From Actinomycetota bacterium (GTDB taxonomy: Bacteria > Actinomycetota > Actinomycetes > Propionibacteriales > Propionibacteriaceae): 64,000 nucleotides of DNA. Position 1 is the stretch's first letter. The number at the start of each line of letters is the position of its first letter. Positions 1 through 64,000 of this stretch are shown here, piece by piece. The stretch is taken from NCBI GenBank assembly GCA_046732135.1, contig JBKPML010000075.1, positions 1,222 through 65,221 on the forward strand, read 5' to 3'. Made by a program: the position numbers and the translations under genes. Under the pieces are notes generated by a model, which was not told where the DNA came from, did no database searches, and saw only the letters and a program-made list of their open reading frames with translations.

Positions 1-2
1 CA

Positions 3-1067
3 ACCTGGGTGCAGATCGTCAAGGCCGTCATGCTGATGCTCGGCACTTTGCTGATCACGGTCTTGGTGCTGATCGAGTTCAACTTCAACCTGTCGGATTT
101 GCTGGGAACAGCAGCCGAGAAGTCCGGCAAGGGTGATGCATTCCTGCAGCCGGGTCAGCTCTACGGTAAAGACCTGATCGGCAAGTTTGACTTCTTGTCC
201 CTGGGCCTTGCCCTCGTTCTTGGCACCGCCGGTCTGCCACACATCCTGATCCGCTTCTACACGACACCGACCGCTCGGGCGGCCCGGAAGTCGGTGCTCT
301 GGGCGATCGGACTCATCGGTTCGTTCTATCTGATGACGCTGGTGCTGGGCTTCGGTGCCGCAGCCCTCGTCGACACGGGTAAGGGCAGCCAGATCCAGAC
401 CTCGGCCGGCAACGCCGCCTCGCCCCTACTGGCCCAGGCGGTCGGAGGCGGCGAGGGAACGCTCGGCGGCTCGGTCTTGCTCGCTGTGATTTCGGCGGTT
501 GCCTTTGCCACGATCCTCGCCGTGGTCGCCGGCTTGACTCTCACGTCAGCTTCTTCGGTCGCCCACGATCTATACGCCAACGTATACAAGAAGGGCCAGG
601 CGAGCGAAAGAAGTGAGCTGATTGTCGTGCGGATTGCGGCCTTCGCTATCGGAGCGATTGCCATCTTGCTTGCCATTCCTGCCCAGCGGCTGAACATCGC
701 GTTCCTGGTGGCACTGGCCTTCGCCGTTGCGGCATCGGCGAACCTGCCGGCATTGCTGTACAACCTGTTCTGGAAGCGGTTCAACACGATGGGTGCGACC
801 CTCAGCATCTACGGCGGCTTGATCATGGCAGTGCTGCTGGTGACCTTCTCGCCGGTGGTCTCCGGCACGCCAACGTCGTTGTTCCCGGGCGCCGACTTCG
901 CCTGGTTCCCACTGCGCAACCCAGGGCTGATCTCAATCCCGTTCGGCTTCCTGTGCGGCCTGGTCGGTACGTTGCTCAGCAAGGAAGTCCATCCCTCGGA
1001 ACGTTACGACGAGCTGTCGGTACGGGCCTTGAGCGGAGCCGGAGCCGAAAAGGCGCTGGTTGCCTGA
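3..1067 (+). CDS. actP: Cation/acetate symporter, sodium:solute symporter family (5' end outside window)
   Basis: Frame is open from base 3 (TWVQIVKAV). Contains LGTAGLPHILIRFYT, AFATILAVVAGL and SANLPALL motifs and many TM segments. Confidence 0.85.
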   Translation, partial: TWVQIVKAVMLMLGTLLITVLVLIEFNFNLSDLLGTAAEKSGKGDAFLQPGQLYGKDLIGKFDFLSLGLALVLGTAGLPHILIRFYTTPTARAARKSVLWAIGLIGSFYLMTLVLGFGAAALVDTGKGSQIQTSAGNAASPLLAQAVGGGEGTLGGSVLLAVISAVAFATILAVVAGLTLTSASSVAHDLYANVYKKGQASERSELIVVRIAAFAIGAIAILLAIPAQRLNIAFLVALAFAVAASANLPALLYNLFWKRFNTMGATLSIYGGLIMAVLLVTFSPVVSGTPTSLFPGADFAWFPLRNPGLISIPFGFLCGLVGTLLSKEVHPSERYDELSVRALSGAGAEKALVA

Positions 1068-1177
1068 GGAGTGGGCGTGACCTCCACTCACGTTGGGTAA
1101 TCGACGGTGGGAGAACGGGTGATCTACAGTCTGGTGATCAAGCAGGCCATCCGGGTGGCACCAAGACGTGACAAATT

Positions 1178-1201
1178 GTTTGGAGAATAGGCCGTCGGTA
1201 C
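1178..1201 (+). promoter_or_regulatory. Weak SigB/SigF-type promoter candidate
   Basis: GTTT-N14-CGGTAC about 30 nt upstream of ATG 1234; one mismatch to GTTT-N14-17-GGGTA. Confidence 0.3.
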
Positions 1202-1233
1202 AGAGATCGCTGAGCAGGTCGATACCCTCGACC

Positions 1234-2217
1234 ATGACCTCACCAGCTGCCGCCCCGATCCTGCCACTGGCATTGGTCCTTGGCGCCTCCCGCGGCCTCG
1301 GCCTGCTCCTCGCCCGCGAGCTCGGACGTCGTGGTTATCGCCTGGTCATCAGTGCCAATGAAACCGATGAGCTGGAGCGCGCCGCGACCGATCTTCGAAG
1401 CCATGGCTACGAAGTGGTGAGCGAGTTCTGCGATGTGGCGGATCGCGATCAGGTCGAAGACCTGGTGGATCGCGTCGAGCGGGCCCAAGGCGCGATCGAG
1501 GTGATGATCTTCGTCGCTGGAGTTATCCAGGTTGGGCCGTTGACGGCACTAGCCCGCGAGCACTTCAAGTCTGCGATCGACATCATGCTGTGGGGTCCGA
1601 TTCACAGCGCTCTCGCCGTCCTCCCGCGGATGCGGCAGCGGAACCGGGGACACATCGGCGTGATTACGTCCGTCGGCGGACTGGTCGCCGTACCGCACCT
1701 GTTGCCCTACTGCACGGCCAAGTTTGGTGCGGTCGGTTTCACCCGGGCGCTGCGTGCGGAACTCGCTGGGTCCGGCGTGTCGGTCACCACCGTCGCGCCC
1801 GGTCTGATGCGGACGGGATCGCCAATCCGTGCTCAGTTTGTTGGCAGGCAGAGCTGGGAGTATGCGTGGTTCTCGGCCGCGTCATCGATGCCGTTGCTGT
1901 CGATGGACGCCGAGCGCGCAGCACACCAGATCATCACCGGTGTGCTGGCCGGACGGGCCATGGTTGTCACCACGCCGCTGGCCCAAATTGGCTGGCGAAT
2001 CGACGCGCTCTTCCCGAACGTCACGGCGGCTCTCCTCGGACTGGCCGCTCGCGCCTTGCCACGAGCGAATGCGGGTCAAACGGAGACAATCGAGGGTTGG
2101 CAGGCGGCGCAGCGGCTGAGCAGTTCAGGTCGGCGGGTTTCCGACGCCATCACCACGCTCGGCAGGCGCGCGGCCGATCGGTTTAACGAGAACCCTGATC
2201 ATGGCGCTACCACGTGA
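1234..2217 (+). CDS. SDR family oxidoreductase
   Basis: LGASRGLG Rossmann motif and YCTAK catalytic motif. Start moved to ATG 1234 within ORF 1168..2217. Confidence 0.85.
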   Translation: MTSPAAAPILPLALVLGASRGLGLLLARELGRRGYRLVISANETDELERAATDLRSHGYEVVSEFCDVADRDQVEDLVDRVERAQGAIEVMIFVAGVIQVGPLTALAREHFKSAIDIMLWGPIHSALAVLPRMRQRNRGHIGVITSVGGLVAVPHLLPYCTAKFGAVGFTRALRAELAGSGVSVTTVAPGLMRTGSPIRAQFVGRQSWEYAWFSAASSMPLLSMDAERAAHQIITGVLAGRAMVVTTPLAQIGWRIDALFPNVTAALLGLAARALPRANAGQTETIEGWQAAQRLSSSGRRVSDAITTLGRRAADRFNENPDHGATT

Positions 2218-3859
2218 GGTGGACGCGGTCGTCATCGGGGCCGGCCCCAACGGTCTGGTAGCCGCGAACCGGCTCGCCGACGCCGGCTGGGACACCTTGC
2301 TGCTGGAGGCTCAGGCTGACGTCGGCGGCGCTGTCCGCAGCGATCGGGAGCTGCATCCCGATTTCGTCTCCGACACCTTTAGCGCCTTCTACCCGATGGG
2401 CGCCGCTTCGTCGGTGATCCGCGGGCTCGGTCTGGAGCACTACGGATTGCGCTGGGTGCACGCGCCCGCGGTGCTCGGACATCCGCGCCGCGACCAATCC
2501 TGGGTCATGCTGCACCGCGATCTCGACGTCAGCGCCGACTTGCTGGACGGTGAACATCACGGCGACGGCGCGGCTTGGCGGGCACTGCACGAGCGATGGC
2601 AGATCATTGGTCCGTCGTTGGTCGAGTGCCTGGTCAGGCCGTTTCCACCGTTGCGGCCGGGCCTGAAGGCTTTGCTCAAGCTGCCAAGGGTCGGGGGTCG
2701 CTCGTTCGTACGATCCATGCTCACCCCCGCCTCGTCGCTGTTGGGGGATGCGTTCGGCGGCGATGGCGCCCAGCTGCTGCTCGCCGGTAACGCTATGCAT
2801 GCCGACATCCCGCTCGATGCCGCCGGCTCCGGTTTCCTCGGCTTGCTATTGATCATGCTTGGCCAAACCGTCGGTTTCCCGGTGCCCGAAGGCGGTGCCG
2901 GCAGGCTCAGCCAGGCGATGTGCGAGCGACTTCTCGCAGCGGGTGGGCAGGTGGAAACCAATGCTCGAGTGGACAAGATCGAGATCCGCGGCGCCCGGGC
3001 AGTCGGAGTGCAGGTGCTCGATCAATTGATCAAGGTCCGCCGAGCCGTGCTGGCAGACGTGGCCGCCGAACAGCTCTACGGCACGCTGGTCTCACTCGAC
3101 GACCTGCCATCCAGCACCGTCGCGAAGATGCGGGCGTTCCGCCGGGATCCGGGGACGATCAAGGTCGACTATGCGCTCAACGGCCCAGTTCCCTGGGCTG
3201 TCCAGCCCCCGCACGCTCCAGGAACGGTACACATCGCTGATTCCATCGATGAGTTGGCCACTTCATCTGGTCAGTTGAGTGGCGGCATCATCCCTGACAA
3301 GCCTTTCCTATTGATCGGCCAGATGACGACCACAGATCCGACCCGCTCGCCCGCGGGTACCGAATCTTTCTGGGCCTACAGCCACGTCCCGCAAGCGGCC
3401 CGCTCCGACGCGGCTGGTGAACTGACCGGCGCTTGGGACCCCAGCGAGGCTGAGCGGTTCGCCGATCGGATGCAAGCCAGGATCGAGCAGCACGCCCCGG
3501 GCTTCGCAGAGCGCATCCTCGGCCGCCGCGTCCTCGGCCCACGAGAACTTGAGGCCCGCAACGCCAACCTGGTGGGTGGTTCGGTCAACGGCGGCACAGC
3601 GGCACTAGACCAGCAGGTGATATTCCGACCCATTCCGGGACTCGGCCGTGCTGAGACACCGATTTCTGGTCTGTTCTTGGCCTCCGCATCAGCCCATCCC
3701 GGCGGATCTGTCCATGGTGCATGCGGTATGAATGCGGCCCGGGCGGCGCTGCTGCATGCCAAGTTGGGCCGTTCACCAAGGTCAGGAGACGCTAATGGCG
3801 AGCGCGGCCCTCGGCGAGATAAGCGAGTCGCCGGAGTGACTCCTGATTCCGGAACGTGA
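2201..3859 (+). CDS. FAD-dependent oxidoreductase, phytoene desaturase-like superfamily
   Basis: GAGPNGLVAA...LLEA dinucleotide fold, GGAGRLS, C-terminal SASAHPGGSVHGACG. Confidence 0.85.
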   Translation: MALPREVDAVVIGAGPNGLVAANRLADAGWDTLLLEAQADVGGAVRSDRELHPDFVSDTFSAFYPMGAASSVIRGLGLEHYGLRWVHAPAVLGHPRRDQSWVMLHRDLDVSADLLDGEHHGDGAAWRALHERWQIIGPSLVECLVRPFPPLRPGLKALLKLPRVGGRSFVRSMLTPASSLLGDAFGGDGAQLLLAGNAMHADIPLDAAGSGFLGLLLIMLGQTVGFPVPEGGAGRLSQAMCERLLAAGGQVETNARVDKIEIRGARAVGVQVLDQLIKVRRAVLADVAAEQLYGTLVSLDDLPSSTVAKMRAFRRDPGTIKVDYALNGPVPWAVQPPHAPGTVHIADSIDELATSSGQLSGGIIPDKPFLLIGQMTTTDPTRSPAGTESFWAYSHVPQAARSDAAGELTGAWDPSEAERFADRMQARIEQHAPGFAERILGRRVLGPRELEARNANLVGGSVNGGTAALDQQVIFRPIPGLGRAETPISGLFLASASAHPGGSVHGACGMNAARAALLHAKLGRSPRSGDANGERGPRRDKRVAGVTPDSGT

Positions 3860-4229
3860 TGATCGGTTGCCGTATCGCCTTGGGCACCATCAGTGCTGGA
3901 CCGCTGGAGGCGTCCTCGTCGATAGAGACCGTGCATCCGCCTGCTGAGGGCGCGACGGTAATTTCCGCCCGTGCCTCGCCGGTCGGCCAACCACGAGCTT
4001 GCACCACCATGGCCCGAGGCGGCTCGTAGCTGAGCATCTCGGTGTCATCATCAATCAACAGCGGCCAGGCGCCAGCCGAGTGGTGGAGCTTGGAACCGAC
4101 CGCCGGCCAGTCGACATCGACGGCTCTCATTCGTGACGCTCCGACCACCCAGAGCGGATAGAGCCAGCCGTCGGCAAGAACTGCGAAAACGTCCTCGGCA
4201 GAGCAGGTCAGCAGCCGCGACGCGGTCAC
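3792..4229 (-). CDS. SRPBCC (polyketide cyclase/START-like) protein
   Basis: VFAVLADGWLYPLWVVGASRMR signature. GTG at 4229 overlaps the YihY stop (GTGA). Confidence 0.8.
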   Translation of the reverse strand: MTASRLLTCSAEDVFAVLADGWLYPLWVVGASRMRAVDVDWPAVGSKLHHSAGAWPLLIDDDTEMLSYEPPRAMVVQARGWPTGEARAEITVAPSAGGCTVSIDEDASSGPALMVPKAIRQPIITFRNQESLRRLAYLAEGRARH

Positions 4230-5266
4230 CGCCGATCCGCCCGATTGTCGCCCGCCGTCTCGGATCCCGCCTGCTCTGGCTCCTCCGGCGGCGTGGAATC
4301 GGCCTTGACGGCGCCCCGCTCGCCAAGTGGCTCTTCTGGACCCTTGGTTGTGTCGGCAACGGTTTGCCCCTCTGATTCGGCGTTGATTTCGGCCCCGAGC
4401 AGGATCGCGTACGAGGTGAGCCATAACCACAAGAGCAAGATCACAATGCCGGCGAAGGTCCCGTACGTTTTGGCGTAATTTCCCAGCGTTGCCGTGTAAA
4501 TCGAGAAACCAATCGAGGCGACCAGCCAGATCGCCGTGGCGACCAGCGCACCGATAGAGACCCATTTCACCTTGGGCGCGTCCCGGTCAGGAGCAAACCG
4601 ATAGAGGATCGCAAGCGCCAACGTGACGAGAACGAAAAGCAAGACGTAGCCGAGAACCTGGAGCACCCACCGGATCGCACCCCCACCAAACAACTGCTCC
4701 AGCAGCGGCGGCAGCCCGGCAACAATCGCGAGCATGATCACCATGAAGATGATCGCGCCGAACGTCAGAATGAGCGCACGCAGGCGCTTCTTGAGAAAAT
4801 TGCGCTTTTCTTCTTCGTCGTATGCGGTATTCACCGCAGTGATCATGTTCTGCATGCCGCCGGAGGCGCTGAACAGAGCTATCACAATGCCGACGAACGC
4901 TCCGATACTGAGCGCCCTCCGCCTGGCGGCCAGTTGATTGACCTGATCGACGATCAGTTGCCGCGCCGCCTGCGGCAGCGTCTTGCCGACCGATTCGATC
5001 TGAGTCGCGATCGTGTGCGGGTCGGCGAAAATGCCGTAGAGAGACACGATCGCGATCAAGGCGGGAAAGAGCGCGAGGAACGCGTAGTAGGCAACCCCAG
5101 CGCTGAGCAGCGGAACCTGGTCTGCCTTGGCTTCCTTCCAGCCGCGCTTGGCGATCTGGAGCCAACCCTTCGGTGGGATTTCGGTGGGGCGCTCGGCTTC
5201 ACCGCCGGGCACCCCACCGCTTTCGACCTTGCGCTCTTCACCGGTTTGGCTATCGGTTGTCGCCAT
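4226..5266 (-). CDS. YihY/virulence factor BrkB family membrane protein
   Basis: LSAGVAYYAFLALFP, YAKTYGTFAGIVILLLWLWL and LLGAEINA motifs. Confidence 0.9.
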   Translation of the reverse strand: MATTDSQTGEERKVESGGVPGGEAERPTEIPPKGWLQIAKRGWKEAKADQVPLLSAGVAYYAFLALFPALIAIVSLYGIFADPHTIATQIESVGKTLPQAARQLIVDQVNQLAARRRALSIGAFVGIVIALFSASGGMQNMITAVNTAYDEEEKRNFLKKRLRALILTFGAIIFMVIMLAIVAGLPPLLEQLFGGGAIRWVLQVLGYVLLFVLVTLALAILYRFAPDRDAPKVKWVSIGALVATAIWLVASIGFSIYTATLGNYAKTYGTFAGIVILLLWLWLTSYAILLGAEINAESEGQTVADTTKGPEEPLGERGAVKADSTPPEEPEQAGSETAGDNRADRR

Positions 5267-5317
5267 GGACCGCGAAACTCCTTCTCACGTCCGCCGAGCG
5301 CCACCGGACTGGCGCGC

Positions 5318-5992
5318 TCAGCCTGACTGCGCCTGCTCCCGGACGGTGTCTTTGGAATCCTGCAGCTGGTCTTGTACGTCCTGCTTCGCGTACGCGCCCT
5401 CATCCTTGACGGCCTGCACGCCCTCGGTCGCGGTGTCCTTGACCGACTGAACAGCTTCCTGCGCAGGCTCCTTGAGGTTGGCGGTAACCTCTCTGGCTGC
5501 TTCAGTCGCCTTCTCCTTCAGCGGCTCTGCCTTCTCCTGAAGCCTTGACGCTGCCTCCTGCTCCTTCTCGGAGGACGGAATCAGGCCCGAGACCAGCAGG
5601 CCGGCCCCGAAAGCGATCAAGCCGGCAGCCAGTGGGTTGCCGCGAGCCTTCTGCTTAACCTGGGCCGGAGCGCTGCTCACTGCGTCGCCCACCGCCGAGG
5701 CTTTGTCCTGCAGCGCGTATTTCGCGTCACTGGCCTTGTCCGAAACAGCAGCCGCCCTATCGGAAACGGCGGCCTTGGCGTCACCCATCCGGCCCGAGTC
5801 GTACGGATCGTCTGAAGATCCCATGATGTACTCCTTAGCTCCAACGGCGGCTTCCCTCACCCGGGTGGCCTGCCGCTTCGCGATGTTCTTCGGGTTGGCG
5901 GTGTCCGCGAGCGCATCAACGTTGTCGCTCAGTTCGGCCCGCGTGCGTTCGATGTCGGCGCGGATTTCATCGGGGTCGTTGCTCACACTCAT
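5318..5992 (-). CDS. DUF3618 domain protein with LEA-like Ala/Lys/Asp/Glu-rich helices
   Basis: DPDEIRADIERTRAELSDNVDAL N-terminus and GNPLAAGLIAFGAGLL hydrophobic patch. Confidence 0.8.
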   Translation of the reverse strand: MSVSNDPDEIRADIERTRAELSDNVDALADTANPKNIAKRQATRVREAAVGAKEYIMGSSDDPYDSGRMGDAKAAVSDRAAAVSDKASDAKYALQDKASAVGDAVSSAPAQVKQKARGNPLAAGLIAFGAGLLVSGLIPSSEKEQEAASRLQEKAEPLKEKATEAAREVTANLKEPAQEAVQSVKDTATEGVQAVKDEGAYAKQDVQDQLQDSKDTVREQAQSG

Positions 5993-6498
5993 CGATTTTC
6001 CTCCTCTTGGCCCTTCAATGCGTTCGGCACTTTGCCCAGGGTTTCGGTGGTTTGCTGCAAGCCGCGGATTCGCTTCATCTCAGCGCGGCCGAGCGACCCC
6101 AGAATCGCGGCGACGATGGCCCAGACGATGGCCACGATCAAAGCACCCCACTGAACCCCGCTGGGCTGCGCACCCTCGCCAATGAATTGGCCGAGGCCGA
6201 CGGCGGCACTGAGAGAAACGAAGACCAGGAACAAGATCCCAGCCACGCCGGCGCCGGCGAGCAGGCCGATGCCCTTTCCGGCCCGCTGACCCGACTGCCG
6301 TAGCTCTGCCTTGGCCAGTGCGACTTCCTGGCGCATCAGCGTCGAGACGTCGCGACTGACGTCACCGAGGATCTGGCCGACGCTCCGGCCGTCCTCGGAC
6401 TCCATCGCTCCCCGCGAAGTGGAATATCCCTCGCGCGCCGCATCTACCACTGAGTTTGGCTCTGTGGAGGCATGCGTGGGTGTGTATTCAGTGCTCAT
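5989..6498 (-). CDS. Actinobacterial holin-X family (phage holin superfamily) membrane protein
   Basis: DVSTLMRQEVALAKAEL followed by two TM helices; coupled to both neighbours by 4-bp overlaps. Confidence 0.8.
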   Translation of the reverse strand: MSTEYTPTHASTEPNSVVDAAREGYSTSRGAMESEDGRSVGQILGDVSRDVSTLMRQEVALAKAELRQSGQRAGKGIGLLAGAGVAGILFLVFVSLSAAVGLGQFIGEGAQPSGVQWGALIVAIVWAIVAAILGSLGRAEMKRIRGLQQTTETLGKVPNALKGQEEENR

Positions 6499-7409
6499 CG
6501 GTTGAGATCACCCTGTCCACCGTACGGCGCCTCGTCGCCCGCATTTGTGCCGCCGCTCTCCGACATGCTGCCCTCGGCGTAGCTACCCATGGAACGCCTG
6601 GCTTCCTCGCCACCACCGCTCGTGGCATAGCCAGTGTCGTAGCCGGTCGCATAACCAGTGTCCGGAACAGTTGTGGTGTAGCTGGCTGGCGTGCTCTCGT
6701 AGAGCGATCCACCGTAGCCATACTGAGGCGACTCGTCCTTCGAATCGAGGCTTGTGTTCGCGGCAACCGCGCTGCGCCCGAGCCGGCCTACCACGATGCC
6801 GGCCAACGCGCATAGCCCAAGGAACATCGCCGGGCGACGGCGCGCGTACGAGCGGATGTCCTCCAGCAAGTCACCTGGCTCTTTGTTCTCCAGCCAGTGG
6901 GCGACTTCGCCGGTCTTCCGGGAGGCCTGCTGCGCCAGGTCGCTCATGGGTCCCGACTGCTCGGTGCCGGCGCCCATCGAGCCAAGCTCTTTGGAGATGG
7001 AGTGAACGGCTTCGGCTAGTCGTGACTGCTGCGTGCGACCCTGGCTACGGACCTCATCGCTGACCGTGCCCAAAAGGCTCTTTGCCTGTGTGGTCGCTTC
7101 ATCCTTGACCGTGACTGCTTGATCGCGAGCCGTGGCGGCAACATTCCTGCCGGCGTCAACTGCAGTGTCTTTGACCGCGCCGGCTTCACCTTTGGCCGTG
7201 TCCCTGGTCTCCGAAAAGCGGGATCCGCCGGAGTCAGCTGACGACTCATCCACCGTGCCGTACGAAAGATCTGCCGGCTGGGACGGAACATCGGTGTAGG
7301 CCTCAGACGAGACCGGCTGATCGGTTGAGTAAGGCTCCGGGACGGCGCCTTCGGTTGAGCCGCCAGACGTCATGGGGTCGGAACCCTGACCGTACGTTGG
7401 GTTACTCAC
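6495..7409 (-). CDS. LEA-like / general stress hypothetical protein
   Basis: Ala/Thr/Asp-rich helical repeats, FARRRP-type motif (YARRRPAMFLG) and TGYA/TGYD repeats. GTG 7409 is preceded by GGAG. Confidence 0.65.
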   Translation of the reverse strand: MSNPTYGQGSDPMTSGGSTEGAVPEPYSTDQPVSSEAYTDVPSQPADLSYGTVDESSADSGGSRFSETRDTAKGEAGAVKDTAVDAGRNVAATARDQAVTVKDEATTQAKSLLGTVSDEVRSQGRTQQSRLAEAVHSISKELGSMGAGTEQSGPMSDLAQQASRKTGEVAHWLENKEPGDLLEDIRSYARRRPAMFLGLCALAGIVVGRLGRSAVAANTSLDSKDESPQYGYGGSLYESTPASYTTTVPDTGYATGYDTGYATSGGGEEARRSMGSYAEGSMSESGGTNAGDEAPYGGQGDLNR

Positions 7410-7500
7410 ATTTAGCTCCGTTCTTGCTCGTCCCGCAGTCTCGGGCTGCGTCGGCACCCGGGCAGCGGGAGGCGTATCTGTTGATGCGCCAAATTGACAT

Positions 7501-7524
7501 TACCCCGTCCTTTACGGTGTAAAC
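7501..7524 (-). promoter_or_regulatory. SigB/SigF-type promoter
   Basis: Minus strand reads GTTT-N15-GGGTA, an exact match to the actinobacterial SigF-type consensus, upstream of the 7409 operon. Confidence 0.7.
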
Positions 7525-7553
7525 CGCGGGGGGTGATTCCTTTGCCGGAATCC

Positions 7554-7799
7554 TCAGGAACGTAGGACCTCACTCGAGGCGCCGCTTTCGGCGAACTGCA
7601 TGAGGAATTTGTGGCAGCGGGCTGCCCGCTCTGAGTCTTCCTTCATGACCTGCTCAAAGAACTCGGCGATCTCATCTTGACCAGCGTTGCGTGCATCCCG
7701 GACGTACTGCCCGTAGTCATGCCCAGCCTTGAGGGAGTGGTACTGGACACTGATGAGGTCGTAGCTGACGTCGTCGAAACCGGTCTCGCCGGTTGCCAT
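7554..7799 (-). CDS. Small conserved ferritin-like/helical stress protein (81 aa)
   Basis: GGAGG RBS then MATGETGFDDVSYDLISVQYHSLKAGHDYGQYVRDA...; two predicted helices with E/D/H residues. Confidence 0.7.
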   Translation of the reverse strand: MATGETGFDDVSYDLISVQYHSLKAGHDYGQYVRDARNAGQDEIAEFFEQVMKEDSERAARCHKFLMQFAESGASSEVLRS

Positions 7800-7837
7800 G
7801 GCAAACCTCCTCGAGTGTGGTTGGGGACAGTGCCGGT

Positions 7838-7863
7838 ATGCCCGTTTCGGGCCCGGCTCAAAC
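7838..7863 (-). promoter_or_regulatory. SigB/SigF-type promoter
   Basis: Minus strand reads GTTT-N16-GGGCAT about 35 nt upstream of ATG 7799. Confidence 0.55.
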
Positions 7864-7941
7864 ATCGTGAGATGAATGATCTTCGATGGCCGGAGTAGCG
7901 TCGGGCCAGCCGAACTAGCAGGTCCGTCGGGAGGAGGGCCC

Positions 7942-9174
7942 GTGCATATCGCCCTGGTATCCGAGCACGCCAGTCCGCTGGCCGCGATCGGCGGGGTTGA
8001 CGCGGGCGGGCAGAACGTGCACGTGGCGGAGCTCGCTGCGGGCCTCGTCCGGCTGGGTCACCAGGTAGCCGTGTACACCAGGCGCGACTCCGCCGACCTA
8101 CCAGAGAAGGTGACAACCGACGCTGGCTATTGCGTGGTCCACTTGACCGCAGGGCCTGATCGACCGGTGCCGAAGGACGAGCTCTGGGCTCATATGTCGG
8201 TATTCGCCTCCGAGCTTCGGAGGAATCTCGATCTTGAGCGTCCCGACCTCGTGCATGCGCATTTCTGGATGTCGGGCTGGGCGGCCGCCGAGGTCGGCCG
8301 GCAGCTCGAACTCCCAGTGGTGATCACGTTCCATGCCCTGGGCACGGTCAAGCAGCGCCATCAAGGTCCTGCGGACACCAGCCCGGAAGAGCGGATCGAG
8401 GTAGAGGCAGCGATTGGCCGCCGGTGCGATCACATCATCGCGACCTGCCGGGATGAGGTGGCCGAGCTGGGCCTGATGGGAATCCGTGCCGACGGGATTT
8501 CGATCGTGCCGTGTGGCGTCGATGTCAAGCACTTCGCGCCGGTCACCCGCGCAAGCCGGTCCGACCGCGAATTTCCGTTCCCACGGAAGGCCAAGTTCCG
8601 GCTGCTCAGCGTCGGCCGCCTTGTGCCGCGCAAGGGACTGGGCACGGTGATCGAGGCTATGTCGCGGTTGCCGGACGCGGAGTTGATCATCGCTGGAGGG
8701 GACGGCCCTGCCGACGTGGCCTCGGAATCTGAACGTGTCCGGCTGGGCCAGCTCGCGGACACGGAGGGCGTTGCCGACCGGATTCGCTTCATCGGCCAGA
8801 TATCGCGAGCCGAGATGCCCCGACTGCTTCGATCGGCTGATGTGGTGGTTTGCGCGCCGTGGTACGAACCTTTCGGCATCGTGCCACTCGAGGCGATGTC
8901 CTGTGGCGTGCCGGTCGTCGGAAGCGCGGTCGGCGGCCTGCTGGACTCGATCGCCGATCAGCGTACGGGCATTCTGGTCCCACCCCACCAGCCGATCGCG
9001 ATTGCCGACGCCGTGCGACTGCTTCTTGATCATTCCGATCTTCGGGCGGACTTCGGCCGCGCGGGACGCGAACGAGTGCTTGCCCACTACTCATGGGACC
9101 GAGTCGTGGCGGCAACCTCGGAAATATTCGCTCAGCTGGTCGCAGCAGGCCGCAGAGAAGTTAATTACCTTTAG
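7942..9174 (+). CDS. GT4 glycosyltransferase (MshA-like fold)
   Basis: SEHASPLA...GGQNVHV, HAHFWMSG, GRLVPRKG and EPFGIVPLEAM motifs. GAGGAG RBS before GTG 7942. Confidence 0.9.
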   Translation: MHIALVSEHASPLAAIGGVDAGGQNVHVAELAAGLVRLGHQVAVYTRRDSADLPEKVTTDAGYCVVHLTAGPDRPVPKDELWAHMSVFASELRRNLDLERPDLVHAHFWMSGWAAAEVGRQLELPVVITFHALGTVKQRHQGPADTSPEERIEVEAAIGRRCDHIIATCRDEVAELGLMGIRADGISIVPCGVDVKHFAPVTRASRSDREFPFPRKAKFRLLSVGRLVPRKGLGTVIEAMSRLPDAELIIAGGDGPADVASESERVRLGQLADTEGVADRIRFIGQISRAEMPRLLRSADVVVCAPWYEPFGIVPLEAMSCGVPVVGSAVGGLLDSIADQRTGILVPPHQPIAIADAVRLLLDHSDLRADFGRAGRERVLAHYSWDRVVAATSEIFAQLVAAGRREVNYL

Positions 9175-9176
9175 GT

Positions 9177-9202
9177 ATTTTCATTCTTCCGGTTATGGGT
9201 AA
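9177..9202 (+). promoter_or_regulatory. Internal SigB/SigF-type promoter candidate
   Basis: ATTT-N16-GGGTAA in an AT-rich gap, 11 nt before the carbamoyltransferase start. Confidence 0.4.
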
Positions 9203-9213
9203 CGCTTCTCCTT

Positions 9214-10854
9214 GTGCGAGTTCTGGGCATCAATGCGGTGTTTCACGACTCTGCTGCGGCAGTGGTCGTTGACGGCCGTACCGTTGCCGCCGCCGAGGAG
9301 GAGCGCTTCAGCCGCCGCAAGCACGCCAAACGAGCAGTGCCGTTCTCGACGTGGGAGCTTCCTGAGCAGGCCATCGCGTGGTGTCTGGCCGAGGCGGGCC
9401 TCGAAGCAGCTGATCTGGACGGAGTCGGCTACTCGTACGATCCGGCTTTGGTCGATCCGGCATCGGGCAGACTTGACCCGGCGTGGGAAGAACTGCGCAC
9501 TACCTACGCGACCCGAGCGCCACAGTTCCTGAAGACGGTGCTCCCTGGCTACTCACCCGAGATCTTTGCGTTTGTCCGGCACCACGTTGCCCATGCCGCC
9601 TCGGCCGGCCTAGCAGCACCATTCGGACCGGGTCCGAGTTTGGGTGATTGCGCGGTGTTCGTTGCCGATGGCCGTGGCGAGGCGACAGCCATGCTGGCCG
9701 GTGAGTATCGCGACCGCAAGCTCGACCTCCTGGCCTCCCAGCGCCTGCCGCATTCCCTCGGCCTGCTGTACGAGGACCTGACTGCACATCTGGGGTTTGA
9801 GCGATCGAGTGACGAGTACAAGGTGATGGCTCTGGCGTCGTACGGGACGCCCAGACACATCTCGCTCTTCCGCCGCCTGGTCTATGCCACCGGCGAGGGC
9901 GGCTTCCGCACCGAGCCCGTCGACTGGGCAGCTCTGGCGCCCCTGCACGAGCCCGGCGCCGACTTCGACGAGCGGCACGCTGACCTCGCCTGCAGCGTGC
10001 AGACTGTGCTCGAGGAAGTGCTGCTCGACCTATGTGGCTGGCTGCACGAGCGGACCGGCAACAACAAGCTTGCCCTGGCCGGTGGAGTGGCGCTGAACTG
10101 CGTGGCCAATACTCGACTGTTCGCCGAAAGCCCCTTCCGCGAGATCTGGGTCCAGCCGGCATCGGGCGATTCGGGCACGGCGCTCGGTGCTGCCTTGACC
10201 CTCGTCGCGGAGTCGGGCGAGGACATAGTGCCGATGACTAACGCCGCCCTCGGGCGCGGCTGGAGCGACGCAAACCTCGAACAGATCTTGATCAACGCCA
10301 GGGTGCCGTACGAAAGACCGGACGACATAGCACGGGCCGCCGCCGAGGTGATCGCCGGCAATGGTGTTGTCGCCTGGTTCCAGGGCCGAGCCGAGTACGG
10401 TCCCCGGGCACTTGGCCACCGTTCGCTGTTGGCTCATCCCGGGCGCGCGGACAACGTCGAGCGACTGAATGAGATAAAGGGCCGCGAACAATTCCGGCCC
10501 GTCGCGCCGATGGTCTTGCTTGAGCGAGCCGCCGAAATCTTCACCCGCGGTCCGGTGCCGAGCCCGTATATGCTCTTCGTCCACGATGTTGCGCCAGAGT
10601 GGCAGGATCGGCTGCGAGCAGTGACCCACGTCGACGGTACGGCCCGAATTCAGACGGTCGATCGAGCGGAAGATGACCGCATGGCCTCGCTGCTATCGGC
10701 CTTCGATCGGCTCACCGGCATACCAGTCGTCGTCAACACAAGCTTGAACACTGCCGGGCGGCCCATGGTTGACAGCCCACGTGACGCTTTGGAGCTGTTC
10801 GGCTCAGCGCCAATTGACGCGCTGGCCATCGGGCCCTATCTCCTGCGCCGATGA
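9214..10854 (+). CDS. Carbamoyltransferase, CmcH/NodU family
   Basis: HDSAAA, EEERFSRRKH, HHVAHA, EYKVMALASYG, GGVALNC, GPRALGHRS, KGREQFRP and NTSLN motifs. Confidence 0.95.
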   Translation: MRVLGINAVFHDSAAAVVVDGRTVAAAEEERFSRRKHAKRAVPFSTWELPEQAIAWCLAEAGLEAADLDGVGYSYDPALVDPASGRLDPAWEELRTTYATRAPQFLKTVLPGYSPEIFAFVRHHVAHAASAGLAAPFGPGPSLGDCAVFVADGRGEATAMLAGEYRDRKLDLLASQRLPHSLGLLYEDLTAHLGFERSSDEYKVMALASYGTPRHISLFRRLVYATGEGGFRTEPVDWAALAPLHEPGADFDERHADLACSVQTVLEEVLLDLCGWLHERTGNNKLALAGGVALNCVANTRLFAESPFREIWVQPASGDSGTALGAALTLVAESGEDIVPMTNAALGRGWSDANLEQILINARVPYERPDDIARAAAEVIAGNGVVAWFQGRAEYGPRALGHRSLLAHPGRADNVERLNEIKGREQFRPVAPMVLLERAAEIFTRGPVPSPYMLFVHDVAPEWQDRLRAVTHVDGTARIQTVDRAEDDRMASLLSAFDRLTGIPVVVNTSLNTAGRPMVDSPRDALELFGSAPIDALAIGPYLLRR

Positions 10855-12380
10855 CCGCCGCGACGACGGATCTTTCTGTTGACTTCGCAGTGGTCATCCC
10901 GACAATCGGTCGCTCCAGCCTGCGTGAGCTGATCGCCGCTGTTGACGGTGAGCCGGCGCCGGCGTGCATCGTGGTCGCCGACGATCGGCGGGATCCCGCA
11001 CCCCATCTGCCGTTGCCACAGACGCGGGCCCGTCTCGTGGTGGTGCGCAGCCACGGTCGGGGGCCGGCAGCAGCGAGGAATGCGGGCTGGCGGGCCACAG
11101 AGTCGGAGTGGGTGGCGTTCTTGGACGACGACGTCCAGGTGCCAAACGACTGGTGCGCCCAGCTCGTCCGCGATCTTCGCGAGCTGCCGGCGAGCGTCGC
11201 TGCTTCCCAGGCCCGGCTGCACGTGCCTCACCCGGCCGGACGGCGCCCCACCGACGAGCAGCGACACACCACCAGCTTGGTGAGTGCACGATGGATTACT
11301 GCCGACATGGCATACCGCCGCTCGGCCTTGATGGCTACCGGCGGCTTCGACGAGCGGTTTCCACGCGCCTTCCGCGAAGACTCCGACCTGGCGCTGCGGA
11401 CGGTCCGCGCCGGATATTCCATCCTGTGGGGTGATCGGGTGACCACCCATCCCCTCACTTCCCGCGGGGGGTGGCGCAGCAGTCTGCGTGCTCAAGCCGG
11501 GAATGCCGACAACGCCTTGATGCTCGCCAAGTATGGGAAAGGTTGGCGCAGGCTGATCGCCGCCGGACGTGGCCGCACCGGTGTCCATGCGATGACAGTC
11601 GCCTGCGGGGCGGGGGCATTGGCCGCCATCGCCACCCGGCGTCCTCGTGTCCTGGCTGCATTCGCCGTTGGATGGACGGCCCTGACGGCAGAATTTGCGA
11701 TAGAGCGCATCCTTCCCGGGCCGCGGACCTCACGCGAGGTCGGCACCATGCTGGCCACCAGTGCCGCAATACCACCGCTAGCCATTGCGCATCGGCTACG
11801 GGGCGAGTGGGCCGTGCGACGAGCCAACTGGCGATGTCCGCAGTTCGACAACCGGCCGAGGGCTGTCCTGTTCGACCGGGACGGGACATTGATCAAGAAT
11901 GTCCCTTATCTGGCCGACCCCGGACGCGTCCAGCCTGTGCCTGGGGCCGGTCAGACCTTGGCGGCACTACGCCGCAATGGCATCGCTGTCGGCGTGATCA
12001 GCAATCAGTCTGGAGTGGCCCGCGGCTTGATCACTCCTGATCAGCTCGCATCGGTGAATGCCCAGGTGGAATCCCTGCTGGGACCCTTCGACACCTGGCA
12101 GCTCTGCACTCACCACCCGCACGACGCCTGCTCCTGCCGCAAGCCGGCGCCCGGCATGGTGGCCGCCGCCGCCGAGGCGCTCGGATTGCCCGCCAAGGAT
12201 TGCCTGCTCATCGGCGACACGGGAGCCGATATCGATGCCGCGCTGACTGCGGGAGCTCGCGCGGTGCTGGTACCGAACGCGGCGACCCGGCGAAGCGAAA
12301 TCGACCGTGCAGCCGTGGTTGCCTCGGTAGCACCCACCCTGACCGCTGCCGTACGGCAGAGTGTGGGACGGCTGGCGTGA
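10851..12380 (+). CDS. gmhB: Fusion of GT2 glycosyltransferase and GmhB-type HAD-IIIA heptose-1,7-bisphosphate phosphatase
   Basis: N-term VVIPTIGR, AARNAG, FLDDD and GGFDERF..REDSD. A hydrophobic linker follows, then C-term FDRDGTL, CxH..CxCRKPAPGM and GD..D. Confidence 0.85.
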   Translation: MTAATTDLSVDFAVVIPTIGRSSLRELIAAVDGEPAPACIVVADDRRDPAPHLPLPQTRARLVVVRSHGRGPAAARNAGWRATESEWVAFLDDDVQVPNDWCAQLVRDLRELPASVAASQARLHVPHPAGRRPTDEQRHTTSLVSARWITADMAYRRSALMATGGFDERFPRAFREDSDLALRTVRAGYSILWGDRVTTHPLTSRGGWRSSLRAQAGNADNALMLAKYGKGWRRLIAAGRGRTGVHAMTVACGAGALAAIATRRPRVLAAFAVGWTALTAEFAIERILPGPRTSREVGTMLATSAAIPPLAIAHRLRGEWAVRRANWRCPQFDNRPRAVLFDRDGTLIKNVPYLADPGRVQPVPGAGQTLAALRRNGIAVGVISNQSGVARGLITPDQLASVNAQVESLLGPFDTWQLCTHHPHDACSCRKPAPGMVAAAAEALGLPAKDCLLIGDTGADIDAALTAGARAVLVPNAATRRSEIDRAAVVASVAPTLTAAVRQSVGRLA

Positions 12381-13432
12381 CTTGGGCCCCCGACCCGGCC
12401 CGTCGTGGCCACGTACTCGTTGCTCGGCTCGACAGCCTCGGTGATCTGCTGCTCGCCGGTCCTGCGGTACGGGCTGTCGCTGGTTCGGCCGCAAAGGTGA
12501 CGATGCTGGTTGGCCGCGGCCGACGTTCCGACGCCTTGCTACTTCCTGGCTTGGACGACGTGATCGAGTTCGATGCTCCGTGGGTCGTCTTCGAGCCGGA
12601 GCCGGTACGGCTGGAGCAGATGACAGCGCTCATCGATGCGGTTCACAACTCAGGAGTAGACGCGGCCCTGATCTTGACCTCATTCCACCAATCGCCGCTG
12701 CCGCTGGCGCTGCTCCTGCGGATGGCCGGAGTCGACTGGATTGGCGCGATTAGCGACGATTACCCCGGTTCCCTGCTTGATCTTCGCCATCGAGTTGCAG
12801 GCTCGCCGCCGGAGTCCGAGCGCAATTTGTCCCTTGCCCAAGCCGCTGGCTTCCTGCCCGACGAGCGCGGTGCTCGGCTGGCCGTACGGCGGCCGCTGCC
12901 TGACGCGACGCCGTGGACCGGCACGGGTCCGTATGTCGTCTTCCATCCGGGTGCCTCGGCCAGCTCACGCCGGCCGATTGCAACCCATAGTCGCATCCTG
13001 GTTGCTGCCTTGGCTGATGCCGGCCATCGGGTAGTCGTTACCGGCTCGGCGGCGGAGACCACCTTGGCGTCCAGCGTTGCCGACGGCGACGCCCTGGACC
13101 TTTCCGGACAGCTCGACCTGCCACACCTTGCCGCGGTGCTCGACGGCGCGCAGGTTGTGATCGCCCCGAACACTGGTCCCGCTCACTTGGCAGCAGCCGT
13201 TGGCACACCGGTTGTCTCGCTGTTCGCCCCGGTCGTGCCTGCCGCAAGTTGGGCGCCGTACGGTGTGGCCTCAGCTGTCCTTGGCGACCAGGAGGCAGCT
13301 TGTCGCGACTCGCGAGCCAAAGTCTGTCCCGTGCCCGGCCATCCCTGCCTGACCTCGATCCGGCCGCAAGAGGTCGTTGCTGCCGTCGACAGGCTCGCCT
13401 CACCGGAGTTGGTGCCGCATGAGCTCTATTGA
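12377..13432 (+). CDS. GT9 glycosyltransferase (ADP-heptose heptosyltransferase-like)
   Basis: RLDSLGDLLL, FHPGAS and NTGPAHLAAAVGTPVVSLF. GTG 12377 overlaps the upstream stop. Confidence 0.9.
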   Translation: MTWAPDPARRGHVLVARLDSLGDLLLAGPAVRAVAGSAAKVTMLVGRGRRSDALLLPGLDDVIEFDAPWVVFEPEPVRLEQMTALIDAVHNSGVDAALILTSFHQSPLPLALLLRMAGVDWIGAISDDYPGSLLDLRHRVAGSPPESERNLSLAQAAGFLPDERGARLAVRRPLPDATPWTGTGPYVVFHPGASASSRRPIATHSRILVAALADAGHRVVVTGSAAETTLASSVADGDALDLSGQLDLPHLAAVLDGAQVVIAPNTGPAHLAAAVGTPVVSLFAPVVPAASWAPYGVASAVLGDQEAACRDSRAKVCPVPGHPCLTSIRPQEVVAAVDRLASPELVPHELY

Positions 13433-14015
13433 TCAATCCGCACGCCACCACCTCGTCGAGGATCACCTGGCGGCGCTGGCCTTGGCTGCGGATGGCGCTC
13501 GGCCCTTCGGCCCGGTCATTGCCGCATGGGCGGACCAGCTAGCCAACGTCTTCGGTGCCGGAGGCCGGCTGCTGGCGTGCGGCAATGGCGGAAGTGCGGC
13601 GGAGGCCCAGCACCTGACCGGTGAGCTGGTCGGCCGATTTCGTTACGACCGCCAGCCGCTCTCGGCGATCGCATTGGGCGCCGATATAGCCGCGACGACG
13701 GCGATCTTGAACGACTACGGGACCGAGGAGATCTTTGCCCGCCAAGTCAGGGCACACGGCCAGCCGGGCGATGTCTTGGTTGCCTTTTCCACCAGCGGCA
13801 CGAGCGCCAACGTGGTCGCGGCGGCCAAGGCCGCCCTCGAGACCGGCATCACGGTCTGGGCGCTGACCGGGCCGGCGCCCAACCCGCTGGCTGCGCTGTC
13901 CGACTCGGCGATTCCAATTGATGCACCAACGGTCGCAACCGTTCAGGAAATCCATCTTTCGGTCGTGCATGCGCTGTGTCTCGCGCTCGACAGCGCTCTC
14001 GGAGTTCCAACGTGA
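13419..14015 (+). CDS. gmhA: Sedoheptulose-7-phosphate isomerase (SIS domain)
   Basis: GNGGSAAEAQHLTGELVGRF, FARQV, STSGTSANV and QEIH motifs. Confidence 0.9.
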   Translation: MSSIDQSARHHLVEDHLAALALAADGARPFGPVIAAWADQLANVFGAGGRLLACGNGGSAAEAQHLTGELVGRFRYDRQPLSAIALGADIAATTAILNDYGTEEIFARQVRAHGQPGDVLVAFSTSGTSANVVAAAKAALETGITVWALTGPAPNPLAALSDSAIPIDAPTVATVQEIHLSVVHALCLALDSALGVPT

Positions 14016-15439
14016 CGAACGAGCCCCTGATGATCGTCGGCGACTCGCTGCTCGATGTCGATATCGAAGGATCCGCTGACCGGCTGAGCCCCGAAGCGCC
14101 GGTACCCGTCGTTGATGTAAAGCGGACTTGGCATCGGCCTGGAGGCGCCGGGCTGGCTGCGCTGATCGCAGCTCAGTCCAACCGCGAAGTGATCTTGATC
14201 ACCGCAATAGGCACCGACGATGCAGGCGACAAGCTCCGTGAGCTGCTGGAGTCGGTGGTCCAGCTGCGACCGCTCCGTCTCCGCGGGACGACCGCCTGCA
14301 AGACTCGGGTTTCCGCTGCAGGTATGCCGATGCTGCGACTTGACACCGGCGACGGCCGAGCGGAAGGCGTCGAAGTGCCGTCCTTGATCACTGACTTATT
14401 TGATCAGGCCGGAGCAATTCTGGTGTCTGATTACGGTCGAGGAGTCGCTGGATTGCCGGCTGTACGTGAGCAGTTAGCTCGCAGCGCGCCCCGGATTCCG
14501 GTCGTCTGGGATCCTCATCCGCTTGGCGCAGATCCAGTCGCACGATGTGCCATGGTCACTCCGAACTCGGCCGAGGCCGCCAAGCTCAGCGGCACGGACG
14601 AGCCCGAGACCCAGGGCCGCCTCTTGTGCGAGCGATGGCAGGCTGCTGCTGTGGTGATAACCCGCGGCGATCGTGGTGCAACCGTCACCTCCGCCGATTC
14701 CCTGATCACCACGACGGTGCCCCTCCTTGATCGCCAGGCGCGGCTGCGGCCGGACACGTGCGGCGCCGGCGATGCCTTCGCGGTTGCGGCGGCCGAGGCG
14801 CTTCGAAGTGGCTCCGATTCCGAGCATGCGGTCAGAGCAGCAGTGAGCAGAGCCGCCACGTATGTGAACGCAGGAGCCGCGGCGTCCTTCTCAACTGCCG
14901 CTGCGGCCGCTCAGGTGCCAGGGTCCGGTGCGGCAGCGGAGCGCCGGAATGCCTTGGAGCTGGCGGATCGCATCCGGCGCACGGGTGGGCGACTCGTCGC
15001 GACAGGTGGTTGCTTCGACCTGCTACATCGAGGTCACGTGAGCCTACTGGAACAGGCGCGGGCGCTCGGCGACGCGCTGATTGTCTGCCTCAATTCCGAT
15101 GTGTCGGTGCGCCGGGCCAAGGGTCCGGGCCGGCCGGTCGTTCCGCAGCAGGACCGAGCCCGCGTTCTGTCCGCGCTCGCCGCTGTTGACGGCGTCGCGA
15201 TCTTCGACGAATCCACGCCGGCGGAGCTGCTCGCCAAACTGCAGCCAGATATCTGGGTCAAAGGGACCGACTATGCCAACCGACCAATGCCCGAGGCCGA
15301 AATCGTCCGGCAGTTCGGTGGACAGGTCGTCCTTGTCCCAGTAGTGCCCGGCTATTCGACAAGCCGGCTGGTCGGAACCGCACTGCAGCGCCCGTCTGCC
15401 CAACCACCCAGATCCAGCGTTCCCCAGGAGGCTTCATGA
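14012..15439 (+). CDS. hldE: Bifunctional heptose-7-P kinase / heptose-1-P nucleotidyltransferase
   Basis: PfkB domain (GDSLLD..RLSPEAPVPV, DTCGAGD) fused to a CTP_transf domain (TGGCFDLLHRGH, LNSD.SV...KGPGRP, KGTDY). Confidence 0.9.
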   Translation: MTNEPLMIVGDSLLDVDIEGSADRLSPEAPVPVVDVKRTWHRPGGAGLAALIAAQSNREVILITAIGTDDAGDKLRELLESVVQLRPLRLRGTTACKTRVSAAGMPMLRLDTGDGRAEGVEVPSLITDLFDQAGAILVSDYGRGVAGLPAVREQLARSAPRIPVVWDPHPLGADPVARCAMVTPNSAEAAKLSGTDEPETQGRLLCERWQAAAVVITRGDRGATVTSADSLITTTVPLLDRQARLRPDTCGAGDAFAVAAAEALRSGSDSEHAVRAAVSRAATYVNAGAAASFSTAAAAAQVPGSGAAAERRNALELADRIRRTGGRLVATGGCFDLLHRGHVSLLEQARALGDALIVCLNSDVSVRRAKGPGRPVVPQQDRARVLSALAAVDGVAIFDESTPAELLAKLQPDIWVKGTDYANRPMPEAEIVRQFGGQVVLVPVVPGYSTSRLVGTALQRPSAQPPRSSVPQEAS

Positions 15440-16182
15440 CCACATCCACCATGCCCAACTCCTCGCCAGCAATGGCTGCTTCGATTGACGGCCAGGCGAC
15501 GCTGGGCACCATCCTGGTAACCGGCGGCGCATCCGGACTCGGCGCGGCGACCGTGGCAGCCGTACGCGCGGCCGGTGGCACACCACTAGTCCTGGACGTT
15601 GCAGCACCAGCAGAGGATGTGCCGTACGAGCGGGTGGACCTCGCCGACTCCAGTGCTGCCGAACGAGCGGTGAATGCCGTTGTTGCCGCCAGCGGGGGAC
15701 GGCTCGACGGTGTGTTCACCGCTGCTGGCATCGATTCCTGCGGTCCCCTTGATCAAGTTCCAGCTGCCAACTGGGAACGAGTGATCAAGGTCAACCTGAT
15801 CGGGACTGCCGCAGTGATCCGGGCAGCGCTGCCGTACCTGAAACGCAGCCATGGTCGGGTGGTCACGTGCGCGTCGACTCTGGGCATCAAGGCGGTGAGC
15901 GATGCCACTGCATACTGCGCTTCAAAGTTTGGCGTCGTCGGCTTCACCCGAGCCTTGGCCGCCGAGACTGCCGGTGAGGTCGGCGTTACTTTGCTGATCC
16001 CGGGCGGTATGCACACCCACTTCTTCGACGACAGGACGGAGCAGTACAAGCCACCGCCGGACGCGAAGCTCAACCAGCCGGCCGACGTCGCCGCAGCCGT
16101 TGTGTTTGCGTTCAGCCAACCGGCGGGCTGCGAAGTTCGCGAGCTGGTGGTCTGCGCGTCAACCGAGGGTTCCTGGCCCTGA
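15436..16182 (+). CDS. SDR family oxidoreductase
   Basis: TGGASGLG and YCASK motifs; coupled to hldE by a 4-bp overlap. Confidence 0.85.
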   Translation: MTTSTMPNSSPAMAASIDGQATLGTILVTGGASGLGAATVAAVRAAGGTPLVLDVAAPAEDVPYERVDLADSSAAERAVNAVVAASGGRLDGVFTAAGIDSCGPLDQVPAANWERVIKVNLIGTAAVIRAALPYLKRSHGRVVTCASTLGIKAVSDATAYCASKFGVVGFTRALAAETAGEVGVTLLIPGGMHTHFFDDRTEQYKPPPDAKLNQPADVAAAVVFAFSQPAGCEVRELVVCASTEGSWP

Positions 16183-16184
16183 CG

Positions 16185-17147
16185 GTGCGACACGTCCTGA
16201 TTCTGCGTGCCCTCGGCCTCGGGGACTTTCTCACTGGTGTACCGGCATATCGGGGCCTGCGGTCGGCGTATCCAGACGCAGTGCTGACTCTCGCCGCGCC
16301 GGCGTATCTACAGCCGCTTCTGCCGCTCACTGGCGCAGTCGATCGGTTGCTGGCAACCGAGAGCTTGGGTCGGCTCACTCCCACCGCGCCCGAGCCCGAT
16401 CTTGCCGTCAATCTGCACGGCCGCGGCCCCGAAAGCATCGACGATCTGATGGGCAGCGGCGCGACAAAGTTGATCACCCACCGCCACCCGCTCCGGCCCC
16501 AGGTGGCCGGGCCGGACTGGCTGGATGAAGTACACGAGGTTCATCGCTGGTGCCGGCTCCTTGACTTCGCCGGCATCTCCAGTGACCCCCTTGATCTCCG
16601 ATTGGCCACACCTGACCTATCGCCGCCGGTATCCGGCGCCATTGTCCTTCATCCTGGTGCGGCCGCCCCCGCGCGACGCTGGCCGGCCGAACGGTTCGGG
16701 GCTGTGGCCCGCCAGTTTGCAGATACCGAACTTCCGGTTGTGGTGACTGGCACCTCGGGTGAGGATCGAACCGCCGAGACGGTGATCCGATCCGGGGGCT
16801 TGCCGCCCACCAGTAATCTCTGCGGCAAACTTGATCTTGCTCAGCTGGCCACCTTGATCGCCAGTGCCGAGCTCGTGATCAGCGGCGATACCGGCGTCGC
16901 TCATCTTGCCAGCGCGTACGCCACACCGTCGGTTGTTCTATTCGGCCCAACCCCACCAAGCCTCTGGGGTCCGCCACCCGACGGTCCACATACCGTGCTC
17001 TGGGACGGTTCCATAGGGGATCCGCACGCCAAGCGGCCCGACCCCGGTCTGCTCAGCATCGATATCGAAGCAGTAGTCCGGGCTGCCCGTGCACGTCTGG
17101 AGCAGGCGGTTGAAGTCGAGCGACGCCTCAAGTCGCTTGTCCGATGA
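16185..17147 (+). CDS. Second GT9 glycosyltransferase
   Basis: RALGLGDFLT, LHPGAAAPARRWP and GDTGVAHLASAYATPSVVLFGP motifs. Confidence 0.9.
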   Translation: MRHVLILRALGLGDFLTGVPAYRGLRSAYPDAVLTLAAPAYLQPLLPLTGAVDRLLATESLGRLTPTAPEPDLAVNLHGRGPESIDDLMGSGATKLITHRHPLRPQVAGPDWLDEVHEVHRWCRLLDFAGISSDPLDLRLATPDLSPPVSGAIVLHPGAAAPARRWPAERFGAVARQFADTELPVVVTGTSGEDRTAETVIRSGGLPPTSNLCGKLDLAQLATLIASAELVISGDTGVAHLASAYATPSVVLFGPTPPSLWGPPPDGPHTVLWDGSIGDPHAKRPDPGLLSIDIEAVVRAARARLEQAVEVERRLKSLVR

Positions 17148-17209
17148 GTCTTGACTGCCGGGCCGGTCTGCAGTTGAGGAGGTAAATCGCAGCGGAAAGG
17201 GGAAGTCTG

Positions 17210-17842
17210 ATGACCAAGGTGCTGGCCGGAATCACCACATCGGTCGATGGATACATCACCGGACCGGACGACGGCCCTGGCAACGGCTTGGGCACGGGCG
17301 GCGAGCGACTCCACTACTGGGTGTTCGGCGGACCGTGGACATACGCCGAGGAGCGGGGCGAGCCGACGGGCGAGGATGCTGCCTGGCTGGCGGAAATGTC
17401 GTCGCGCGCCGGAGCGGTGGTCGGCGGCCGCTGGACCTACGAGTCCGCGGGAGCCTGGGGAGGAGAGAACCCGTGGGGAATGCCGTTCTTCATCGTCACG
17501 CATCGACCGGAGGAGGAGCCCGAGGGCAAAGGGTTCACGTTCATCCGTGGCGTGTCAGAAGCCATCGAGCAAGCCAGGAAGGCCGCCGGGGACAAGGACG
17601 TTCACGTCATGGGTGGAGCCGACGTAATCCGCCAGGCGCTCGATGCGGAGTTGGTTGACGAGCTGAGCATCGTCATCGCGCCCGTCGTTCTGGGCGGTGG
17701 GAAGCGCCTGTTCGAAGGGTTTTCGAAATCGTTGGATCTTGAGCACCTCAGCGCACGACAGTCACCGTACGCGACGTTCATCAGCTACCGCGTCAAAACG
17801 GCCATGACGATCGACGCTGCAGTAAGTAAGGATGCGCGCTGA
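17210..17842 (+). CDS. Dihydrofolate reductase-like (RibD C-terminal) protein
   Basis: TSVDGYI, VVGGRWTY, MGGADV and PVVLGGGKRLF motifs. Confidence 0.85.
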   Translation: MTKVLAGITTSVDGYITGPDDGPGNGLGTGGERLHYWVFGGPWTYAEERGEPTGEDAAWLAEMSSRAGAVVGGRWTYESAGAWGGENPWGMPFFIVTHRPEEEPEGKGFTFIRGVSEAIEQARKAAGDKDVHVMGGADVIRQALDAELVDELSIVIAPVVLGGGKRLFEGFSKSLDLEHLSARQSPYATFISYRVKTAMTIDAAVSKDAR

Positions 17843-18728
17843 CGCGGCGGGTCCCGCCTTCCATCTGTTACGCATCATCCAGCAGCGGTACGGGTTGGAT
17901 ATTTCGAGCGAAGCGCCAAGGCTGACCGGCGGCTATGCCAATGACGTCTTCCTGCTGCAAGGCCCTTCCCCAGTTGTCTTGCATATCAAGCATCCGCCAG
18001 TCGATCTCGAGAGCCTGGAATGGGAGCATCGGTTGGTCGGGCTGGTGTCGGAACGGCTTTCGGAAGTGCCTGCACCGCTGGCGGCACGGAATGGCGTGAC
18101 CTTCTTCGTCCATGAGGGGCAACCGGTATGGCTCACTCCGTACGTATCCGGGAGCCCGCCCAGCGCAATGATCGCCGTGCGGTCGCGGCTGCCCTGGGCC
18201 GTCTGCACGCTACCAAGATCAACATCTCTGCTAGGCCCGGTCACGCCAGAATTGGGGACCTTCCGATTCCTCCGGTGCGCGAGATGCCACCGAATTTCGA
18301 GGCCTGGTTGCCGACAATCCACCAAGCTCGGGCCGACATGATCAAGCTGATCTCACAGCTCAACCAAACCCGACAGCTCACGGTGGGCGTGACTCACAAC
18401 GACATTTCCAGGGAATGTCCTTGTCCAAGACGGCGAGGTCACGGCCCTTCTTGACTGGGAAGAGGCCGATATCGACTGGCTGGTGTGGGACCTCGCCACC
18501 AGCATCTGGCCATTTTGTGACAGCGCTGGCACCGTCAACGCCGCAGTCGCTGACTTCCTCAGCAGCTACCGGGCTGCAGGAAGTCGCGTACCGCCCGACG
18601 AGGAGGATCTGATCATTCCGCTCCTCCGCGCAAAGCGAATCCTTGAGGTGCTTCGAGCACCCACTGACCGTCATCCGTGCTGGGATCTTCAGCTGGCAAA
18701 CCTTCGTGCGTATTCCGCGCTGACTTGA
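17832..18728 (+). pseudogene. Aminoglycoside phosphotransferase/homoserine kinase-like gene split by two frameshifts
   Basis: Three pieces: GGYANDVF..., then ALGRLH...THNDI, then PGNVLVQDGEV..LDWEE. Breaks are at about 18152 and 18407. Confidence 0.7.
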
Positions 18729-18738
18729 TCCAGAACCG

Positions 18739-19701
18739 TCATGACAGCGCAGCGTCGGCAAAGGCGGCATCCCAATCGCACAGGAAGCGGTCGATGCCGT
18801 ATCGCTCAAGCGCGGCCGCGCGGGCATTCTGGCCACGGCGTGCTGCCTCGTCCGGGTCGTGAAGCAGCATGCGGGCCGCCCGGATGAGCTCTCCCACATC
18901 GCTGGACAACGCACCTGCCTGCGGCGGTACCGCTCGAGGCGCTTCCGTCGTCTCCAGCACGACCACGGGCATTCCGAGCAGCATGGCTTGAATCAGCGAC
19001 AGTCCCAAAGACGTCCAGCGGTTGAGGTGCAGGTACACCCGACGGGCCGCCATGGCGTCGTAAAGCTCTTCAGGGCGGAGATTTCCGGCGAATCTGACCT
19101 GAGCGGCCGTCGGCTCCAGCGCATTCGGTAGCAGATCCGCATCGATGCCGAACGCGTCGATGGAAAGTCCGTCGAAGTGCCGCAATAGGTCGGTGCCCGT
19201 AACCCGCCACCGGCGTACGGGCTCGTTGACCACGAATGCGAGCCGGTCCAGATCACCCTGATAGCGCTGCCCGGGGTCGGCGATTCCGTGTTCGATCACC
19301 CGTCTCGGCGTGTCCCCACAGTCCCAGAACAGGTCGTTGAAGTACGTGACGTGGACGATCTGCAGTCCAGGCATGTCGGTCAGCGGATGGCGAGTGTTGG
19401 GCACGTCATACTTCGGCGTGTTGTGCTCGAGGAAGATGGTTCCAAGATCGACACCTGGCGTTCGGCGGATTTGCTGGCGAAAGATGTCCAGCTCCTCCAG
19501 TCGCTGGAACACGACCACATCCGGCGGTATGTCGCGCAGCTCGTCCGCTGTCACCTCCCGAGTTGAGGCGGGCGGAGATCCCTGATAGCGAGCCAACCCA
19601 CCGCGACCCCGCTCATCCGGCGGCAGGAAGAGGTACTCGTGCGAACCCGCGACCAGCGAATCGGTGTAGCCGCCGTGCACATCCCACATCAAAATCCTCA
19701 C
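18739..19701 (-). CDS. GT-B (GT4-like) glycosyltransferase
   Basis: MRILMWDVHGGY, RWRVTGTDLL and YLHLNRWTSLGLSLIQAMLLGMPVV motifs. Confidence 0.8.
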   Translation of the reverse strand: MRILMWDVHGGYTDSLVAGSHEYLFLPPDERGRGGLARYQGSPPASTREVTADELRDIPPDVVVFQRLEELDIFRQQIRRTPGVDLGTIFLEHNTPKYDVPNTRHPLTDMPGLQIVHVTYFNDLFWDCGDTPRRVIEHGIADPGQRYQGDLDRLAFVVNEPVRRWRVTGTDLLRHFDGLSIDAFGIDADLLPNALEPTAAQVRFAGNLRPEELYDAMAARRVYLHLNRWTSLGLSLIQAMLLGMPVVVLETTEAPRAVPPQAGALSSDVGELIRAARMLLHDPDEAARRGQNARAAALERYGIDRFLCDWDAAFADAALS

Positions 19702-21275
19702 GGCGCGTCGACTGCGACAAGCAGCTGCCGTTCTAGCACCGTGGGTAGAGACAGCGTGCGGTAACCCACATCGGAAAAAAGTACGGTGATCTCGTCGCCC
19801 TCGAGGCTCATCACCACGCCCGTGCCGAAGGTGTCATGCCGAACCTCCTGTTCAACGGCAAACGGTCCAGGCGACCTTTCGTCGGTGGCCCTACCGGCGC
19901 GGCAGTTGTCGCAGTCGCCGCATAGTCCGGCAGCCGCCTCGCCGAAGTACTGCAGCAGGAACTGCCGCCGGCAACCTGTCGTCTCGGCGTACGCACGCAT
20001 CATCTCGATGCGCGATTTCTGGATCGAGCGATAGGCCTCAGCCCTCGCGATCAGCTGCTCGACGGCCGATGTGTCGGGATCGAGCATTGTCTCGGCCAGC
20101 AGGTTGAGGATGCGACCAACCGCTCGCGCGCTGATCCCAGCCTTTTCGGCCAGCGAAGCTCGGGTCGCATCCGGGTCAGCGGCGAGCGCACCGAGAACGG
20201 CGGTCACATTGTTTGGCTTGGGTATCGGGGCCGTGAAAAAGCGGGCCAGCCCCAAGTCCTCAGGCCGGTAGAACAAGACCCCAAGAGCAGGTTGGCCGTC
20301 GCGGCCAGCCCTGCCGACTTGCTGGTAGTACTCATCGGGCGATTCCGGAGCCTGTGCGTGCACCACGAACCGAATGTCCGGCTTGTCGATACCCATGCCA
20401 AACGCCGAGGTGGCGACCATGATCTCCAACCCGCCGATCATGAAGGCTTGCTGCACGTCCTCCCGGACACGTTTCGGCAGGCCGGCGTGATAGGCGGCCG
20501 CAGGGAGTCCGAGGCCTCGCAGCTCTTCGGCATAGTGCTCAGCAGCCTTGCGCGTTGCCACGTAGACGATGCCAGGTCCGGCCGTCGTCGAAACGGCTTC
20601 CGTGACTTTCTTTTCCTGATCCGGCTCGTCCAAGCACCGGGTGACGGACAAGAATATGTTTTCCCGAGCGGTGCCACCTACCACAATCACCGGCTCGCGC
20701 AGGCGCAGGCGCTCGAGGATGTCTTTGCGGACCGGAGGAGCCGCAGTGGCGGTCAGCGCGATAGTGCGGGCACCATCGATCCCTTCTAGCAGCTCGCCCA
20801 AACGCAAGTAGTCCGGTCGGAAATCATGGCCCCACGACGACACACAGTGGGCCTCATCGATCGCGATCAATGTCGGGCGCATGGCGGTGACCGCGGTAAG
20901 GACTTCCTCATTGGCCAGCTGCTCGGGCGCTAGAAATAGAAACTCGACCCGTCCGGCAGCCGCATCACCCAGTGCCTGGTTCCGCTCTTTTTTCGTCTCC
21001 GCGGAGCTAACCCTCCGGGCAACGGTCTGGCGGCCATACTCCTCCAGCCGCGTTGTCTGGTCCTCCTGTAGGGCCAGCAGCGGCGAGACGACGAGCGTGG
21101 GACCCTCCATGAGCACGGCAGGCAGCTGGTACGCCAGCGACTTGCCGCCGCCAGTTGGCTGAACGAGCAGCACGTCATGTCCGTCGAGCAGGGCCCGCAC
21201 CGCCTCGTACTGCCCCGGCCGAAGCGACTCATGACCGAAAACCCGCCGGGCCGTTTCGACGATCTGACCACTCAC
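19698..21275 (-). CDS. recQ: RecQ family ATP-dependent DNA helicase (no HRDC; Tudor-like C-terminus)
   Basis: PTGGGKS, DEAHCVSSWGHDFRPDY, ALTATA, QQVGRAGRDG and Zn-site CRR...CGDCDNC. Confidence 0.9.
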   Translation of the reverse strand: MSGQIVETARRVFGHESLRPGQYEAVRALLDGHDVLLVQPTGGGKSLAYQLPAVLMEGPTLVVSPLLALQEDQTTRLEEYGRQTVARRVSSAETKKERNQALGDAAAGRVEFLFLAPEQLANEEVLTAVTAMRPTLIAIDEAHCVSSWGHDFRPDYLRLGELLEGIDGARTIALTATAAPPVRKDILERLRLREPVIVVGGTARENIFLSVTRCLDEPDQEKKVTEAVSTTAGPGIVYVATRKAAEHYAEELRGLGLPAAAYHAGLPKRVREDVQQAFMIGGLEIMVATSAFGMGIDKPDIRFVVHAQAPESPDEYYQQVGRAGRDGQPALGVLFYRPEDLGLARFFTAPIPKPNNVTAVLGALAADPDATRASLAEKAGISARAVGRILNLLAETMLDPDTSAVEQLIARAEAYRSIQKSRIEMMRAYAETTGCRRQFLLQYFGEAAAGLCGDCDNCRAGRATDERSPGPFAVEQEVRHDTFGTGVVMSLEGDEITVLFSDVGYRTLSLPTVLERQLLVAVDAP

Positions 21276-21402
21276 GATGACCCAGCTTGCACAACCCGCA
21301 AGAGCAGGCCGCGGCGGGGATCGCCATCCACCGTCAATGGTCTCTTGCTAGCCACCGTAGGCGTAGTCGGCAATGATCATTACACGACTGAAGGGAGTGA
21401 CC

Positions 21403-22047
21403 ATGCGCGCACGTCTTGCTCTCGGGACAGCTGTCGTGATGCTGCTGGTGACCGCATGCACGGTCACCAATGGCTCAGGCACAGTTACCACCGAATCTCG
21501 GCCGGTCAGCGGATTCCACGCTGTGGAGATCTCCGGCGTCGGGGAGCTGTCGATCGAGCAGACTGGCACCGAGTCACTGACCATCTCGGCGGAAGACAAC
21601 CTTCTGCCACTGCTGACCAGCGAAGTCAGTGGCGGCACCCTGAAGCTCGAAAAGAAGCGCAATGCGTTCATCCGGACCACCAAGCCCATCAAATACACCA
21701 TGACGGTCAAGGACTTGACGGCCCTTGGCATCTCCGGGTCGGCCACCGTACGCGCATCCCAGCTCAAAACGTCCAATCTCCAGATCGATATCAGCGGCTC
21801 GGGCAAGGTCACCGCCGCAGGACGGGCCGATAATCAAAAGCTGGACGTGTCCGGCTCCGGCAGCTACGAGGCCGCCGACCTCTCCGGGAAGAGTGCGACG
21901 ATCGACATCTCCGGGAGCGGCCAGGCCACCGTCAATGTGAGCGACAAGCTCGACGTACAAATCAGCGGCAGCGGCTCGGCGACCTACACCGGAAATCCTC
22001 AAGTCAGCCAGGACATCAGCGGTTCCGGAAAGTTGATCAAGAAGTAG
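21403..22047 (+). CDS. Lipoprotein with head GIN (DUF2807) domain
   Basis: AGGGAG RBS, lipobox LVTAC and repeated xISGSG units. Confidence 0.85.
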   Translation: MRARLALGTAVVMLLVTACTVTNGSGTVTTESRPVSGFHAVEISGVGELSIEQTGTESLTISAEDNLLPLLTSEVSGGTLKLEKKRNAFIRTTKPIKYTMTVKDLTALGISGSATVRASQLKTSNLQIDISGSGKVTAAGRADNQKLDVSGSGSYEAADLSGKSATIDISGSGQATVNVSDKLDVQISGSGSATYTGNPQVSQDISGSGKLIKK

Positions 22048-23188
22048 ACCGTCGGCTGAAACCGGCGGTCAGCTGGCCTTCGGAGTCCAACTCGATCCGA
22101 GTCCCGAACGGCCGGCTCACGTTGTCCAGGATGGTCTGGAGCCACTGCGCGTCTCTGGCCGAGGCCAGCTGCAACCGCAGTTGACGCGATTGCAACGGTG
22201 CCATGTGTAGCTGTAGAAGCCGACCCGAGGTCTGATCGACATGCGCTAGATACAGCAGCCGCAGATCGTCACGATACTGTTCGTGCCCGCGGATCCCTTC
22301 ATAGTCGTCGATCAGGTCACCGCATCCGTACAAGATCAACTTCCGCCGGTAGAGCTCGACGGGCCGTGGATGGTGCGACGAGTGACCGTGCACAAGATCG
22401 AAGCCGCCGTCGATCAGCCGATGCGCGAACCGAATTTGATCAAGTTCGACGTCGTAGCCCCAATTGGAACCCCAATGCACCGAGGCAATCACCACATCGC
22501 CCGGACGCCGCACTCTCCGTGCCCGGTCGCAAAGGTGATCGGCTTGAACGTCGGACAGCCTAGATATCAAATACACGCCAGCGTCCCTGGAGGTGACGGC
22601 CCAGTCGGGCGGAATGCCGCTCGACGGGGTGCCGAATGAGAAGACGATCACTCTGCCGCCCGTACGCGGGACTGGCACCACGGCGGGTGTCTGAGCCTCT
22701 GCCGCGTACCGGCCCGCACCAACGGTTTGCAGACCGGCGCTGGACAGCACATCCAGGGTCTCCAAAAGCCCGCCACTGCCGAAGTCGAGAACGTGATTGT
22801 TCGCCAGCACGCAGACGTCTGGCCTGACCACGGTCAGCGCCGGAAGATTGGCCGGATTCATCCGGTAGTGCACTCCCTTGCCGCGGGCGAAATCGCCGCT
22901 GGTAGTGATGCTGGTTTCGAGATTTACGATCCGCACGTCGCAATTCGCAGCATTCAGCAGCTCTAGCGCGTCTCCCCAAGGCCACGCCCAATCCACTGGA
23001 CGGGGAATTGCGCCGTTGACCGCTGCAGCGAGATCGAGATAGCCGCGAGCGTCACGCATATGGCTTTCGAGCAGCGCAGGGTCACCCGGGTAACGGAGAA
23101 TCTGGTCGACGCCCCGGCCCAGCATCACATCTCCACAGAGGAAGAGCCGCAGGGTGCTGTCCGTGGTTGATCCGGGCGCACCAGCCAT
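22037..23188 (-). CDS. CapA family metallophosphatase
   Basis: GDVMLGRG, NLETSIT, ANNHVLDFG, HWG and GHSSH motifs. Confidence 0.9.
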   Translation of the reverse strand: MAGAPGSTTDSTLRLFLCGDVMLGRGVDQILRYPGDPALLESHMRDARGYLDLAAAVNGAIPRPVDWAWPWGDALELLNAANCDVRIVNLETSITTSGDFARGKGVHYRMNPANLPALTVVRPDVCVLANNHVLDFGSGGLLETLDVLSSAGLQTVGAGRYAAEAQTPAVVPVPRTGGRVIVFSFGTPSSGIPPDWAVTSRDAGVYLISRLSDVQADHLCDRARRVRRPGDVVIASVHWGSNWGYDVELDQIRFAHRLIDGGFDLVHGHSSHHPRPVELYRRKLILYGCGDLIDDYEGIRGHEQYRDDLRLLYLAHVDQTSGRLLQLHMAPLQSRQLRLQLASARDAQWLQTILDNVSRPFGTRIELDSEGQLTAGFSRRSTS

Positions 23189-23242
23189 AGGCACATGATC
23201 GTGGGGATCACCGCCCGCCGCCACACCGATACGCTCTGCGCC

Positions 23243-23680
23243 ATGGCCGCCTCACGTCCGATTGACTTCTGGCTGAAGCTCGTCGACAAGTTGATCAACG
23301 AGCACTTCACCAGAACTCTCGAAGAGCATGGGATCACTCGGCGCCAATGGGAGGTCATGAACCTGCTCAGCACCCGACCGGCAGCACAAGATGAGTTGGA
23401 CGAGGTCTTGGCACCGTTTCCTGCGGAGCTTGGGGCGAGCACATTGGTCGAGGATTTGGCGGAGCTGGTGGAGAGCGGCTGGCTGGTCCAGCGGGAGCAG
23501 GGGTATGAGTTGACCGATCGCGGCCGCACCTCGTATGAGCGCCTGGAACCGGTGCTGCGTTCGAGCAACGACGAGATCGCTCGCGGCATCAGCGATGCGG
23601 ACTACACAACGATGATCGGCGTGCTCGAACAGATGGCGATCAACCTGGGATGGCGCGAACCGGAGCCGCCGCACGCATGA
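23243..23680 (+). CDS. MarR-family winged-helix regulator
   Basis: GITRRQWEVMNLL and LVESGWLV....YELTDRG wing. Confidence 0.75.
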   Translation: MAASRPIDFWLKLVDKLINEHFTRTLEEHGITRRQWEVMNLLSTRPAAQDELDEVLAPFPAELGASTLVEDLAELVESGWLVQREQGYELTDRGRTSYERLEPVLRSSNDEIARGISDADYTTMIGVLEQMAINLGWREPEPPHA

Positions 23681-23771
23681 ATCACCACTGTCGAATCGGG
23701 GCACATGCGGGACACAATGGCAGTGACAGACCGCAATGCGGCGAGAGAGCGGATCGGCAAGGAGGGCGATC

Positions 23772-24263
23772 GTGCACGCGGTAGTGGGTGATCGAGTAGT
23801 CGTAGCCGGCGCAAAATTAGGCGCGCCCGTCAGGGACGGCGAAATCGTCGAAGTGCACGGGCAAAACGGTGAACCACCTTTTGTGGTGCGTTGGTCCGAC
23901 ACCGGGCGAGAAAGCTTGTTCTTTCCGGGACCGGACTCCCACATCGATCACGAAGCTCCAGCAACCGAGATGTCGGCCGAGGGGCTGCAATCGGCGGGGC
24001 AGGTGCGCAAGTGGCACGTGGACCTCTACGTGTCCGAGGGCGAAGACAGCACGACGGCGCACGCCGTGCTGCACGGTGCGTCCCAAAAGTTGCTCGACAG
24101 TCGAGGGGCAGCGCGACTGAGACCCGGTGACACCAACGTGCCCGAGATCGGCGATGAGGTCGCCGTTGCCCGGGCGCTCAAGGGTCTTGCAGACCGGCTG
24201 CTGGCAACAGCAGCAGACGACATGTCAGCAATTGAGGGGCGCGCAATCCACCTGGACTCCTAG
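23772..24263 (+). CDS. DUF1918-DUF1876 fusion protein
   Basis: GDRV...RDGEIVEVHG..GEPPFVVRW..FFPGPD (DUF1918), then ARL.PGD..VPEIGDEVAVARAL (DUF1876). GGAGG RBS. Confidence 0.85.
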   Translation: MHAVVGDRVVVAGAKLGAPVRDGEIVEVHGQNGEPPFVVRWSDTGRESLFFPGPDSHIDHEAPATEMSAEGLQSAGQVRKWHVDLYVSEGEDSTTAHAVLHGASQKLLDSRGAARLRPGDTNVPEIGDEVAVARALKGLADRLLATAADDMSAIEGRAIHLDS

Positions 24264-24361
24264 GATTTCTCGGCTCGATGGCCGGCAGTGCGATATCGGG
24301 TTGAATTGCGGAACCCCTGGGGAACGGTCCAGCGGACTATAGTTGCGCCAGGAGTTTGCCC

Positions 24362-25213
24362 ATGGATATATCGGCTGGCCGCCAGCCTGAGCTTAATCCT
24401 GGCATTCCGACTGGTCTTGTTTCCCTAACCAACGGAGTAGTCGACATCGGCAGGCGCGCTCTTCCCAATGACGCGACATGGAACCTTGCTGCCGGCACAG
24501 CCGCAGTCGTGGGCGAAGCGACGCTGCGCACCGTCAACGCGATGCGCGGCATAGCCAGGCCCGTCCTCGGAATCGCATTACGACCACCATTGGTGCCGTC
24601 GGCCTGGCAACCAGCTCGAGTCATCGAAGCGCTTCAGCGGCGCGGACAACAGGAACGAATCAGGGGCGGCCTGGCAATAGAGCGAAGTCTTGACCTCCTG
24701 GTCCCCGTTCTCGTCGAGCAGGTGCTCAACCACCTCGACCTCAACGCCATCGTGAAAGAGCACGTGGATGTCGAAGCAATTGTCGCCACCGTTGATCTCG
24801 ATGCGGTGGTTGATCGGGTAGACGTCGACAAGATCGCCGGGCGCCTCAACGTGGATTCGGTCCTCGATCGGATCGACCTCAACGCGATCGTCCGGGAACG
24901 GGTGGACCTCAACGCCGTCGTCCGCGACGTCGATATTGACGCGGTGGCCGGCCGCCTTGACGTCTACGCCGTCATCAATCGACTTGATCTCGCCGCACTT
25001 GCCCAACAGGTTATCGATGCGGTTGACCTGCCCGACATCATTCGTGACTCCACCGGCTCGATGGCATCCGAGGCGGTACGCGGCGTGCGCATGCAAAGCA
25101 TCGAGGCCGACGAGGCGATATCGCGCGTTATTGATCGAATATTCCGTCGTCATCGAGTTCCGGTTTCGATCAAGCTGGTGCCTCCGAAGCGGTCGGAAGA
25201 ATCGGAAGAATGA
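24362..25213 (+). CDS. Hypothetical protein with about 11 tandem 9-10 aa [VIL]D[LVI]xA[VI] repeats
   Basis: Repeats are visible in the translation. AGGAG RBS 7 nt before ATG 24362. Confidence 0.75.
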   Translation: MDISAGRQPELNPGIPTGLVSLTNGVVDIGRRALPNDATWNLAAGTAAVVGEATLRTVNAMRGIARPVLGIALRPPLVPSAWQPARVIEALQRRGQQERIRGGLAIERSLDLLVPVLVEQVLNHLDLNAIVKEHVDVEAIVATVDLDAVVDRVDVDKIAGRLNVDSVLDRIDLNAIVRERVDLNAVVRDVDIDAVAGRLDVYAVINRLDLAALAQQVIDAVDLPDIIRDSTGSMASEAVRGVRMQSIEADEAISRVIDRIFRRHRVPVSIKLVPPKRSEESEE

Positions 25214-25716
25214 GTGCGACCGTCTCGCCGCTTCCCCAGGCAGCGCGCCAATATCAAGGTCGTCCTGCGGGACTGATCAGCCGATTTCTTGCCGCTGCCG
25301 TCGATTTACTGGTCGTGATCGCCGCGCTGGTCGGTGTTTATGCCTGCTGGGCAGGATTTCTGTTTCTGCTGCGGCCGGCCAGGTTCCAATTTCCGGATCC
25401 GTCGATCGTCTTGGGGTCCGGTGCCGGTCTGGTCGTGTTGACCTTGTACCTGACCGCTGCTTGGGCCATGACCGGGAGGACGTACGGCGACCACGTCATG
25501 GGACTGCGGGTAGTGGATCGTGCCGGAAGGGTGATGCGTCTACCCCGCGCGCTATTGCGGGCGCTGCTGTGTGCGCTGTTCCCGATCGGATTGTTCTGGG
25601 TGGCCGTGAGCGCCCGGAACAACTCGCTTCAAGACATCGTGTCGCGAACATCGGTGATGTACGACTGGCACACAGTCGATCCGACGAAAAAGAAGGAACG
25701 GCCTGTTACCTCATGA
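25210..25716 (+). CDS. RDD family membrane protein
   Basis: AGLISRFLAAAVD, GRTYGDHVMGLRVV and QDIVSRTSV motifs. Confidence 0.9.
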   Translation: MSATVSPLPQAARQYQGRPAGLISRFLAAAVDLLVVIAALVGVYACWAGFLFLLRPARFQFPDPSIVLGSGAGLVVLTLYLTAAWAMTGRTYGDHVMGLRVVDRAGRVMRLPRALLRALLCALFPIGLFWVAVSARNNSLQDIVSRTSVMYDWHTVDPTKKKERPVTS

Positions 25717-27240
25717 CGATCTCCGGCGTTGCCTTCTTTTGCCACGGACCGTCACACCCAGGGACATTGCGGCACAGACAGCAGCACCGTTTACCCAGGG
25801 CCTTGGGTTTCGATAATTAGGCTGCTTCCTGAAGGACATCGGAGCTATCCCGAGACACAGGCCACTGACCTCGCCATCCGGTCCGACATGAAAGATGATC
25901 GGTGAGGTGCCCGAGCCTATAGCCGAGAAATCGACTCGGAACGCGTAGGGGTCATCACCGTCAGGGTAGAGGCGAAGACCGCGGCGAACGGCCGGGACCG
26001 GCGTTTGCCCACGAATTGTCAGCTGTCCGCGGTTGACGACGACTTCCACGCCGGCTCCCAACATCAGCCGCGGCTGAGGATCGGTAAGGAAGCCCGGTCC
26101 AAAGGAGTACCAGCCACACAGGTCGCTCCAATGCGAAGGCTGCTCTGGAACGTCGGTCCGCAGAGTGTCATCCGCAACGCCAAGCAGCTGAGGTAGTAGC
26201 GAACTGGTGATGGCCACGGGTGCACCACGATGATTGAACCCGCCCGTGTTGGCGAACGCCAAGACCCCGATCTGGTCCGCCGGAGCGAGCACCATATCGG
26301 AAAGGAAACCTTTCCAGATCCCGTCGTGCCAGACGGTCTGGTGGCCGCCGATGGCGTTGCGAAAGAACCCGAGCCCCATGCCAGGTATCCGAGAGTCCGG
26401 CTGGAAGTGCGGCTCGAACATCAAAGAGAGTGTCTGAGGTTTCAGTACCGTGCCGTGGTCATTGGTGCCGCCCCCTAGCAGTGCAGTGGCGTATCGCGCC
26501 ATGTCCCTGACAGTGGAGTAGACCGAGCCGCCGCCGACCACCGCGATTTCGTGGTCGGCGACAGCCTGAAGGCCCCGGGAGCCCAGCGAGTAGCCAGTGG
26601 CGAGGTGTGACCGCACCCGCTCTGATCGAACGAGCTCTGAGCTCGCCATGCCAAGAGGGTCAAACACGCGCTCCCTCAAATAGCGCTCGAGAGCTATTCC
26701 GCTCACGTCCTCGACGATCTGACCGAGCGTGGTGAACCCGTGATTGGTGTAAGCCCATCGAGTTCCTGGTTCGACATCGATTCGGAGGCCGCCTTTGTAG
26801 TACTCCGGGGGCAATGGCACCGGGCGTCCACCTCGGACACCCCAGCCGAGCTCGGGTCGCAGCAGATCGGACACCCTTCGTACGGCACGTACGCCAGCTG
26901 TGTGCGTCAACAGGTGACGCACGGTCGCCGGCTGGAAAGTCGACTTGGCCGGCACCAGGGCATAGCTGCGCAGATAATCGTTGGCAGGTGCGTCAAGATC
27001 AACTAATTGCTGCTCCCACAACTGCATGATGGCGATCGCGGTCATCGTCTTGGTAATCGAGCCGATGCGGAAGACGGTGTCCAGCGTGACCGGCGTGCGC
27101 GTTGGGACGTCTGCAACGCCGCGTCGATAGAGGAAGTCCGGCGATCCGCTCCGGAGCACCGCGACGGCGAGCCCAGCAGTCGGCCAACGGTTGAGGATCT
27201 CGTCAACCGCCGATCTCAGCTCGGGCTCAGTGATGCTCAC
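25711..27240 (-). CDS. Serine hydrolase, beta-lactamase class C/esterase family (paralog B)
   Basis: SITK (SxxK), LLTHTAG, YTN and HDG motifs. GTG 27240 overlaps the paralog A end. Confidence 0.85.
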   Translation of the reverse strand: MSITEPELRSAVDEILNRWPTAGLAVAVLRSGSPDFLYRRGVADVPTRTPVTLDTVFRIGSITKTMTAIAIMQLWEQQLVDLDAPANDYLRSYALVPAKSTFQPATVRHLLTHTAGVRAVRRVSDLLRPELGWGVRGGRPVPLPPEYYKGGLRIDVEPGTRWAYTNHGFTTLGQIVEDVSGIALERYLRERVFDPLGMASSELVRSERVRSHLATGYSLGSRGLQAVADHEIAVVGGGSVYSTVRDMARYATALLGGGTNDHGTVLKPQTLSLMFEPHFQPDSRIPGMGLGFFRNAIGGHQTVWHDGIWKGFLSDMVLAPADQIGVLAFANTGGFNHRGAPVAITSSLLPQLLGVADDTLRTDVPEQPSHWSDLCGWYSFGPGFLTDPQPRLMLGAGVEVVVNRGQLTIRGQTPVPAVRRGLRLYPDGDDPYAFRVDFSAIGSGTSPIIFHVGPDGEVSGLCLGIAPMSFRKQPNYRNPRPWVNGAAVCAAMSLGVTVRGKRRQRRRSS

Positions 27241-28669
27241 CGTTGCAAACCTTCTCGAGTGACATGGGAAGCAGGTCAAGGTGGGCGCGGGTAACGCCCG
27301 CCCCCGGTTCACCGCCGAAGATCACGCGAGCAGTGCCGAGCCCGAATCCCGACAGGTCGATCCGGAAGACGTACGGGTCCTCTTCGTTGTCGGGGTGGAG
27401 CACGAAGCCGCTGAGCAGGGACGGCAATGGACTTAGTGCTCGGATCATCAGGCGGCCGTGGCGGACGACAATTTGAACTCCCAGACCAACCATGGACCAC
27501 GCCTGCATGTCGGTCGGCTGAGCTCGAGGTCGGTACAACCCGCAGAGCTCACCCCAAAGCTCGGGATGGTGCGGGACGTCACTCCTGATCGTTGGTTTGG
27601 CTACGCCGATCAGGTTGTTCAGCAGCTGTCCAACCTCGGCGGGCAGCCACATCAGCGCCTGCCGCGCTCCGTTGGTGAAGGCCAGGACGCCGAGACCGTC
27701 ATCGGGTGCCAGGAAGATCTGTGAGTGAAATCCGGGAAGGATCCCTTGATGCTCCACCACACGATGGCCACCACTTTCGACCCGAAAGAACCCGAGACCG
27801 ATGCCAGGCACACGGGGGTCCGGTTGGTAGTGGGCTTCGAACATGCTGGCAAGCGTCCCTGGTCTCAGAATCGAGCCCTGCTGGTTTGCCCCGCCGCCGA
27901 TTAATGCCGAGAGATAGCGCGCCATGTCCGCTGAGCTGGAGTAGATGGAGGACGCGGCTGCAGTCAACCATTGCCGGTCCGTAATCGCACTGGCGCCACG
28001 CGAGCGCAGGTTGTATCCGGTCGCGAGGCGCGAGCGAACTCGATCGGATCGAACCAGGTCGGAATCCGCCATTCCAAGCGGCTCGAAGATGTGGTCGCGG
28101 AAGTACCGATCAAGAGGCTGCCCGCTGACGTCCTCAACAATCTGACCGAGGGTTGCGAATCCGTGGTCGGTGTAAGTGAATGTCGTACCTGGCTCGACCG
28201 CCAGCCGCAGGCCGCCGCGGTAGTACTCCGCAAGGGTTGGCCGGCGCTCGTCCAGCTCAACGCTTTCCCCGAACCAGCCGCTACGTACCGCCTGCCACGG
28301 ATGCACCATCTGCGGAATCCCGGCTGTATGGGTGAGCAGGTGCCGTACCGTCGCCGGACGGAAACCGCGCTTCGCGGGAATCAATCGGTAAGCGCGCAAA
28401 TAGTTCTGAGCTGGGGCGTCGAGATCGATCAAACCTTGCTCGTACAGCTTCATTACCGCGATCGCGGTGAAGGTCTTGGTGATTGAACCAATCCGAAAAA
28501 TTGTCTCTTCGGTAACGCGCCTTCCGGACTCGATGTCAGCGAGGCCGTGCCCGTAGAAGTATTCGAGGGATCCATCGTTGACCACGCCCACGGCCAAGCC
28601 AACCGCGGGCCAGCGGTTCAGGATTCCGTCGACTCTTGCCTGAAGCGCAAGTTGATCAGTTTGTCGCAC
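27227..28669 (-). CDS. Serine hydrolase, beta-lactamase class C/esterase family (paralog A)
   Basis: SITK, LLTHTAG, YTD and HQG motifs. Confidence 0.85.
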   Translation of the reverse strand: MRQTDQLALQARVDGILNRWPAVGLAVGVVNDGSLEYFYGHGLADIESGRRVTEETIFRIGSITKTFTAIAVMKLYEQGLIDLDAPAQNYLRAYRLIPAKRGFRPATVRHLLTHTAGIPQMVHPWQAVRSGWFGESVELDERRPTLAEYYRGGLRLAVEPGTTFTYTDHGFATLGQIVEDVSGQPLDRYFRDHIFEPLGMADSDLVRSDRVRSRLATGYNLRSRGASAITDRQWLTAAASSIYSSSADMARYLSALIGGGANQQGSILRPGTLASMFEAHYQPDPRVPGIGLGFFRVESGGHRVVEHQGILPGFHSQIFLAPDDGLGVLAFTNGARQALMWLPAEVGQLLNNLIGVAKPTIRSDVPHHPELWGELCGLYRPRAQPTDMQAWSMVGLGVQIVVRHGRLMIRALSPLPSLLSGFVLHPDNEEDPYVFRIDLSGFGLGTARVIFGGEPGAGVTRAHLDLLPMSLEKVCNGEHH

Positions 28670-30107
28670 GGCTCACCGTTCTTGAGACACTCGGTTGCCT
28701 GGGATCGATCGGTGTGATGGTGCCAAACCTGTCCTCCAGCGACGCTGCCGCGTTCAGGCACAAGTCCTCGCCGTATCGAGGTCCGACCAGCTGAACCGCC
28801 TGCGGGAGACCAGCGGCGACACCTACCGGAACGGCGACGGCGGGAAGGCCGAGCGCGTTGACCGCCAGAGACATCCGCATTCCGCGGACGATCTCGGCGA
28901 CCTCGGCGACCGTCAGGTCCTTGCCGGCCTCGAACGGCGTATCGGTGCAAATCGGGGCCAGTACCAGAGGATGGTTCTCCTGAAACTCTCCCCACGACTG
29001 AAGCAGTGATTGCCGAATGATGAAGCTTTGGACCGTCGTGACGGGATCCGCATCGCCCGCCACCTCGAAGAACGCCGACATGAACCGATTGGTGTCGACC
29101 GGCATCGACGCTGAGATCAACTGCCACCCGGCCCTGATGTCCGGGGTGCTGAGCATGTCGAGCAGAATCTTCGCCGCGAGCCCGATGGATGGCGGCTCGA
29201 CCTCGGCAACCTCGTAGCCCGCATCGGCCAGAGCGCCGGCCGCCATCCGAACACCGTCCTGCACCTGGTTCCCCGTGCCTTGGCCAGCCGGGTCCATCAC
29301 CACGGCCACGCCAATGGGCCGGTCAGCTTTGACGCTGTGCAGCGGTACCGGCACCGTCCAGGGATCGCGCCAAGTTGGTCCAGCGATCACATTCAAGGTG
29401 ATCCGGAGGTCCGCCACACGGCGCGCGATCGGGCCCTCGACCGCCGTCAGCTGGACGCCGATTGGTGCGTTTCGGGGCTCGAGTGTCGACGCATGCGGAA
29501 CGCGTCCGAGGGTTGGCTTCAGCGCGCACACCCCGCAGCACTGGGCTGGCCATCGAAGCGATCCCAGTCCATCGGTGCCAAGCCCCAGCGGCGTCATCCC
29601 GGTCGCCAGGGCGGCAGCCTCGCCGCCGCTCGAGGCGCCCGGAGTGAGAAAGCGATCCCACGGATTAACCGTGGCGCCCCATAATTCGCTCTCGGTGTGC
29701 CACCGAACTGCGAACGTCGGAAGGTTCGTGCGGCCGATTGGGATCCCGCCTGCGGCCTTGAGCCGCTCGACAACGGGCGCATCCAGACTCGGATAGGCGG
29801 CGTCAAACGCCCTCGCGCCCAAAGTGGTCGCGGTGCCCAGGAGATCGATATTGGCCTTGACAGTGAACGGAACGCCATGCAGCGCCGGCAGATCACCGCC
29901 ATCGGCGAGCGCACGATCGGCTGCTTTGGCCGCTTGCAACGCCTGCTCCCCGAGTACGACGGGAACGGCGTTGACAGCAGGATTGACGGCCTCAATCCGC
30001 TTGAGATGGGATTCCATGACCTCTTGGCACGAAGTTCGCCGCGATCTGATGGCTTCGGCCAGCTCGACGGCGCTCATCTGCCAAAGCTCGGCAGTCGTGA
30101 CGCTCAT
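28656..30107 (-). CDS. Amidase signature family enzyme
   Basis: HGVPFTVK, GASSGG and GTDGLGSLRWPA (K-cisS-S triad). Confidence 0.9.
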   Translation of the reverse strand: MSVTTAELWQMSAVELAEAIRSRRTSCQEVMESHLKRIEAVNPAVNAVPVVLGEQALQAAKAADRALADGGDLPALHGVPFTVKANIDLLGTATTLGARAFDAAYPSLDAPVVERLKAAGGIPIGRTNLPTFAVRWHTESELWGATVNPWDRFLTPGASSGGEAAALATGMTPLGLGTDGLGSLRWPAQCCGVCALKPTLGRVPHASTLEPRNAPIGVQLTAVEGPIARRVADLRITLNVIAGPTWRDPWTVPVPLHSVKADRPIGVAVVMDPAGQGTGNQVQDGVRMAAGALADAGYEVAEVEPPSIGLAAKILLDMLSTPDIRAGWQLISASMPVDTNRFMSAFFEVAGDADPVTTVQSFIIRQSLLQSWGEFQENHPLVLAPICTDTPFEAGKDLTVAEVAEIVRGMRMSLAVNALGLPAVAVPVGVAAGLPQAVQLVGPRYGEDLCLNAAASLEDRFGTITPIDPRQPSVSRTVSRATN

Positions 30108-30169
30108 ACCTACCTTCGTTCACCGCACCGATGTGGTGACAAACGAGGCGATCGGCCCGAAGCTGGTTG

Positions 30170-31576
30170 ATGATCGAGGGGGTGGTCCTGACGGAAAGGC
30201 TAACCGCCGAAGACCTACTCATGCTATGGCCGGACAAGGTCTGGCCACAGGAGATCGGTGCCCTGGCCGTGCTCGACGGACGCCGGCTGATAGAAACTGG
30301 TGGCCGGTTCCGGATCGAGGCTGTTCAGGACGCCGTTCAGAACAGGCTGCATCTGGTGCCCAGGTTCCGGCAGCTCTTGTACGTTCCGCGTCGAGGGCTT
30401 GGCCCCCCGCTGTGGGTAGATGCGCCCGCCTTCGATCTCAATGACCACCTAAGGGTCGCTCAAGTTGAGTCCCCTGGCGACGAGACTCAACTTCTGCGGA
30501 CGACGGAGCGGCTGCGACGGCGGCGTCTGGATCGAACCCGCCCGCTGTGGGAGATGTGGTTTCTTTCTGGGCTGCCCGACAACCGGATCGGCCTGTTCGT
30601 GCGCATGCACCACGTGATCGCCGATGGCATGGCCGGGATCGCAACGGTCAGCGCGTTCCTCGACACCGAACCCGATTCGCCAGCCCCTTCCGCGCAGCCG
30701 TGGACGCCGACGGTCATGCCGAGAGCGCGCGAACTACTCACCGACAACGCCAGGCGACGGGTAGCCGTCCTGCGAAATGGTCTATCCAACCTCGTACGAT
30801 CCGGAACCAGCCTGCGTCGGATGCGGACCACCTGGCCGGAGATGCGCGGCTTCTTCACTCAGAAACCACAGCCGGGGACCAGCCTGAACCGGACAGTCGG
30901 CCCCGATCGAAACCTCGCTCTCATCCGCAGCGATCTGGACACGGTCAAGGGGGTCGCGCACAGCAATAAGGCGACCGTCAACGATGTCGTCCTCACCGTC
31001 GTCGCGGGCGGTTTGAGCGAGCTGTTGCGCAGTCGTGGCGAAGCCGTCGACGAGGTTCTCCTGCCGACGTACGTGCCCGTCACCTTGCGGCACGGACAGC
31101 GGGATCAGGCGCGCGGAAATCTAATCGGGCAGATGGTGGTTCCGCTACCCCTCGGGGTCTCGGACCCGATTGAACGGCTTCACCAGATAGCGGCGGACAC
31201 GGTCAGACAAAAGGCAAGACCGCATCCCGCCTTGGGCACATTGCTGTCCAGTCGGGTCGCCCGTTGGGTGCTGCTGAAGTTCCTGGACCGCCAGCCGGTG
31301 AACGTGACCACGGCGGACCTGCCAGGTCCACAGGTGCAGGCCTATTTTGCTGGAGCTCGGCTTGTCGAGGTATTTCCCTTGCTGCCATTGATCGGGAAGG
31401 TGCCGCTGGGTGTGGGTGCGCTGTCCTATTCGGGACAGTTCAACATCATGGTCGTTGCCGATCGGGATGCCTGCCCAGACCTCGACGTCTTCACTGCCGG
31501 GGTCCGAGCCGCGCTCCAGGCCCTGGAGCGGCAGCCGCTGCAGCGGCCGGAAGCGCCCCTTGCTGAAGCCCCGTAG
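30170..31576 (+). CDS. Wax ester synthase/diacylglycerol acyltransferase (WS/DGAT)
   Basis: LDRTRPLWEM, HHVIADG catalytic motif, ATVNDVVL and ALSYSG. Confidence 0.9.
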   Translation: MIEGVVLTERLTAEDLLMLWPDKVWPQEIGALAVLDGRRLIETGGRFRIEAVQDAVQNRLHLVPRFRQLLYVPRRGLGPPLWVDAPAFDLNDHLRVAQVESPGDETQLLRTTERLRRRRLDRTRPLWEMWFLSGLPDNRIGLFVRMHHVIADGMAGIATVSAFLDTEPDSPAPSAQPWTPTVMPRARELLTDNARRRVAVLRNGLSNLVRSGTSLRRMRTTWPEMRGFFTQKPQPGTSLNRTVGPDRNLALIRSDLDTVKGVAHSNKATVNDVVLTVVAGGLSELLRSRGEAVDEVLLPTYVPVTLRHGQRDQARGNLIGQMVVPLPLGVSDPIERLHQIAADTVRQKARPHPALGTLLSSRVARWVLLKFLDRQPVNVTTADLPGPQVQAYFAGARLVEVFPLLPLIGKVPLGVGALSYSGQFNIMVVADRDACPDLDVFTAGVRAALQALERQPLQRPEAPLAEAP

Positions 31577-31640
31577 ACGAGCAGGAGATTGCCGGAGCCA
31601 TCGAAGCGGTGGCGGCTGCCGAGCAGCAGCCTTTCCGGCG

Positions 31641-32438
31641 TTATGGCCTACGCCAGCCGTCGCTGTCGATGTGGGAGCCGGCCTGCGGGCCCATTTGGAG
31701 CATGCCGCCATCGACCACCCATGACGCGCCCGTGACATATGCGGCCTTGGGACTGGCGAGGAAGCTGATCACCGCCGCGATCTCCCGTGCGTCGCCCGGC
31801 CGGCGCAGTGGAATTCCTGGGCGTTCCTGCTGGTGCGGGTCCAGGTCTTCCTGGCCGGTCATCGGAGTAGCGATCTCCCCCGGTGCAACGGAGTTTGCCG
31901 TGATCCCGTGTCGGCCAAGCTCCAGGGCAAAGGTCTTCATCAGGCCGCCGAGGCCGTGCTTTGCCGCGTCGTACGGGCCCGAGCCGACGCGAGGCTGATG
32001 TTCATGAACACTGGTCACCGCTATCAAGCGGCCACCCTTGCCACCGGCCACCATCTGCTTAGCGGCCCGTTGCAGGCAGACGAATGCGCCATCAAGATCG
32101 ACTGCGACGATTTTGCGCCACTGGTCGTACGACATGTCAACCAGCAGGGTCGAACCTCCGGTGCCGGCGTTGTTGACGAAGACGTCGAGGCCCCCGAGTT
32201 GCTTGGCAAGATCGTTCACCACTGCGCCGCAGCCCGGCAGATCACTGGTGTCCAGCTGCGCGATATACGCTTTCCGCCCCGCCGCTCGGACCTCCTCGGC
32301 GGTCGCCTCGGCGCCCTCGGAATCGGAATGCCAGGTAATCCCGATGTCCATGCCGTCCTTCGCCAATGCCACCGCTGTGGCCTTGCCGATCCCAGAGTCG
32401 GACGCAGTGACAATGGCGTAGCGCGGTTCAAAGGTCAT
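31641..32438 (-). CDS. SDR family oxidoreductase (YohF-like)
   Basis: TASDSGIG, NNAG, SVHEHQP, YDAAK and PGEIATPM motifs. Confidence 0.9.
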   Translation of the reverse strand: MTFEPRYAIVTASDSGIGKATAVALAKDGMDIGITWHSDSEGAEATAEEVRAAGRKAYIAQLDTSDLPGCGAVVNDLAKQLGGLDVFVNNAGTGGSTLLVDMSYDQWRKIVAVDLDGAFVCLQRAAKQMVAGGKGGRLIAVTSVHEHQPRVGSGPYDAAKHGLGGLMKTFALELGRHGITANSVAPGEIATPMTGQEDLDPHQQERPGIPLRRPGDAREIAAVISFLASPKAAYVTGASWVVDGGMLQMGPQAGSHIDSDGWRRP

Positions 32439-32446
32439 GGGCTGAG

Positions 32447-32472
32447 TTTCCCACGGTCGCCGCCTGGAAAAC
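32447..32472 (-). promoter_or_regulatory. SigB-type promoter, probably leaderless transcript
   Basis: Minus strand reads GTTT-N16-GGGAAA, ending 8 nt before ATG 32438. Confidence 0.55.
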
Positions 32473-32525
32473 CTGGCTGGTCAAGCCATCCCAAGCGGGC
32501 ACCGCCTGGCTGGTGGCGAACGGCT

Positions 32526-32575
32526 TTGACATTTCAGCAGCTGCGTGTTTAGATCGATCTAAATAGATCGATCTA
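32526..32575 (+). promoter_or_regulatory. Promoter (-35 TTGACA) overlapped by two abutting LacI-type operators
   Basis: TTGACA at 32526-31. Perfect palindromes TTTAGATCGATCTAAA (32548-63) and TAGATCGATCTA (32564-75), each with central CG. Confidence 0.8.
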
Positions 32576-32602
32576 AAACTGGCTTAGCTGGCGGATTGGG
32601 TC

Positions 32603-33622
32603 ATGGCGCGTACGACGTTGATTGACGTTGCCCGGCATTGCGGGGTATCTCGAGCGACCGTGAGCCTGGTGTTGAACGACAGCCCACTGGTGGCGGATCA
32701 GACCGCCAAGCGGGTCCGACAGGCGATGTCTGAGTTGGGCTATGTCTACAACAAAGCAGCTGCGTCGCTGCGGACTCAGCGGAGCGACGCAATCGGTGTG
32801 GTGATGACCGAGATCACGAATCCGTACTTTGCGGAGTTCGCCGCCGGGCTGCAGGAGATCCTGACTGAATCTCGCACGGTGCCGCTGCTTGCCATCAGCG
32901 GCGAGGACCGGGCTCTACAACACCGGTTGATGACGTCGCTGGTGGAACGCAACGTCGACGGGATCGTCCTGATCCCTGCGCACGGAACCAAAGCGGATGA
33001 CCTTCCAGATCTGCTTGGTATCCCTTTGGTGCTGATGGCTCGACGGCTACCCGGCACCGACGTCGATTACGTGGGTGCCCAGAACCGCGACGGCGGATAC
33101 GCTGCAGCCGAACACCTGTACCGCCATGGCTGCCGCAACATCGCCTTCGTCGGCGGCTTCACTGATGCCTCGGCCCGAGAGGAGCGGGCGGGCGGAGTGA
33201 GCGCCTTTCTCAAAGCGCACGGCCTCGTACTCGACGAGGACCACTCCGTGACCTGCGAGCCTCTGCGGCCCCTCGCTCGCGCTGCCGCTATGCGGCTGCT
33301 GACCGACCACGTGGACGTCGATGCGATCGTCTGCTTCAACGACGTCGTCGCTTTCGGGGTCTTGGACGCAATCGCCGATTTGGGGCTTCGCGTTGGCAGC
33401 GACGTCCGGGTGATCGGTTTCGACGACGTGCATGACGCCGGCCTCAACCGGCCCTCGCTCAGCAGCGTTGCCGTGCCGGCTCGTGAAACCGGCCGCCGGG
33501 CCGCGCAACTTGCGCTGGAACGTGGCGCCGGATCCACGAAGCCGACCGTACGCGAGGAATTCCCGACCAAGCTTCAGCCGCGCGAGACCTGCGGCTGCCC
33601 CCATCCCCAATCGCTGATCTGA
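32603..33622 (+). CDS. LacI family transcriptional regulator
   Basis: TLIDVARHCGVSRATVSLVLN HTH, LGYVYNKAAASLR hinge and IGFDD. Confidence 0.95.
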   Translation: MARTTLIDVARHCGVSRATVSLVLNDSPLVADQTAKRVRQAMSELGYVYNKAAASLRTQRSDAIGVVMTEITNPYFAEFAAGLQEILTESRTVPLLAISGEDRALQHRLMTSLVERNVDGIVLIPAHGTKADDLPDLLGIPLVLMARRLPGTDVDYVGAQNRDGGYAAAEHLYRHGCRNIAFVGGFTDASAREERAGGVSAFLKAHGLVLDEDHSVTCEPLRPLARAAAMRLLTDHVDVDAIVCFNDVVAFGVLDAIADLGLRVGSDVRVIGFDDVHDAGLNRPSLSSVAVPARETGRRAAQLALERGAGSTKPTVREEFPTKLQPRETCGCPHPQSLI

Positions 33623-33655
33623 ATTCACACATATTCCGAAGGATCAATCACGCAA

Positions 33656-35296
33656 ATGCGCACAGTGCCCGTGCTGACCGGCGCAGACGCCGCTCGGCTG
33701 ATTGCAGACTCCGACGTCATCACCGTCTCCTCTTCCTCCGCACTCGGCTGTCCCGACGCCGTGCTGGAGGCCATTGGACGGCGATACGCCGAAACCGGCT
33801 CTCCGGCAAGTCTTACCGCTCTTCATCCGATCGCAGCCGGTGATATGTACGGGGTCAAGGGGATTGATCATCTTTGCCAGCCGGGTCAGCTGCGCCGGGT
33901 GCTGGCTGGCTCGTACCCATCCGGCGGATCCAAGCTCGATCCGCCGCTAATCCGCAAGCTCATTCACTCCGACCAGATTCAGGCACTGAACATTCCGTCT
34001 GGGGTGCTCTTTCAGATGCACCGAGCAGCTTCGACTGGTCAGCCGGGAGTGCTTACCGAGGTCGGCCTAGGGACGTACGCGGACCCGCGGCAAGAGGGGG
34101 CGAAGATGAACGCTGTGACCGACGACTTCGTCCAGCTGATGAAGTTCGGCGGCAAGGAATACCTCTTCTATCCGGCGGTCAAGGTGGATGTTGCCATCAT
34201 CCGCGCCACGACCGCCGATCCGTACGGAAACCTCTCGCACGAGCACGAGGGTGGCACCCTCGGTGCACTTGACCAGGCCTACGCCGCCCATAACGACGGC
34301 GGCATTGTGATTGCCCAAGTGAAACGGTTGTCCGAGGAGCAGCTGCCCACCCAGAGTGTCCGAGTGCCTGGTGTCCTGGTCGACGCCGTCGTCGTCGCGC
34401 CCGATCAGCTGCAGACCACCCAGACCGTCTACGACCCTGCATTGTCCGGCGAGGTGCACCGCGACCTCGACGACATCGAACCAATCGCATTCGGCTTGGA
34501 GAAGGTGATTGCGCGCCGCGCCGCCGCCGAGCTCCAGGTCGACGCCACGGTGAACCTCGGCTTCGGAATCTCCGCCGCCGTGCCCAGGGTGCTGCTGGAG
34601 GAGGGCCACGCGGAGGATGTCACCTGGGTGATCGAACAGGGTGCGGTGGGTGGTTTTCCCGCGACCGGGTTCGCATTCGGCTGCGCGTTGAACCCTCAGG
34701 CGGTCGTCCAGAGCGTTGATCAGTTCACCCTGCTGCAAGGCGGGGGCTTCGACGTGGCGATGCTGTCCTTCCTGGAAGTGTCCGGCAAGGGCGACGTCAA
34801 TGTGTCGTACCTGCCTGCCCGGCCACATGTCACCGCCGGCGTCGGTGGCTTCAACGACATCGTCACCCGAGCGCCCAAGATCGTGTACTCCGGTTACTTC
34901 ACCGCTGGCAAGAAGGACATCCAGATTGCGGACGGCCAGCTCGATATCGTTTCCGATGGCACGGTCGCCAAGTTCGTCCCGGAGGTCGCCCAGATTTCCT
35001 TCTCCGGCGAGATGGCACGGCGTCGCCGCCAAGACGTCCTCTATGTCACCGAACGTTGCGTCATCCAGTTGACCGAGGCGGGGCTTACGGTGATCGAGAT
35101 CGCCCCCGGCGTCGACCTCGAACGTGACGTGCTGGCCAAAGCGGAAGTACCGCTGCTCGTGAGCCACGATTTGCGGCTGATGTCAGCGGCCCTTTTCCGA
35201 CCCGAGCCGATGGGACTGATCTTGTCTCACAAACCATCTCGGATCGCCCGCTTCCTTCAGCAAAGAGATCAACCCCAGCACACCGGGCGCACCTGA
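33656..35296 (+). CDS. Acyl-CoA:acetate/3-ketoacid CoA transferase (fused, YdiF/Pct type)
   Basis: GLGTYADPR, NLGFGI, catalytic IEQG, GGFNDI and YVTERCV motifs. Confidence 0.9.
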   Translation: MRTVPVLTGADAARLIADSDVITVSSSSALGCPDAVLEAIGRRYAETGSPASLTALHPIAAGDMYGVKGIDHLCQPGQLRRVLAGSYPSGGSKLDPPLIRKLIHSDQIQALNIPSGVLFQMHRAASTGQPGVLTEVGLGTYADPRQEGAKMNAVTDDFVQLMKFGGKEYLFYPAVKVDVAIIRATTADPYGNLSHEHEGGTLGALDQAYAAHNDGGIVIAQVKRLSEEQLPTQSVRVPGVLVDAVVVAPDQLQTTQTVYDPALSGEVHRDLDDIEPIAFGLEKVIARRAAAELQVDATVNLGFGISAAVPRVLLEEGHAEDVTWVIEQGAVGGFPATGFAFGCALNPQAVVQSVDQFTLLQGGGFDVAMLSFLEVSGKGDVNVSYLPARPHVTAGVGGFNDIVTRAPKIVYSGYFTAGKKDIQIADGQLDIVSDGTVAKFVPEVAQISFSGEMARRRRQDVLYVTERCVIQLTEAGLTVIEIAPGVDLERDVLAKAEVPLLVSHDLRLMSAALFRPEPMGLILSHKPSRIARFLQQRDQPQHTGRT

Positions 35297-35335
35297 CCGA
35301 CCGGTCCCAGTTGCCAACCATGGAAAGGAACCACC

Positions 35336-36955
35336 ATGGCCGCTTCCTACTACGACTACGTGATTGTCGGCGCCGGCGCCGCCGGATGCGCGGTTGCCAA
35401 TCGGTTGTCTGCCGACCCCCAAACGTCCGTTTTGCTGCTCGAGGCCGGAGGCAAAGACTGGTCACCACTGGTCCACATACCCGTTGGGTTCACCAAGCTC
35501 GGCGGTCCTCGCTACAACTGGGAGTTTTCAACGATCCCGCAGCCGCAGCTGAACAACCGGGAGATGTGGTATCCCCAAGGCAGGACGCTCGGTGGCAGCA
35601 CCTCGATCAACGCGATGATCTATATCCGCGGCCAGAAACAGGACTACGAGGCCTGGGCCGCCATGGGCAACCCTGAGTGGGGTTATGAGCAGGTGCTGCC
35701 ATTCTTCCGCCGGGCCGAGGCGAATGAGCGGCTGAACGATCGATACCACAGCAGCGTCGGTGCCGTGAGCGTCGTCGAACAGGTCCAGCACAACAAATTG
35801 AGCAAGGCGTTCATCCGGGCCGCCCAGGAGCTTGGCGTTTCCTACAACGCTGACTTCAATGGCGCCTGCCAGGAAGGGGTTGGCTGGTACGACGTCACCC
35901 AGAAGAACGCCCAGCGGGACAGCGCCTCGACCGCCTACCTGAAGCCCGCCCGCAATCGCCCCAACCTGACGATCGAAACGCATGCGGTCGGCCGCAAGAT
36001 CATCGTGAATAACGGCTACGCCGTGGGACTGGAATACACCAAGAAGGACGAGCAGGTTACCGTCCGGGTCGACCGCGAGTTGATCTTGAGCGGCGGCGCG
36101 ATCAACTCGCCGCGGCTGATGCTGCTCTCCGGTATCGGCCCTGGCGATGAGCTAAGTGCACTGGGGATTCCCGTCCAGCTCGACCTGCCCGGTGTGGGGA
36201 AGAACCTCCAGGACCATATGGATGTCTACCTGACCGCGGCCACGGCGCCGGTCAGCTACAACGCATCCGATCGACCGGACAAAGCCCTGCTCGCCGGCCT
36301 GCAGTACATCACCACCAAGACCGGCCCGGTCACCGCGTGCGTCTGCGAGGCGGGAATGTTCGTTCGCAGCACGCCCGATGTGCCAACCCCTGACATTCAG
36401 ATGCACGCCCTCCCCGCCTACGTCATCGACCACGGCCGGATGCGCATCCGTGGCCACGGCATGACGATCAACACCTGTCATCTGCGGCCGAAAAGTATCG
36501 GATCGGTCAGGTTGCACTCCGCGAACCCGGCCGATCCGCCGGAGATCGACCCGGCATTCTTGACTGACCCTTACGACTGGGAGAAATCCTTGGAGGGATT
36601 CCGCTGGGGCCGGGAGATGATGCGCAGCAAGGCGTATCAACCGCTTGTCCTGAAGGAGTTTCTCCCCTCTGCCGAGGTCAAGACGGACAAGGAGATCCGC
36701 GACTACGTCAAGCAGTGGGCGAAGACCGACTACCACCCGGTCGGCACCTGCAAGATGGGCGAGGACGAATTCGCGGTCGTTGATCAAGAACTCAAGGTCC
36801 GCGGCATGGAGAGCCTGCGGGTGATCGACGCCTCGATCATGCCGAAGTTGATCAGCGGCAACACCATGGCTACGTCGACCATGATCGGTGAAAAGGGCGC
36901 CCACCACGTGCTGCGCGGCCTGACCCCTCCTGACCTCAGGGACGGCCCGATATGA
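35336..36955 (+). CDS. GMC oxidoreductase (choline/sorbose dehydrogenase-like)
   Basis: GAGAAG, GRTLGGSTSINAMIYIRG, GVGKNLQDH, YHPVGTCKMG and GNT. Confidence 0.9.
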   Translation: MAASYYDYVIVGAGAAGCAVANRLSADPQTSVLLLEAGGKDWSPLVHIPVGFTKLGGPRYNWEFSTIPQPQLNNREMWYPQGRTLGGSTSINAMIYIRGQKQDYEAWAAMGNPEWGYEQVLPFFRRAEANERLNDRYHSSVGAVSVVEQVQHNKLSKAFIRAAQELGVSYNADFNGACQEGVGWYDVTQKNAQRDSASTAYLKPARNRPNLTIETHAVGRKIIVNNGYAVGLEYTKKDEQVTVRVDRELILSGGAINSPRLMLLSGIGPGDELSALGIPVQLDLPGVGKNLQDHMDVYLTAATAPVSYNASDRPDKALLAGLQYITTKTGPVTACVCEAGMFVRSTPDVPTPDIQMHALPAYVIDHGRMRIRGHGMTINTCHLRPKSIGSVRLHSANPADPPEIDPAFLTDPYDWEKSLEGFRWGREMMRSKAYQPLVLKEFLPSAEVKTDKEIRDYVKQWAKTDYHPVGTCKMGEDEFAVVDQELKVRGMESLRVIDASIMPKLISGNTMATSTMIGEKGAHHVLRGLTPPDLRDGPI

Positions 36956-37740
36956 GCCAGCTCGCTACACCGGAGATCGGCCAGGTCGGCGTCGAGGTCG
37001 ACGATGTGGTTGCCACGATCCGCCTGGATCGGCCCGCCAAGCACAATGCGCTGACGCCGGAAATGCTTGATCAACTCGAACAGATCCTCGCCGACCTCGA
37101 TTCAGACCGCGGCATACGAGTTGTCCTGGTGACCGCGGCCGGAGACCGCTCCTTTTGTGCAGGTGCAGATATCCGGCGCTTCAAGGCGCTGCATCCGTTG
37201 GACATGTGGGCTCAATGGACCCGGCAGGGCCATCGGATATTCGACCGCCTCGCCCGGCTGCGACAGCCGACCATCACGGCTGTCTCCGGTAATGCGTATG
37301 GCGGTGGTTTGGAACTCGCACTGGCCTGCGACCTCCGCATCGTCGCCGAGGACGCCATCCTTGGTCTCACCGAGGTTGGCATCGGCACCATTCCCGGATG
37401 GGGAGGAACCGGACGGCTACGCGATTTGATCGGCGCCGGCCGAGCCAAACAAATGATCTTCACCGGTGAACCGCTGACCGCCGACCAGGCGCTGGCGTGG
37501 GGACTTGCGAACCAGCTCGCGCCGAGGACCAAGGTGATTTCTACGGCTCGCACGCTGGCCGTCAAGATCGCCAACCGCGCGCCGATCGCGGTCCAGATGG
37601 CCAAACAATCGATCGACGCCGGGGATGCCTACCAGGCCATGGAGCAGGTCGCCTCCGCCGCAACTGCGTTCACGGAGGACGCGGCCGAAGGTTTCGCATC
37701 CTTCACCGAGAGGCGCGATCCGGACTACCGCGGCATCTGA
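36952..37740 (+). CDS. Enoyl-CoA hydratase/crotonase
   Basis: FCAGAD oxyanion loop; both catalytic Glu present (GGGLEL, LTEV). Confidence 0.9.
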   Translation: MSQLATPEIGQVGVEVDDVVATIRLDRPAKHNALTPEMLDQLEQILADLDSDRGIRVVLVTAAGDRSFCAGADIRRFKALHPLDMWAQWTRQGHRIFDRLARLRQPTITAVSGNAYGGGLELALACDLRIVAEDAILGLTEVGIGTIPGWGGTGRLRDLIGAGRAKQMIFTGEPLTADQALAWGLANQLAPRTKVISTARTLAVKIANRAPIAVQMAKQSIDAGDAYQAMEQVASAATAFTEDAAEGFASFTERRDPDYRGI

Positions 37741-37787
37741 GACCGTGCCCGCCCTGAAGAACCCGCCAACCCCGATAAGGCATCAAA

Positions 37788-39302
37788 ATGACCACCACGA
37801 TCACCAGCACCGACCCCACCACCATTTCCGCCAATATCTGGCCCAACATCATCGACGGCCGGGACGTCGACGGTGCCGGCGAGGAGGTACTGCGCGAAAG
37901 CCCAGCACACGACGTACGGGTAGCCAGCTACCACAGCGCAGGCGAGGCGGACGTCGATGCAGCGGTTGCAGCAGCGGTCCGTACCTTTTCCTCCGGCGAC
38001 TGGGCGCGAACTTCCGGCGCGGAGCGAGCTGCGCTGCTACGACGGGTCGCTGCCCAGATCGAGGCTGAACTCGACGAGCTGGCTTTGATCGAGGCACTGG
38101 AGTCGGGCAAGCCCATATCCCAGGCGAAGGACGAAGTCTCCAGTTCAGCGGGTATCTGGTACTACGCCGCCAGCCTCGCCCAGCACGCCTACGGTGACGC
38201 CCACAACGATTTGGGCCCGAACTATCTCGCAGTCACAGTTAAGGAACCGGTCGGTGTCGTGGGCGTGATCACGCCCTGGAACTTCCCGCTCTTGATCGCG
38301 TCGCAGAAACTGCCTTTCGCCCTCGCGGTCGGCTGTACGGCGGTGATCAAGCCCAGCGATCTCACCCCGGGAACCACGACGCGCCTCGTCCAGATCCTGC
38401 ATGCCGAAGGGCTACCCCCGGGGGCTGTCAACCTGGTTCACGGCGGCGGAGATGTTGGCGGCTGGCTTTCGGCTCATCCCGGAACCCAGATGACTACCTT
38501 CACGGGGTCCACCGGAGTTGGCCGCATGGTCGCGGCCGCCGCCGCTAAGGACCTAAAGAAGGTCAGCTTGGAGCTGGGTGGCAAGAACCCGCAAGTGATC
38601 TTTCCCGACGCCGACCTTGACGCTGCCCTCGAGAAGGTTGTCTTCGGCGCGTACTTCAACCAAGGCGAGTGCTGCAACGCCGGCTCCCGGCTGCTGGTGC
38701 ACGCTGACATCGCCGACGACTTCACCGCCCGCGTCGTAGAACGCGCCCAGGACGTCGCCGTCGGCGATCCGCTCAGCCCCGCCACCAAGGTGGGTGCACT
38801 CATCTCTGAGAAGCACCTTGGCGTGGTCAGTGGCTATGTCGGCATCGGGCAGCAAGAAGGCGCCTCGGTTGCGCTTGGTGGCGATCGGCTGACCTCGGAC
38901 CGCGGCCGGTACTACTCGCCCACGGTGCTTGCCGACGTACCTAAGACGGCCCGAGTCGCTCGGGAGGAAATCTTCGGGCCCGTGCTGTCGGTGGTGAAGT
39001 TCGCGGATCTTGAGGAGGCGGTGGAGATCACCAACGCCACCGGGTACGGGCTGAGCGCCGGCGTCTGGAGCCGCAATCTCGACACTGCTCTCGGCTACGC
39101 GCGGGCCACCAAGGCCGGAACCGTTTGGATCAACTGCTACATGGACGGCTTCCCCGAGATCTCCTTCGGCGGTTATGGCGCATCGGGCATCGGTCGTGAA
39201 CTGGGCCGTACCGCTATCGATGAGTACATCGAGCACAAGAGCATGATCATCCGGACCGGCGGGCAGACCCCCTCCTGGGTCGGCGGCGTGGGTGAGAAGT
39301 GA
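37788..39302 (+). CDS. NAD(P)-dependent aldehyde dehydrogenase (sorbosone dehydrogenase-like)
   Basis: ITPWNFP, FTGSTGVG, LELGGK, GECC and EEIFGPV motifs. Confidence 0.9.
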   Translation: MTTTITSTDPTTISANIWPNIIDGRDVDGAGEEVLRESPAHDVRVASYHSAGEADVDAAVAAAVRTFSSGDWARTSGAERAALLRRVAAQIEAELDELALIEALESGKPISQAKDEVSSSAGIWYYAASLAQHAYGDAHNDLGPNYLAVTVKEPVGVVGVITPWNFPLLIASQKLPFALAVGCTAVIKPSDLTPGTTTRLVQILHAEGLPPGAVNLVHGGGDVGGWLSAHPGTQMTTFTGSTGVGRMVAAAAAKDLKKVSLELGGKNPQVIFPDADLDAALEKVVFGAYFNQGECCNAGSRLLVHADIADDFTARVVERAQDVAVGDPLSPATKVGALISEKHLGVVSGYVGIGQQEGASVALGGDRLTSDRGRYYSPTVLADVPKTARVAREEIFGPVLSVVKFADLEEAVEITNATGYGLSAGVWSRNLDTALGYARATKAGTVWINCYMDGFPEISFGGYGASGIGRELGRTAIDEYIEHKSMIIRTGGQTPSWVGGVGEK

Positions 39303-40909
39303 CAGTGGGCCAGCCACCGCCCACGCCACAGCTGCGGGAAGGCGCGCTCGTCGTACCTGATCAACAGAAGCTGACTGCCGACGTGGTGATCATCGGCTCG
39401 GGCATGGGTGGCGGCACCCTCGCCTGGGCCTTGAAGGACAGCGGCTTGGACGTCCTCATCGTGGAGCGTGGACAGTTCCTACCTCGAGAACCAGAGAACA
39501 GCCAGCCTGATCACGTATTCATCAAGAAGCGATATGTCACCTCCAAACCCTGGTACGACGCCAAATCTGGCCGACCCTTCCAACCGGGCGTCTACTACTG
39601 GGTGGGCGGGAACACCAAGATGTACGGTGCCTGCCTGCCGCGCTTCCGGCGCAGCGACTTCGCAGAGGTGGTCCACCACGATGGTGTCTCGCCCGCGTGG
39701 CCGTTCAGCTACGACGACATCGAGCCGTTCTACGGTCAGGCAGAACAGCTCTACGAGGTCCACGGCGTCGTGGACGAAGATCCGACGGAACCGCCTCATT
39801 CAAGCGACTACCCGTACCCACCGCTCAGCCACGAACCGGCCGTGGAGCGTCTGGCGAACTACCTCTATCTGCAGGGTTTGCATCCGTTTCACATGGCTTG
39901 TGGCATGCACCTGCCCTCCATGGCCGAACGCCGAGCCGACGCCACCGCCGACGGCTCGCCGTCTTCGACCGGCGCCAAGAGCGATGCCGAGAACCGCGCA
40001 GTTCGCCCGGCATTGGAATCGGACAACGTCCGACTGCTGCTCGGCGCCTACGTGCGGCGCCTGCACACCACACCGAGCGGTGATCAAGTCAGCCGGGCAG
40101 AGGCGCAGATCGGCGACCAGGTGTTGCGGATCGAGGCAAAGACCTTTGTCGTCTCTGGCGGTGCGGTCAACTCTGCCGCCTTGCTGCTTCGCTCAGTGAG
40201 CGATCAGCACCCGAACGGGCTGGGCAACTCCTCCGGTCTGCTGGGCCGCAACTACATGGTTCACAACAGCACATTCTTTCTGGCAGTCGATCTCAGACAC
40301 AGAAATCAGACTGCATGGCAAAAGACCTTGGGTTTGAACGACTGGTACGAGGCCGGCCCGGATACCCCCTACCCGCTCGGCAACCTCCAGATGCTCGGCA
40401 AGCTAAAAGCGCCCATGATCAAAAGCGCCCGGCCCTGGGCGCCGATGTGGGCCCTCAAGACCCTCACCGATCGCAGCCTCGACATCTACCTCACTACCGA
40501 GGACCTGCCTCGGCCCGACAATCGCGTCACCGTGGATGGCGACGAAATCACTATTAGCTGGACCCCGAACAACCTGGTGCCGCACCGCGAGCTTGTCAAA
40601 CGTGTCAGCCACGCAGTCCACAAGGCCGGCTATCCGATCGGGCTCACCGAACGGATGGGCATCGGAACCAACTCCCACATGTGTGGCACCACCGTGGCGG
40701 GCATAGACCCGGCTCGCAGCATCCTCGACCGCGACTGCCGCAGCCACGAGGTCGGCAACTTGTTCGTCGTCGATAGCAGCTTCTTCCCTTCGTCGGCGGC
40801 GCTGAATCCCGCACTCACCATCGCCGCCAACGCACTTCGCGTCGCGCCAACCATCGCGGCCAGCGCACTCGCCGGAAGGATCAACTCAGATGAACTCCAC
40901 GACCGCTAG
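39299..40909 (+). CDS. Second GMC oxidoreductase (sugar/gluconate dehydrogenase flavoprotein-like)
   Basis: GSGMGG, GGNTKMYGA, GRNYMVH, SHMCGT and ALNPALTIAANALRV motifs. Confidence 0.85.
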   Translation: MTVGQPPPTPQLREGALVVPDQQKLTADVVIIGSGMGGGTLAWALKDSGLDVLIVERGQFLPREPENSQPDHVFIKKRYVTSKPWYDAKSGRPFQPGVYYWVGGNTKMYGACLPRFRRSDFAEVVHHDGVSPAWPFSYDDIEPFYGQAEQLYEVHGVVDEDPTEPPHSSDYPYPPLSHEPAVERLANYLYLQGLHPFHMACGMHLPSMAERRADATADGSPSSTGAKSDAENRAVRPALESDNVRLLLGAYVRRLHTTPSGDQVSRAEAQIGDQVLRIEAKTFVVSGGAVNSAALLLRSVSDQHPNGLGNSSGLLGRNYMVHNSTFFLAVDLRHRNQTAWQKTLGLNDWYEAGPDTPYPLGNLQMLGKLKAPMIKSARPWAPMWALKTLTDRSLDIYLTTEDLPRPDNRVTVDGDEITISWTPNNLVPHRELVKRVSHAVHKAGYPIGLTERMGIGTNSHMCGTTVAGIDPARSILDRDCRSHEVGNLFVVDSSFFPSSAALNPALTIAANALRVAPTIAASALAGRINSDELHDR

Positions 40910-41945
40910 CGGCTCCCGTCCCACCACCAGTCCGATCACCATCGGCCTGGTCGGGGCAAGCCAGATCGCCATGAGCCGGATGCTGCCGGCATTCGCTGCC
41001 GTCGGCATCCGCGTATTCGGTCTCTATGACAACGAACCCCGACGATTCGCCTACTGGACGGACAGTGGCGTCGAGGAACAGACTTCAAGGCTCGACGAGC
41101 TGCTGTCCAGCCGTCTCGACGCTGTCTACATCTCGACGCGCAACGACCAGCACCTGGCGGAAGCTGTCGCTGCCGCGGAAGCCGGCAAGCACATCCTGGT
41201 CGAGAAACCGATGGCATTGAGCATCGAGGATGCCCAAACCATGATCGACGCCGCGGACCGCAACGGCGTGGTCCTCGCCGTCAATCACCATCTACCCGGT
41301 AGCCCGCTGCATGTCACCGCGCGCCGATTGGTCGCGGAGGGCACGATCGGCAGGCTGTACTCGGCCCGGGTCAACCACGCAGTGCTGTTACCAGAGCACC
41401 TTCGAGGATGGCGGCTCGCGGATATTCCGGGCGGAGGCGTGGTCTTCGATATCACCGTCCACGACGCGTCCGTTCTCAACCCGCTGTTTGGCGCTGCACC
41501 AACGCAGGTCGCAGCATTAGGACTCTCCCAGGCGCCATGGAACAAAGCGCGGACGCGTGATTCTGTGATGACGGTCCTGAAATATCCGGCGGCGGATGGA
41601 GGCGTGCCGGGCTTGGCCCAGACGCATGACTCCTTCGCTCTCCCCTACCCGGGGACCAGCCTTGAGATACACGGGGAAAGCGGAGCGATCATCATCGGCG
41701 ACGCCATGACCCAGGACACTCCTGGCACAGTCGAACTTCATACTGCCGAGGGCGTTCAGGCGATCGATGTCGACTGCAGCGACGATCTTTACCACATCAA
41801 CGTCCGCGCCTTCGCCGCCGCCATTCATGGCGAAGGCCGACCCACAGCGACCGGATCGGACGGCCTTCGCGCGCTCCAGGTTGCGGTTGGAGTCGAGGAG
41901 TCACTGAAGACAGGCCGAACGACACTAATCGACAATGTGACATGA
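40890..41945 (+). CDS. afr: Gfo/Idh/MocA oxidoreductase, 1,5-anhydro-D-fructose reductase-like
   Basis: EKP motif plus NHHL, HAVLLPEHLRGWRL, GGGVVFDITVHDA, MTQ and TATGSDG, which match the rhizobial AFR sequence as I recall it. Confidence 0.7.
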   Translation: MNSTTASGSRPTTSPITIGLVGASQIAMSRMLPAFAAVGIRVFGLYDNEPRRFAYWTDSGVEEQTSRLDELLSSRLDAVYISTRNDQHLAEAVAAAEAGKHILVEKPMALSIEDAQTMIDAADRNGVVLAVNHHLPGSPLHVTARRLVAEGTIGRLYSARVNHAVLLPEHLRGWRLADIPGGGVVFDITVHDASVLNPLFGAAPTQVAALGLSQAPWNKARTRDSVMTVLKYPAADGGVPGLAQTHDSFALPYPGTSLEIHGESGAIIIGDAMTQDTPGTVELHTAEGVQAIDVDCSDDLYHINVRAFAAAIHGEGRPTATGSDGLRALQVAVGVEESLKTGRTTLIDNVT

Positions 41946-41970
41946 GCTTGCGTCCGGAGAGAGTTGGCGC

Positions 41971-42813
41971 ATGAGCGGTAGCAGTATCGACACCGTCGTG
42001 TCCAACCGGTCTGCGGTGCCGGTGTTCTTTCTGTCCGACAGCACAGGCATCAGCGCTGAAACCATGGGCAACGCGCTGCTTATTCAGTTTCCCGACCTGC
42101 GGTTCGAGCGGCGGCTTATCCCGTTCATCTCCACGGTCGAGGAGGCCCGACGGGTCGTTCAGGTGCTGGACGCCGCCATGGACGGGCCCGTCACGCCACT
42201 CGCCTTCACGACCGCGGCAGTCGATGAGATCCGAGAGGTTCTGCATACGTCGCGATGCCCGATCATCGACTTCTTTGACATGCACATGTCCCGGGTGGAG
42301 TCGATTCTCGGAGTGCGGGGCCTGCACGTCGCCTCCCGGCTCCACAGCGTCGGCGATATCCAGCGGTACAACGCCCGGATGGCCGCGGTCGAGTACGCCA
42401 TTGAGCACGACGACGGGCAGAGCACGCGAGCCCTCGACAAAGCCGAGGTGATCTTGCTGGCACCGTCACGCTGCGGCAAGACACCTACAACCATGTACTT
42501 GGCCCTGCAACACGGGATCTTCGTCGCCAACTATCCGCTGGTGGAGGATGACTTCGACACGACGGACCTGCCGCGTCCAGTCCGGCAGCTCGGAGATCAC
42601 TGCTTTGGTCTCACCACCACGCCTATCCGGCTCAGCCAGGTTCGGCATGAACGCCGCCCCAACTCTCGCTACGCCTCGCTCGAGCAATGCACGTTCGAGC
42701 TACGGCGAGCCGAGGCCCTGTATCACCGGCATGGCATCCCAGTGATCAACTCTTCAGCCAAGTCAGTTGAGGAAATGTCCACCGTGATCTTGCAAGCACT
42801 CCAGCAGTCATAG
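41971..42813 (+). CDS. ppsR: PEP synthase regulatory kinase/pyrophosphorylase (DUF299)
   Basis: [26 protein letters not shown] and ANYPL motifs; directly upstream of ppsA. Confidence 0.9.
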
Positions 42814-42836
42814 CCGCCCATTGTCTAGGAGTCACG

Positions 42837-45221
<2,385 letters not shown>

Positions 45222-45273
45222 CCTCCCAGCTGGTCACGGCGCAAACGAAGCGCACAACCAGCAGGATAGGAGC

Positions 45274-46748
45274 ATGTCTGCAACGTCTGCGTCTGCTTCA
45301 CCCGGCCACCCAACTGCCGAGCATGCTCGACTGGCAGCGGCCGTGGCGAGGGCCGAAGATGATCCTTTCGAGGCGAATCCTTGGTACGAGTGGGGTCCCT
45401 ATCTGTCGCAGCGGGCCTGGGGCACCGTACGGGAGGACTACAGCGCCAGCGGCGATACGTGAAACTACTTTCCCCATGATCATGCGAGGTCTCGCGCCTA
45501 CCGGTGGAACGAAGACGGCATGGCGGGCTTGTCGGACATCCGGCATCAGCTGTGCTTCGGTGGCGTTGTGGAACGGGGTCGACTCGATCCTCAAGGAGCG
45601 GATGTTCGGCCTGACCGGCCCGCAGGGAAACCACGGCGAGGACGTCAAGGAGTACTGGTGGTATCTGGATGCGCTGCGGAGCCACACCTGGCTGCGCTGG
45701 CGGTATCACTACCCTCAGGCGGCCTTCCCGTATCAGCAGCTTCTTGACAAGAACAGCTATCCGCGACGCAATCGCAACGATTCTGAGTTCGAGCTGCTGG
45801 ACACCGGTGTCTTCGACGACGGCCGGTACTGGGTCGTTGAGGTTGCGTACGCAAAGGCATCAGCCACCGAGATCCTGGCCAAGATCACGATCGAGAACAA
45901 AGGACCCGATGAGGCGACACTTTCAGTCCTGCCTACCTTGTGGTTTCGCAACACCTGGCGCTACTCCGGAGCTGAGCCTCCTGAGTTGCGCGAGGAGAGT
46001 GACGCCATTCTCGTTCAGCACCCTCACCTCTCCGGCTATCGGCTCGACGCCGCTCCGACACTGGATGGCACATCGCCGAAGGCGTTGTTCTGCGACAACG
46101 AAACCAACACGGCTCGGTTGTTCGGTGCGGCGCCGATCACCACCAATCCGAAGGATGGCATCAATGACCACGTGATCAGCGGAGCCGACACGGTGAACCC
46201 GGAGCAGCGAGGCACCAAGGCCTGCTGGTGGTATCCGCTCACGGTTCCAGCGAAAGGCACATCCGAGCTACGACGGCGGCTTCACCGGCCGGAGTCGACT
46301 TCTGCAACTTCCCACTGGTCCGTAAGCCATCCACGCGGTGCCGTCGGCCTGATCGAGCCGGACACCGGCCGTTAGGTGGGAGCGGTCGATGGGACTGATG
46401 TTGTCCAACCCCAGGAATCCGCCGCCGAAAAGATTCCAGATCCGTGCCGCCATCGATGACGAAAACCCGGATTGCGGCGAGGGCGTGGACGACATCGCGG
46501 GGAATCTCGCAGACCGGCTGATCAACATCTGGCTTCCGGGCCCAGATGGCCGCCGTCCGGTCTATGGCGGAGTTGAGCGCTTTCAGACCGATCCGGCATG
46601 GAAGGACAACCTGCTGTTCTTCGAGTACTTCCACGGTGACAACGGCGCCGGCCTTGGAGCCATGCACCAGACTGGTTGGACCGCTCTGGTGGTGGACCTG
46701 CTGCTGGATCCGCCTCGCCGCAGCCGGCGGATGACCTTCCACGATTAG
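45274..46748 (+). pseudogene. Shattered MGH1/GH63-like glycoside hydrolase
   Basis: [21 protein letters not shown] at 45460 in place of Trp, frameshift near 45558, GNHGEDVKEY. The C-terminal FFEYFHGDNGAGLGAMHQTGW is present; most of the middle is deleted. Confidence 0.85.
46322..46490 (-). other. Inverted internal fragment of the same MGH1-like gene
   Basis: Minus strand reads [18 protein letters not shown], then in another frame [19 protein letters not shown]...[11 protein letters not shown]. Both are mid-protein motifs of this family. Confidence 0.8.
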
Positions 46749-46987
46749 AAGTGCCGTCAGCTTTGTCTGGGGTCGCCCACCCTCTCCTGGTGCTCGACCA
46801 GTTACAACGCCTTGGAAGGATCTGCGCGGACACGATTGGCAGCTTTTCGACCAGACGAGCGGTCTCTGTTATGTCCACTCCGGTACGGACCTCCTCGGCG
46901 GCCTGTTCGTCGAGCTAACGCCGTGGAACTTGCACATGCTTCTGATCGATCAGCACGCCGAGCGGGTCGGGTCCTAGACTCCGCTGC

Positions 46988-48043
46988 ATGGAATATCGAC
47001 AGCTGGGCCGGTCCGGCCTACGAGTTTCGTCCATCACGCTGGGCACGATGGGTTTCGGCGGCACCGGCTGGGCCGCAGCCGTGGGACAGATCGACGTCGA
47101 AGGAGCCCGCAAGCAGATCGGGTTGGCACGTGACGCCGGGGTCAACCTGTTCGACACCGCTGACGTCTATTCCAGCGGCACGTCAGAGGAAATCTTGGGA
47201 CAGGCACTCGGCTCAGATCGCGACGAGGTGCTGATCGCAACCAAAGTGCGGATGACAATGGGTGAAGGGCCCAACGATGCCGGACTTTCAAGGCACCACA
47301 TCATCCGTGGTGCCGAAGCCAGTCTCCGCCGCCTCGGCACTGATTACATCGACCTGTACCAGGTGCACGAATGGGACGGCCAGACCCCGCTGGAGGAGAC
47401 ACTGGCCGCCCTCGACCATCTCGTGCAGTCCGGAAAGGTGCGCTACATCGGTTGCTCCAATTACGCCGCCTGGCAACTCATGAAGGCGTTATGGATATCC
47501 GACCGTAAGGGGCTGGCAAGCTTCGTCAGCCAGCAGGTTTACTACTCACTGCAAGCGCGCGACATCGAATACGAGATCGTGCCGCTGTGCGTCGATCAGG
47601 GCATCGGCATCTTGGTTTGGAGCCCGATCGCCGGCGGACTGATGTCCGGCAAGTACCGCCGCGATGTGGAAGCGCCGCCAGGCAGCCGGCATCTGAGCGA
47701 CTGGAGCGAGCCGCCCATTCACGATGAAGACAAGCTTTACGACACCATCGAGGAACTGATCGCCATCGGCGCCGATCACGGCATATCCGCCGCACAGGTC
47801 GCCCTCGCCTACATCATCGGCAAACCCGCGGTGACCTCGGTCATCGTTGGCGCCCGCACCGAGGACCAGCTCGCCGACAACCTGGCATCCGCCGAACTTG
47901 CGCTGTCCGACGACGAGATCGCTCGCTTGGACAAGGTCAGCGCCCAGCCCTTGCTGTACCCGCACTGGCATCAGGCCAATAACTCAAGCGACCGGCTCAG
48001 CGCAGCCGACTTAACCCTGCTAGCCCGGCACATCGAAGGCTGA
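46988..48043 (+). CDS. Aldo/keto reductase
   Basis: LGTMGFG, FDTADVYS.G.SEE, IATK, YIDLYQVH and GCSNY motifs. Confidence 0.95.
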   Translation: MEYRQLGRSGLRVSSITLGTMGFGGTGWAAAVGQIDVEGARKQIGLARDAGVNLFDTADVYSSGTSEEILGQALGSDRDEVLIATKVRMTMGEGPNDAGLSRHHIIRGAEASLRRLGTDYIDLYQVHEWDGQTPLEETLAALDHLVQSGKVRYIGCSNYAAWQLMKALWISDRKGLASFVSQQVYYSLQARDIEYEIVPLCVDQGIGILVWSPIAGGLMSGKYRRDVEAPPGSRHLSDWSEPPIHDEDKLYDTIEELIAIGADHGISAAQVALAYIIGKPAVTSVIVGARTEDQLADNLASAELALSDDEIARLDKVSAQPLLYPHWHQANNSSDRLSAADLTLLARHIEG

Positions 48044-48069
48044 TCGGTCGCAGCAAGGCGGCCGGGTCG

Positions 48070-48924
48070 CTAGGACGCAAGAGCAATCTCTTCGACGCTG
48101 CCGATAATGGTCCGGAGCTTGCCCAGCACCCGGCCCAGCAGCCGAGACACCTGCATCTGGCTGGTGCCGATCGCGGCCGCGATCTCGGCCTGCGACCGTT
48201 GCTCGAAAAACCGGTACCACAGCAGTTGTCGTTCGCATTCAGTGAGCTGGTCGAGGGCCGCGTCGATGATCAGGCGGATCTCGGTACGGTCCAACTCGTC
48301 CTCGCTCTCGGTCGAGGTGAAGTGCATTCCGCGGGCGACTGCCGCATCGATCGAAGCCGGGCTGTAGCAGTGGCTGGCGTACCGTGCCTGTTGCACTGCG
48401 CCGACGCTCTGGCCCAGCCGACGCGCCAGATCCTCCGCGCTGGGGATCGCCCCGATGGCCTGAACGAGCGCGGGCCATTGCTGCCAGATGCCGGAGGCCA
48501 GCTCCTGGGTCCGCCGCGGGGGCCGCACCATCCAACCATGGTCACGGAAGTGCCGTTTCAAGACACCGGTGATAGTCGGCACCGCAAAGGCGATGAAAGC
48601 ACCCTGCTGCGGATCGAACCGCTGAGCTGCTTCCACTAACCCGGTGCGGGCGACCTGCAGCAGATCCTCTTCATCTTCGCCGCGGTGCAGGAAGCGACGG
48701 GAGAGCGATTCGGCAAGCCACAAGTGCGAGGTGACAACCTCGTCAAGAATCTGCTGGCGTTTCTCAGGTTCAACCTCACGCGCCTTAATCAGTAGCTCAC
48801 GGGTACGCTCTGCCAACTCTTGCCGTTGGACTTGTTGCCTGGGCTTTCCATCATCGCTCGCACCGTCGGTTGGCAGACTGGTTTCGACAGCAGGAAGTAG
48901 GACGACTTCAGGGGATTTCGGCAT
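48070..48924 (-). CDS. RNA polymerase sigma factor, SigB/SigF/SigG group
   Basis: EDLLQVARTGLVEAAQRFDP, FAVPTITG.LKRHFRD, and region 4 SQAEIAAAIGTSQMQVSRLL. Confidence 0.9.
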   Translation of the reverse strand: MPKSPEVVLLPAVETSLPTDGASDDGKPRQQVQRQELAERTRELLIKAREVEPEKRQQILDEVVTSHLWLAESLSRRFLHRGEDEEDLLQVARTGLVEAAQRFDPQQGAFIAFAVPTITGVLKRHFRDHGWMVRPPRRTQELASGIWQQWPALVQAIGAIPSAEDLARRLGQSVGAVQQARYASHCYSPASIDAAVARGMHFTSTESEDELDRTEIRLIIDAALDQLTECERQLLWYRFFEQRSQAEIAAAIGTSQMQVSRLLGRVLGKLRTIIGSVEEIALAS

Positions 48925-49045
48925 CAGCGCAAGCACCCTTCGTTCGATCGTGGGTGTGGCGCTGGCTCGACCACCTCACTAACAGACAACCACATCGCCG
49001 AGCTATAGACAAGGGTTCAATTCGCGAACTGACATACTGCCAACC

Positions 49046-50188
49046 ATGGGAAGCGAATCGCTGCGCGTAGCAATTCTTGGAGCCGGAATGATCGGTGGAG
49101 TGCACCGCAGGGCCGCCATACTGGCCGGTGCAGAGGTGGTGGGTGTGATGGCGTCCAGCGCCGATCGATCACGTCAAGTCGCGGCTGAGTGGGGCATTGG
49201 GCAGGCATACGCCGAAGTTGATGAGGTCGCCACATCAGACGTCGATGTGGTGCATATCTGCACGCCCAACGCATCCCACGTGACCTACGCAGTCAACCTG
49301 ATGCAAGCCGGGAAGCACGTTATCTGCGAAAAGCCGCTTGGTTTGAGCCTTGAGGACGCTGAACGGGGGGCAGCCGTTGCTTCCGAAACCGGCGTTGTGA
49401 ACACCATGCCCTTCGCCTACCGCTTCCATCCGATGGCCCGCGAGATGCGAGCTCGGGTACAGGGCGCTGATTTCGGCGAGCCCAACCTGATCCATGGCAG
49501 TTACTTGCAGGACTGGCTGCTCAACCCGAAGTCGACGAGTTGGCGGGTGGACCCTGCCCAGGGTGGTCGGTCGAGAGCCTTCGGAGATATCGGGTCGCAC
49601 TGGTGCGATCTTGCCGAGTGGGTCACCGGACAGCGGATAGCCAGCCTGGTGGCGACGACATCGATCAGCGTCCCACAACGTCCGGCGGCTACGGCGGCAA
49701 CCTTCAGTGCCGTTGAATCCGATGCCCCGCTTGTCGATGTGACTACCGAGGACAGCGCGTTGATCTTGTTCCGGACCACCAGCGATGTCGCGGGCTCCGC
49801 CGTGATCTCCCAGCTCGCTGCCGGCCGCAAGAATCGGCTGTGGCTGGAGGTCGACGGCGCGCACCACAGCGCCGTCTTCGACCAGGAGCACGGGGAGTAT
49901 CTGTGGATTGGTTCTGAGGCTGGGACGACCGTGCTGAACCGCGATCCGAATCAGGGCTCGCCCGAGCAGCGACGGCTGTCCACCTTGCCGGCCGGGCACG
50001 CACAGGGCTACGCGCAGTGCTTCGAAGCTTTCGTTGCCGACAGCTACGCCGCGGTACGAGCTCACTCAACAGGCGAGGCTGCGCCTGAAGGCCTGCCCAC
50101 GTTCGCCGATGGCGCTCGCGCGGCCGCAATCTGCGATGCCATGCTCGAGTCGGCCGATAGCGGCAACTGGGTAGCGGTGAAGGAGTAG
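49046..50188 (+). CDS. Gfo/Idh/MocA family sugar dehydrogenase
   Basis: GAGMIG, CEKPL, GSYLQDW and DIGSHWCD motifs. Confidence 0.9.
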
Positions 50189-50190
50189 CG

Positions 50191-51234
50191 ATGAAGGAAG
50201 CAACTGGCAAAGCACAGCCAGATCAGGCCCGTCCCGTGACCTTGTTCACCGGTCAGTGGGCGGATCTGCCGTTCGACGAAGTGTGCCGGCTGGCGGGCGA
50301 GTGGGGCTACGACGGGCTGGAGATCGCCTGCTGGGGCGACCATTTCGACGTCGCCAAAGCCGCTGAGGATGACGGCTATCTGCAAGGTAGACGCGACGTA
50401 CTGGAAAAGCACGACTTGGGCTGCTGGGCAATTTCGAACCACCTCAACGGCCAGGCCGTCTGCGAGGCGATCATCGACGACCGCTACAAGAACATGGTCA
50501 ATCCCCGCGTCTGGGGCGACGGGGATCCCGAGGGTGTCCGGCGGCGCGCTGCCGAAGAGATGGAGACCACGGCCCGCGCCGCCGCTGCGTTCGGGGTCGA
50601 CACGGTGGTCGGATTCACCGGCTCGGCCATATGGCATTACGTGGCGATGTTTCCGCCCGTCGCCGACGATGTCATCCAAGCTGGCTACGCGGATTTCGCC
50701 GATCGTTGGAATCCGATCATCGATGTCTTTGATGAGGTCGGTGTCCGATTCGCGCACGAGGTCCACCCGTCCGAGATCGCCTATGACTATTGGACAACCG
50801 TGGCGACCCTCGACGCCATCGGGCATCGCCCTGGATTCGGGCTCAACTACGACCCGTCGCACATGGTCTGGCAGGAGCTGGACTACGTCGGCTTCCTAGC
50901 CGATTTCAAGGACCGGATCTATCACGTCGACTGCAAGGACACCAAGGTCCGGATGACTGGCGGCCGCAACGGCCGGCTCTCATCGCATCTGCCCTGGGCC
51001 GACCCTCGTCGCGGCTGGGACTTCATCTCGACAGGCCATGGCGACACCGACTGGGAGAACATCTTCCGGATGCTGAACTTCATCGGATACGACGGCCCCA
51101 TCTCCATCGAGTGGGAAGACGCCGGTATGGACCGTCTCGACGGTGCCCCGGAGGCACTGGACTTCATTCGTCGCCAGAACGCCATTACGCCGCCAGCCGC
51201 CTCCTTCGACGCAGCCTTTGCAACCAAGGAGTAG
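50191..51234 (+). CDS. Xylose isomerase-like TIM-barrel protein (sugar phosphate isomerase/epimerase family)
   Basis: [35 protein letters not shown] and SIEWED motifs. Confidence 0.85.
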
Positions 51235-51246
51235 GAGCCGGTTTTG

Positions 51247-52014
51247 TTACCAGCAGGTGAAGCCGCCATCGACCAGTAAATCGATGCCGGTGCAGAAGCT
51301 GGCCGCCTGACTGAGCAAGAAGATCGTTGGTCCGACGAGTTCGTCGACCGTCGCCATCCGGCCAAGCGGTGTGTCCGCCTCGAACGTCTTGACCTGCTCG
51401 GCCACCTCCGGCCGGCGATTCATCGGTGTTGCAGTGTAGCCGGGGCTGACCGAATTCACCCGAATGCCGCGCTGCGCCCACTCCATGGCAAGGCTCTTGC
51501 TCAAATGAGCGACGGCAGCCTTCGAGGCGTTGTAGTGGGCCTGGAGTAGTCCGCGATTCACGATCGTTCCGGACATCGAGGCGATGTTCACGATCGCTCC
51601 TTGGCCGTGCTCGAGCATGGCCCTTCCTTCGACCTGGCAGGACAAGAAGACACCGGTGACGTTGATGTCGATCACCCGTTGCCACTGACGCAGCGTCATC
51701 TCTTCAGCCGGTGCGGCGTTGGCGATCCCCGCACTGTTCACAGCAAGGCTGAGCGGGCCGAGACTGCGCTGCGTCTGCTCAACCGCGTCGCTGAGTTCGT
51801 TCGGATTGGTGACATCTCCTGACATGGCGATGGCGGCCGGTCCTTCCGCCGTGATCGCGGCGCACACATCATCCACGGCTGATCCCGGCAGGTCGAAGCA
51901 TGCGACGTTGGCGCCAGCGGCAGCGAGCCCGACCGCAATGCCTCGGCCGATGCCGCTCGCGGCGCCGGTTACCAGCGCCGCCTGCCCGTCGAGTCGGAAA
52001 TTCGGCATGGCCAT
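51247..52014 (-). CDS. SDR, polyol dehydrogenase-like
   Basis: TGAASGIG, NIASMSG and YNASK motifs; C-terminal VDGGFTCW. Confidence 0.85.
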   Translation of the reverse strand: MAMPNFRLDGQAALVTGAASGIGRGIAVGLAAAGANVACFDLPGSAVDDVCAAITAEGPAAIAMSGDVTNPNELSDAVEQTQRSLGPLSLAVNSAGIANAAPAEEMTLRQWQRVIDINVTGVFLSCQVEGRAMLEHGQGAIVNIASMSGTIVNRGLLQAHYNASKAAVAHLSKSLAMEWAQRGIRVNSVSPGYTATPMNRRPEVAEQVKTFEADTPLGRMATVDELVGPTIFLLSQAASFCTGIDLLVDGGFTCW

Positions 52015-52057
52015 GGCTGATTCTTTCGCCTGCTCCGGTACGGCTGAAACACCGCGT

Positions 52058-52080
52058 GTTACTCAGATCGATTGGGTAAC
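52058..52080. promoter_or_regulatory. Operator-like inverted repeat upstream of the SDR
   Basis: GTTACTCA-GATCGAT-TGGGTAAC; arms match 7/8. Confidence 0.45.
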
Positions 52081-52179
52081 TCGGAGGCATGGGGTGACGC
52101 CTAGGAGCTGCCCCATCCAGGTCCTCCTAGTTGAGACCACAGCTGGGAGGACCGCCCCCTTGTTAGTGTCCGCTCGCGC

Positions 52180-52271
52180 GATCGCGCTTCTAAGGCCCTG
52201 TCTTCCTCCTTCGTTCGCACCACGAAAAGCGTCTCGTGCTCGCTCACTCGTCCAGACAGGGCCGCGCGATC
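52180..52271. repeat. Long REP/MITE-like hairpin
   Basis: GATCGCGC/GCGCGATC (8 bp) plus GGCCCTGTCT/AGACAGGGCC (10 bp) arms around a 50-nt loop. Confidence 0.7.
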
Positions 52272-52487
52272 ACCCGACGCTCGCGGACCTGGCGGCAGGC
52301 CAATCGCGGCGCGCGATCAGCCGACGCTCGCGGACCGGGCGTCAGCCCAAGTGCAGGGCCGCGCGATCACCCGACACTCGAGGACGCCGCCCGATCACCC
52401 CGATCAGGCACGCGCGATCTACCGACGCTCGCTACCGACGCTCGCAGACCTGGCATCAGGCTGACGCGATCCATCGACGCTCGCGGA
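52264..52487. repeat. Five degenerate ~26-bp direct repeats, period 47-52 bp
   Basis: Consensus GCGCGATCACCCGACGCTCGCGGACC at 52264, 52311, 52361, 52412 and 52464. Confidence 0.8.
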
Positions 52488-55400
52488 GGACAGGGTCAGA
52501 CCCCTAACGCGTCGTGGATGGTTTCTGTGCTCCCGCCTTTCGCGTCTCAGTTGGCCACGGAGTTTGGTTCGTTCCAAGATCGCGTAGAGCACCGGGACGA
52601 GCACGAGGGTCAATAGCGTCGACGAGATGAGGCCGCCGATCACCACGATGGCCAGCGGCTGGGAGATGAAGACCCCGCCACCGGTGATGCCCAACGCCAT
52701 CGGGGTCAGCGCCATGATGGTTGCTACGGCAGTCATCAAGATCGGTCGTAACCGCTGCCGAGCGCCGTTGATCAATGCGCCGTCGATGTCCTGTCCTTCC
52801 AACCGATAGCGGTTAACCAGATCGATCAGCACGATGGCGTTCGTCACAACGATGCCGACCAGCATCAGGACTCCGATCAATGCCGGCACCCCCAACGGGG
52901 TGTCGCTCATCAGCAGCGCCGCCACCGCTCCGGTTGCTGCGAACGGCACCGAGACCAGCAAGATCAATGGCTGAAGCAAGCTCTTGAATGTCGCCACCAT
53001 CACCACGTAAACGATGGCGATCGCCACGAGCAAGGCCACGCCAAGCTGGCTGAACGCTTCCCGCTGATCGGCACTCACCCCAGCGACTGTTGCATCCACC
53101 CCTGGAGGTAGCGAAACCTGATCCAGCGCGCTCGTAACGGCCGTCGTTACCGCACCCAGGTTCTCACCTTCGGGCAGCAACGAGACAGTTGCGCTGCGCT
53201 GCCCGTCGGAGTGGGCAACCTCCGTTGCGACCCTCTCGGTCGTAACCGAGGCGACCTTGCCCAATTCGACGGGGCCGGCGCTACCGGTGATCTTGATCTT
53301 CTTCAGTTCTTCAATGCCGATGGGAGCGTTGTCGATCTTGAGGACCACATCGCGGGTATCTCCGCCGACCTCGATGGAACCGACCGGCTGTGGCGCGAGC
53401 AGCCCTTTGACGCCGGATGAGATCTGCTGGTCGGTCAGGCCTGCTTTGGCCGCCTCCTCTCGATCGACAACTATCTGAATGATCGGTTGCTCGGCTGCGA
53501 GCGAGGAGGTCACGTCCTTGACCCCGTTGACTTTCTTCATCTCGGTGAAGACGGCACCTGTCGCAGTCGTCAGCCGGCCGAGGTCGGTCGAGGTGATGAT
53601 CACCTCGACCTCGTTGCTTGCGAACCCTCCGTCGGCCGATGAGACCGTCACCTCTCCGACATCATCGAGTTCACCGATGGCTTCCCGGACCCGGGTCTCG
53701 ATCAGATTCTGATCGGCGTTGACATCGGTCGTGACAGCAAAGATCGCCGAGTCGTTGCTCGTGCCGCCGAACGCCGCCTCGGGGCCTCCGCTAGATCCAA
53801 CAGTGGTTTGGACTGTCACCACGCCGGCTACTCCACGGATCGCCTGCTCCACTCGAGCTGCCCGGTCAGCCTTGGTCGTCAGGCTTAGCGACGGTTCGAA
53901 CTTTTCCCGTACGGTCATTGTGTTCTGGCCTGACGAGCCGAGGAAGTTGGTCTCCAGCCGCGGTGCGAGCGCTGCCGTACCGCCCAAAATCAAGACCGCC
54001 ACCAGCAGGCTGATCACCGGATGCTTCACAGCCTTGCTGATCAGCGGCACATAGCCCCGCTGCAGCCAGCTGCGCCGCTCCTTGACCTCGGCAAGGGCGC
54101 GCACCTCGTTCGGATCGATCGTGCCCCGAGGGGAACGGAGGAACCAATAGGCAAGGACGGGCACGATCGTTAGGGAGACCAACAGCGACGAGAGCAGTGC
54201 GAGGGTGACCGTGACCGCGAACGGACGGAACAGCTCCCCAACCTGGCCGCCGACTAGGGCAAGCGGCAGGAAGACCGCAACCGTCGTCACGGTGGCGGAG
54301 GTGATCGCGGTCGCAACTTCCCCGACGGCGGTGCGGATCGCAGGCAACTTCTCCTCGCCGTAGGACAGGTGGCGGGTGATGTTCTCGATCACCACTATCG
54401 AGTCGTCGACGACGCGGCCAATGGCAATCGTGAGAGCGCCAAGAGTCAGGATGTTGAGCGTGTAGCCGCCAGTCCGCAGCCCGATCATCGTCATCAACAC
54501 CGAAACGGGAATGGAGATAGCGGTGACCAGTGTCGAGCGAACCGACATCAGAAAAACCAAGATCACCAGCACGGCCATGATCAGGCCCAGCCCGCCCTCG
54601 GTGGTCAGGTCCTCGATCGACTGGGTGATGAAGGGCGCCTGATCGAAGACGACGGTGAAGTTTGTGTTGTCGCCGATTTTCTCGGCCAGCGCGGGCAGAG
54701 CGTCGCGAACCGCCTGGCTTACCTCAACGGTGTTGCCGTCGGGGGACTTAGTGATCGACAGTGACACGCTCTCTTGGCCGTTGGTTCGAGCGATCGAGGT
54801 CGCCGGAGCGTTGGAGTCCCGGACCTCCGCCACGTCTCCGATCGTCGTCTGCTCGCCCGTGCTTGGCGAGATCAACGGCAGCTCGGCGACATCGGCAGCG
54901 GAGGTCAGCCGCTTGCCCACCGTCACGCTCAGATCGCGATTCCCGTCGACCAGGGATCCGGCCGAGATCAGCGCACCGCTTGCCTGCAGCGCTGCGGTGA
55001 CCGCCCCAGGGTTGAGGCCTGCATCGGACAGTTTGCCGAGGTCGAGGTCGATCTCCACCCGCACCTCCGGCTCACCGGCTAGCGTGACGGCCCTTACGCC
55101 GGGTAGCTTTTCGAGGTCGCCAATTGCCGCAGACTTGAGCCTTTCCGCCAGCTCGCCCGGATTTCGATCATTGGTGACGCTCAACTGAAGGATCGGGAAG
55201 TCGTCCAGACTGCCGGTGATGACCTGAGAATCGGCCTCATCCGGCAGCAGTCCTTTAATCCGGCTGATGGCTGCCTGCAGATCCTGCTGAACGACCGACA
55301 TGTTCGTGCCGTATTGCATGTTGACGATCACGATGGAGCTGCCGGTGCTCGAAGTCGAGCTGGACGACTCCAGACCTGACAGACCCAGGACTGCCTGCTC

Positions 55401-55604
55401 GATCGGGACTGTGACGCGTTCTTCCACGACTTGCGGTGACGCGCCGGGGTAAGTGGTGAGCACCACCGCGGTCGGGATCGTGAGAGACGGAATCAGCTCC
55501 TGCTTGAGCTGCCTCGCGCTGAGAACGCCGAAGATCATCACGAAGACCGTGACCAGTGCAATCAGCGCCCGGTTGCGGAGGCTCAGCGTGGCCAGCCTGC
55601 CCAT
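52419..55604 (-). CDS. RND efflux permease (AcrB/SwrC type)
   Basis: YPGASPQVVEERVT, GRVVDDSIVVIEN, GIVVTNAIVL and RLRPILMT motifs. AAGGAAGAGG RBS before ATG 55604. Confidence 0.95.
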   Translation of the reverse strand: MGRLATLSLRNRALIALVTVFVMIFGVLSARQLKQELIPSLTIPTAVVLTTYPGASPQVVEERVTVPIEQAVLGLSGLESSSSTSSTGSSIVIVNMQYGTNMSVVQQDLQAAISRIKGLLPDEADSQVITGSLDDFPILQLSVTNDRNPGELAERLKSAAIGDLEKLPGVRAVTLAGEPEVRVEIDLDLGKLSDAGLNPGAVTAALQASGALISAGSLVDGNRDLSVTVGKRLTSAADVAELPLISPSTGEQTTIGDVAEVRDSNAPATSIARTNGQESVSLSITKSPDGNTVEVSQAVRDALPALAEKIGDNTNFTVVFDQAPFITQSIEDLTTEGGLGLIMAVLVILVFLMSVRSTLVTAISIPVSVLMTMIGLRTGGYTLNILTLGALTIAIGRVVDDSIVVIENITRHLSYGEEKLPAIRTAVGEVATAITSATVTTVAVFLPLALVGGQVGELFRPFAVTVTLALLSSLLVSLTIVPVLAYWFLRSPRGTIDPNEVRALAEVKERRSWLQRGYVPLISKAVKHPVISLLVAVLILGGTAALAPRLETNFLGSSGQNTMTVREKFEPSLSLTTKADRAARVEQAIRGVAGVVTVQTTVGSSGGPEAAFGGTSNDSAIFAVTTDVNADQNLIETRVREAIGELDDVGEVTVSSADGGFASNEVEVIITSTDLGRLTTATGAVFTEMKKVNGVKDVTSSLAAEQPIIQIVVDREEAAKAGLTDQQISSGVKGLLAPQPVGSIEVGGDTRDVVLKIDNAPIGIEELKKIKITGSAGPVELGKVASVTTERVATEVAHSDGQRSATVSLLPEGENLGAVTTAVTSALDQVSLPPGVDATVAGVSADQREAFSQLGVALLVAIAIVYVVMVATFKSLLQPLILLVSVPFAATGAVAALLMSDTPLGVPALIGVLMLVGIVVTNAIVLIDLVNRYRLEGQDIDGALINGARQRLRPILMTAVATIMALTPMALGITGGGVFISQPLAIVVIGGLISSTLLTLVLVPVLYAILERTKLRGQLRRERREHRNHPRRVRGLTLSSASVDGSRQPDARSASVGSERR

Positions 55605-55716
55605 GGGCGCCTCTTCCTTTCCCCGTGCCAAGCGGACGGCACTGCAGCACCATCCTCCCGACTGATTCAAGGCGGGAATCGCCTAAGGTGTAAATCGATC
55701 AGCAAGGGAGGCAGAT

Positions 55717-57684
55717 GTGACGACGCAAACCGAAACTCTGGACAACCTTCTGCACGAGGACCGCCGGTTCCCGCCACCGGAGGATCTGGCGGCCAGCGCA
55801 AACGTCACCGATGAGACATATCGGCAGGCCGAGACCGACTTCGAGGGCTTCTGGGCAGAGCAGGCCAAGCGGCTGACGTGGGGCAATGAGCCCGCCGAGG
55901 TGCTGGATTGGAGCAACCCGCCGTTTGCCAAGTGGTACGCCGATGGCACCTTGAACGCCGCCTACAACTGCCTGGACCGCCACGTCGAGGCCGGCAACGG
56001 CGATCGGGTTGCTTTTTACTTCGAGGGAGAGCCGGGCGACGCCCGGGCGATCACCTACGCGGAGTTGACCCGCGAGGTGAAGAAGGCCGCGAACGCGCTG
56101 CTCGAGCTCGGCGTTTCCGCCGGCGATCGGGTGGCGATCTATTTGCCGATGATCCCCGAGGCGGTCGTCGCAATCTTGGCCTGCGCCAGGATCGGCGCGC
56201 CGCACACAGTAGTCTTCGGCGGGTTCTCTTCCGACGCGCTGGCGACCCGGATCATCGACTGCGGCGTCGAAGTCGTGATCACTGCCGACGGCGGGTTCCG
56301 GCGCGGTGCGGCGTCGGCCCTCAAGCCGGCGGTCGACGAAGCCATGAAGTATTGCTCAACGGTCAGACGTGTCTTGGTGGTCAAGCGCACTGGCCAGGAC
56401 GTGGAGATGGTCGAAGGCCGCGACATGTGGTGGGACGAATTTGTCGGCAAGCAGTCCGATGAACACGAGCCCGAGACCTTCCCCGCCGAGCAGCCGCTAT
56501 ACGTCATGTACACCTCGGGTAGCACCGGCAAGCCGAAAGGCATCCTGCACACCACCGGCGGATATCTCGTCGGATGCGCCTACACCCACTGGGCGACGTT
56601 CGACCTCAAGCCGGAGACCGACGTGTTTTGGACCGCGGCCGACATCGGCTGGGTCACCGGGCACTCCTACCTGGTGTACGGGCCGCTGGCCAACGGCGCC
56701 ACGAGCGTGATGTACGAAGGCACTCCGGACACGCCCCATCGCGGTCGCTGGTGGGAGCTGATCGAGAAGTACAAGGTCACGATCCTGTACTGCGCGCCGA
56801 CAGCCATCCGTACGTTCATGAAGTGGGGCGCCGAAACTCCGGAGCAGTTCGACCTGTCGTCGCTGCGGATCCTCGGCACGGTCGGCGAGCCGATCAACCC
56901 AGAAGCCTACATCTGGTATCGGCAGCACATTGGTGGCGACCGTACGCCGGTTGTCGACACCTGGTGGCAGACCGAGACCGGCATGCACATGATCTCGCCG
57001 ATGCCAGGAGTGACCGTCGGGAAGCCTGGAGCGGCGATGCGGGCCGTGCCTGGCGTCGAGGTGGAGGTCGTGAACGATGACGGCCAGCCGGTCGCCAATG
57101 GATCCGGAGGTTATCTGACGGTAACCAAGCCATGGCCTGCGATGCTTCGCACACTCTGGGGCGACGACCAGCGCTATGTCGACACCTATTGGTCGCGCTT
57201 CGAGGGCAGGTACTTCGCCGGTGACGGAGCCAAGAAGGACGAGGACGGCGATATCTGGTTGCTCGGCCGGGTCGACGACGTGATGAATGTGTCCGGGCAC
57301 CGGATGTCTACCACTGAGATCGAATCGGCGCTCGTCTCGCACCCCAAGGTGGCAGAAGCGGCGGTGGTCGGTGCCACCGACCCCATGACCGGTCAAGCGA
57401 TCGTCGCCTTCGTGATCTTGCGCGGCGACGCCGGTGATGGCGGACCGGAGATCGCTCAGGAGCTGCGCGGCCACGTATCGAAGGAGATCGGCCCGATTGC
57501 CAAGCCGCGTCAGATCATGGTCGTCGAGGAGCTGCCGAAGACACGCTCTGGGAAGATCATGCGTCGACTGTTGCGCGACATCGCGGAGAATCGGGAGCTG
57601 GGAGACGTCACGACACTGACCGACTCGTCGGTGATGAACCTGATCAAGGAAAACCTCGCGAGCGCCAAAGCAAGCGAAGACTAA
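55717..57684 (+). CDS. acs: Acetyl-CoA synthetase
   Basis: YTSGSTGKPKG, WTAADIGWVTGHSY, DTWWQTETG and PKTRSGKIMRR motifs. Confidence 0.97.
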   Translation: MTTQTETLDNLLHEDRRFPPPEDLAASANVTDETYRQAETDFEGFWAEQAKRLTWGNEPAEVLDWSNPPFAKWYADGTLNAAYNCLDRHVEAGNGDRVAFYFEGEPGDARAITYAELTREVKKAANALLELGVSAGDRVAIYLPMIPEAVVAILACARIGAPHTVVFGGFSSDALATRIIDCGVEVVITADGGFRRGAASALKPAVDEAMKYCSTVRRVLVVKRTGQDVEMVEGRDMWWDEFVGKQSDEHEPETFPAEQPLYVMYTSGSTGKPKGILHTTGGYLVGCAYTHWATFDLKPETDVFWTAADIGWVTGHSYLVYGPLANGATSVMYEGTPDTPHRGRWWELIEKYKVTILYCAPTAIRTFMKWGAETPEQFDLSSLRILGTVGEPINPEAYIWYRQHIGGDRTPVVDTWWQTETGMHMISPMPGVTVGKPGAAMRAVPGVEVEVVNDDGQPVANGSGGYLTVTKPWPAMLRTLWGDDQRYVDTYWSRFEGRYFAGDGAKKDEDGDIWLLGRVDDVMNVSGHRMSTTEIESALVSHPKVAEAAVVGATDPMTGQAIVAFVILRGDAGDGGPEIAQELRGHVSKEIGPIAKPRQIMVVEELPKTRSGKIMRRLLRDIAENRELGDVTTLTDSSVMNLIKENLASAKASED

Positions 57685-57689
57685 GGGGT

Positions 57690-58883
57690 GTGCGCGGCCG
57701 CCGGATCGTTCTTTTTGGCCGGACAACCGACCGCGATGCCACCACTATCGCGGACATCTTCCGCCAGGAGACTGTCGGTGGTGCGCTCATGCTGGCCGCG
57801 ACCGTCGTGGCACTGGTCTGGACCAATCTCGACCAGCAGTCGTATGAGGCTCTCCGTCACCTTCCTCTAGGACCGCTGGATGCCGAGCACTGGGCAGCCG
57901 ACGGACTCCTGACGATCTTCTTCTTCGTCGCGGGTCTGGAGCTCAAGCGGGAGCTAACCGTCGGCTCCCTGTCCCGGCCCGCTCAGGCACTGGTCCCGAT
58001 CATCGCCGCGGTGTGCGGCATGACCGTTCCGGCGGTCATCTACCTGGCGATAAATCTGGTGAGCTTCCAGGGGCAACCGCGAGGCTGGGCGATCCCGGTG
58101 GCAACCGACATCGCCTTTGCGCTCGCCATCCTCGCAGTGGTTGCGCCATCGCTACCCAGCAGCCTGCGGGCCTTTCTGCTAACCCTGGCAATCGTCGATG
58201 ATCTTGGTGCCATTTTGGTGATAGCTGTCCTATTCACAGACCAAGTCATGATCATGTGGCTGGCTGGTGCGCTCGCTTGCGCGCTGCTGTGGTGGTTGCT
58301 GCAGCGGCGACACATCTCGGGCTGGTACCTCTACCTGCCCGTGGGACTGATCTGCTGGTGGTGCATGCTGCAGAGCGGCGTGCACGCCACCATTGCCGGC
58401 GTCGTACTCGGCTTGCTCTCCCGATCCTCCGCCACTGACCCCCACGCGCCGGTCGATTCCTGGGAACACTCCTGGCGACCAGTCTCCGCCGGCATCGCGG
58501 TGCCCATCTTCGCGCTTTTGTCCGCTGGCGTGACCGTGGCACCGTCGACGCTGGTCGAGCTGTTCACCCAACCGGTCGGCCTGGGTGTCATCGCGGGTTT
58601 GATCATCGGCAAGGCCGTCGGCGTGTTCGGCGGCGCCTACCTGACAGCTAGATTCAGCCAGGCCGAGCTGGCCCACGACCTCCGCTGGACCGAGGTCTTC
58701 TCGGTGGCAATCCTCGGCGGTGTGGGCTTCACGGTCGCGTTGCTAATCGCTGATCTTGCCTTCGTTGATCAAACCGAGCTGAGAGATCAAGGCAAAGCAG
58801 CAGTGTTAGTCGGCTCGTTGATCGCCGGCTCGCTTGGAGCCCTCTCACTTCGCCGGCGTACGGCGGCGCGCGCGGAGACTTAG
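57690..58883 (+). CDS. nhaA: Na+/H+ antiporter NhaA
   Basis: FFFVAGLELKRE, GWAIPVATDIAFAL, LAIVDD, GVHATIAG and GGVGFT motifs. Confidence 0.95.
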   Translation: MRGRRIVLFGRTTDRDATTIADIFRQETVGGALMLAATVVALVWTNLDQQSYEALRHLPLGPLDAEHWAADGLLTIFFFVAGLELKRELTVGSLSRPAQALVPIIAAVCGMTVPAVIYLAINLVSFQGQPRGWAIPVATDIAFALAILAVVAPSLPSSLRAFLLTLAIVDDLGAILVIAVLFTDQVMIMWLAGALACALLWWLLQRRHISGWYLYLPVGLICWWCMLQSGVHATIAGVVLGLLSRSSATDPHAPVDSWEHSWRPVSAGIAVPIFALLSAGVTVAPSTLVELFTQPVGLGVIAGLIIGKAVGVFGGAYLTARFSQAELAHDLRWTEVFSVAILGGVGFTVALLIADLAFVDQTELRDQGKAAVLVGSLIAGSLGALSLRRRTAARAET

Positions 58884-58948
58884 GCGGCTAAGCCTCGAGA
58901 CAGCTCAGCGGTGGGATCGGTAGGCTCGCGGTGACGAGAGGAGCTGGG

Positions 58949-59398
58949 ATGGCTGACCGGGCTGTCGGCGAAATCATCAAGGGCATATCCGATGACGTGA
59001 AGCTGCTAGTGCGCGATCAGGTAGAGCTTGCCAAGACTGAGTTGGTTCCGACAGCGAAAAAGGCCGGAACGGGTGCTGGACTGCTTGGCGGTGCCGGCTA
59101 CTTCGCGATCTCTGCGCTTTTGATGCTGTACTTCGCGGCTGCATTCGGCCTGGTAGCGGCCGGTCTGAGCGAGTGGCTTGCCTTCTTGATTGTCGCCGTT
59201 GCGCTGTTCCTCATCGCCGCGGTTCTTGGTGGCCTCGGTTTCGTGATAGTGCGAAGAATGAGGGGACCGGAACGCACCGTTGCCCAAGCCAATGAGACAG
59301 TTAACGAAGTCAAGGCTGCTACCCAGCGCGCGCTCAGCGCTGCGCAGGCGCCTGAGATCGAGGGGCCGGTTGTCGATCAGGCAGTCTTGAGGCGCTGA
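58949..59398 (+). CDS. Actinobacterial holin-X family membrane protein
   Basis: LVRDQVELAKTEL plus two TM helices; usual position after acs-nhaA. Confidence 0.85.
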   Translation: MADRAVGEIIKGISDDVKLLVRDQVELAKTELVPTAKKAGTGAGLLGGAGYFAISALLMLYFAAAFGLVAAGLSEWLAFLIVAVALFLIAAVLGGLGFVIVRRMRGPERTVAQANETVNEVKAATQRALSAAQAPEIEGPVVDQAVLRR

Positions 59399-59404
59399 AG
59401 CGGC

Positions 59405-61129
59405 TCAGCGGATCAGATAGATGCGCGACTCCCACGGCTTGAGCTGCAGCGTCTCTGACACCGGGTGAGTCGCTAGCAACAGTTGCGCTGAGGCAAGATC
59501 AGGTACGGCGTCGGCCGAAACCTCCGCAGGGCGGGACGAGCAATTAGCGATGACCACAAGCATCGAATCGTCAAGTGATCGGGTAAATGCCCAGATCTGC
59601 TCAGAGTCCGCCAACAGCAGCTGGAAGCGCCCTTCGACCACAACGCGGTACTCATGACGAAGCTCGATCAACTTTCGGAAATGGTGGAAAACCGAATCCG
59701 GGTCACCCATCGCCGCCCGGGCATTGATCGCGACGTAGTTCGGGTTCACCGGCAGCCACGGAATCCCTTCCGAGAAGCCGGCGTGCGAGCTGTCGTCCCA
59801 GTGCATCGGCGTGCGGGCGTTGTCCCGGCTCTTGGCCGAGAGTGAGCGCATCACCACGTCGGCCTCCATCCCCAGGCTGAGCGCATCGGCGTGGTAGTTG
59901 ACCGATTCGATGTCCTGGTATTGCTCAATGGCACTGAAATAGGTGTTGGTCATGCCGAGCTCTTCGCCCTGGTAGACGTAAGGCGTCCCCTTGTGCATGT
60001 GCAGCACAGTGCCCAACGTCTTGGCCGAATCGGCCCGGTGCTCGGGGCTGTCGTCGCCGAACCGGGATACCGCGCGCGGCTGATCATGGTTGTCGAAGTA
60101 CAGCGAGTTCCAACCGACGTCGGCCAAACCGAGCTGCCATTCGCTGAGATTGGCCTTTAACGCCGGAAGTTCGAGTGGTTTCAGATCGAACTTGCTTCCA
60201 TCAGGGGTCCGGTCTAGGTCGACATGCTGGAACTGGAACACCATGTTGAGCTCCGCGTTGGCCGGATCGGTGATCGCGCGCGCCATCCCAATGGTGACAC
60301 CGGGCATCTCACCCACGGTCAGCAGATTGCGAGCGCTGAGCCCAACTTCGCGGTTCATTTCCGCCAGGAACTCATGCAGCCGAGGGCTCTCGGCCACGAA
60401 GTCGAACGCCGACACGTACTGCCGTCCGGGTTTCGGCACCCCATCGGTGAGCTTCTCCGGCTTGGAGATCAAGTTGATCACGTCCATCCGGAAACCATCG
60501 ACGCCGCGGTCGACCCACCACTTCATCATGTCGTATATCGCCCGGCGAACCTCCGGATTCTCCCAGTTAAGGTCCGGCTGTTTCCGGCTGAAGATATGCA
60601 GGTAGTACTCGCCACTGCGCTCGTCGTATTCCCAAGCCGAACCACCCCAGGCGGCCGCCATGTTGGTCGGTTCGGCGCCAGGCGTACCGGGGGTTGTTTC
60701 CTTCCGGGCCGGGCGCCACCAGTACCAATCGCGTTTGGGTGAGGCGGGATCGCGAGACTCTTGAAACCAAGGGTGCTCATCGGAGGTGTGGTTGACGACC
60801 AGGTCCATGACGAGCTTGATCCCACGTTCGTGCAGACCGGCGATCAGATCGTCAAGCTCGTCCATCGTGCCGAACATCGGATCGATGTCTTGGTAGTCGC
60901 TGATGTCATACCCGTTGTCGTCCATCGGCGAGGCGTAGACCGGAGAGAGCCAAACCACGTCCACACCGAGTTTGGCCAGATAGTCCAGTTTGCTGGTGAT
61001 GCCCGGGATATCGCCCGTACCGTCGCCGTTGCTGTCGGCAAACGAGCGCGGATAGATCTGGTAGACGACAGCTGTTTTCCACCAGTCGTCGGGGTGCCTT
61101 TGAGAGGCGTCGGTGGATTCGAAGATCAC
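59405..61129 (-). CDS. GH13 oligo-1,6-/alpha-glucosidase
   Basis: WWKTAVVYQIYPRSF, DLVVNHTS, GFRMDVI and FDNHDQPR motifs. GTG 61129 overlaps the upstream stop. Confidence 0.95.
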   Translation of the reverse strand: MIFESTDASQRHPDDWWKTAVVYQIYPRSFADSNGDGTGDIPGITSKLDYLAKLGVDVVWLSPVYASPMDDNGYDISDYQDIDPMFGTMDELDDLIAGLHERGIKLVMDLVVNHTSDEHPWFQESRDPASPKRDWYWWRPARKETTPGTPGAEPTNMAAAWGGSAWEYDERSGEYYLHIFSRKQPDLNWENPEVRRAIYDMMKWWVDRGVDGFRMDVINLISKPEKLTDGVPKPGRQYVSAFDFVAESPRLHEFLAEMNREVGLSARNLLTVGEMPGVTIGMARAITDPANAELNMVFQFQHVDLDRTPDGSKFDLKPLELPALKANLSEWQLGLADVGWNSLYFDNHDQPRAVSRFGDDSPEHRADSAKTLGTVLHMHKGTPYVYQGEELGMTNTYFSAIEQYQDIESVNYHADALSLGMEADVVMRSLSAKSRDNARTPMHWDDSSHAGFSEGIPWLPVNPNYVAINARAAMGDPDSVFHHFRKLIELRHEYRVVVEGRFQLLLADSEQIWAFTRSLDDSMLVVIANCSSRPAEVSADAVPDLASAQLLLATHPVSETLQLKPWESRIYLIR

Positions 61130-61797
61130 GCACTGGATCCTTGCACAAGCTGTTCGAGTCGGTTCTGAAGTGCGGCGCATTCGGCTGTCACATTGGCCCT
61201 GGCAATGCCGGTGAGCGCGCGGCCCTTGCTGGTACGGAAGATCTCGCCTTCGCTCAACGAGGTCAAAATCGCCAGACGTCCGGCAACAAACGCTTCCTCG
61301 GGCACGGCGGCATACTCCTTGCGGACGGCCTCGGTGTAGGCGGCGTACTCGTCAGTTGGCGACGCGAGGATTGACAGGTCGGCATCACACAGCAGCTCAC
61401 CCTCGGGATCACGGCTGCCGGGAATGTGCGAGGAGGTGAGCCGCACGAGGCGCGCCACCTGGGTGAGGTCTTCTTGTTCCAACCCGGCTCTGCCCAGCTC
61501 GCTGAGGGCCAGCCGAGCCGATGCCTCCTCGTTCGGCACCTGCCCGGGCGGAATGGCATATACCGCGTCATGAAACCAGGCCGCCAACCGAACCAGAAAA
61601 AGGTCATGATCTTCGGCGAGCTGGTCGATCATTCGCAGGACATGGGCTAGGTGACGTGCGGTGTGGTAGTGGCGGTGCGGCTCGGCATAACGGCTGAGGA
61701 GTTCGGACGCCATCTGTTCCTGGTGCGGCAGGGTCGCCTCCCATCGGGTCCGCAGCTCCCGATGCAACGGCTCGGCATTCGCATCCTCAGTGGGCAT
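61126..61797 (-). CDS. HD-domain metal-dependent phosphohydrolase
   Basis: YAEPHRHYHT..HL, AWFHDAVY, NEEASA and LCDADL motifs. Confidence 0.85.
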   Translation of the reverse strand: MPTEDANAEPLHRELRTRWEATLPHQEQMASELLSRYAEPHRHYHTARHLAHVLRMIDQLAEDHDLFLVRLAAWFHDAVYAIPPGQVPNEEASARLALSELGRAGLEQEDLTQVARLVRLTSSHIPGSRDPEGELLCDADLSILASPTDEYAAYTEAVRKEYAAVPEEAFVAGRLAILTSLSEGEIFRTSKGRALTGIARANVTAECAALQNRLEQLVQGSSA

Positions 61798-62482
61798 CAG
61801 ATCCACCGAGATCTCGACGATCCGTGAGGTATCGGGCAGGGATCTCAACGAGCCGGTGCGGATCCCAGGGCTGCTGCCAGCCGGCAAGATCGAGAACGCC
61901 GTCCAGCAGGTGCCCGGTCAGACCCCAGATCAGGTGGTCGTCAACCTCGAATCCAGGCCCGGTGTATCCGGATGGATGCCGAACTCTAGCTCGGTGATCG
62001 GGATCGACGAGCTGACTGACCGGGACCATCCAAACAGCGGCGACCTCGCGCGGATCGACCACCCGGATCCCACTGCGCCGACGCCACCAGGCCACAATCG
62101 CGGTGACGTCAAAGCCGCTGACGGCGACGTGGATCGGCGGCAGTGCGCCCAGCACATCGACACCTGTCCGATCAAGATCAGTCTCCTCCACCGCCTCGCG
62201 CAATGCCGTGTCTGCAAGATCAACATCATTCGCGTCCCTGGCGCCGCCGGGGAAGGCGATCTGGCCGGCGTGAGTCCGCAAGGTCGTAGCACGCTCAACG
62301 AACATCAGCTCGGGACCGCTAGGACCGTCACCGATCAAGATCAACACTGCAGCCTGCCGCGCTTGATCGCCCATCGCAGGCCGGGCCGCCGCAACGATGT
62401 CGACCCGATCCTGTTGAGCCAGCGCTGCGATCAGCGTATCGAGCGAAGCAGGCCGTGTCCCCTGAGCTTGCGGCGAGATCAC
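61787..62482 (-). CDS. NUDIX hydrolase, CoA pyrophosphatase type
   Basis: HAGQIAFPGG...ALREAVEETDL and IWGLTG motifs. GTG 62482 overlaps the TlpA stop. Confidence 0.9.
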   Translation of the reverse strand: MISPQAQGTRPASLDTLIAALAQQDRVDIVAAARPAMGDQARQAAVLILIGDGPSGPELMFVERATTLRTHAGQIAFPGGARDANDVDLADTALREAVEETDLDRTGVDVLGALPPIHVAVSGFDVTAIVAWWRRRSGIRVVDPREVAAVWMVPVSQLVDPDHRARVRHPSGYTGPGFEVDDHLIWGLTGHLLDGVLDLAGWQQPWDPHRLVEIPARYLTDRRDLGGSDAH

Positions 62483-63120
62483 AGCTGCACTCCGAGACGC
62501 TCCTTCACGATGTCCCGGATCTGCCGTGTGGACTTGAATGGCGCGACGTTGCGGTAAGTGATGATCCCGTCTGCGGTCACGAAGAAGGTCTGCGGTGGAC
62601 CGCTGATCTGCAATGACTCCCGCAGCGTCGCGTCGGCGTCCTGAAGTTGTGGAAACTTCCAGCTCGTCACCTGAGCGAACTCGAGCGCCAAATCCGGCCG
62701 TGGATCGTCGAAGTTCACTCCGAGGATCAGCAATTGCGACGGATCCGTCTCCTGGGCGAACTTCGCCAGGTAGGGCGCCTCTTGCCGGCAGGGGCCACAC
62801 CACTGGGCCCAGACATTGATCATCATCGGACGGCCGCGCAGGCCGGCGAGTCGTACGGACTGGCCGCCGCCGAGGCAGGAGAGTTCCTCGTCCGGCAGGC
62901 CACCCGCCGTGGAGGGGATGTACCAATCGGAATCCGGACAGTCAGGGATCCCGGCGGCAGCCTTCTGGGCTGCGAGTTGTTCGTCGGACGGCGGCGAGGG
63001 TTGGACCCCGGGTGTCTCACTGACCCGCGACGATGAGCGGGTGACGATCCCGGCGTCGCAGCCGGTCAAGATCAGCAACAACGCCACTAAGGCCGCCAGC
63101 CAAGCAACGTGGCGCCTCAT
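62479..63120 (-). CDS. TlpA-family thiol:disulfide oxidoreductase lipoprotein
   Basis: Lipobox LTGC and [13 protein letters not shown] 63120 overlaps the nth stop. Confidence 0.9.
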
Positions 63121-63818
63121 CCGCGTGGCTCGCGAATCATCTTGGCGGCTTTGATCGGATCGGTCTCGCCTTCGCCGTACGAGGGGCACCAGCGCGCGAC
63201 CGGACATGCACCGCAGGCGGGATTGCGGGCATGGCAGCATCGCCGGCCATGCCAGATCATGTTCTGACAGAGCTGAGTCCAGTTCCTCTTCGGAAACAAG
63301 GCCGCAATATCCATCTCGACCTTCTCTGGGACGAGATGGACCGTCCAACCGAACCGCCGAGACAGTCGCCCGACGTGGGTGTCGACGGTGATGCCTGGGA
63401 TGCCGAAGGCGTACCCCAGGACGACATTGGCTGTCTTTCGACCAACCCCCGGCAAGGTCACCAGATCGTCGAGCCGACGTGGCACCTCGCCGTCAAACCG
63501 TTCGACTAGCGCTGCACCGAGTTTGATCAAGGTGTCTGTTTTGGCGCGGAAGAATCCGGTCGGCTTGATCAATTCCTCGAGCTCGGCACGATCAGCAGCC
63601 GCATAGGCAGCCGCCGTCGGATAGCGCGCAAAGATCACCGGAGTGACGACATTGACCCGCTTGTCGGTGCTTTGGCCCGAAAGGATCGTCGCTACCAGAA
63701 GCTCCAATGGTGTCTGGAAGTCGAGTTCGATGTTGGCTTCCGGGTACGTCTGAGCAAGCACCCGATTGATGGTCCGAGCACGCCGAACCAGGGCAGTCTG
63801 AGACCTGTCCGGCTGCAT
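63117..63818 (-). CDS. nth: Endonuclease III
   Basis: Hh[15 protein letters not shown] and CxxxxxxCxxCxxxxxC Fe-S loop. Confidence 0.97.
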
Positions 63819-63943
63819 GCCAGCAGCCTACGTCGCAGCAACGCCCACAACGGTGATTGCGCGCGCGACTCGAGCGCCTGCGCCGGAAGGGCTTGCGACG
63901 GTAGCCTTGCAGCGTTGACAGGCGACGCCGTACGGGAGGCAGC

Positions 63944-64000
63944 GTGGATCCTGAGATCCTCAAGAAGGCTCCATTGTTCGCCCGTCTCGACGACGAGGCG
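63944..64000 (+). CDS. crp: Crp/Fnr family regulator (GlxR/CRP), N-terminus only
   Basis: GGGAGG RBS then MDPEILKKAPLFARLDDEA; divergent from nth as in other actinobacteria. Confidence 0.7.
   Translation, partial: MDPEILKKAPLFARLDDEA

Follow-up and report, generated by a model that had tools for sequence, protein, structure and literature searches.

Systems known or predicted to make heptose-containing products

The cwg ("cell wall glycan") gene set was named in Streptomyces (Hong, Paget and Buttner 2002; Tran et al. 2019, PMC6767563). The cwg operon of Streptomyces coelicolor comprises sco6179-6190 (cwgA-L), is sigma-E dependent and vancomycin-induced, and sits in a regulon where envelope functions predominate (PMC6767563); for cwgA, salt (PMC13011467) and cold (bioRxiv 2025.04.11.648403) have also been reported as inducers. 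A published product structure for an orthologous cluster, which an earlier note on the present DNA had said would count against its reading, was looked for and not found; the papers searched, up to 2026, call the product only predicted.

A similar combination of enzymes builds the inner core of Pseudomonas LPS, in which GalN-HepII-HepI bears a 7-O-carbamoyl group on HepII, and WapO/PA5005 is the precedent for heptose carbamoylation (PMC8005017). This system shares with the locus described here the WaaC-like and WaaF-like GT9 enzymes, a GT4, a NodU-family carbamoyltransferase and the supply of ADP-heptose. The septacidin (sep) and hygromycin B modules of Streptomyces likewise contain homologs of GmhA, HldE and GmhB and provide ADP-heptose in a Gram-positive actinomycete, but they are strain-specific and include genes for tailoring, acylation and the aglycone, whereas the present set is phylum-wide and, beyond the heptose genes, is limited to glycosyltransferases, one carbamoyltransferase and one SDR.

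The nine-gene locus and its layout

The window, by which we mean the whole stretch of 64,000 nucleotides analysed, probably comes from a member of the Propionibacteriaceae and contains the nine genes that the earlier note had listed. All are present and intact at the coordinates given there, and all were recovered by Pfam and NCBIfam profiles:

7800-7941, no strand: divergent intergenic region upstream of the operon, searched for promoter motifs
7942-9174, plus strand: GT4, a retaining-type glycosyltransferase, cwgG ortholog (Pfam Glycos_transf_1 and Glyco_transf_4)
9214-10854, plus strand: NodU/CmcH/TobZ-family O-carbamoyltransferase, cwgB ortholog (Pfam Carbam_trans_N and Carbam_trans_C)
10851-12380, plus strand: GT2 (cwgC) fused to a GmhB-like HAD-IIIA phosphatase (cwgD) (Pfam Glycos_transf_2, HAD)
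12377-13432, plus strand: GT9a, a WaaC-like GT9 glycosyltransferase, NTG variant, cwgE ortholog (Pfam Glyco_transf_9)
13419-14015, plus strand: GmhA, predicted sedoheptulose-7-phosphate isomerase, cwgH ortholog (NCBIfam scores below cut-off, active-site motifs)
14012-15439, plus strand: HldE, bifunctional, with predicted heptose-7-P kinase and heptose-1-P nucleotidyltransferase domains, cwgI ortholog (PfkB and CTP_transf_like)
15436-16182, plus strand: classical SDR (Pfam adh_short)
16185-17147, plus strand: GT9b, a WaaF-like predicted heptosyltransferase, cwgJ ortholog (Pfam Glyco_transf_9)
18739-19701, minus strand: compact GT4-fold glycosyltransferase, converging, cwgF ortholog (weak Pfam Glycos_transf_1)

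All of these open reading frames are full length compared with their orthologs. The GT4 gene starts with GTG at 7942, behind GGGAGGAGGG, and its longest open reading frame begins at 7876. The coupling of most genes by overlapping start and stop codons was likewise borne out: five of the seven plus-strand junctions overlap (four as ATGA or GTGA, one by 14 nt), and the remaining two are gaps of 39 nt and 2 nt. The cwgF-type gene is inverted, lies 1.6 kb downstream of the operon and overlaps the recQ stop codon by 4 nt; its inclusion in the set by the earlier note was correct, as it is a cwgF ortholog and a conserved member.

Relation to the Streptomyces cwg operon

The link to cwg was made via the published 29-mer of its sigma-E promoter (PMC6767563). 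Among 301 genomes from one genus with large genomes, 7 contain this 29-mer with one to three mismatches, and there were zero control hits. In one Streptomyces-type genome (locus L117), it lies ~240 bp before an epimerase/dehydratase gene, and the 12 genes follow in the order epimerase/dehydratase, carbamoyltransferase, GT2, HAD, GT9, GT4-like, GT4, GmhA, HldE, GT9, GT2 and GT2, with a polysaccharide deacetylase transcribed divergently, a layout that agrees with the published annotations of sco6178 and cwgA-J. Comparison of the window proteins with L117 gave nine matches at 46-64% identity. On sequence, the nine genes of the window are orthologs of cwgB-cwgJ, the core of the S. coelicolor operon, and cover its carbamoyltransferase (cwgB), GT2 (cwgC), HAD (cwgD), GT9 (cwgE), compact GT4 (cwgF), GT4 (cwgG), GmhA (cwgH), HldE (cwgI) and second GT9 (cwgJ).

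The two arrangements nevertheless differ. In the window, cwgC and cwgD are fused, whereas the GT2 and the GmhB-like HAD are separate genes in Streptomyces-type loci; the operon opens with the GT4 gene, and the cwgF ortholog lies in the opposite orientation, coupled to recQ. An additional gene encodes a classical SDR, for which no ortholog was present beside the Streptomyces-type clusters fetched, while cwgA (a nucleotide-sugar epimerase/dehydratase) and the GT2 genes cwgK and cwgL have no homologs in or beside the window cluster. Because these three genes are missing and the SDR is extra, the product need not be identical to that of Streptomyces.

The nine genes were found together in 36 of 101 related loci, most of the others ending early at contig ends; the grouping is therefore not due to chance. 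The genera Nocardia, Mycobacterium, Amycolatopsis, Saccharopolyspora and Kineococcus, along with Propionibacteriaceae, show synteny. Relatives of the GT2-GmhB protein number more than 545, and an HldE homolog is present in 95 of the 401 genomes sampled from the class (59 of 174 genera). Judged by such homologs, the cwg core is common across the actinobacterial phylum. Thus, the cluster is an intact member of a known, chemically unsolved system, the long-named cwg operon, and the earlier description of it as an undescribed pathway does not hold, although the accompanying interpretation, a carbamoylated heptose glycoconjugate, is reasonable and agrees with the Streptomyces operon.

Predicted supply of ADP-heptose

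The GmhA homolog scores 160-173 bits against the NCBIfam phosphoheptose isomerase models, under their cut-offs, and 143 bits against solved GmhA structures. It contains the motifs GNGGSAAEAQH..E, STSG and QE..H..H; the segments AQH..E and QE..H..H align with solved GmhA, and the catalytic and zinc residues (His, Glu, Gln, His) are kept. In the fusion protein, Pfam places Glycos_transf_2 at residues 14-135 and HAD at residues 337-502. The GmhB model of NCBIfam scores 108 bits here against a cut-off of 178, and the HAD-IIIA and histidinol-phosphatase domain models exceed their own cut-offs. Solved GmhB structures (4pnh, 3l8h) can be aligned with the fusion protein at DRDGT, SNQSG, C-x-H...C-x-C, RKP and GDxxxD, so that the GmhB set (DxDGT nucleophile, zinc loop, Lys and GDxxxD) is complete within residues 337-476. 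HldE, whose solved relatives are 4e84 (kinase) and 5x9q, reaches 182 bits in domain II (TIGR02199; cut-off 181.5) and 137 bits in the kinase domain I (cut-off 345). Three assignments, those of GmhA, of the kinase half of HldE and of the GmhB domain, fall short of the NCBIfam equivalog cut-offs, so these names rest on conserved active-site motifs and context. Naming the three as predicted makers of ADP-heptose is a reasonable reading of these families and motifs.

The C-terminal motif of HldE is GYSTS (PGYSTS) as against GRSTT, the hallmark of promiscuity; the STTR5-type motif of promiscuous nucleotidyltransferases, (F/L)xxGRSTT with Arg at the fifth position, does not occur in the window HldE. 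Tyr occupies this fifth position in 62 of 83 cwg-type HldE orthologs, whereas Arg is found in Streptomyces-type loci, where the motif is GRSST, and in some others. No HldD was detected above the family cut-off in the genome, and the heptose would therefore stay un-epimerised, not in the L,D form. ADP-heptose is also an agonist of the innate-immune kinase ALPK1, a general point that tells nothing specific about this environmental genome.

Glycosyltransferases, carbamoyltransferase and SDR

GT9a has WaaC as its best solved relative and keeps the equivalent of D13, the catalytic base, with K192 replaced by R and D261 by N. Its NTGPAHLA motif is near-invariant across ~95 orthologs, whereas canonical GT9 enzymes have DTG here, within a C-terminal donor-binding motif D(T/S)G..H, and Asp also stands at this position in WaaC, WaaF and WaaU of E. 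coli. As this Asn replaces the heptose-contacting Asp261 of canonical GT9 enzymes, the donor of GT9a may be something other than ADP-heptose. GT9b, the best solved relative of which is WaaF (1psw, 66 bits), keeps D13 and the canonical DTG..H motif. LpxC was not found in the genome, and the acceptor must consequently be other than Kdo2-lipid A. Compared with the Pseudomonas core, the window cluster differs in the NTG of GT9a, in lacking Kdo, lipid A, LpxC, heptose kinases and HldD, and in its GT4, which is nearer to sucrose-phosphate synthase (SPS) and MshA than to WaaG.

The carbamoyltransferase has the two-domain architecture of its family (Kae1-like N-terminal domain and C-terminal carbamoyltransferase domain) and aligns near full length (residues 8-546) to 7xb6, NovN and GdmN; its match to TobZ is strong but partial (residues 254-545). 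Together with the SDR (60-83% identical in orthologous clusters), it is the best conserved member of the set (59-89% identity to orthologs). The SDR has only generic solved relatives. In the cwgF-type GT4, the Pfam Glycos_transf_1 match is weak and confined to the C-terminal half, whereas AlphaFold (pLDDT 91) predicts a GT-B fold in full, which has a TM-score of ~0.7 to BshA, PimB' and a methylmannose-polysaccharide mannosyltransferase. This protein has Q238 where most orthologs have E; Q also occurs in the related locus L037.

Regulation

The suggestion in the earlier note that the cluster is probably stress-induced agrees with the induction of the Streptomyces operon by vancomycin and of cwgA by salt and cold. 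Positions 7651-7945 contain neither the sigma-E-type motif AAC-N15-19-NGTC nor the CGTCT box, a difference from the S. coelicolor type of promoter (AAC ~17 nt ahead of CGTCT) that bears on regulation and not on orthology, because sigma factors differ between families. An exact GTTT-N-GGGTA motif, which is of the general-stress type, is likewise not upstream of the window operon; it occurs 59-81 bp before the start codon in five of the six closest relatives, which adds to the link with stress as the motif is rare, with only 21 hits across the whole 3.17 Mb genome.

Destination of the product

The steps beyond the gene assignments are inferred from sequence, and none of the cwg-type clusters has yielded an isolated product. 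The envelope destination proposed by the name cwg is weakened by two results: no priming transferase (polyprenyl-phosphate), flippase, ABC exporter or LCP ligase is among the recurrent families within ~10 kb in the 101 loci, and none of the nine cluster proteins has a convincing transmembrane segment. Both would suit a soluble, cytoplasmic, carbamoylated heptose oligosaccharide in place of a wall glycan, an alternative that we regard as possible although rather unlikely. The GT4 would then start on a sugar phosphate or polyol phosphate, the other glycosyltransferases would extend it and the HAD domain could dephosphorylate the product, which would be a stress protectant or an intracellular polysaccharide, like sucrose, mycothiol precursors, or MGLP and MMP, the polymethylated polysaccharides of mycobacteria. 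The best solved relatives of the GT4, SPS Tll1590 (6kih, 240 bits) and MshA (3c4q, 177 bits), glycosylate small phosphorylated acceptors, and the two basic residues K78 and R154, which are reported to bind the inositol phosphate in MshA, have conserved counterparts in the window GT4 and in all orthologs tallied, whereas the acceptor-site residues Y110 and T134 of MshA are altered to F and A. The combination of such a GT4 with a HAD phosphatase domain recalls the two-step logic of SPS and its phosphatase and of MshA/MshA2; however, the HAD of the window carries a zinc loop of the GmhB/HisB-N kind and is a required step of the heptose pathway, and the cluster has seven further enzymes. The structural neighbours of the cwgF-type GT4, among them BshA and the cytoplasmic methylmannose-polysaccharide mannosyltransferase, may also point to a soluble product, as do the general-stress-type promoter motif of the closest relatives and the induction of cwgA by salt (PMC13011467) and cold (bioRxiv 2025.04.11.648403). 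On the other hand, five glycosyltransferases and a carbamoyltransferase are elaborate for a solute, the Streptomyces operon sits in an envelope-dominated regulon (PMC6767563), characterised GT9 enzymes work on membrane-anchored LPS, and other lineages carry accessory genes of the wall or capsular type (a UDP-glucose dehydrogenase, a pyruvyl-transferase-like gene and extra GT2s).

It is improbable that a cytoplasmic protein is the target of the GT9 enzymes, as with the autotransporter heptosyltransferases TibC/AAH, with the other enzymes extending or decorating the protein-linked glycan. ADP-heptose-dependent heptosylation of proteins is known in bacteria (cited in PMC9978623 and PMC11573728), and the enzymes of the cluster are all cytoplasmic, with lipid-carrier genes not found; yet GT9a and GT9b match WaaC and WaaF, no TibC-type chain appeared among the solved structures at E <= 0.01, and no conserved candidate acceptor protein accompanies the cluster across lineages. 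A secondary-metabolite locus for a heptose-containing compound like septacidin or hygromycin B is hardly credible, even though actinomycete natural products do use ADP-heptose from GmhA, HldE and GmhB homologs and TobZ/NovN-type carbamoyltransferases are typical of antibiotic clusters, because aglycone-forming, acyl-transfer, resistance and export genes were not found here or in related loci, order and content are conserved across dozens of genera, unlike those of strain-specific antibiotic clusters, and the set corresponds to cwg, not to sep or hyg.

An envelope glycan is the preferred reading. In the favoured model, GmhA, HldE and GmhB homologs would provide ADP-heptose, and a short oligosaccharide would be put together by the soluble glycosyltransferases, either in the cytoplasm or on the cytoplasmic side of the membrane. 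In this model, the SPS/MshA-like GT4 would use an anionic, probably phosphorylated, acceptor; two heptoses would come from the WaaC-like GT9a and the WaaF-like GT9b, and further sugars from the GT2 domain and the compact cwgF-type GT4; and one residue would be O-carbamoylated by the TobZ/NodU-type enzyme. By analogy, this logic would copy the Hep-Hep-hexosamine inner core of Pseudomonas LPS, with its carbamoyl group on HepII. The most speculative steps are that the product would be bound for the cell envelope, in which case priming and export would be carried out by genes elsewhere in the genome, and that it would be made mainly under stress. On balance, we consider it fairly likely that the cwg core of this organism would make ADP-heptose and, from it, a short carbamoylated heptose glycan, most likely for the cell envelope and mainly under stress.

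Gene content and relation to the cwg operon

The cluster is real and intact, and the earlier note had delimited it rightly. Pfam and NCBIfam scans assign all nine genes as that note described them, in a host genome of 3.17 Mb in 181 contigs (about 92% complete). Gene starts were refined from the junction sequences, and that of the GT4 gene from its ribosome-binding site; adjacent genes overlap at five of the seven plus-strand junctions.

Genes of the cluster, as assigned by Pfam and NCBIfam
7942-9174, plus strand: GT4 glycosyltransferase
9214-10854, plus strand: NodU/CmcH/TobZ-type carbamoyltransferase
10851-12380, plus strand: GT2 fused to a GmhB-like HAD-IIIA phosphatase
12377-13432, plus strand: GT9 (GT9a)
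13419-14015, plus strand: GmhA
14012-15439, plus strand: bifunctional HldE
15436-16182, plus strand: classical SDR
16185-17147, plus strand: GT9 (GT9b)
18739-19701, minus strand: converging GT4-like gene (cwgF-like GT4)

The proposal that these genes form an undescribed pathway does not hold, since the cluster is a compact variant of the named, common and chemically unsolved "cell wall glycan" (cwg) operon, which comprises 12 genes in S. coelicolor (sco6179-6190, cwgA to cwgL). This operon has been recognised as a target of sigma-E in Streptomyces for more than 20 years. Its first gene, sco6179, is annotated as a nucleotide-sugar dehydratase (bioRxiv 2025.04.11.648403), and published annotations make sco6182 a "dehydratase," sco6183 a putative heptosyltransferase, sco6186 a phosphoheptose isomerase and sco6187 a bifunctional synthase/transferase, with transferases around them. 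The "dehydratase" label of cwgD arises because its GmhB-like HAD domain resembles HisB.

The operon was located indirectly, via the published cwg promoter 29-mer in genomes of one genus. With one to three mismatches, the 29-mer occurs in 7 of 301 genomes of this genus (5.5-12.4 Mb in size), and its reversed control gave no matches. We infer, partly from the promoter match and partly from agreement with the published gene annotations, that the genus is Streptomyces. In one locus of this type (L117), the first gene downstream of the promoter, starting about 240 bp away, encodes an epimerase/dehydratase; it is followed by genes for a carbamoyltransferase, GT2, HAD, GT9, a compact GT4, GT4, GmhA, HldE, GT9, GT2 and GT2, giving 12 genes in total, and a polysaccharide deacetylase gene is transcribed divergently, in agreement with the published sco6178. 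The window proteins are 46-64% identical to the corresponding L117 products. Judged by this promoter, gene order and these identities, the window carries orthologs of cwgB to cwgJ. Another locus of the Streptomyces type (L116, G623:C1:6066001-6086000) retains the promoter with one mismatch, and only one GT2 and one GT4 match the window proteins across the 18 kb downstream; it is apparently a truncated cwg locus.

Several features distinguish the window copy from the Streptomyces operon. Whereas cwgC and cwgD are separate genes in the Streptomyces-type loci, they form one 509-aa fusion protein in the window, which is the common form elsewhere. A classical SDR, 60-83% identical to its counterparts in other lineages, has been added in the window, whereas the Streptomyces-type clusters contain no ortholog of it; profile and solved-structure comparisons returned generic SDR relatives only, and no substrate is proposed. 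Furthermore, cwgA, cwgK and cwgL are missing, no sigma-E-type motif lies upstream, and the cwgF ortholog is inverted and placed 1.6 kb downstream, where it has a 4-nt overlap with the recQ stop codon. The cluster is of the cwg kind by gene content; it departs from the definition by all 12 genes, and also in the sigma-E promoter feature. No published structure for the product of any orthologous cluster was found, and papers from 2019 to 2026 still call it "predicted."

Predicted heptose supply and glycosyl transfer

LpxC was not found in the host genome, and no HldD match there exceeds the cut-off. The closest relatives of the locus are metagenome-assembled genomes of Propionibacteriaceae and Microlunatus; it is therefore reasonable to speak, as the earlier note did, of a monoderm actinobacterium. 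Interpretation of the cluster as an LPS remnant was discarded on the absence of LpxC, and supply of an L,D-heptose made by HldD on the absence of a match passing the cut-off.

GmhA keeps the His/Glu/Gln/His catalytic-zinc set, and the GmhB-like HAD domain retains its nucleophile motif (DxDGT), its zinc loop (C-x-H...C-x-C) and the other GmhB motifs; both domains of HldE are present. Three of the four sugar-supply activities score below the curated equivalog cut-offs, and the roles of GmhA, the HAD domain and HldE are accordingly best termed predicted. The C-terminal motif of HldE is GYSTS in the window and not GRSTT, the reported hallmark of enzymes with CDP- and UDP-heptose as additional products (PMC11573728). 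Streptomyces-type HldE orthologs have Arg at this motif position, unlike the window protein.

The nearest solved structures are WaaC for GT9a and WaaF for GT9b, and both enzymes keep the catalytic Asp13. GT9b has the canonical DTG..H motif. About 95 orthologs of GT9a read NTGPAHLA at this motif, with Asn where E. coli WaaC, WaaF and WaaU each have Asp; GT9a may therefore handle its donor differently. The best solved relatives of the GT4 are sucrose-phosphate synthase (240 bits) and MshA (177 bits). In a comparison of residue identities, the positions aligned with MshA K78 and R154, which reportedly bind the inositol phosphate in MshA, are kept in every ortholog tallied, and those of Y110 and T134, reported to belong to the MshA acceptor site, are occupied by F and A. 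A sequence search with the cwgF-like GT4 gave no useful solved relative. Its structural model is predicted to be a complete, compact GT4 fold (pLDDT 91) with a TM-score of about 0.7 to BshA, PimB' and the methylmannose-polysaccharide mannosyltransferase, and no specificity was obtained from this fold search. Residue 238, which corresponds to the second Glu in the EX7E motif of GT4 enzymes, is Gln in the window and one related locus (L037) and Glu in the other 22 aligned orthologs (LLEAM to LIQAM), a clade-specific change. The carbamoyltransferase aligns almost from end to end with solved O-carbamoyltransferases.

Among chemically solved systems, the nearest analogue of the predicted assembly is the inner core of Pseudomonas LPS. 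There, WaaC, WaaF, a GT4 and the putative carbamoyltransferase WapO produce GalN-HepII-HepI, in which HepII bears a 7-O-carbamoyl group (PMC8005017).

Distribution and inheritance

The species-representative genome collection contains more than 545 relatives of the GT2-GmhB fusion, and tblastn of the best 80 loci found the same genes clustered in many genera and families, including Propionibacteriaceae, Nocardia, Mycobacterium, Mycolicibacterium, Amycolatopsis, Prauserella, Saccharopolyspora, Actinomadura and Kineococcus. Of 401 genomes drawn evenly across the class, 95 (in 59 of 174 genera) encode an HldE homolog, and the cluster was seen again in 20 of the HldE-positive sampled loci, from many families. 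On this evidence, cwg is present in about a quarter of the sampled class genomes. All nine genes lie within the fetched DNA in 36 of 101 loci, most of the others being cut by contig ends.

Among near relatives the distribution is patchy. A locus from the window's own genus (L099, genome G311) is a reduced or rearranged version, with GT4, GT9a, an HldE kinase-domain match and GT9b only; the carbamoyltransferase, GmhA, SDR and GT2-GmhB were not detected there. The single other genome of the family sampled outside the genus gave no match, and another family of the same order gave one in only 2 of about 21 genomes. The window proteins resemble their counterparts in Nocardia and Amycolatopsis more closely than those of a same-order genome (L098), a hint of loss and horizontal transfer. 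Several genomes (e.g., G007, G256, G370, G208 and G003) have a second HldE paralog (34-43% identical) within 5-20 kb of the cwg-type HldE; it may be the separate "tridomain NDP-heptose synthetase" module reported by Tang et al. (2022).

Flanking genes and regulation

The cluster is flanked downstream by a RibD_C gene, a short APH-like ORF and recQ, and upstream by minus-strand genes.

Upstream minus-strand genes
4226-5266, minus strand: BrkB-family gene, in the run headed by the 320-aa ORF
5318-5992, minus strand: DUF3618 gene, in the same run
5989-6498, minus strand: holin-X-family gene, in the same run
6495-7457, minus strand: 320-aa ORF, no family match
7554-7799, minus strand: 81-aa ORF with a strong GAGGAGG ribosome-binding site, divergent from the GT4 gene

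Pfam gave no match for the 81-aa ORF, whose counterpart in the nearest relative (L001) is 84% identical. Downstream, the 4-nt overlap between the start of the cwgF-like GT4 and the recQ stop codon (18739-21275, minus strand) makes co-transcription of the two genes probable in the window; a recQ homolog also adjoins the cluster in four loci of distant lineages (L064, L079, L093 and L100). The interval between GT9b and the inverted GT4-like gene (17210-18341, plus strand) holds a RibD_C-family gene and an ORF of 169 aa whose only match is to APH (phosphotransferase), at its N terminus. In a related locus (L005) the GT4-like gene directly follows GT9b, so this interval looks like an insertion or rearrangement scar. 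Just beyond recQ are a DUF2807 gene (putative adhesin head domain; 21373-22047, plus strand) and a PGA_cap/CapA-family gene (22037-23224, minus strand).

A GTTT-N15-18-GGGTA motif, which we take to resemble actinobacterial general-stress (SigB/SigF-type) promoters, occurs 59-81 bp before the GT4 start in five of the six closest relatives, and the window has a degenerate version there. The pattern has only 21 matches in the whole host genome, one of which, GGTTTACACCGTAAAGGACGGGGTAA (7500-7525, minus strand), lies about 40 bp before the 320-aa ORF, and the run headed by this ORF looks like a stress operon adjoining the glycan cluster. In four Streptomyces-type loci, a search for the sigma-E pattern AAC-N-CGTCT found matches inside coding sequence only, which were discarded, and a scan for consensus promoters and terminators across the cluster did no better than shuffled controls.

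Destination of the product

We favor an envelope destination at about even chances. It is suggested by the regulon to which cwg belongs in Streptomyces and by the wall-polymer-like accessory genes of other lineages, namely a UDP-glucose dehydrogenase, an epimerase/dehydratase, extra GT2s and a pyruvyl-transferase-like gene. A soluble, cytoplasmic product is a less probable alternative that still deserves weight: no priming transferase, flippase, exporter or LCP ligase was found among the recurrent families around the 101 loci, the cluster proteins are soluble, with a convincing membrane segment in none of the nine, and the GT4 is SPS/MshA-like. These flank families came from crude ORF clustering, in which antisense ORF families were set aside as artefacts typical of high-GC DNA and ten of the other recurrent families were scanned with Pfam. 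Protein glycosylation is improbable, and a natural product more improbable still.

It is tempting to speculate, albeit tentatively, that the product of the phylum-wide cwg core is an O-carbamoylated heptose oligosaccharide that stays soluble in the cytoplasm. Its synthesis would begin with the SPS/MshA-like GT4, acting on a phosphorylated sugar or polyol, and continue with extension by the GT9 pair, the first GT9 (the NTG variant) having donor or acceptor chemistry unlike that of any characterised heptosyltransferase. If true, monoderm bacteria would possess an intracellular, stress-induced glycan of a new class, and LPS-type heptosyltransferases would for the first time have a physiological role that involves no membrane-anchored acceptor.

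Significance

As a discovery the cluster is modest because the cwg gene set is already named and common; it adds a minimal gene set and mechanistic pointers, and no new system. The window holds a compact nine-gene version devoid of accessory sugar-nucleotide genes, and thus a convenient minimal set for heterologous expression. The mechanistic details added are the invariant NTG of GT9a, the conserved phosphate-binding residues of the GT4 and the lack of a linked exporter. The question of the cwg product is old and testable. The identity of this product would explain why bacteria without LPS possess an LPS-type ADP-heptose pathway and WaaC/WaaF-like enzymes, and would show what cell-envelope stress calls for in these organisms.

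Follow-up and report, generated by a model that had tools for sequence, protein, structure and literature searches.

What could a CoA-transferase and a crotonase contribute to an operon that ends in a relative of AFR, the reductase that converts 1,5-anhydro-D-fructose to 1,5-anhydro-D-mannitol (as given in PMC12441222, citing Kuhn 2006)? Since 2006 it has been an open question how aerobic bacteria use 1,5-anhydrofructose, 1,5-anhydromannitol or 1,5-anhydroglucitol past the AFR reaction. For 1,5-anhydromannitol a single model has been published (Kuhn 2006, as presented in PMC12441222); it invokes C1 hydroxylation to mannose and differs from the route proposed below. According to a 2025 review (PMC12441222), the hydroxylase is unidentified and an aerobic 1,5-anhydroglucitol pathway undescribed; the review adds that an enzyme of this kind could be used to bring down intestinal 1,5-anhydroglucitol in GSD Ib / G6PC3 neutropenia. 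We address the question from one 64-kb stretch of DNA, here called the window, which comes from the MAG of a soil actinobacterium (92% complete, 3.17 Mb assembly), and from related loci in other genomes.

The operon and its products

Seven co-oriented genes on the + strand, at 32603-41945, encode LacI, CoA-transferase, GMC1, crotonase, ALDH, GMC2 and AFR-like proteins (Table 1), and all seven lie where the initial annotation had placed them. Its description of the genes as mostly overlapping holds for three of the six junctions (GMC1/crotonase, 4 nt; ALDH/GMC2, 4 nt; GMC2/AFR-like, 20 nt) and fails for the other three, which are gaps of 33-47 nt.

Table 1. Features of the operon and its surroundings, in window coordinates.
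Feature	Position	Strand	Supporting match or source
TTGACA, possible -35 element	32526..32531	+	read directly
Predicted LacI-type operator 1, perfect palindrome TAGATCGATCTA	32550..32561	.	direct reading and assembly search
Predicted LacI-type operator 2, same palindrome TAGATCGATCTA	32564..32575	.	direct reading and assembly search
LacI-family repressor, first gene of the operon	32603..33622	+	PF00356 and Peripla_BP_3
Family I fused (YdiF-type) CoA-transferase	33656..35296	+	PF01144; YdiF 2ahu 1.3e-108
GMC1, choline-dehydrogenase-like flavoprotein	35336..36955	+	GMC_oxred_N, GMC_oxred_C
Crotonase-fold enoyl-CoA hydratase/dehydratase	36952..37740	+	ECH_1 9e-55
NAD(P)-dependent aldehyde dehydrogenase (ALDH)	37788..39302	+	Aldedh 1.1e-158
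GMC2, divergent FAD sugar dehydrogenase	39299..40909	+	weak GMC N and C matches
AFR-family Gfo/Idh/MocA oxidoreductase	40890..41945	+	2glx 1.1e-67; 4koa 1.2e-63
ppsR and ppsA (PEP synthase regulator, PEP synthase)	41971..45221	+	NF049928/NF003742; NF005057 1208 bits

By its sequence, this is a putative LacI-regulated catabolic operon, with the repressor gene and predicted operators at its promoter. The two operators, with centres 14 bp apart, both lie 28-53 nt upstream of lacI and are the only exact copies of TAGATCGATCTA in the whole assembly; the 12-bp palindrome, allowing at most one mismatch, also precedes lacI in 55 of 80 related loci. We infer that TTGACA may belong to the operon promoter, although a consensus promoter scan upstream of the operon returned no full sigma-70 site. 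The ppsR/ppsA pair, co-oriented with the operon, starts 25 nt beyond the AFR-like gene, and a terminator scan between the operon genes and pps found nothing above chance level. The pair is possibly co-transcribed with the operon, but its link to the cluster is weak, since ppsR/ppsA was not found beside the cluster in related loci. Genes of SDR or AKR type flank the window cluster at 31641-32438 and 46988-48043.

The last gene had been called AFR-like from the letters alone, and structure matches bear this out: the AFR structures 2glx (232 bits) and 4koa (219 bits) score far ahead of the next family, glucose-fructose oxidoreductase (79 bits, 3.6e-21). Its VEKP and DITVHD motifs align with EKP and DITVHD of AFR. 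The Lys of EKP and the D..H of DITVHD, which we take to be the catalytic Lys94, Asp176 and His180 of AFR, are conserved across 46 cluster orthologues with few exceptions. The protein would reduce anhydrofructose to 1,5-anhydromannitol. At the positions of AFR Ser33 and Arg38, presumably the residues that specify NADPH, it has Asp and keeps the Arg, and this Asp probably makes the enzyme NAD(H)-linked; the Asp is confined to the window's clade, and most other cluster orthologues keep Ser..Arg. The AFR of Sinorhizobium morelense / S. meliloti (2glx, 4koa) belongs to the same Gfo/Idh/MocA subfamily and has the same gene context, with 41% identity to the S. meliloti protein, but S. meliloti afr directly follows lacI whereas the window gene ends its operon.

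The CoA-transferase, named only in generic terms in public sources, aligns over residues 4-524 with E. coli YdiF (2ahu, 367 bits), its Glu326 matching YdiF Glu333, presumably the catalytic residue. The crotonase has both Glu residues reported for it earlier, in the motifs GGGLE and LTEVG, and we take them to correspond to catalytic Glu144 and Glu164 of rat enoyl-CoA hydratase; it scores under every cutoff among the NCBIfam equivalog models. We propose that these two proteins are an anhydro-uronate CoA-transferase and a 4,5-dehydratase of uronyl-CoA.

The N-terminal FAD-binding and GMC C-terminal domains are strong in GMC1 and weak in GMC2. GMC1 scores 598.6 bits against the choline dehydrogenase model NF002550, below the cutoff of 605, and its top PDB matches are oxidisers of primary alcohols (CmO 8b7s, choline DH 9lq0 and alcohol oxidases); its proposed substrate group is the C6 primary alcohol. 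The ALDH reaches no equivalog cutoff and may turn the resulting C6 aldehyde into a uronic acid. For GMC2 the best PDB matches are the catalytic subunit of FAD-glucose dehydrogenase (6a2u_B, 2.3e-36, 129 bits) and the large subunit of fructose dehydrogenase, and we propose that it oxidises 1,5-anhydroglucitol to anhydrofructose, with C2 as the inferred position of attack. Assigning GMC1 and GMC2 to particular carbons is a guess. Clusters of Arthrobacter and Streptomyces carry a Gluconate_2-dh3-GMC fusion in place of GMC1; the Arthrobacter substitute belongs to a type known to act on secondary alcohols, which counts against the proposed scheme.

Related loci and the genes absent from the window

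Related clusters were found in Arthrobacter, Streptomyces, Micromonospora, Amycolatopsis, Conexibacter, acI Planktophila, Kaistia and rhizobial replicons, so that the arrangement is conserved over Actinomycetota and Alphaproteobacteria. Among 33 distant loci with full flanks, defined by CoA-transferase identity below 70%, genes for LacI, ECH, ALDH, AFR-like and GMC2 proteins each accompany the transferase in 28-32, and the AFR-like gene adjoins it in 29. This arrangement is far beyond chance. The initial annotation mentioned comparable genes next to afr in rhizobia, and the gene for the crystallised S. meliloti AFR (4koa) does lie within the same set, in the order LacI-AFR-CoAT-ECH-ALDH-ABC-GMC-SDR-GMC-glycerate kinase. 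All seven window genes have counterparts there, at 37-57% identity (LacI 40%, ALDH 54%, CoA-transferase 57%).

A GH88 gene is present in 26 of the 33 distant loci. The cluster GH88 is homologous over its full length to the unsaturated glucuronyl hydrolase 1vd5 (1.6e-43) and keeps the residues at UGL positions Asp88, Asp149, His193, Gln211 and Arg221. KDPG aldolase, above the TIGR01182 cutoff, and PfkB kinases of keto-deoxy-acid (KDG) type occur in the flanks of 47 of 80 loci. Alphaproteobacterial clusters lack GH88 and have DUF993, SDR and glycerate kinase genes instead. The solute-binding proteins (SBPs) of the cluster ABC transporters belong to the glucose/galactose-binding CUT1 subfamily (4r2b, 781 bits; 8hqq, 398 bits), with a further match to 2b3b, a "glucose-binding protein"; 8hqq is a glucose complex (PMC11485210). 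The S. meliloti SBP, placed at the afr locus by gene numbering, is reported to be dextrin-induced (PMC4960864).

The cluster in the window has no transporter or kinase, as had been remarked earlier, and no GH88, KDG kinase or KDPG aldolase; a GH88 was not detectable anywhere in the 92% complete assembly. Read from gene content, the operon is a reduced copy of a widespread, uncharacterised gene cluster, from which GH88, kinase, aldolase and transporter have been lost. The GH88-aldolase-kinase block was independently deleted in at least three relatives, which implies either that GH88 is unneeded for ring opening or that those copies are decaying.

A proposed uronyl-CoA route

GH88 enzymes add water to the C4=C5 vinyl ether in unsaturated uronates, and CaiB/CaiD carry out CoA-dependent dehydration. 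Both reactions have a place in the route we propose. First, GMC2 would oxidise the C2 hydroxyl of anhydroglucitol to give anhydrofructose, and the AFR-family reductase would convert this to anhydromannitol. GMC1 and ALDH would take C6 to a 1,5-anhydro-uronic acid, and the YdiF-type transferase would form its CoA thioester, the donor probably being the product thioester, as in carnitine metabolism. The crotonase would remove H5 and the 4-OH to leave a 4,5-unsaturated enol ether. As far as this elimination step the window holds the proposed set, namely the repressor, two predicted operators and six enzymes. The CoA would then be passed on and the GH88 hydratase would put water on C5, giving a hemiketal that opens to a 2-keto-3-deoxy-hexonate chain. 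By Fischer-projection reasoning, the manno configuration would become D-erythro, which is exactly 2-keto-3-deoxy-D-gluconate (KDG), and KDG kinase and KDPG aldolase would finish with pyruvate and glyceraldehyde-3-phosphate. The ring would have to be locked, because neither GH88 nor CoA chemistry would be needed if the anomeric OH were free.

Such chemistry leads one to expect an enol-ether hydratase and enzymes for 2-keto-3-deoxy acids. The sequence from C6 acid through CoA ester and elimination to a 2-keto-3-deoxy acid, put forward in the initial annotation, gains support here, in that the predicted GH88, KDG-type kinase and KDPG aldolase, absent from the window, are found in homologous clusters together with glucose-type SBPs. 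A general uronyl-CoA elimination route, leaving the substrate unfixed, seems to us likely. That the operon is repressed by LacI and serves to break down a ring-locked pyranose of monosaccharide size, most likely 1,5-anhydro-D-glucitol, 1,5-anhydro-D-fructose or 1,5-anhydro-D-mannitol, is favoured by a modest margin. Weighing against it are the lack of a detectable GH88 in the window's genome and of GH88 in alphaproteobacterial clusters, the missing AFR-like gene at the locus in many close relatives, the Asp at the Ser33 position, the published mannose model and the dextrin induction reported for the S. meliloti SBP. That the cluster family is the missing aerobic, oxygenase-free 1,5-anhydro-hexitol route, in which a uronyl-CoA thioester is dehydrated by a crotonase and a GH88 opens the ether ring of a non-glycoside to yield KDG, stands at an even balance.

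Other readings and known systems

The same chemistry could serve another substrate, a small glycoside blocked at its anomeric centre (methyl, ethyl or glyceryl hexoside, thio- or N-glycoside). After C6 oxidation, CoA activation and dehydration, GH88 would free the aglycone and 4-deoxy-hexosulose-uronate, which a reductase would bring to KDG. Aglycone release is the usual job of GH88, whose active-site residues are fully conserved; SDR/AKR genes stand beside several clusters, including those of the window and S. meliloti; an SBP is reportedly dextrin-induced (PMC4960864); and KdgK and Eda would fit equally well. The extra aldehyde reductase so required is no conserved member of the cluster, however, and ordinary glycosidases would suffice without nine enzymes. 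The SBPs are of monosaccharide (glucose/galactose) type and AFR, the characterised enzyme of the cluster, uses a 1,5-anhydro sugar, and we consider the glycoside substrate unlikely. Pre-formed uronic acid compounds, such as glucuronides or 4-O-methylglucuronate, appear a very improbable substrate. Their CoA ester would let the 4-substituent leave while the GMCs, ALDH and AFR worked on side products. GH88, KdgK and Eda do form the classic module for unsaturated uronates, and a uronate isomerase locus lies elsewhere in the window's genome (UxaC, 540 bits), but four conserved oxidoreductases would have nothing to do, the SBPs look like glucose binders rather than uronate binders, and the conserved cluster genes include neither a polysaccharide lyase nor KduI or KduD.

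The published model, Kuhn 2006 as given in PMC12441222, would have AFR form anhydromannitol and an unlinked C1 hydroxylase convert it to mannose, leaving the CoA genes to an unrelated pathway for a non-sugar alcohol or hydroxy acid (GMC, ALDH, CoA ester, hydration). In keeping with it, the top-scoring models for GMC1 and ALDH are of choline and betaine-aldehyde type, short acids are the usual substrates of YdiF-type transferases, and many close relatives have no AFR-like gene at the locus. Against this, the AFR-like gene adjoins the transferase in 29 of the 33 distant loci, falls under a single LacI regulator whose predicted operator is conserved, and keeps company with GH88, KdgK, Eda and sugar transporters; the conserved cluster genes include no P450 or oxygenase. 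We regard this division of the genes as quite unlikely.

The uronyl-CoA route would combine elements of known systems. With the unsaturated-uronate route (GH88, KDG kinase, KDPG aldolase), related clusters share GH88, KdgK-like and Eda genes and, as proposed here, the 4,5-unsaturated uronate intermediate and KDG end product; the double bond would come from an intracellular CoA-dependent crotonase acting on a neutral sugar, not from a polysaccharide lyase, and KduI/KduD are absent. Carnitine dehydration by CaiB/CaiD, like the Pct/lactoyl-CoA system, follows the same proposed logic, in which a transferase makes the thioester of a hydroxy acid, a crotonase eliminates its beta-hydroxyl and CoA moves to the next substrate, but the transferase here is of family I (YdiF-type), not family III, and its proposed substrate is a sugar acid. 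The literature searched contained no mention of uronyl-CoA. In the 3-keto pathways (levoglucosan, C-glycoside, Bacteroides 3-keto-glycoside), which also employ Gfo/Idh/MocA or GMC oxidoreductases, a carbonyl acidifies the adjacent C-H, and a poor leaving group is eliminated from a stable ring. Activation by a C6 thioester with C4-C5 elimination would replace the 3-keto group with C1/C2 elimination, and the cluster appears to lack xylose-isomerase-like lyase genes. Anaerobic "anhydroglycolysis" (PTS and glycyl-radical YbiW/PflD) has the same presumed substrates, 1,5-anhydroglucitol and 1,5-anhydromannitol (PMC12441222, PMC13450708), but is strictly anaerobic, proceeds through phosphorylated intermediates, breaks the C-O bond by radical chemistry, and has no gene family in common with the cluster.

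For testing, the cluster provides a full list of enzymes in strains that can be cultured (S. meliloti 1021, Arthrobacter, Streptomyces). If the proposal is true, it would close a gap in the sugar metabolism of aerobes with the first sugar-acid CoA ester in catabolism, introduce uronyl-CoA chemistry, give GH88 enzymes a new job, supply a physiological reason for AFR making the manno epimer, and assign a function to the more than 7,000 members of a family generically named "propionate CoA-transferases". Hosts of that family include soil actinobacteria, rhizobia and the abundant freshwater acI lineage.

Gene content and active-site residues of the operon

The initial annotation had proposed seven co-oriented genes at 32603-41945, and Pfam and NCBIfam searches identified all seven of these open reading frames. 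Three of the junctions between them overlap, by 4, 4, and 20 nt, while the rest are spaced by 33-47 nt. No equivalog model in NCBIfam (June 2026) is reached by any of the six enzymes, and the public names of more than 7,700 close homologs of the transferase are generic.

Features of the operon region, with counterparts counted in the 33 loci that have 10 kb on both sides and transferase identity below 70%
Feature	Position in the window	Strand	Basis	Loci
Operator palindrome	32550-32561			
Operator palindrome	32564-32575			
LacI repressor	first ORF of 32603-41945	+	Pfam/NCBIfam	32/33
Fused family I CoA-transferase	second ORF	+	Pfam/NCBIfam	
GMC1, choline-dehydrogenase-like GMC flavoprotein	third ORF	+	598.6 bits vs 605-bit cutoff	11/33
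Gluconate_2-dh3-GMC fusion (takes the place of GMC1)				17/33
Crotonase	fourth ORF	+	Pfam/NCBIfam	32/33
Aldehyde dehydrogenase (ALDH)	fifth ORF	+	Pfam/NCBIfam	30/33
GMC2, divergent GMC	sixth ORF	+	Pfam/NCBIfam	28/33
Gfo/Idh/MocA oxidoreductase, AFR-like	40890-41945	+	Pfam/NCBIfam and PDB matches	29/33
385-aa ORF	45218-46375	+		

The crotonase has both glutamates, within GGGLE and LTEVG, which we take to be the catalytic Glu144 and Glu164 of rat enoyl-CoA hydratase. The CoA-transferase aligns over its full length with E. coli YdiF (367 bits), its Glu326 pairing with Glu333, presumably the catalytic residue of YdiF. Among solved structures, GMC1 is closest to enzymes that oxidize primary alcohols, namely CmO (chloramphenicol oxidase), choline dehydrogenase, and alcohol oxidases. 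GMC2 is closest to the catalytic subunits of FAD sugar dehydrogenases, from Burkholderia cepacia (glucose dehydrogenase) and Gluconobacter (fructose dehydrogenase).

The Gfo/Idh/MocA protein matches the two structures of 1,5-anhydro-D-fructose reductase (AFR) at 1e-67 and 1e-63, against 1e-21 or worse for every other member of the family, and it retains the lysine of EKP and the Asp and His of DITVHD. Around residues 45-52 of the window protein, members of its clade (the window and related loci L023, L024, and L030) read L(Y/F)D(N/T); the corresponding positions read xxSxS..R in 40-odd other cluster orthologs and in AFR itself. The aspartate, confined to this clade, falls at the position of AFR Ser33, which we take to be the NADPH-specifying residue, and suggests that the cofactor preference has changed from NADPH to NAD(H).

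Conservation and additional components in related loci

The window proteins were mapped onto 80 loci, each encoding a transferase relative. The gene set is strongly conserved among these loci, whose hosts include Arthrobacter, Streptomyces, Micromonospora, Amycolatopsis, Nonomuraea, Conexibacter, Solirubrobacter, the freshwater acI lineage (Planktophila, SCGC AAA044-N04), Kaistia, and other Hyphomicrobiales; tblastn against plasmid records adds 279 replicons, chiefly from Rhizobium and Sinorhizobium. The AFR gene is absent from the locus in many close relatives of the window.

Several variants of the cluster were seen. In Arthrobacter, Streptomyces, and "Nephthysia", the GMC1 slot is occupied by a 755-residue fusion of a Gluconate_2-dh3 small-subunit domain to a GMC catalytic domain (L064:11668-13935, with equivalents in L044, L045, L048, and L061-L075); GMC1 and the fusion never occur in one locus. 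Clusters of the acI lineage (L054:16464-16922, L055, and L072) place a GlcG/HbpS-like gene (PF03928) between GMC2 and the KDPG aldolase. On pSymA of S. meliloti M162 (L090, 643246-668805), a second, different cluster has the same transferase-crotonase pair immediately followed by glycerate kinase, and also carries an ALDH, a GMC, an acyl-CoA dehydrogenase, an SDR, a DHDPS-family gene, a sugar-phosphate isomerase/epimerase, ETF, and a ribose-type ABC transporter. More than one sugar-like pathway may make use of the CoA module.

The initial annotation had placed a similar gene set beside afr in rhizobia, and in S. meliloti the gene encoding the PDB 4koa sequence indeed sits among counterparts of all seven window proteins, at 37-57% identity. 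The annotated order is LacI, AFR, CoA-transferase (acyl-CoA:acetate/3-ketoacid CoA-transferase), enoyl-CoA hydratase, ALDH, solute-binding protein, two permeases, ATPase, GMC, SDR, GMC, and glycerate kinase, with a DUF993 gene, annotated as "dihydrodipicolinate synthase family", on the minus strand before LacI. The replicon is labeled pSymB but is evidently the chromosome, since it is 3.72 Mb long and carries leuB. Judged by gene order, the locus is presumably SMc04389-04402; the names of SMc04390-04392 fit that order (PMC12542648), and the binding protein SMc04396, which the same order would place here, is cited as dextrin-induced (PMC4960864).

Upstream of lacI, TTGACA is accompanied by two perfect, abutting palindromes, TAGATCGATCTA, a sequence with no other exact copy in the 3.17 Mb assembly. 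Of the 80 loci, 55 have the 12-bp operator, with one mismatch at most, directly before lacI, a link between regulator and cluster that spans wide evolutionary distances. The operator revealed no further regulon members: the only sites in the assembly with one mismatch (contig positions C148:9085 and C155:7177) lie in or beside unrelated genes that, by reading of translations, appear to be an ftsE/ftsX-like pair and an aldo-keto reductase-like ORF. Promoter and terminator scans gave no matches above the level of shuffled sequence, and an Rfam search of the whole window found no RNA element.

Gaps between the mapped genes in related loci hold four further components: a GH88 protein, a KDPG/KHG aldolase, a PfkB kinase, and a transporter. 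The first, 400 residues long, matches the Bacillus unsaturated glucuronyl hydrolase (UGL) 1vd5 over its full length (1.6e-43) and is conserved at UGL positions Asp88, Asp149, His193, Gln211, Arg221, Trp42, Trp219, and Trp225, of which we take Asp88 and Asp149 to be catalytic and Arg221 to bind the carboxylate; by these matches it is a genuine GH88. The aldolase scores above the TIGR01182 cutoff, the top models for the kinase are KDG/KDGal and 5-dehydro-2-deoxygluconate kinases, and both genes lie within the flanks of 47 of the 80 loci, in many lineages. The transporter is of the CUT1 ABC or MFS type. Similarity assigns the solute-binding proteins of the cluster to the glucose/galactose-binding subgroup: that of S. 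meliloti scores 781 bits to 4r2b, 410 to 5dvf, and 398 to 8hqq, the last a complex of SAR11_0769 with glucose (PMC11485210), and that of Micromonospora scores 225 bits to 2b3b, a "glucose-binding protein". Alphaproteobacterial clusters lack GH88 and carry DUF993, SDR, and glycerate kinase instead.

A candidate route through uronyl-CoA

Hydration of the vinyl ether at C4=C5 in 4,5-unsaturated uronates is the established reaction of GH88 enzymes, and 2-keto-3-deoxygluconate (KDG) is consumed by KdgK and Eda. A two-Glu crotonase removes the alpha-proton and beta-hydroxyl of a thioester, while a primary-alcohol GMC together with an ALDH can yield a carboxylate. Given this chemistry, the simplest scheme to use every conserved gene would start at C6 and pass through a uronyl-CoA. 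The C6 hydroxyl of a pyranose would be oxidized through the aldehyde to a uronic acid, which would be converted to its CoA ester and then to the 4,5-unsaturated uronyl-CoA; the CoA would be handed on to the next molecule of acid, as in CaiB/CaiD, and hydration at C5 by GH88 would open the ring to a 2-keto-3-deoxy acid. Conservation of Arg221 suggests that the substrate of GH88 is the free acid. We regard a route of this general kind, by elimination from a uronyl-CoA to KDG, as likely.

Such machinery would be needed only if the ring cannot open by itself, which implies a substrate with no free anomeric hydroxyl, and the type of solute-binding protein points to one of monosaccharide size. Together with the action on 1,5-anhydrofructose of AFR, the only cluster enzyme to have been characterized, these features point to 1,5-anhydro-hexitols, an assignment to which we give slightly better than even weight. 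GMC2 would oxidize anhydroglucitol at C2 to anhydrofructose, which AFR would reduce to the manno epimer. When the Fischer projection of 1,5-anhydro-D-mannitol is turned end for end, the old C3 and C2 would become C4 and C5 in the D-erythro configuration, so that the ring-opened product would be authentic KDG; the gluco epimer would yield an L-threo acid, which KDPG aldolase should reject. This difference would supply a purpose for GMC2 and AFR, and would explain the unusual stereochemistry of AFR.

The model hits of GMC1 and ALDH raise non-sugar readings, namely oxidation of choline, homocholine, carnitine-like compounds, PEG, or alkanols, which were set aside on the conserved context of GH88, KdgK, Eda, sugar-binding protein, and LacI. 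Within the uronyl-CoA scheme, the carbon oxidized is uncertain, since the fusion that replaces GMC1 is related to secondary-alcohol dehydrogenases. The DUF993, SDR, and glycerate kinase genes of alphaproteobacteria hint at a non-phosphorylative end (aldolase, glyceraldehyde, glycerate), and at a ring-opening catalyst other than GH88. A published model takes anhydromannitol to mannose by way of an unidentified P450-like hydroxylase, in a 2025 review according to which no oxidative pathway for 1,5-anhydroglucitol is known (PMC12441222).

Each part of the system belongs to a family already known (the AFR subfamily, YdiF-type transferases, crotonases, GMC, ALDH, or GH88), but their combination is so far undescribed. 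Full-text literature searches returned no paper that treats uronyl-CoA, GH88 in combination with CoA-transferases, or an aerobic route for anhydro-sugars that depends on CoA, and none connecting anhydro-sugars, uronyl-CoA, GH88, and CoA-transferases; the known anaerobic anhydro-sugar route uses glycyl-radical enzymes. The system is a catabolic operon built from known folds, whose pathway chemistry is potentially new.

A truncated copy and its genomic surroundings

The initial annotation read the operon as a CoA-dependent anhydrosugar pathway around an AFR homolog, and this reading gains independent comparative evidence from GH88, KdgK, Eda, and the sugar-binding protein in the wider family, but the window encodes the pathway only in part. 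Most close relatives carry a GH88-KDPG aldolase-KDG kinase block; in the window, the ALDH gene runs straight into that of GMC2 (overlap at 39299-39302), with no such block between them. The end-points of the deletion differ among the window, L033 (13550-13580), and L030 (15547-15640), where the first codons of the GH88 gene are still present. Three different junctions point to recurrent, independent loss within this clade. The copy in the window is truncated, and it could be an incomplete or a decaying one.

The assembly that includes the window (contig C75) has 181 contigs and is 92% complete, and the nearest relatives of the host are soil MAGs labeled Propionibacteriaceae or Actinomycetota. 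Within that assembly, we found no GH88 homolog anywhere, and no cluster-type solute-binding protein, glycerate kinase, or MFS transporter outside the window. Downstream of the operon, in the same direction, follow ppsR, ppsA, and the 385-aa ORF, at spacings of 25, 23, and -4 nt, the last an overlap with the ppsA stop codon. As ppsR and ppsA adjoin the cluster in no related locus, they were rejected as pathway members and are at most a possible local co-transcript. The 385-aa ORF, absent beside the cluster in related loci, was considered as a substitute for GH88 and rejected, as it has neither BLASTP similarity nor a Pfam or NCBIfam match. Upstream of the operon, positions 25711-31576 encode two neighboring serine hydrolases of the beta-lactamase family, an amidase, and a WS/DGAT wax-ester synthase; in related loci, none of them adjoins the cluster.

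The only counterparts elsewhere in the genome are a distant Eda (36%), a PfkB kinase (35%), and a DUF993 homolog (52%) in a separate uronate locus on contig C52 (400-16300). The glucuronate isomerase of that locus is confirmed (540 bits); tblastn and reading of translations suggest that the Eda-like aldolase is accompanied by Gfo/Idh/MocA homologs, CUT1 ABC transporter genes, and a DUF993 protein, the 52% identity of which is to its counterpart next to the afr cluster of S. meliloti.
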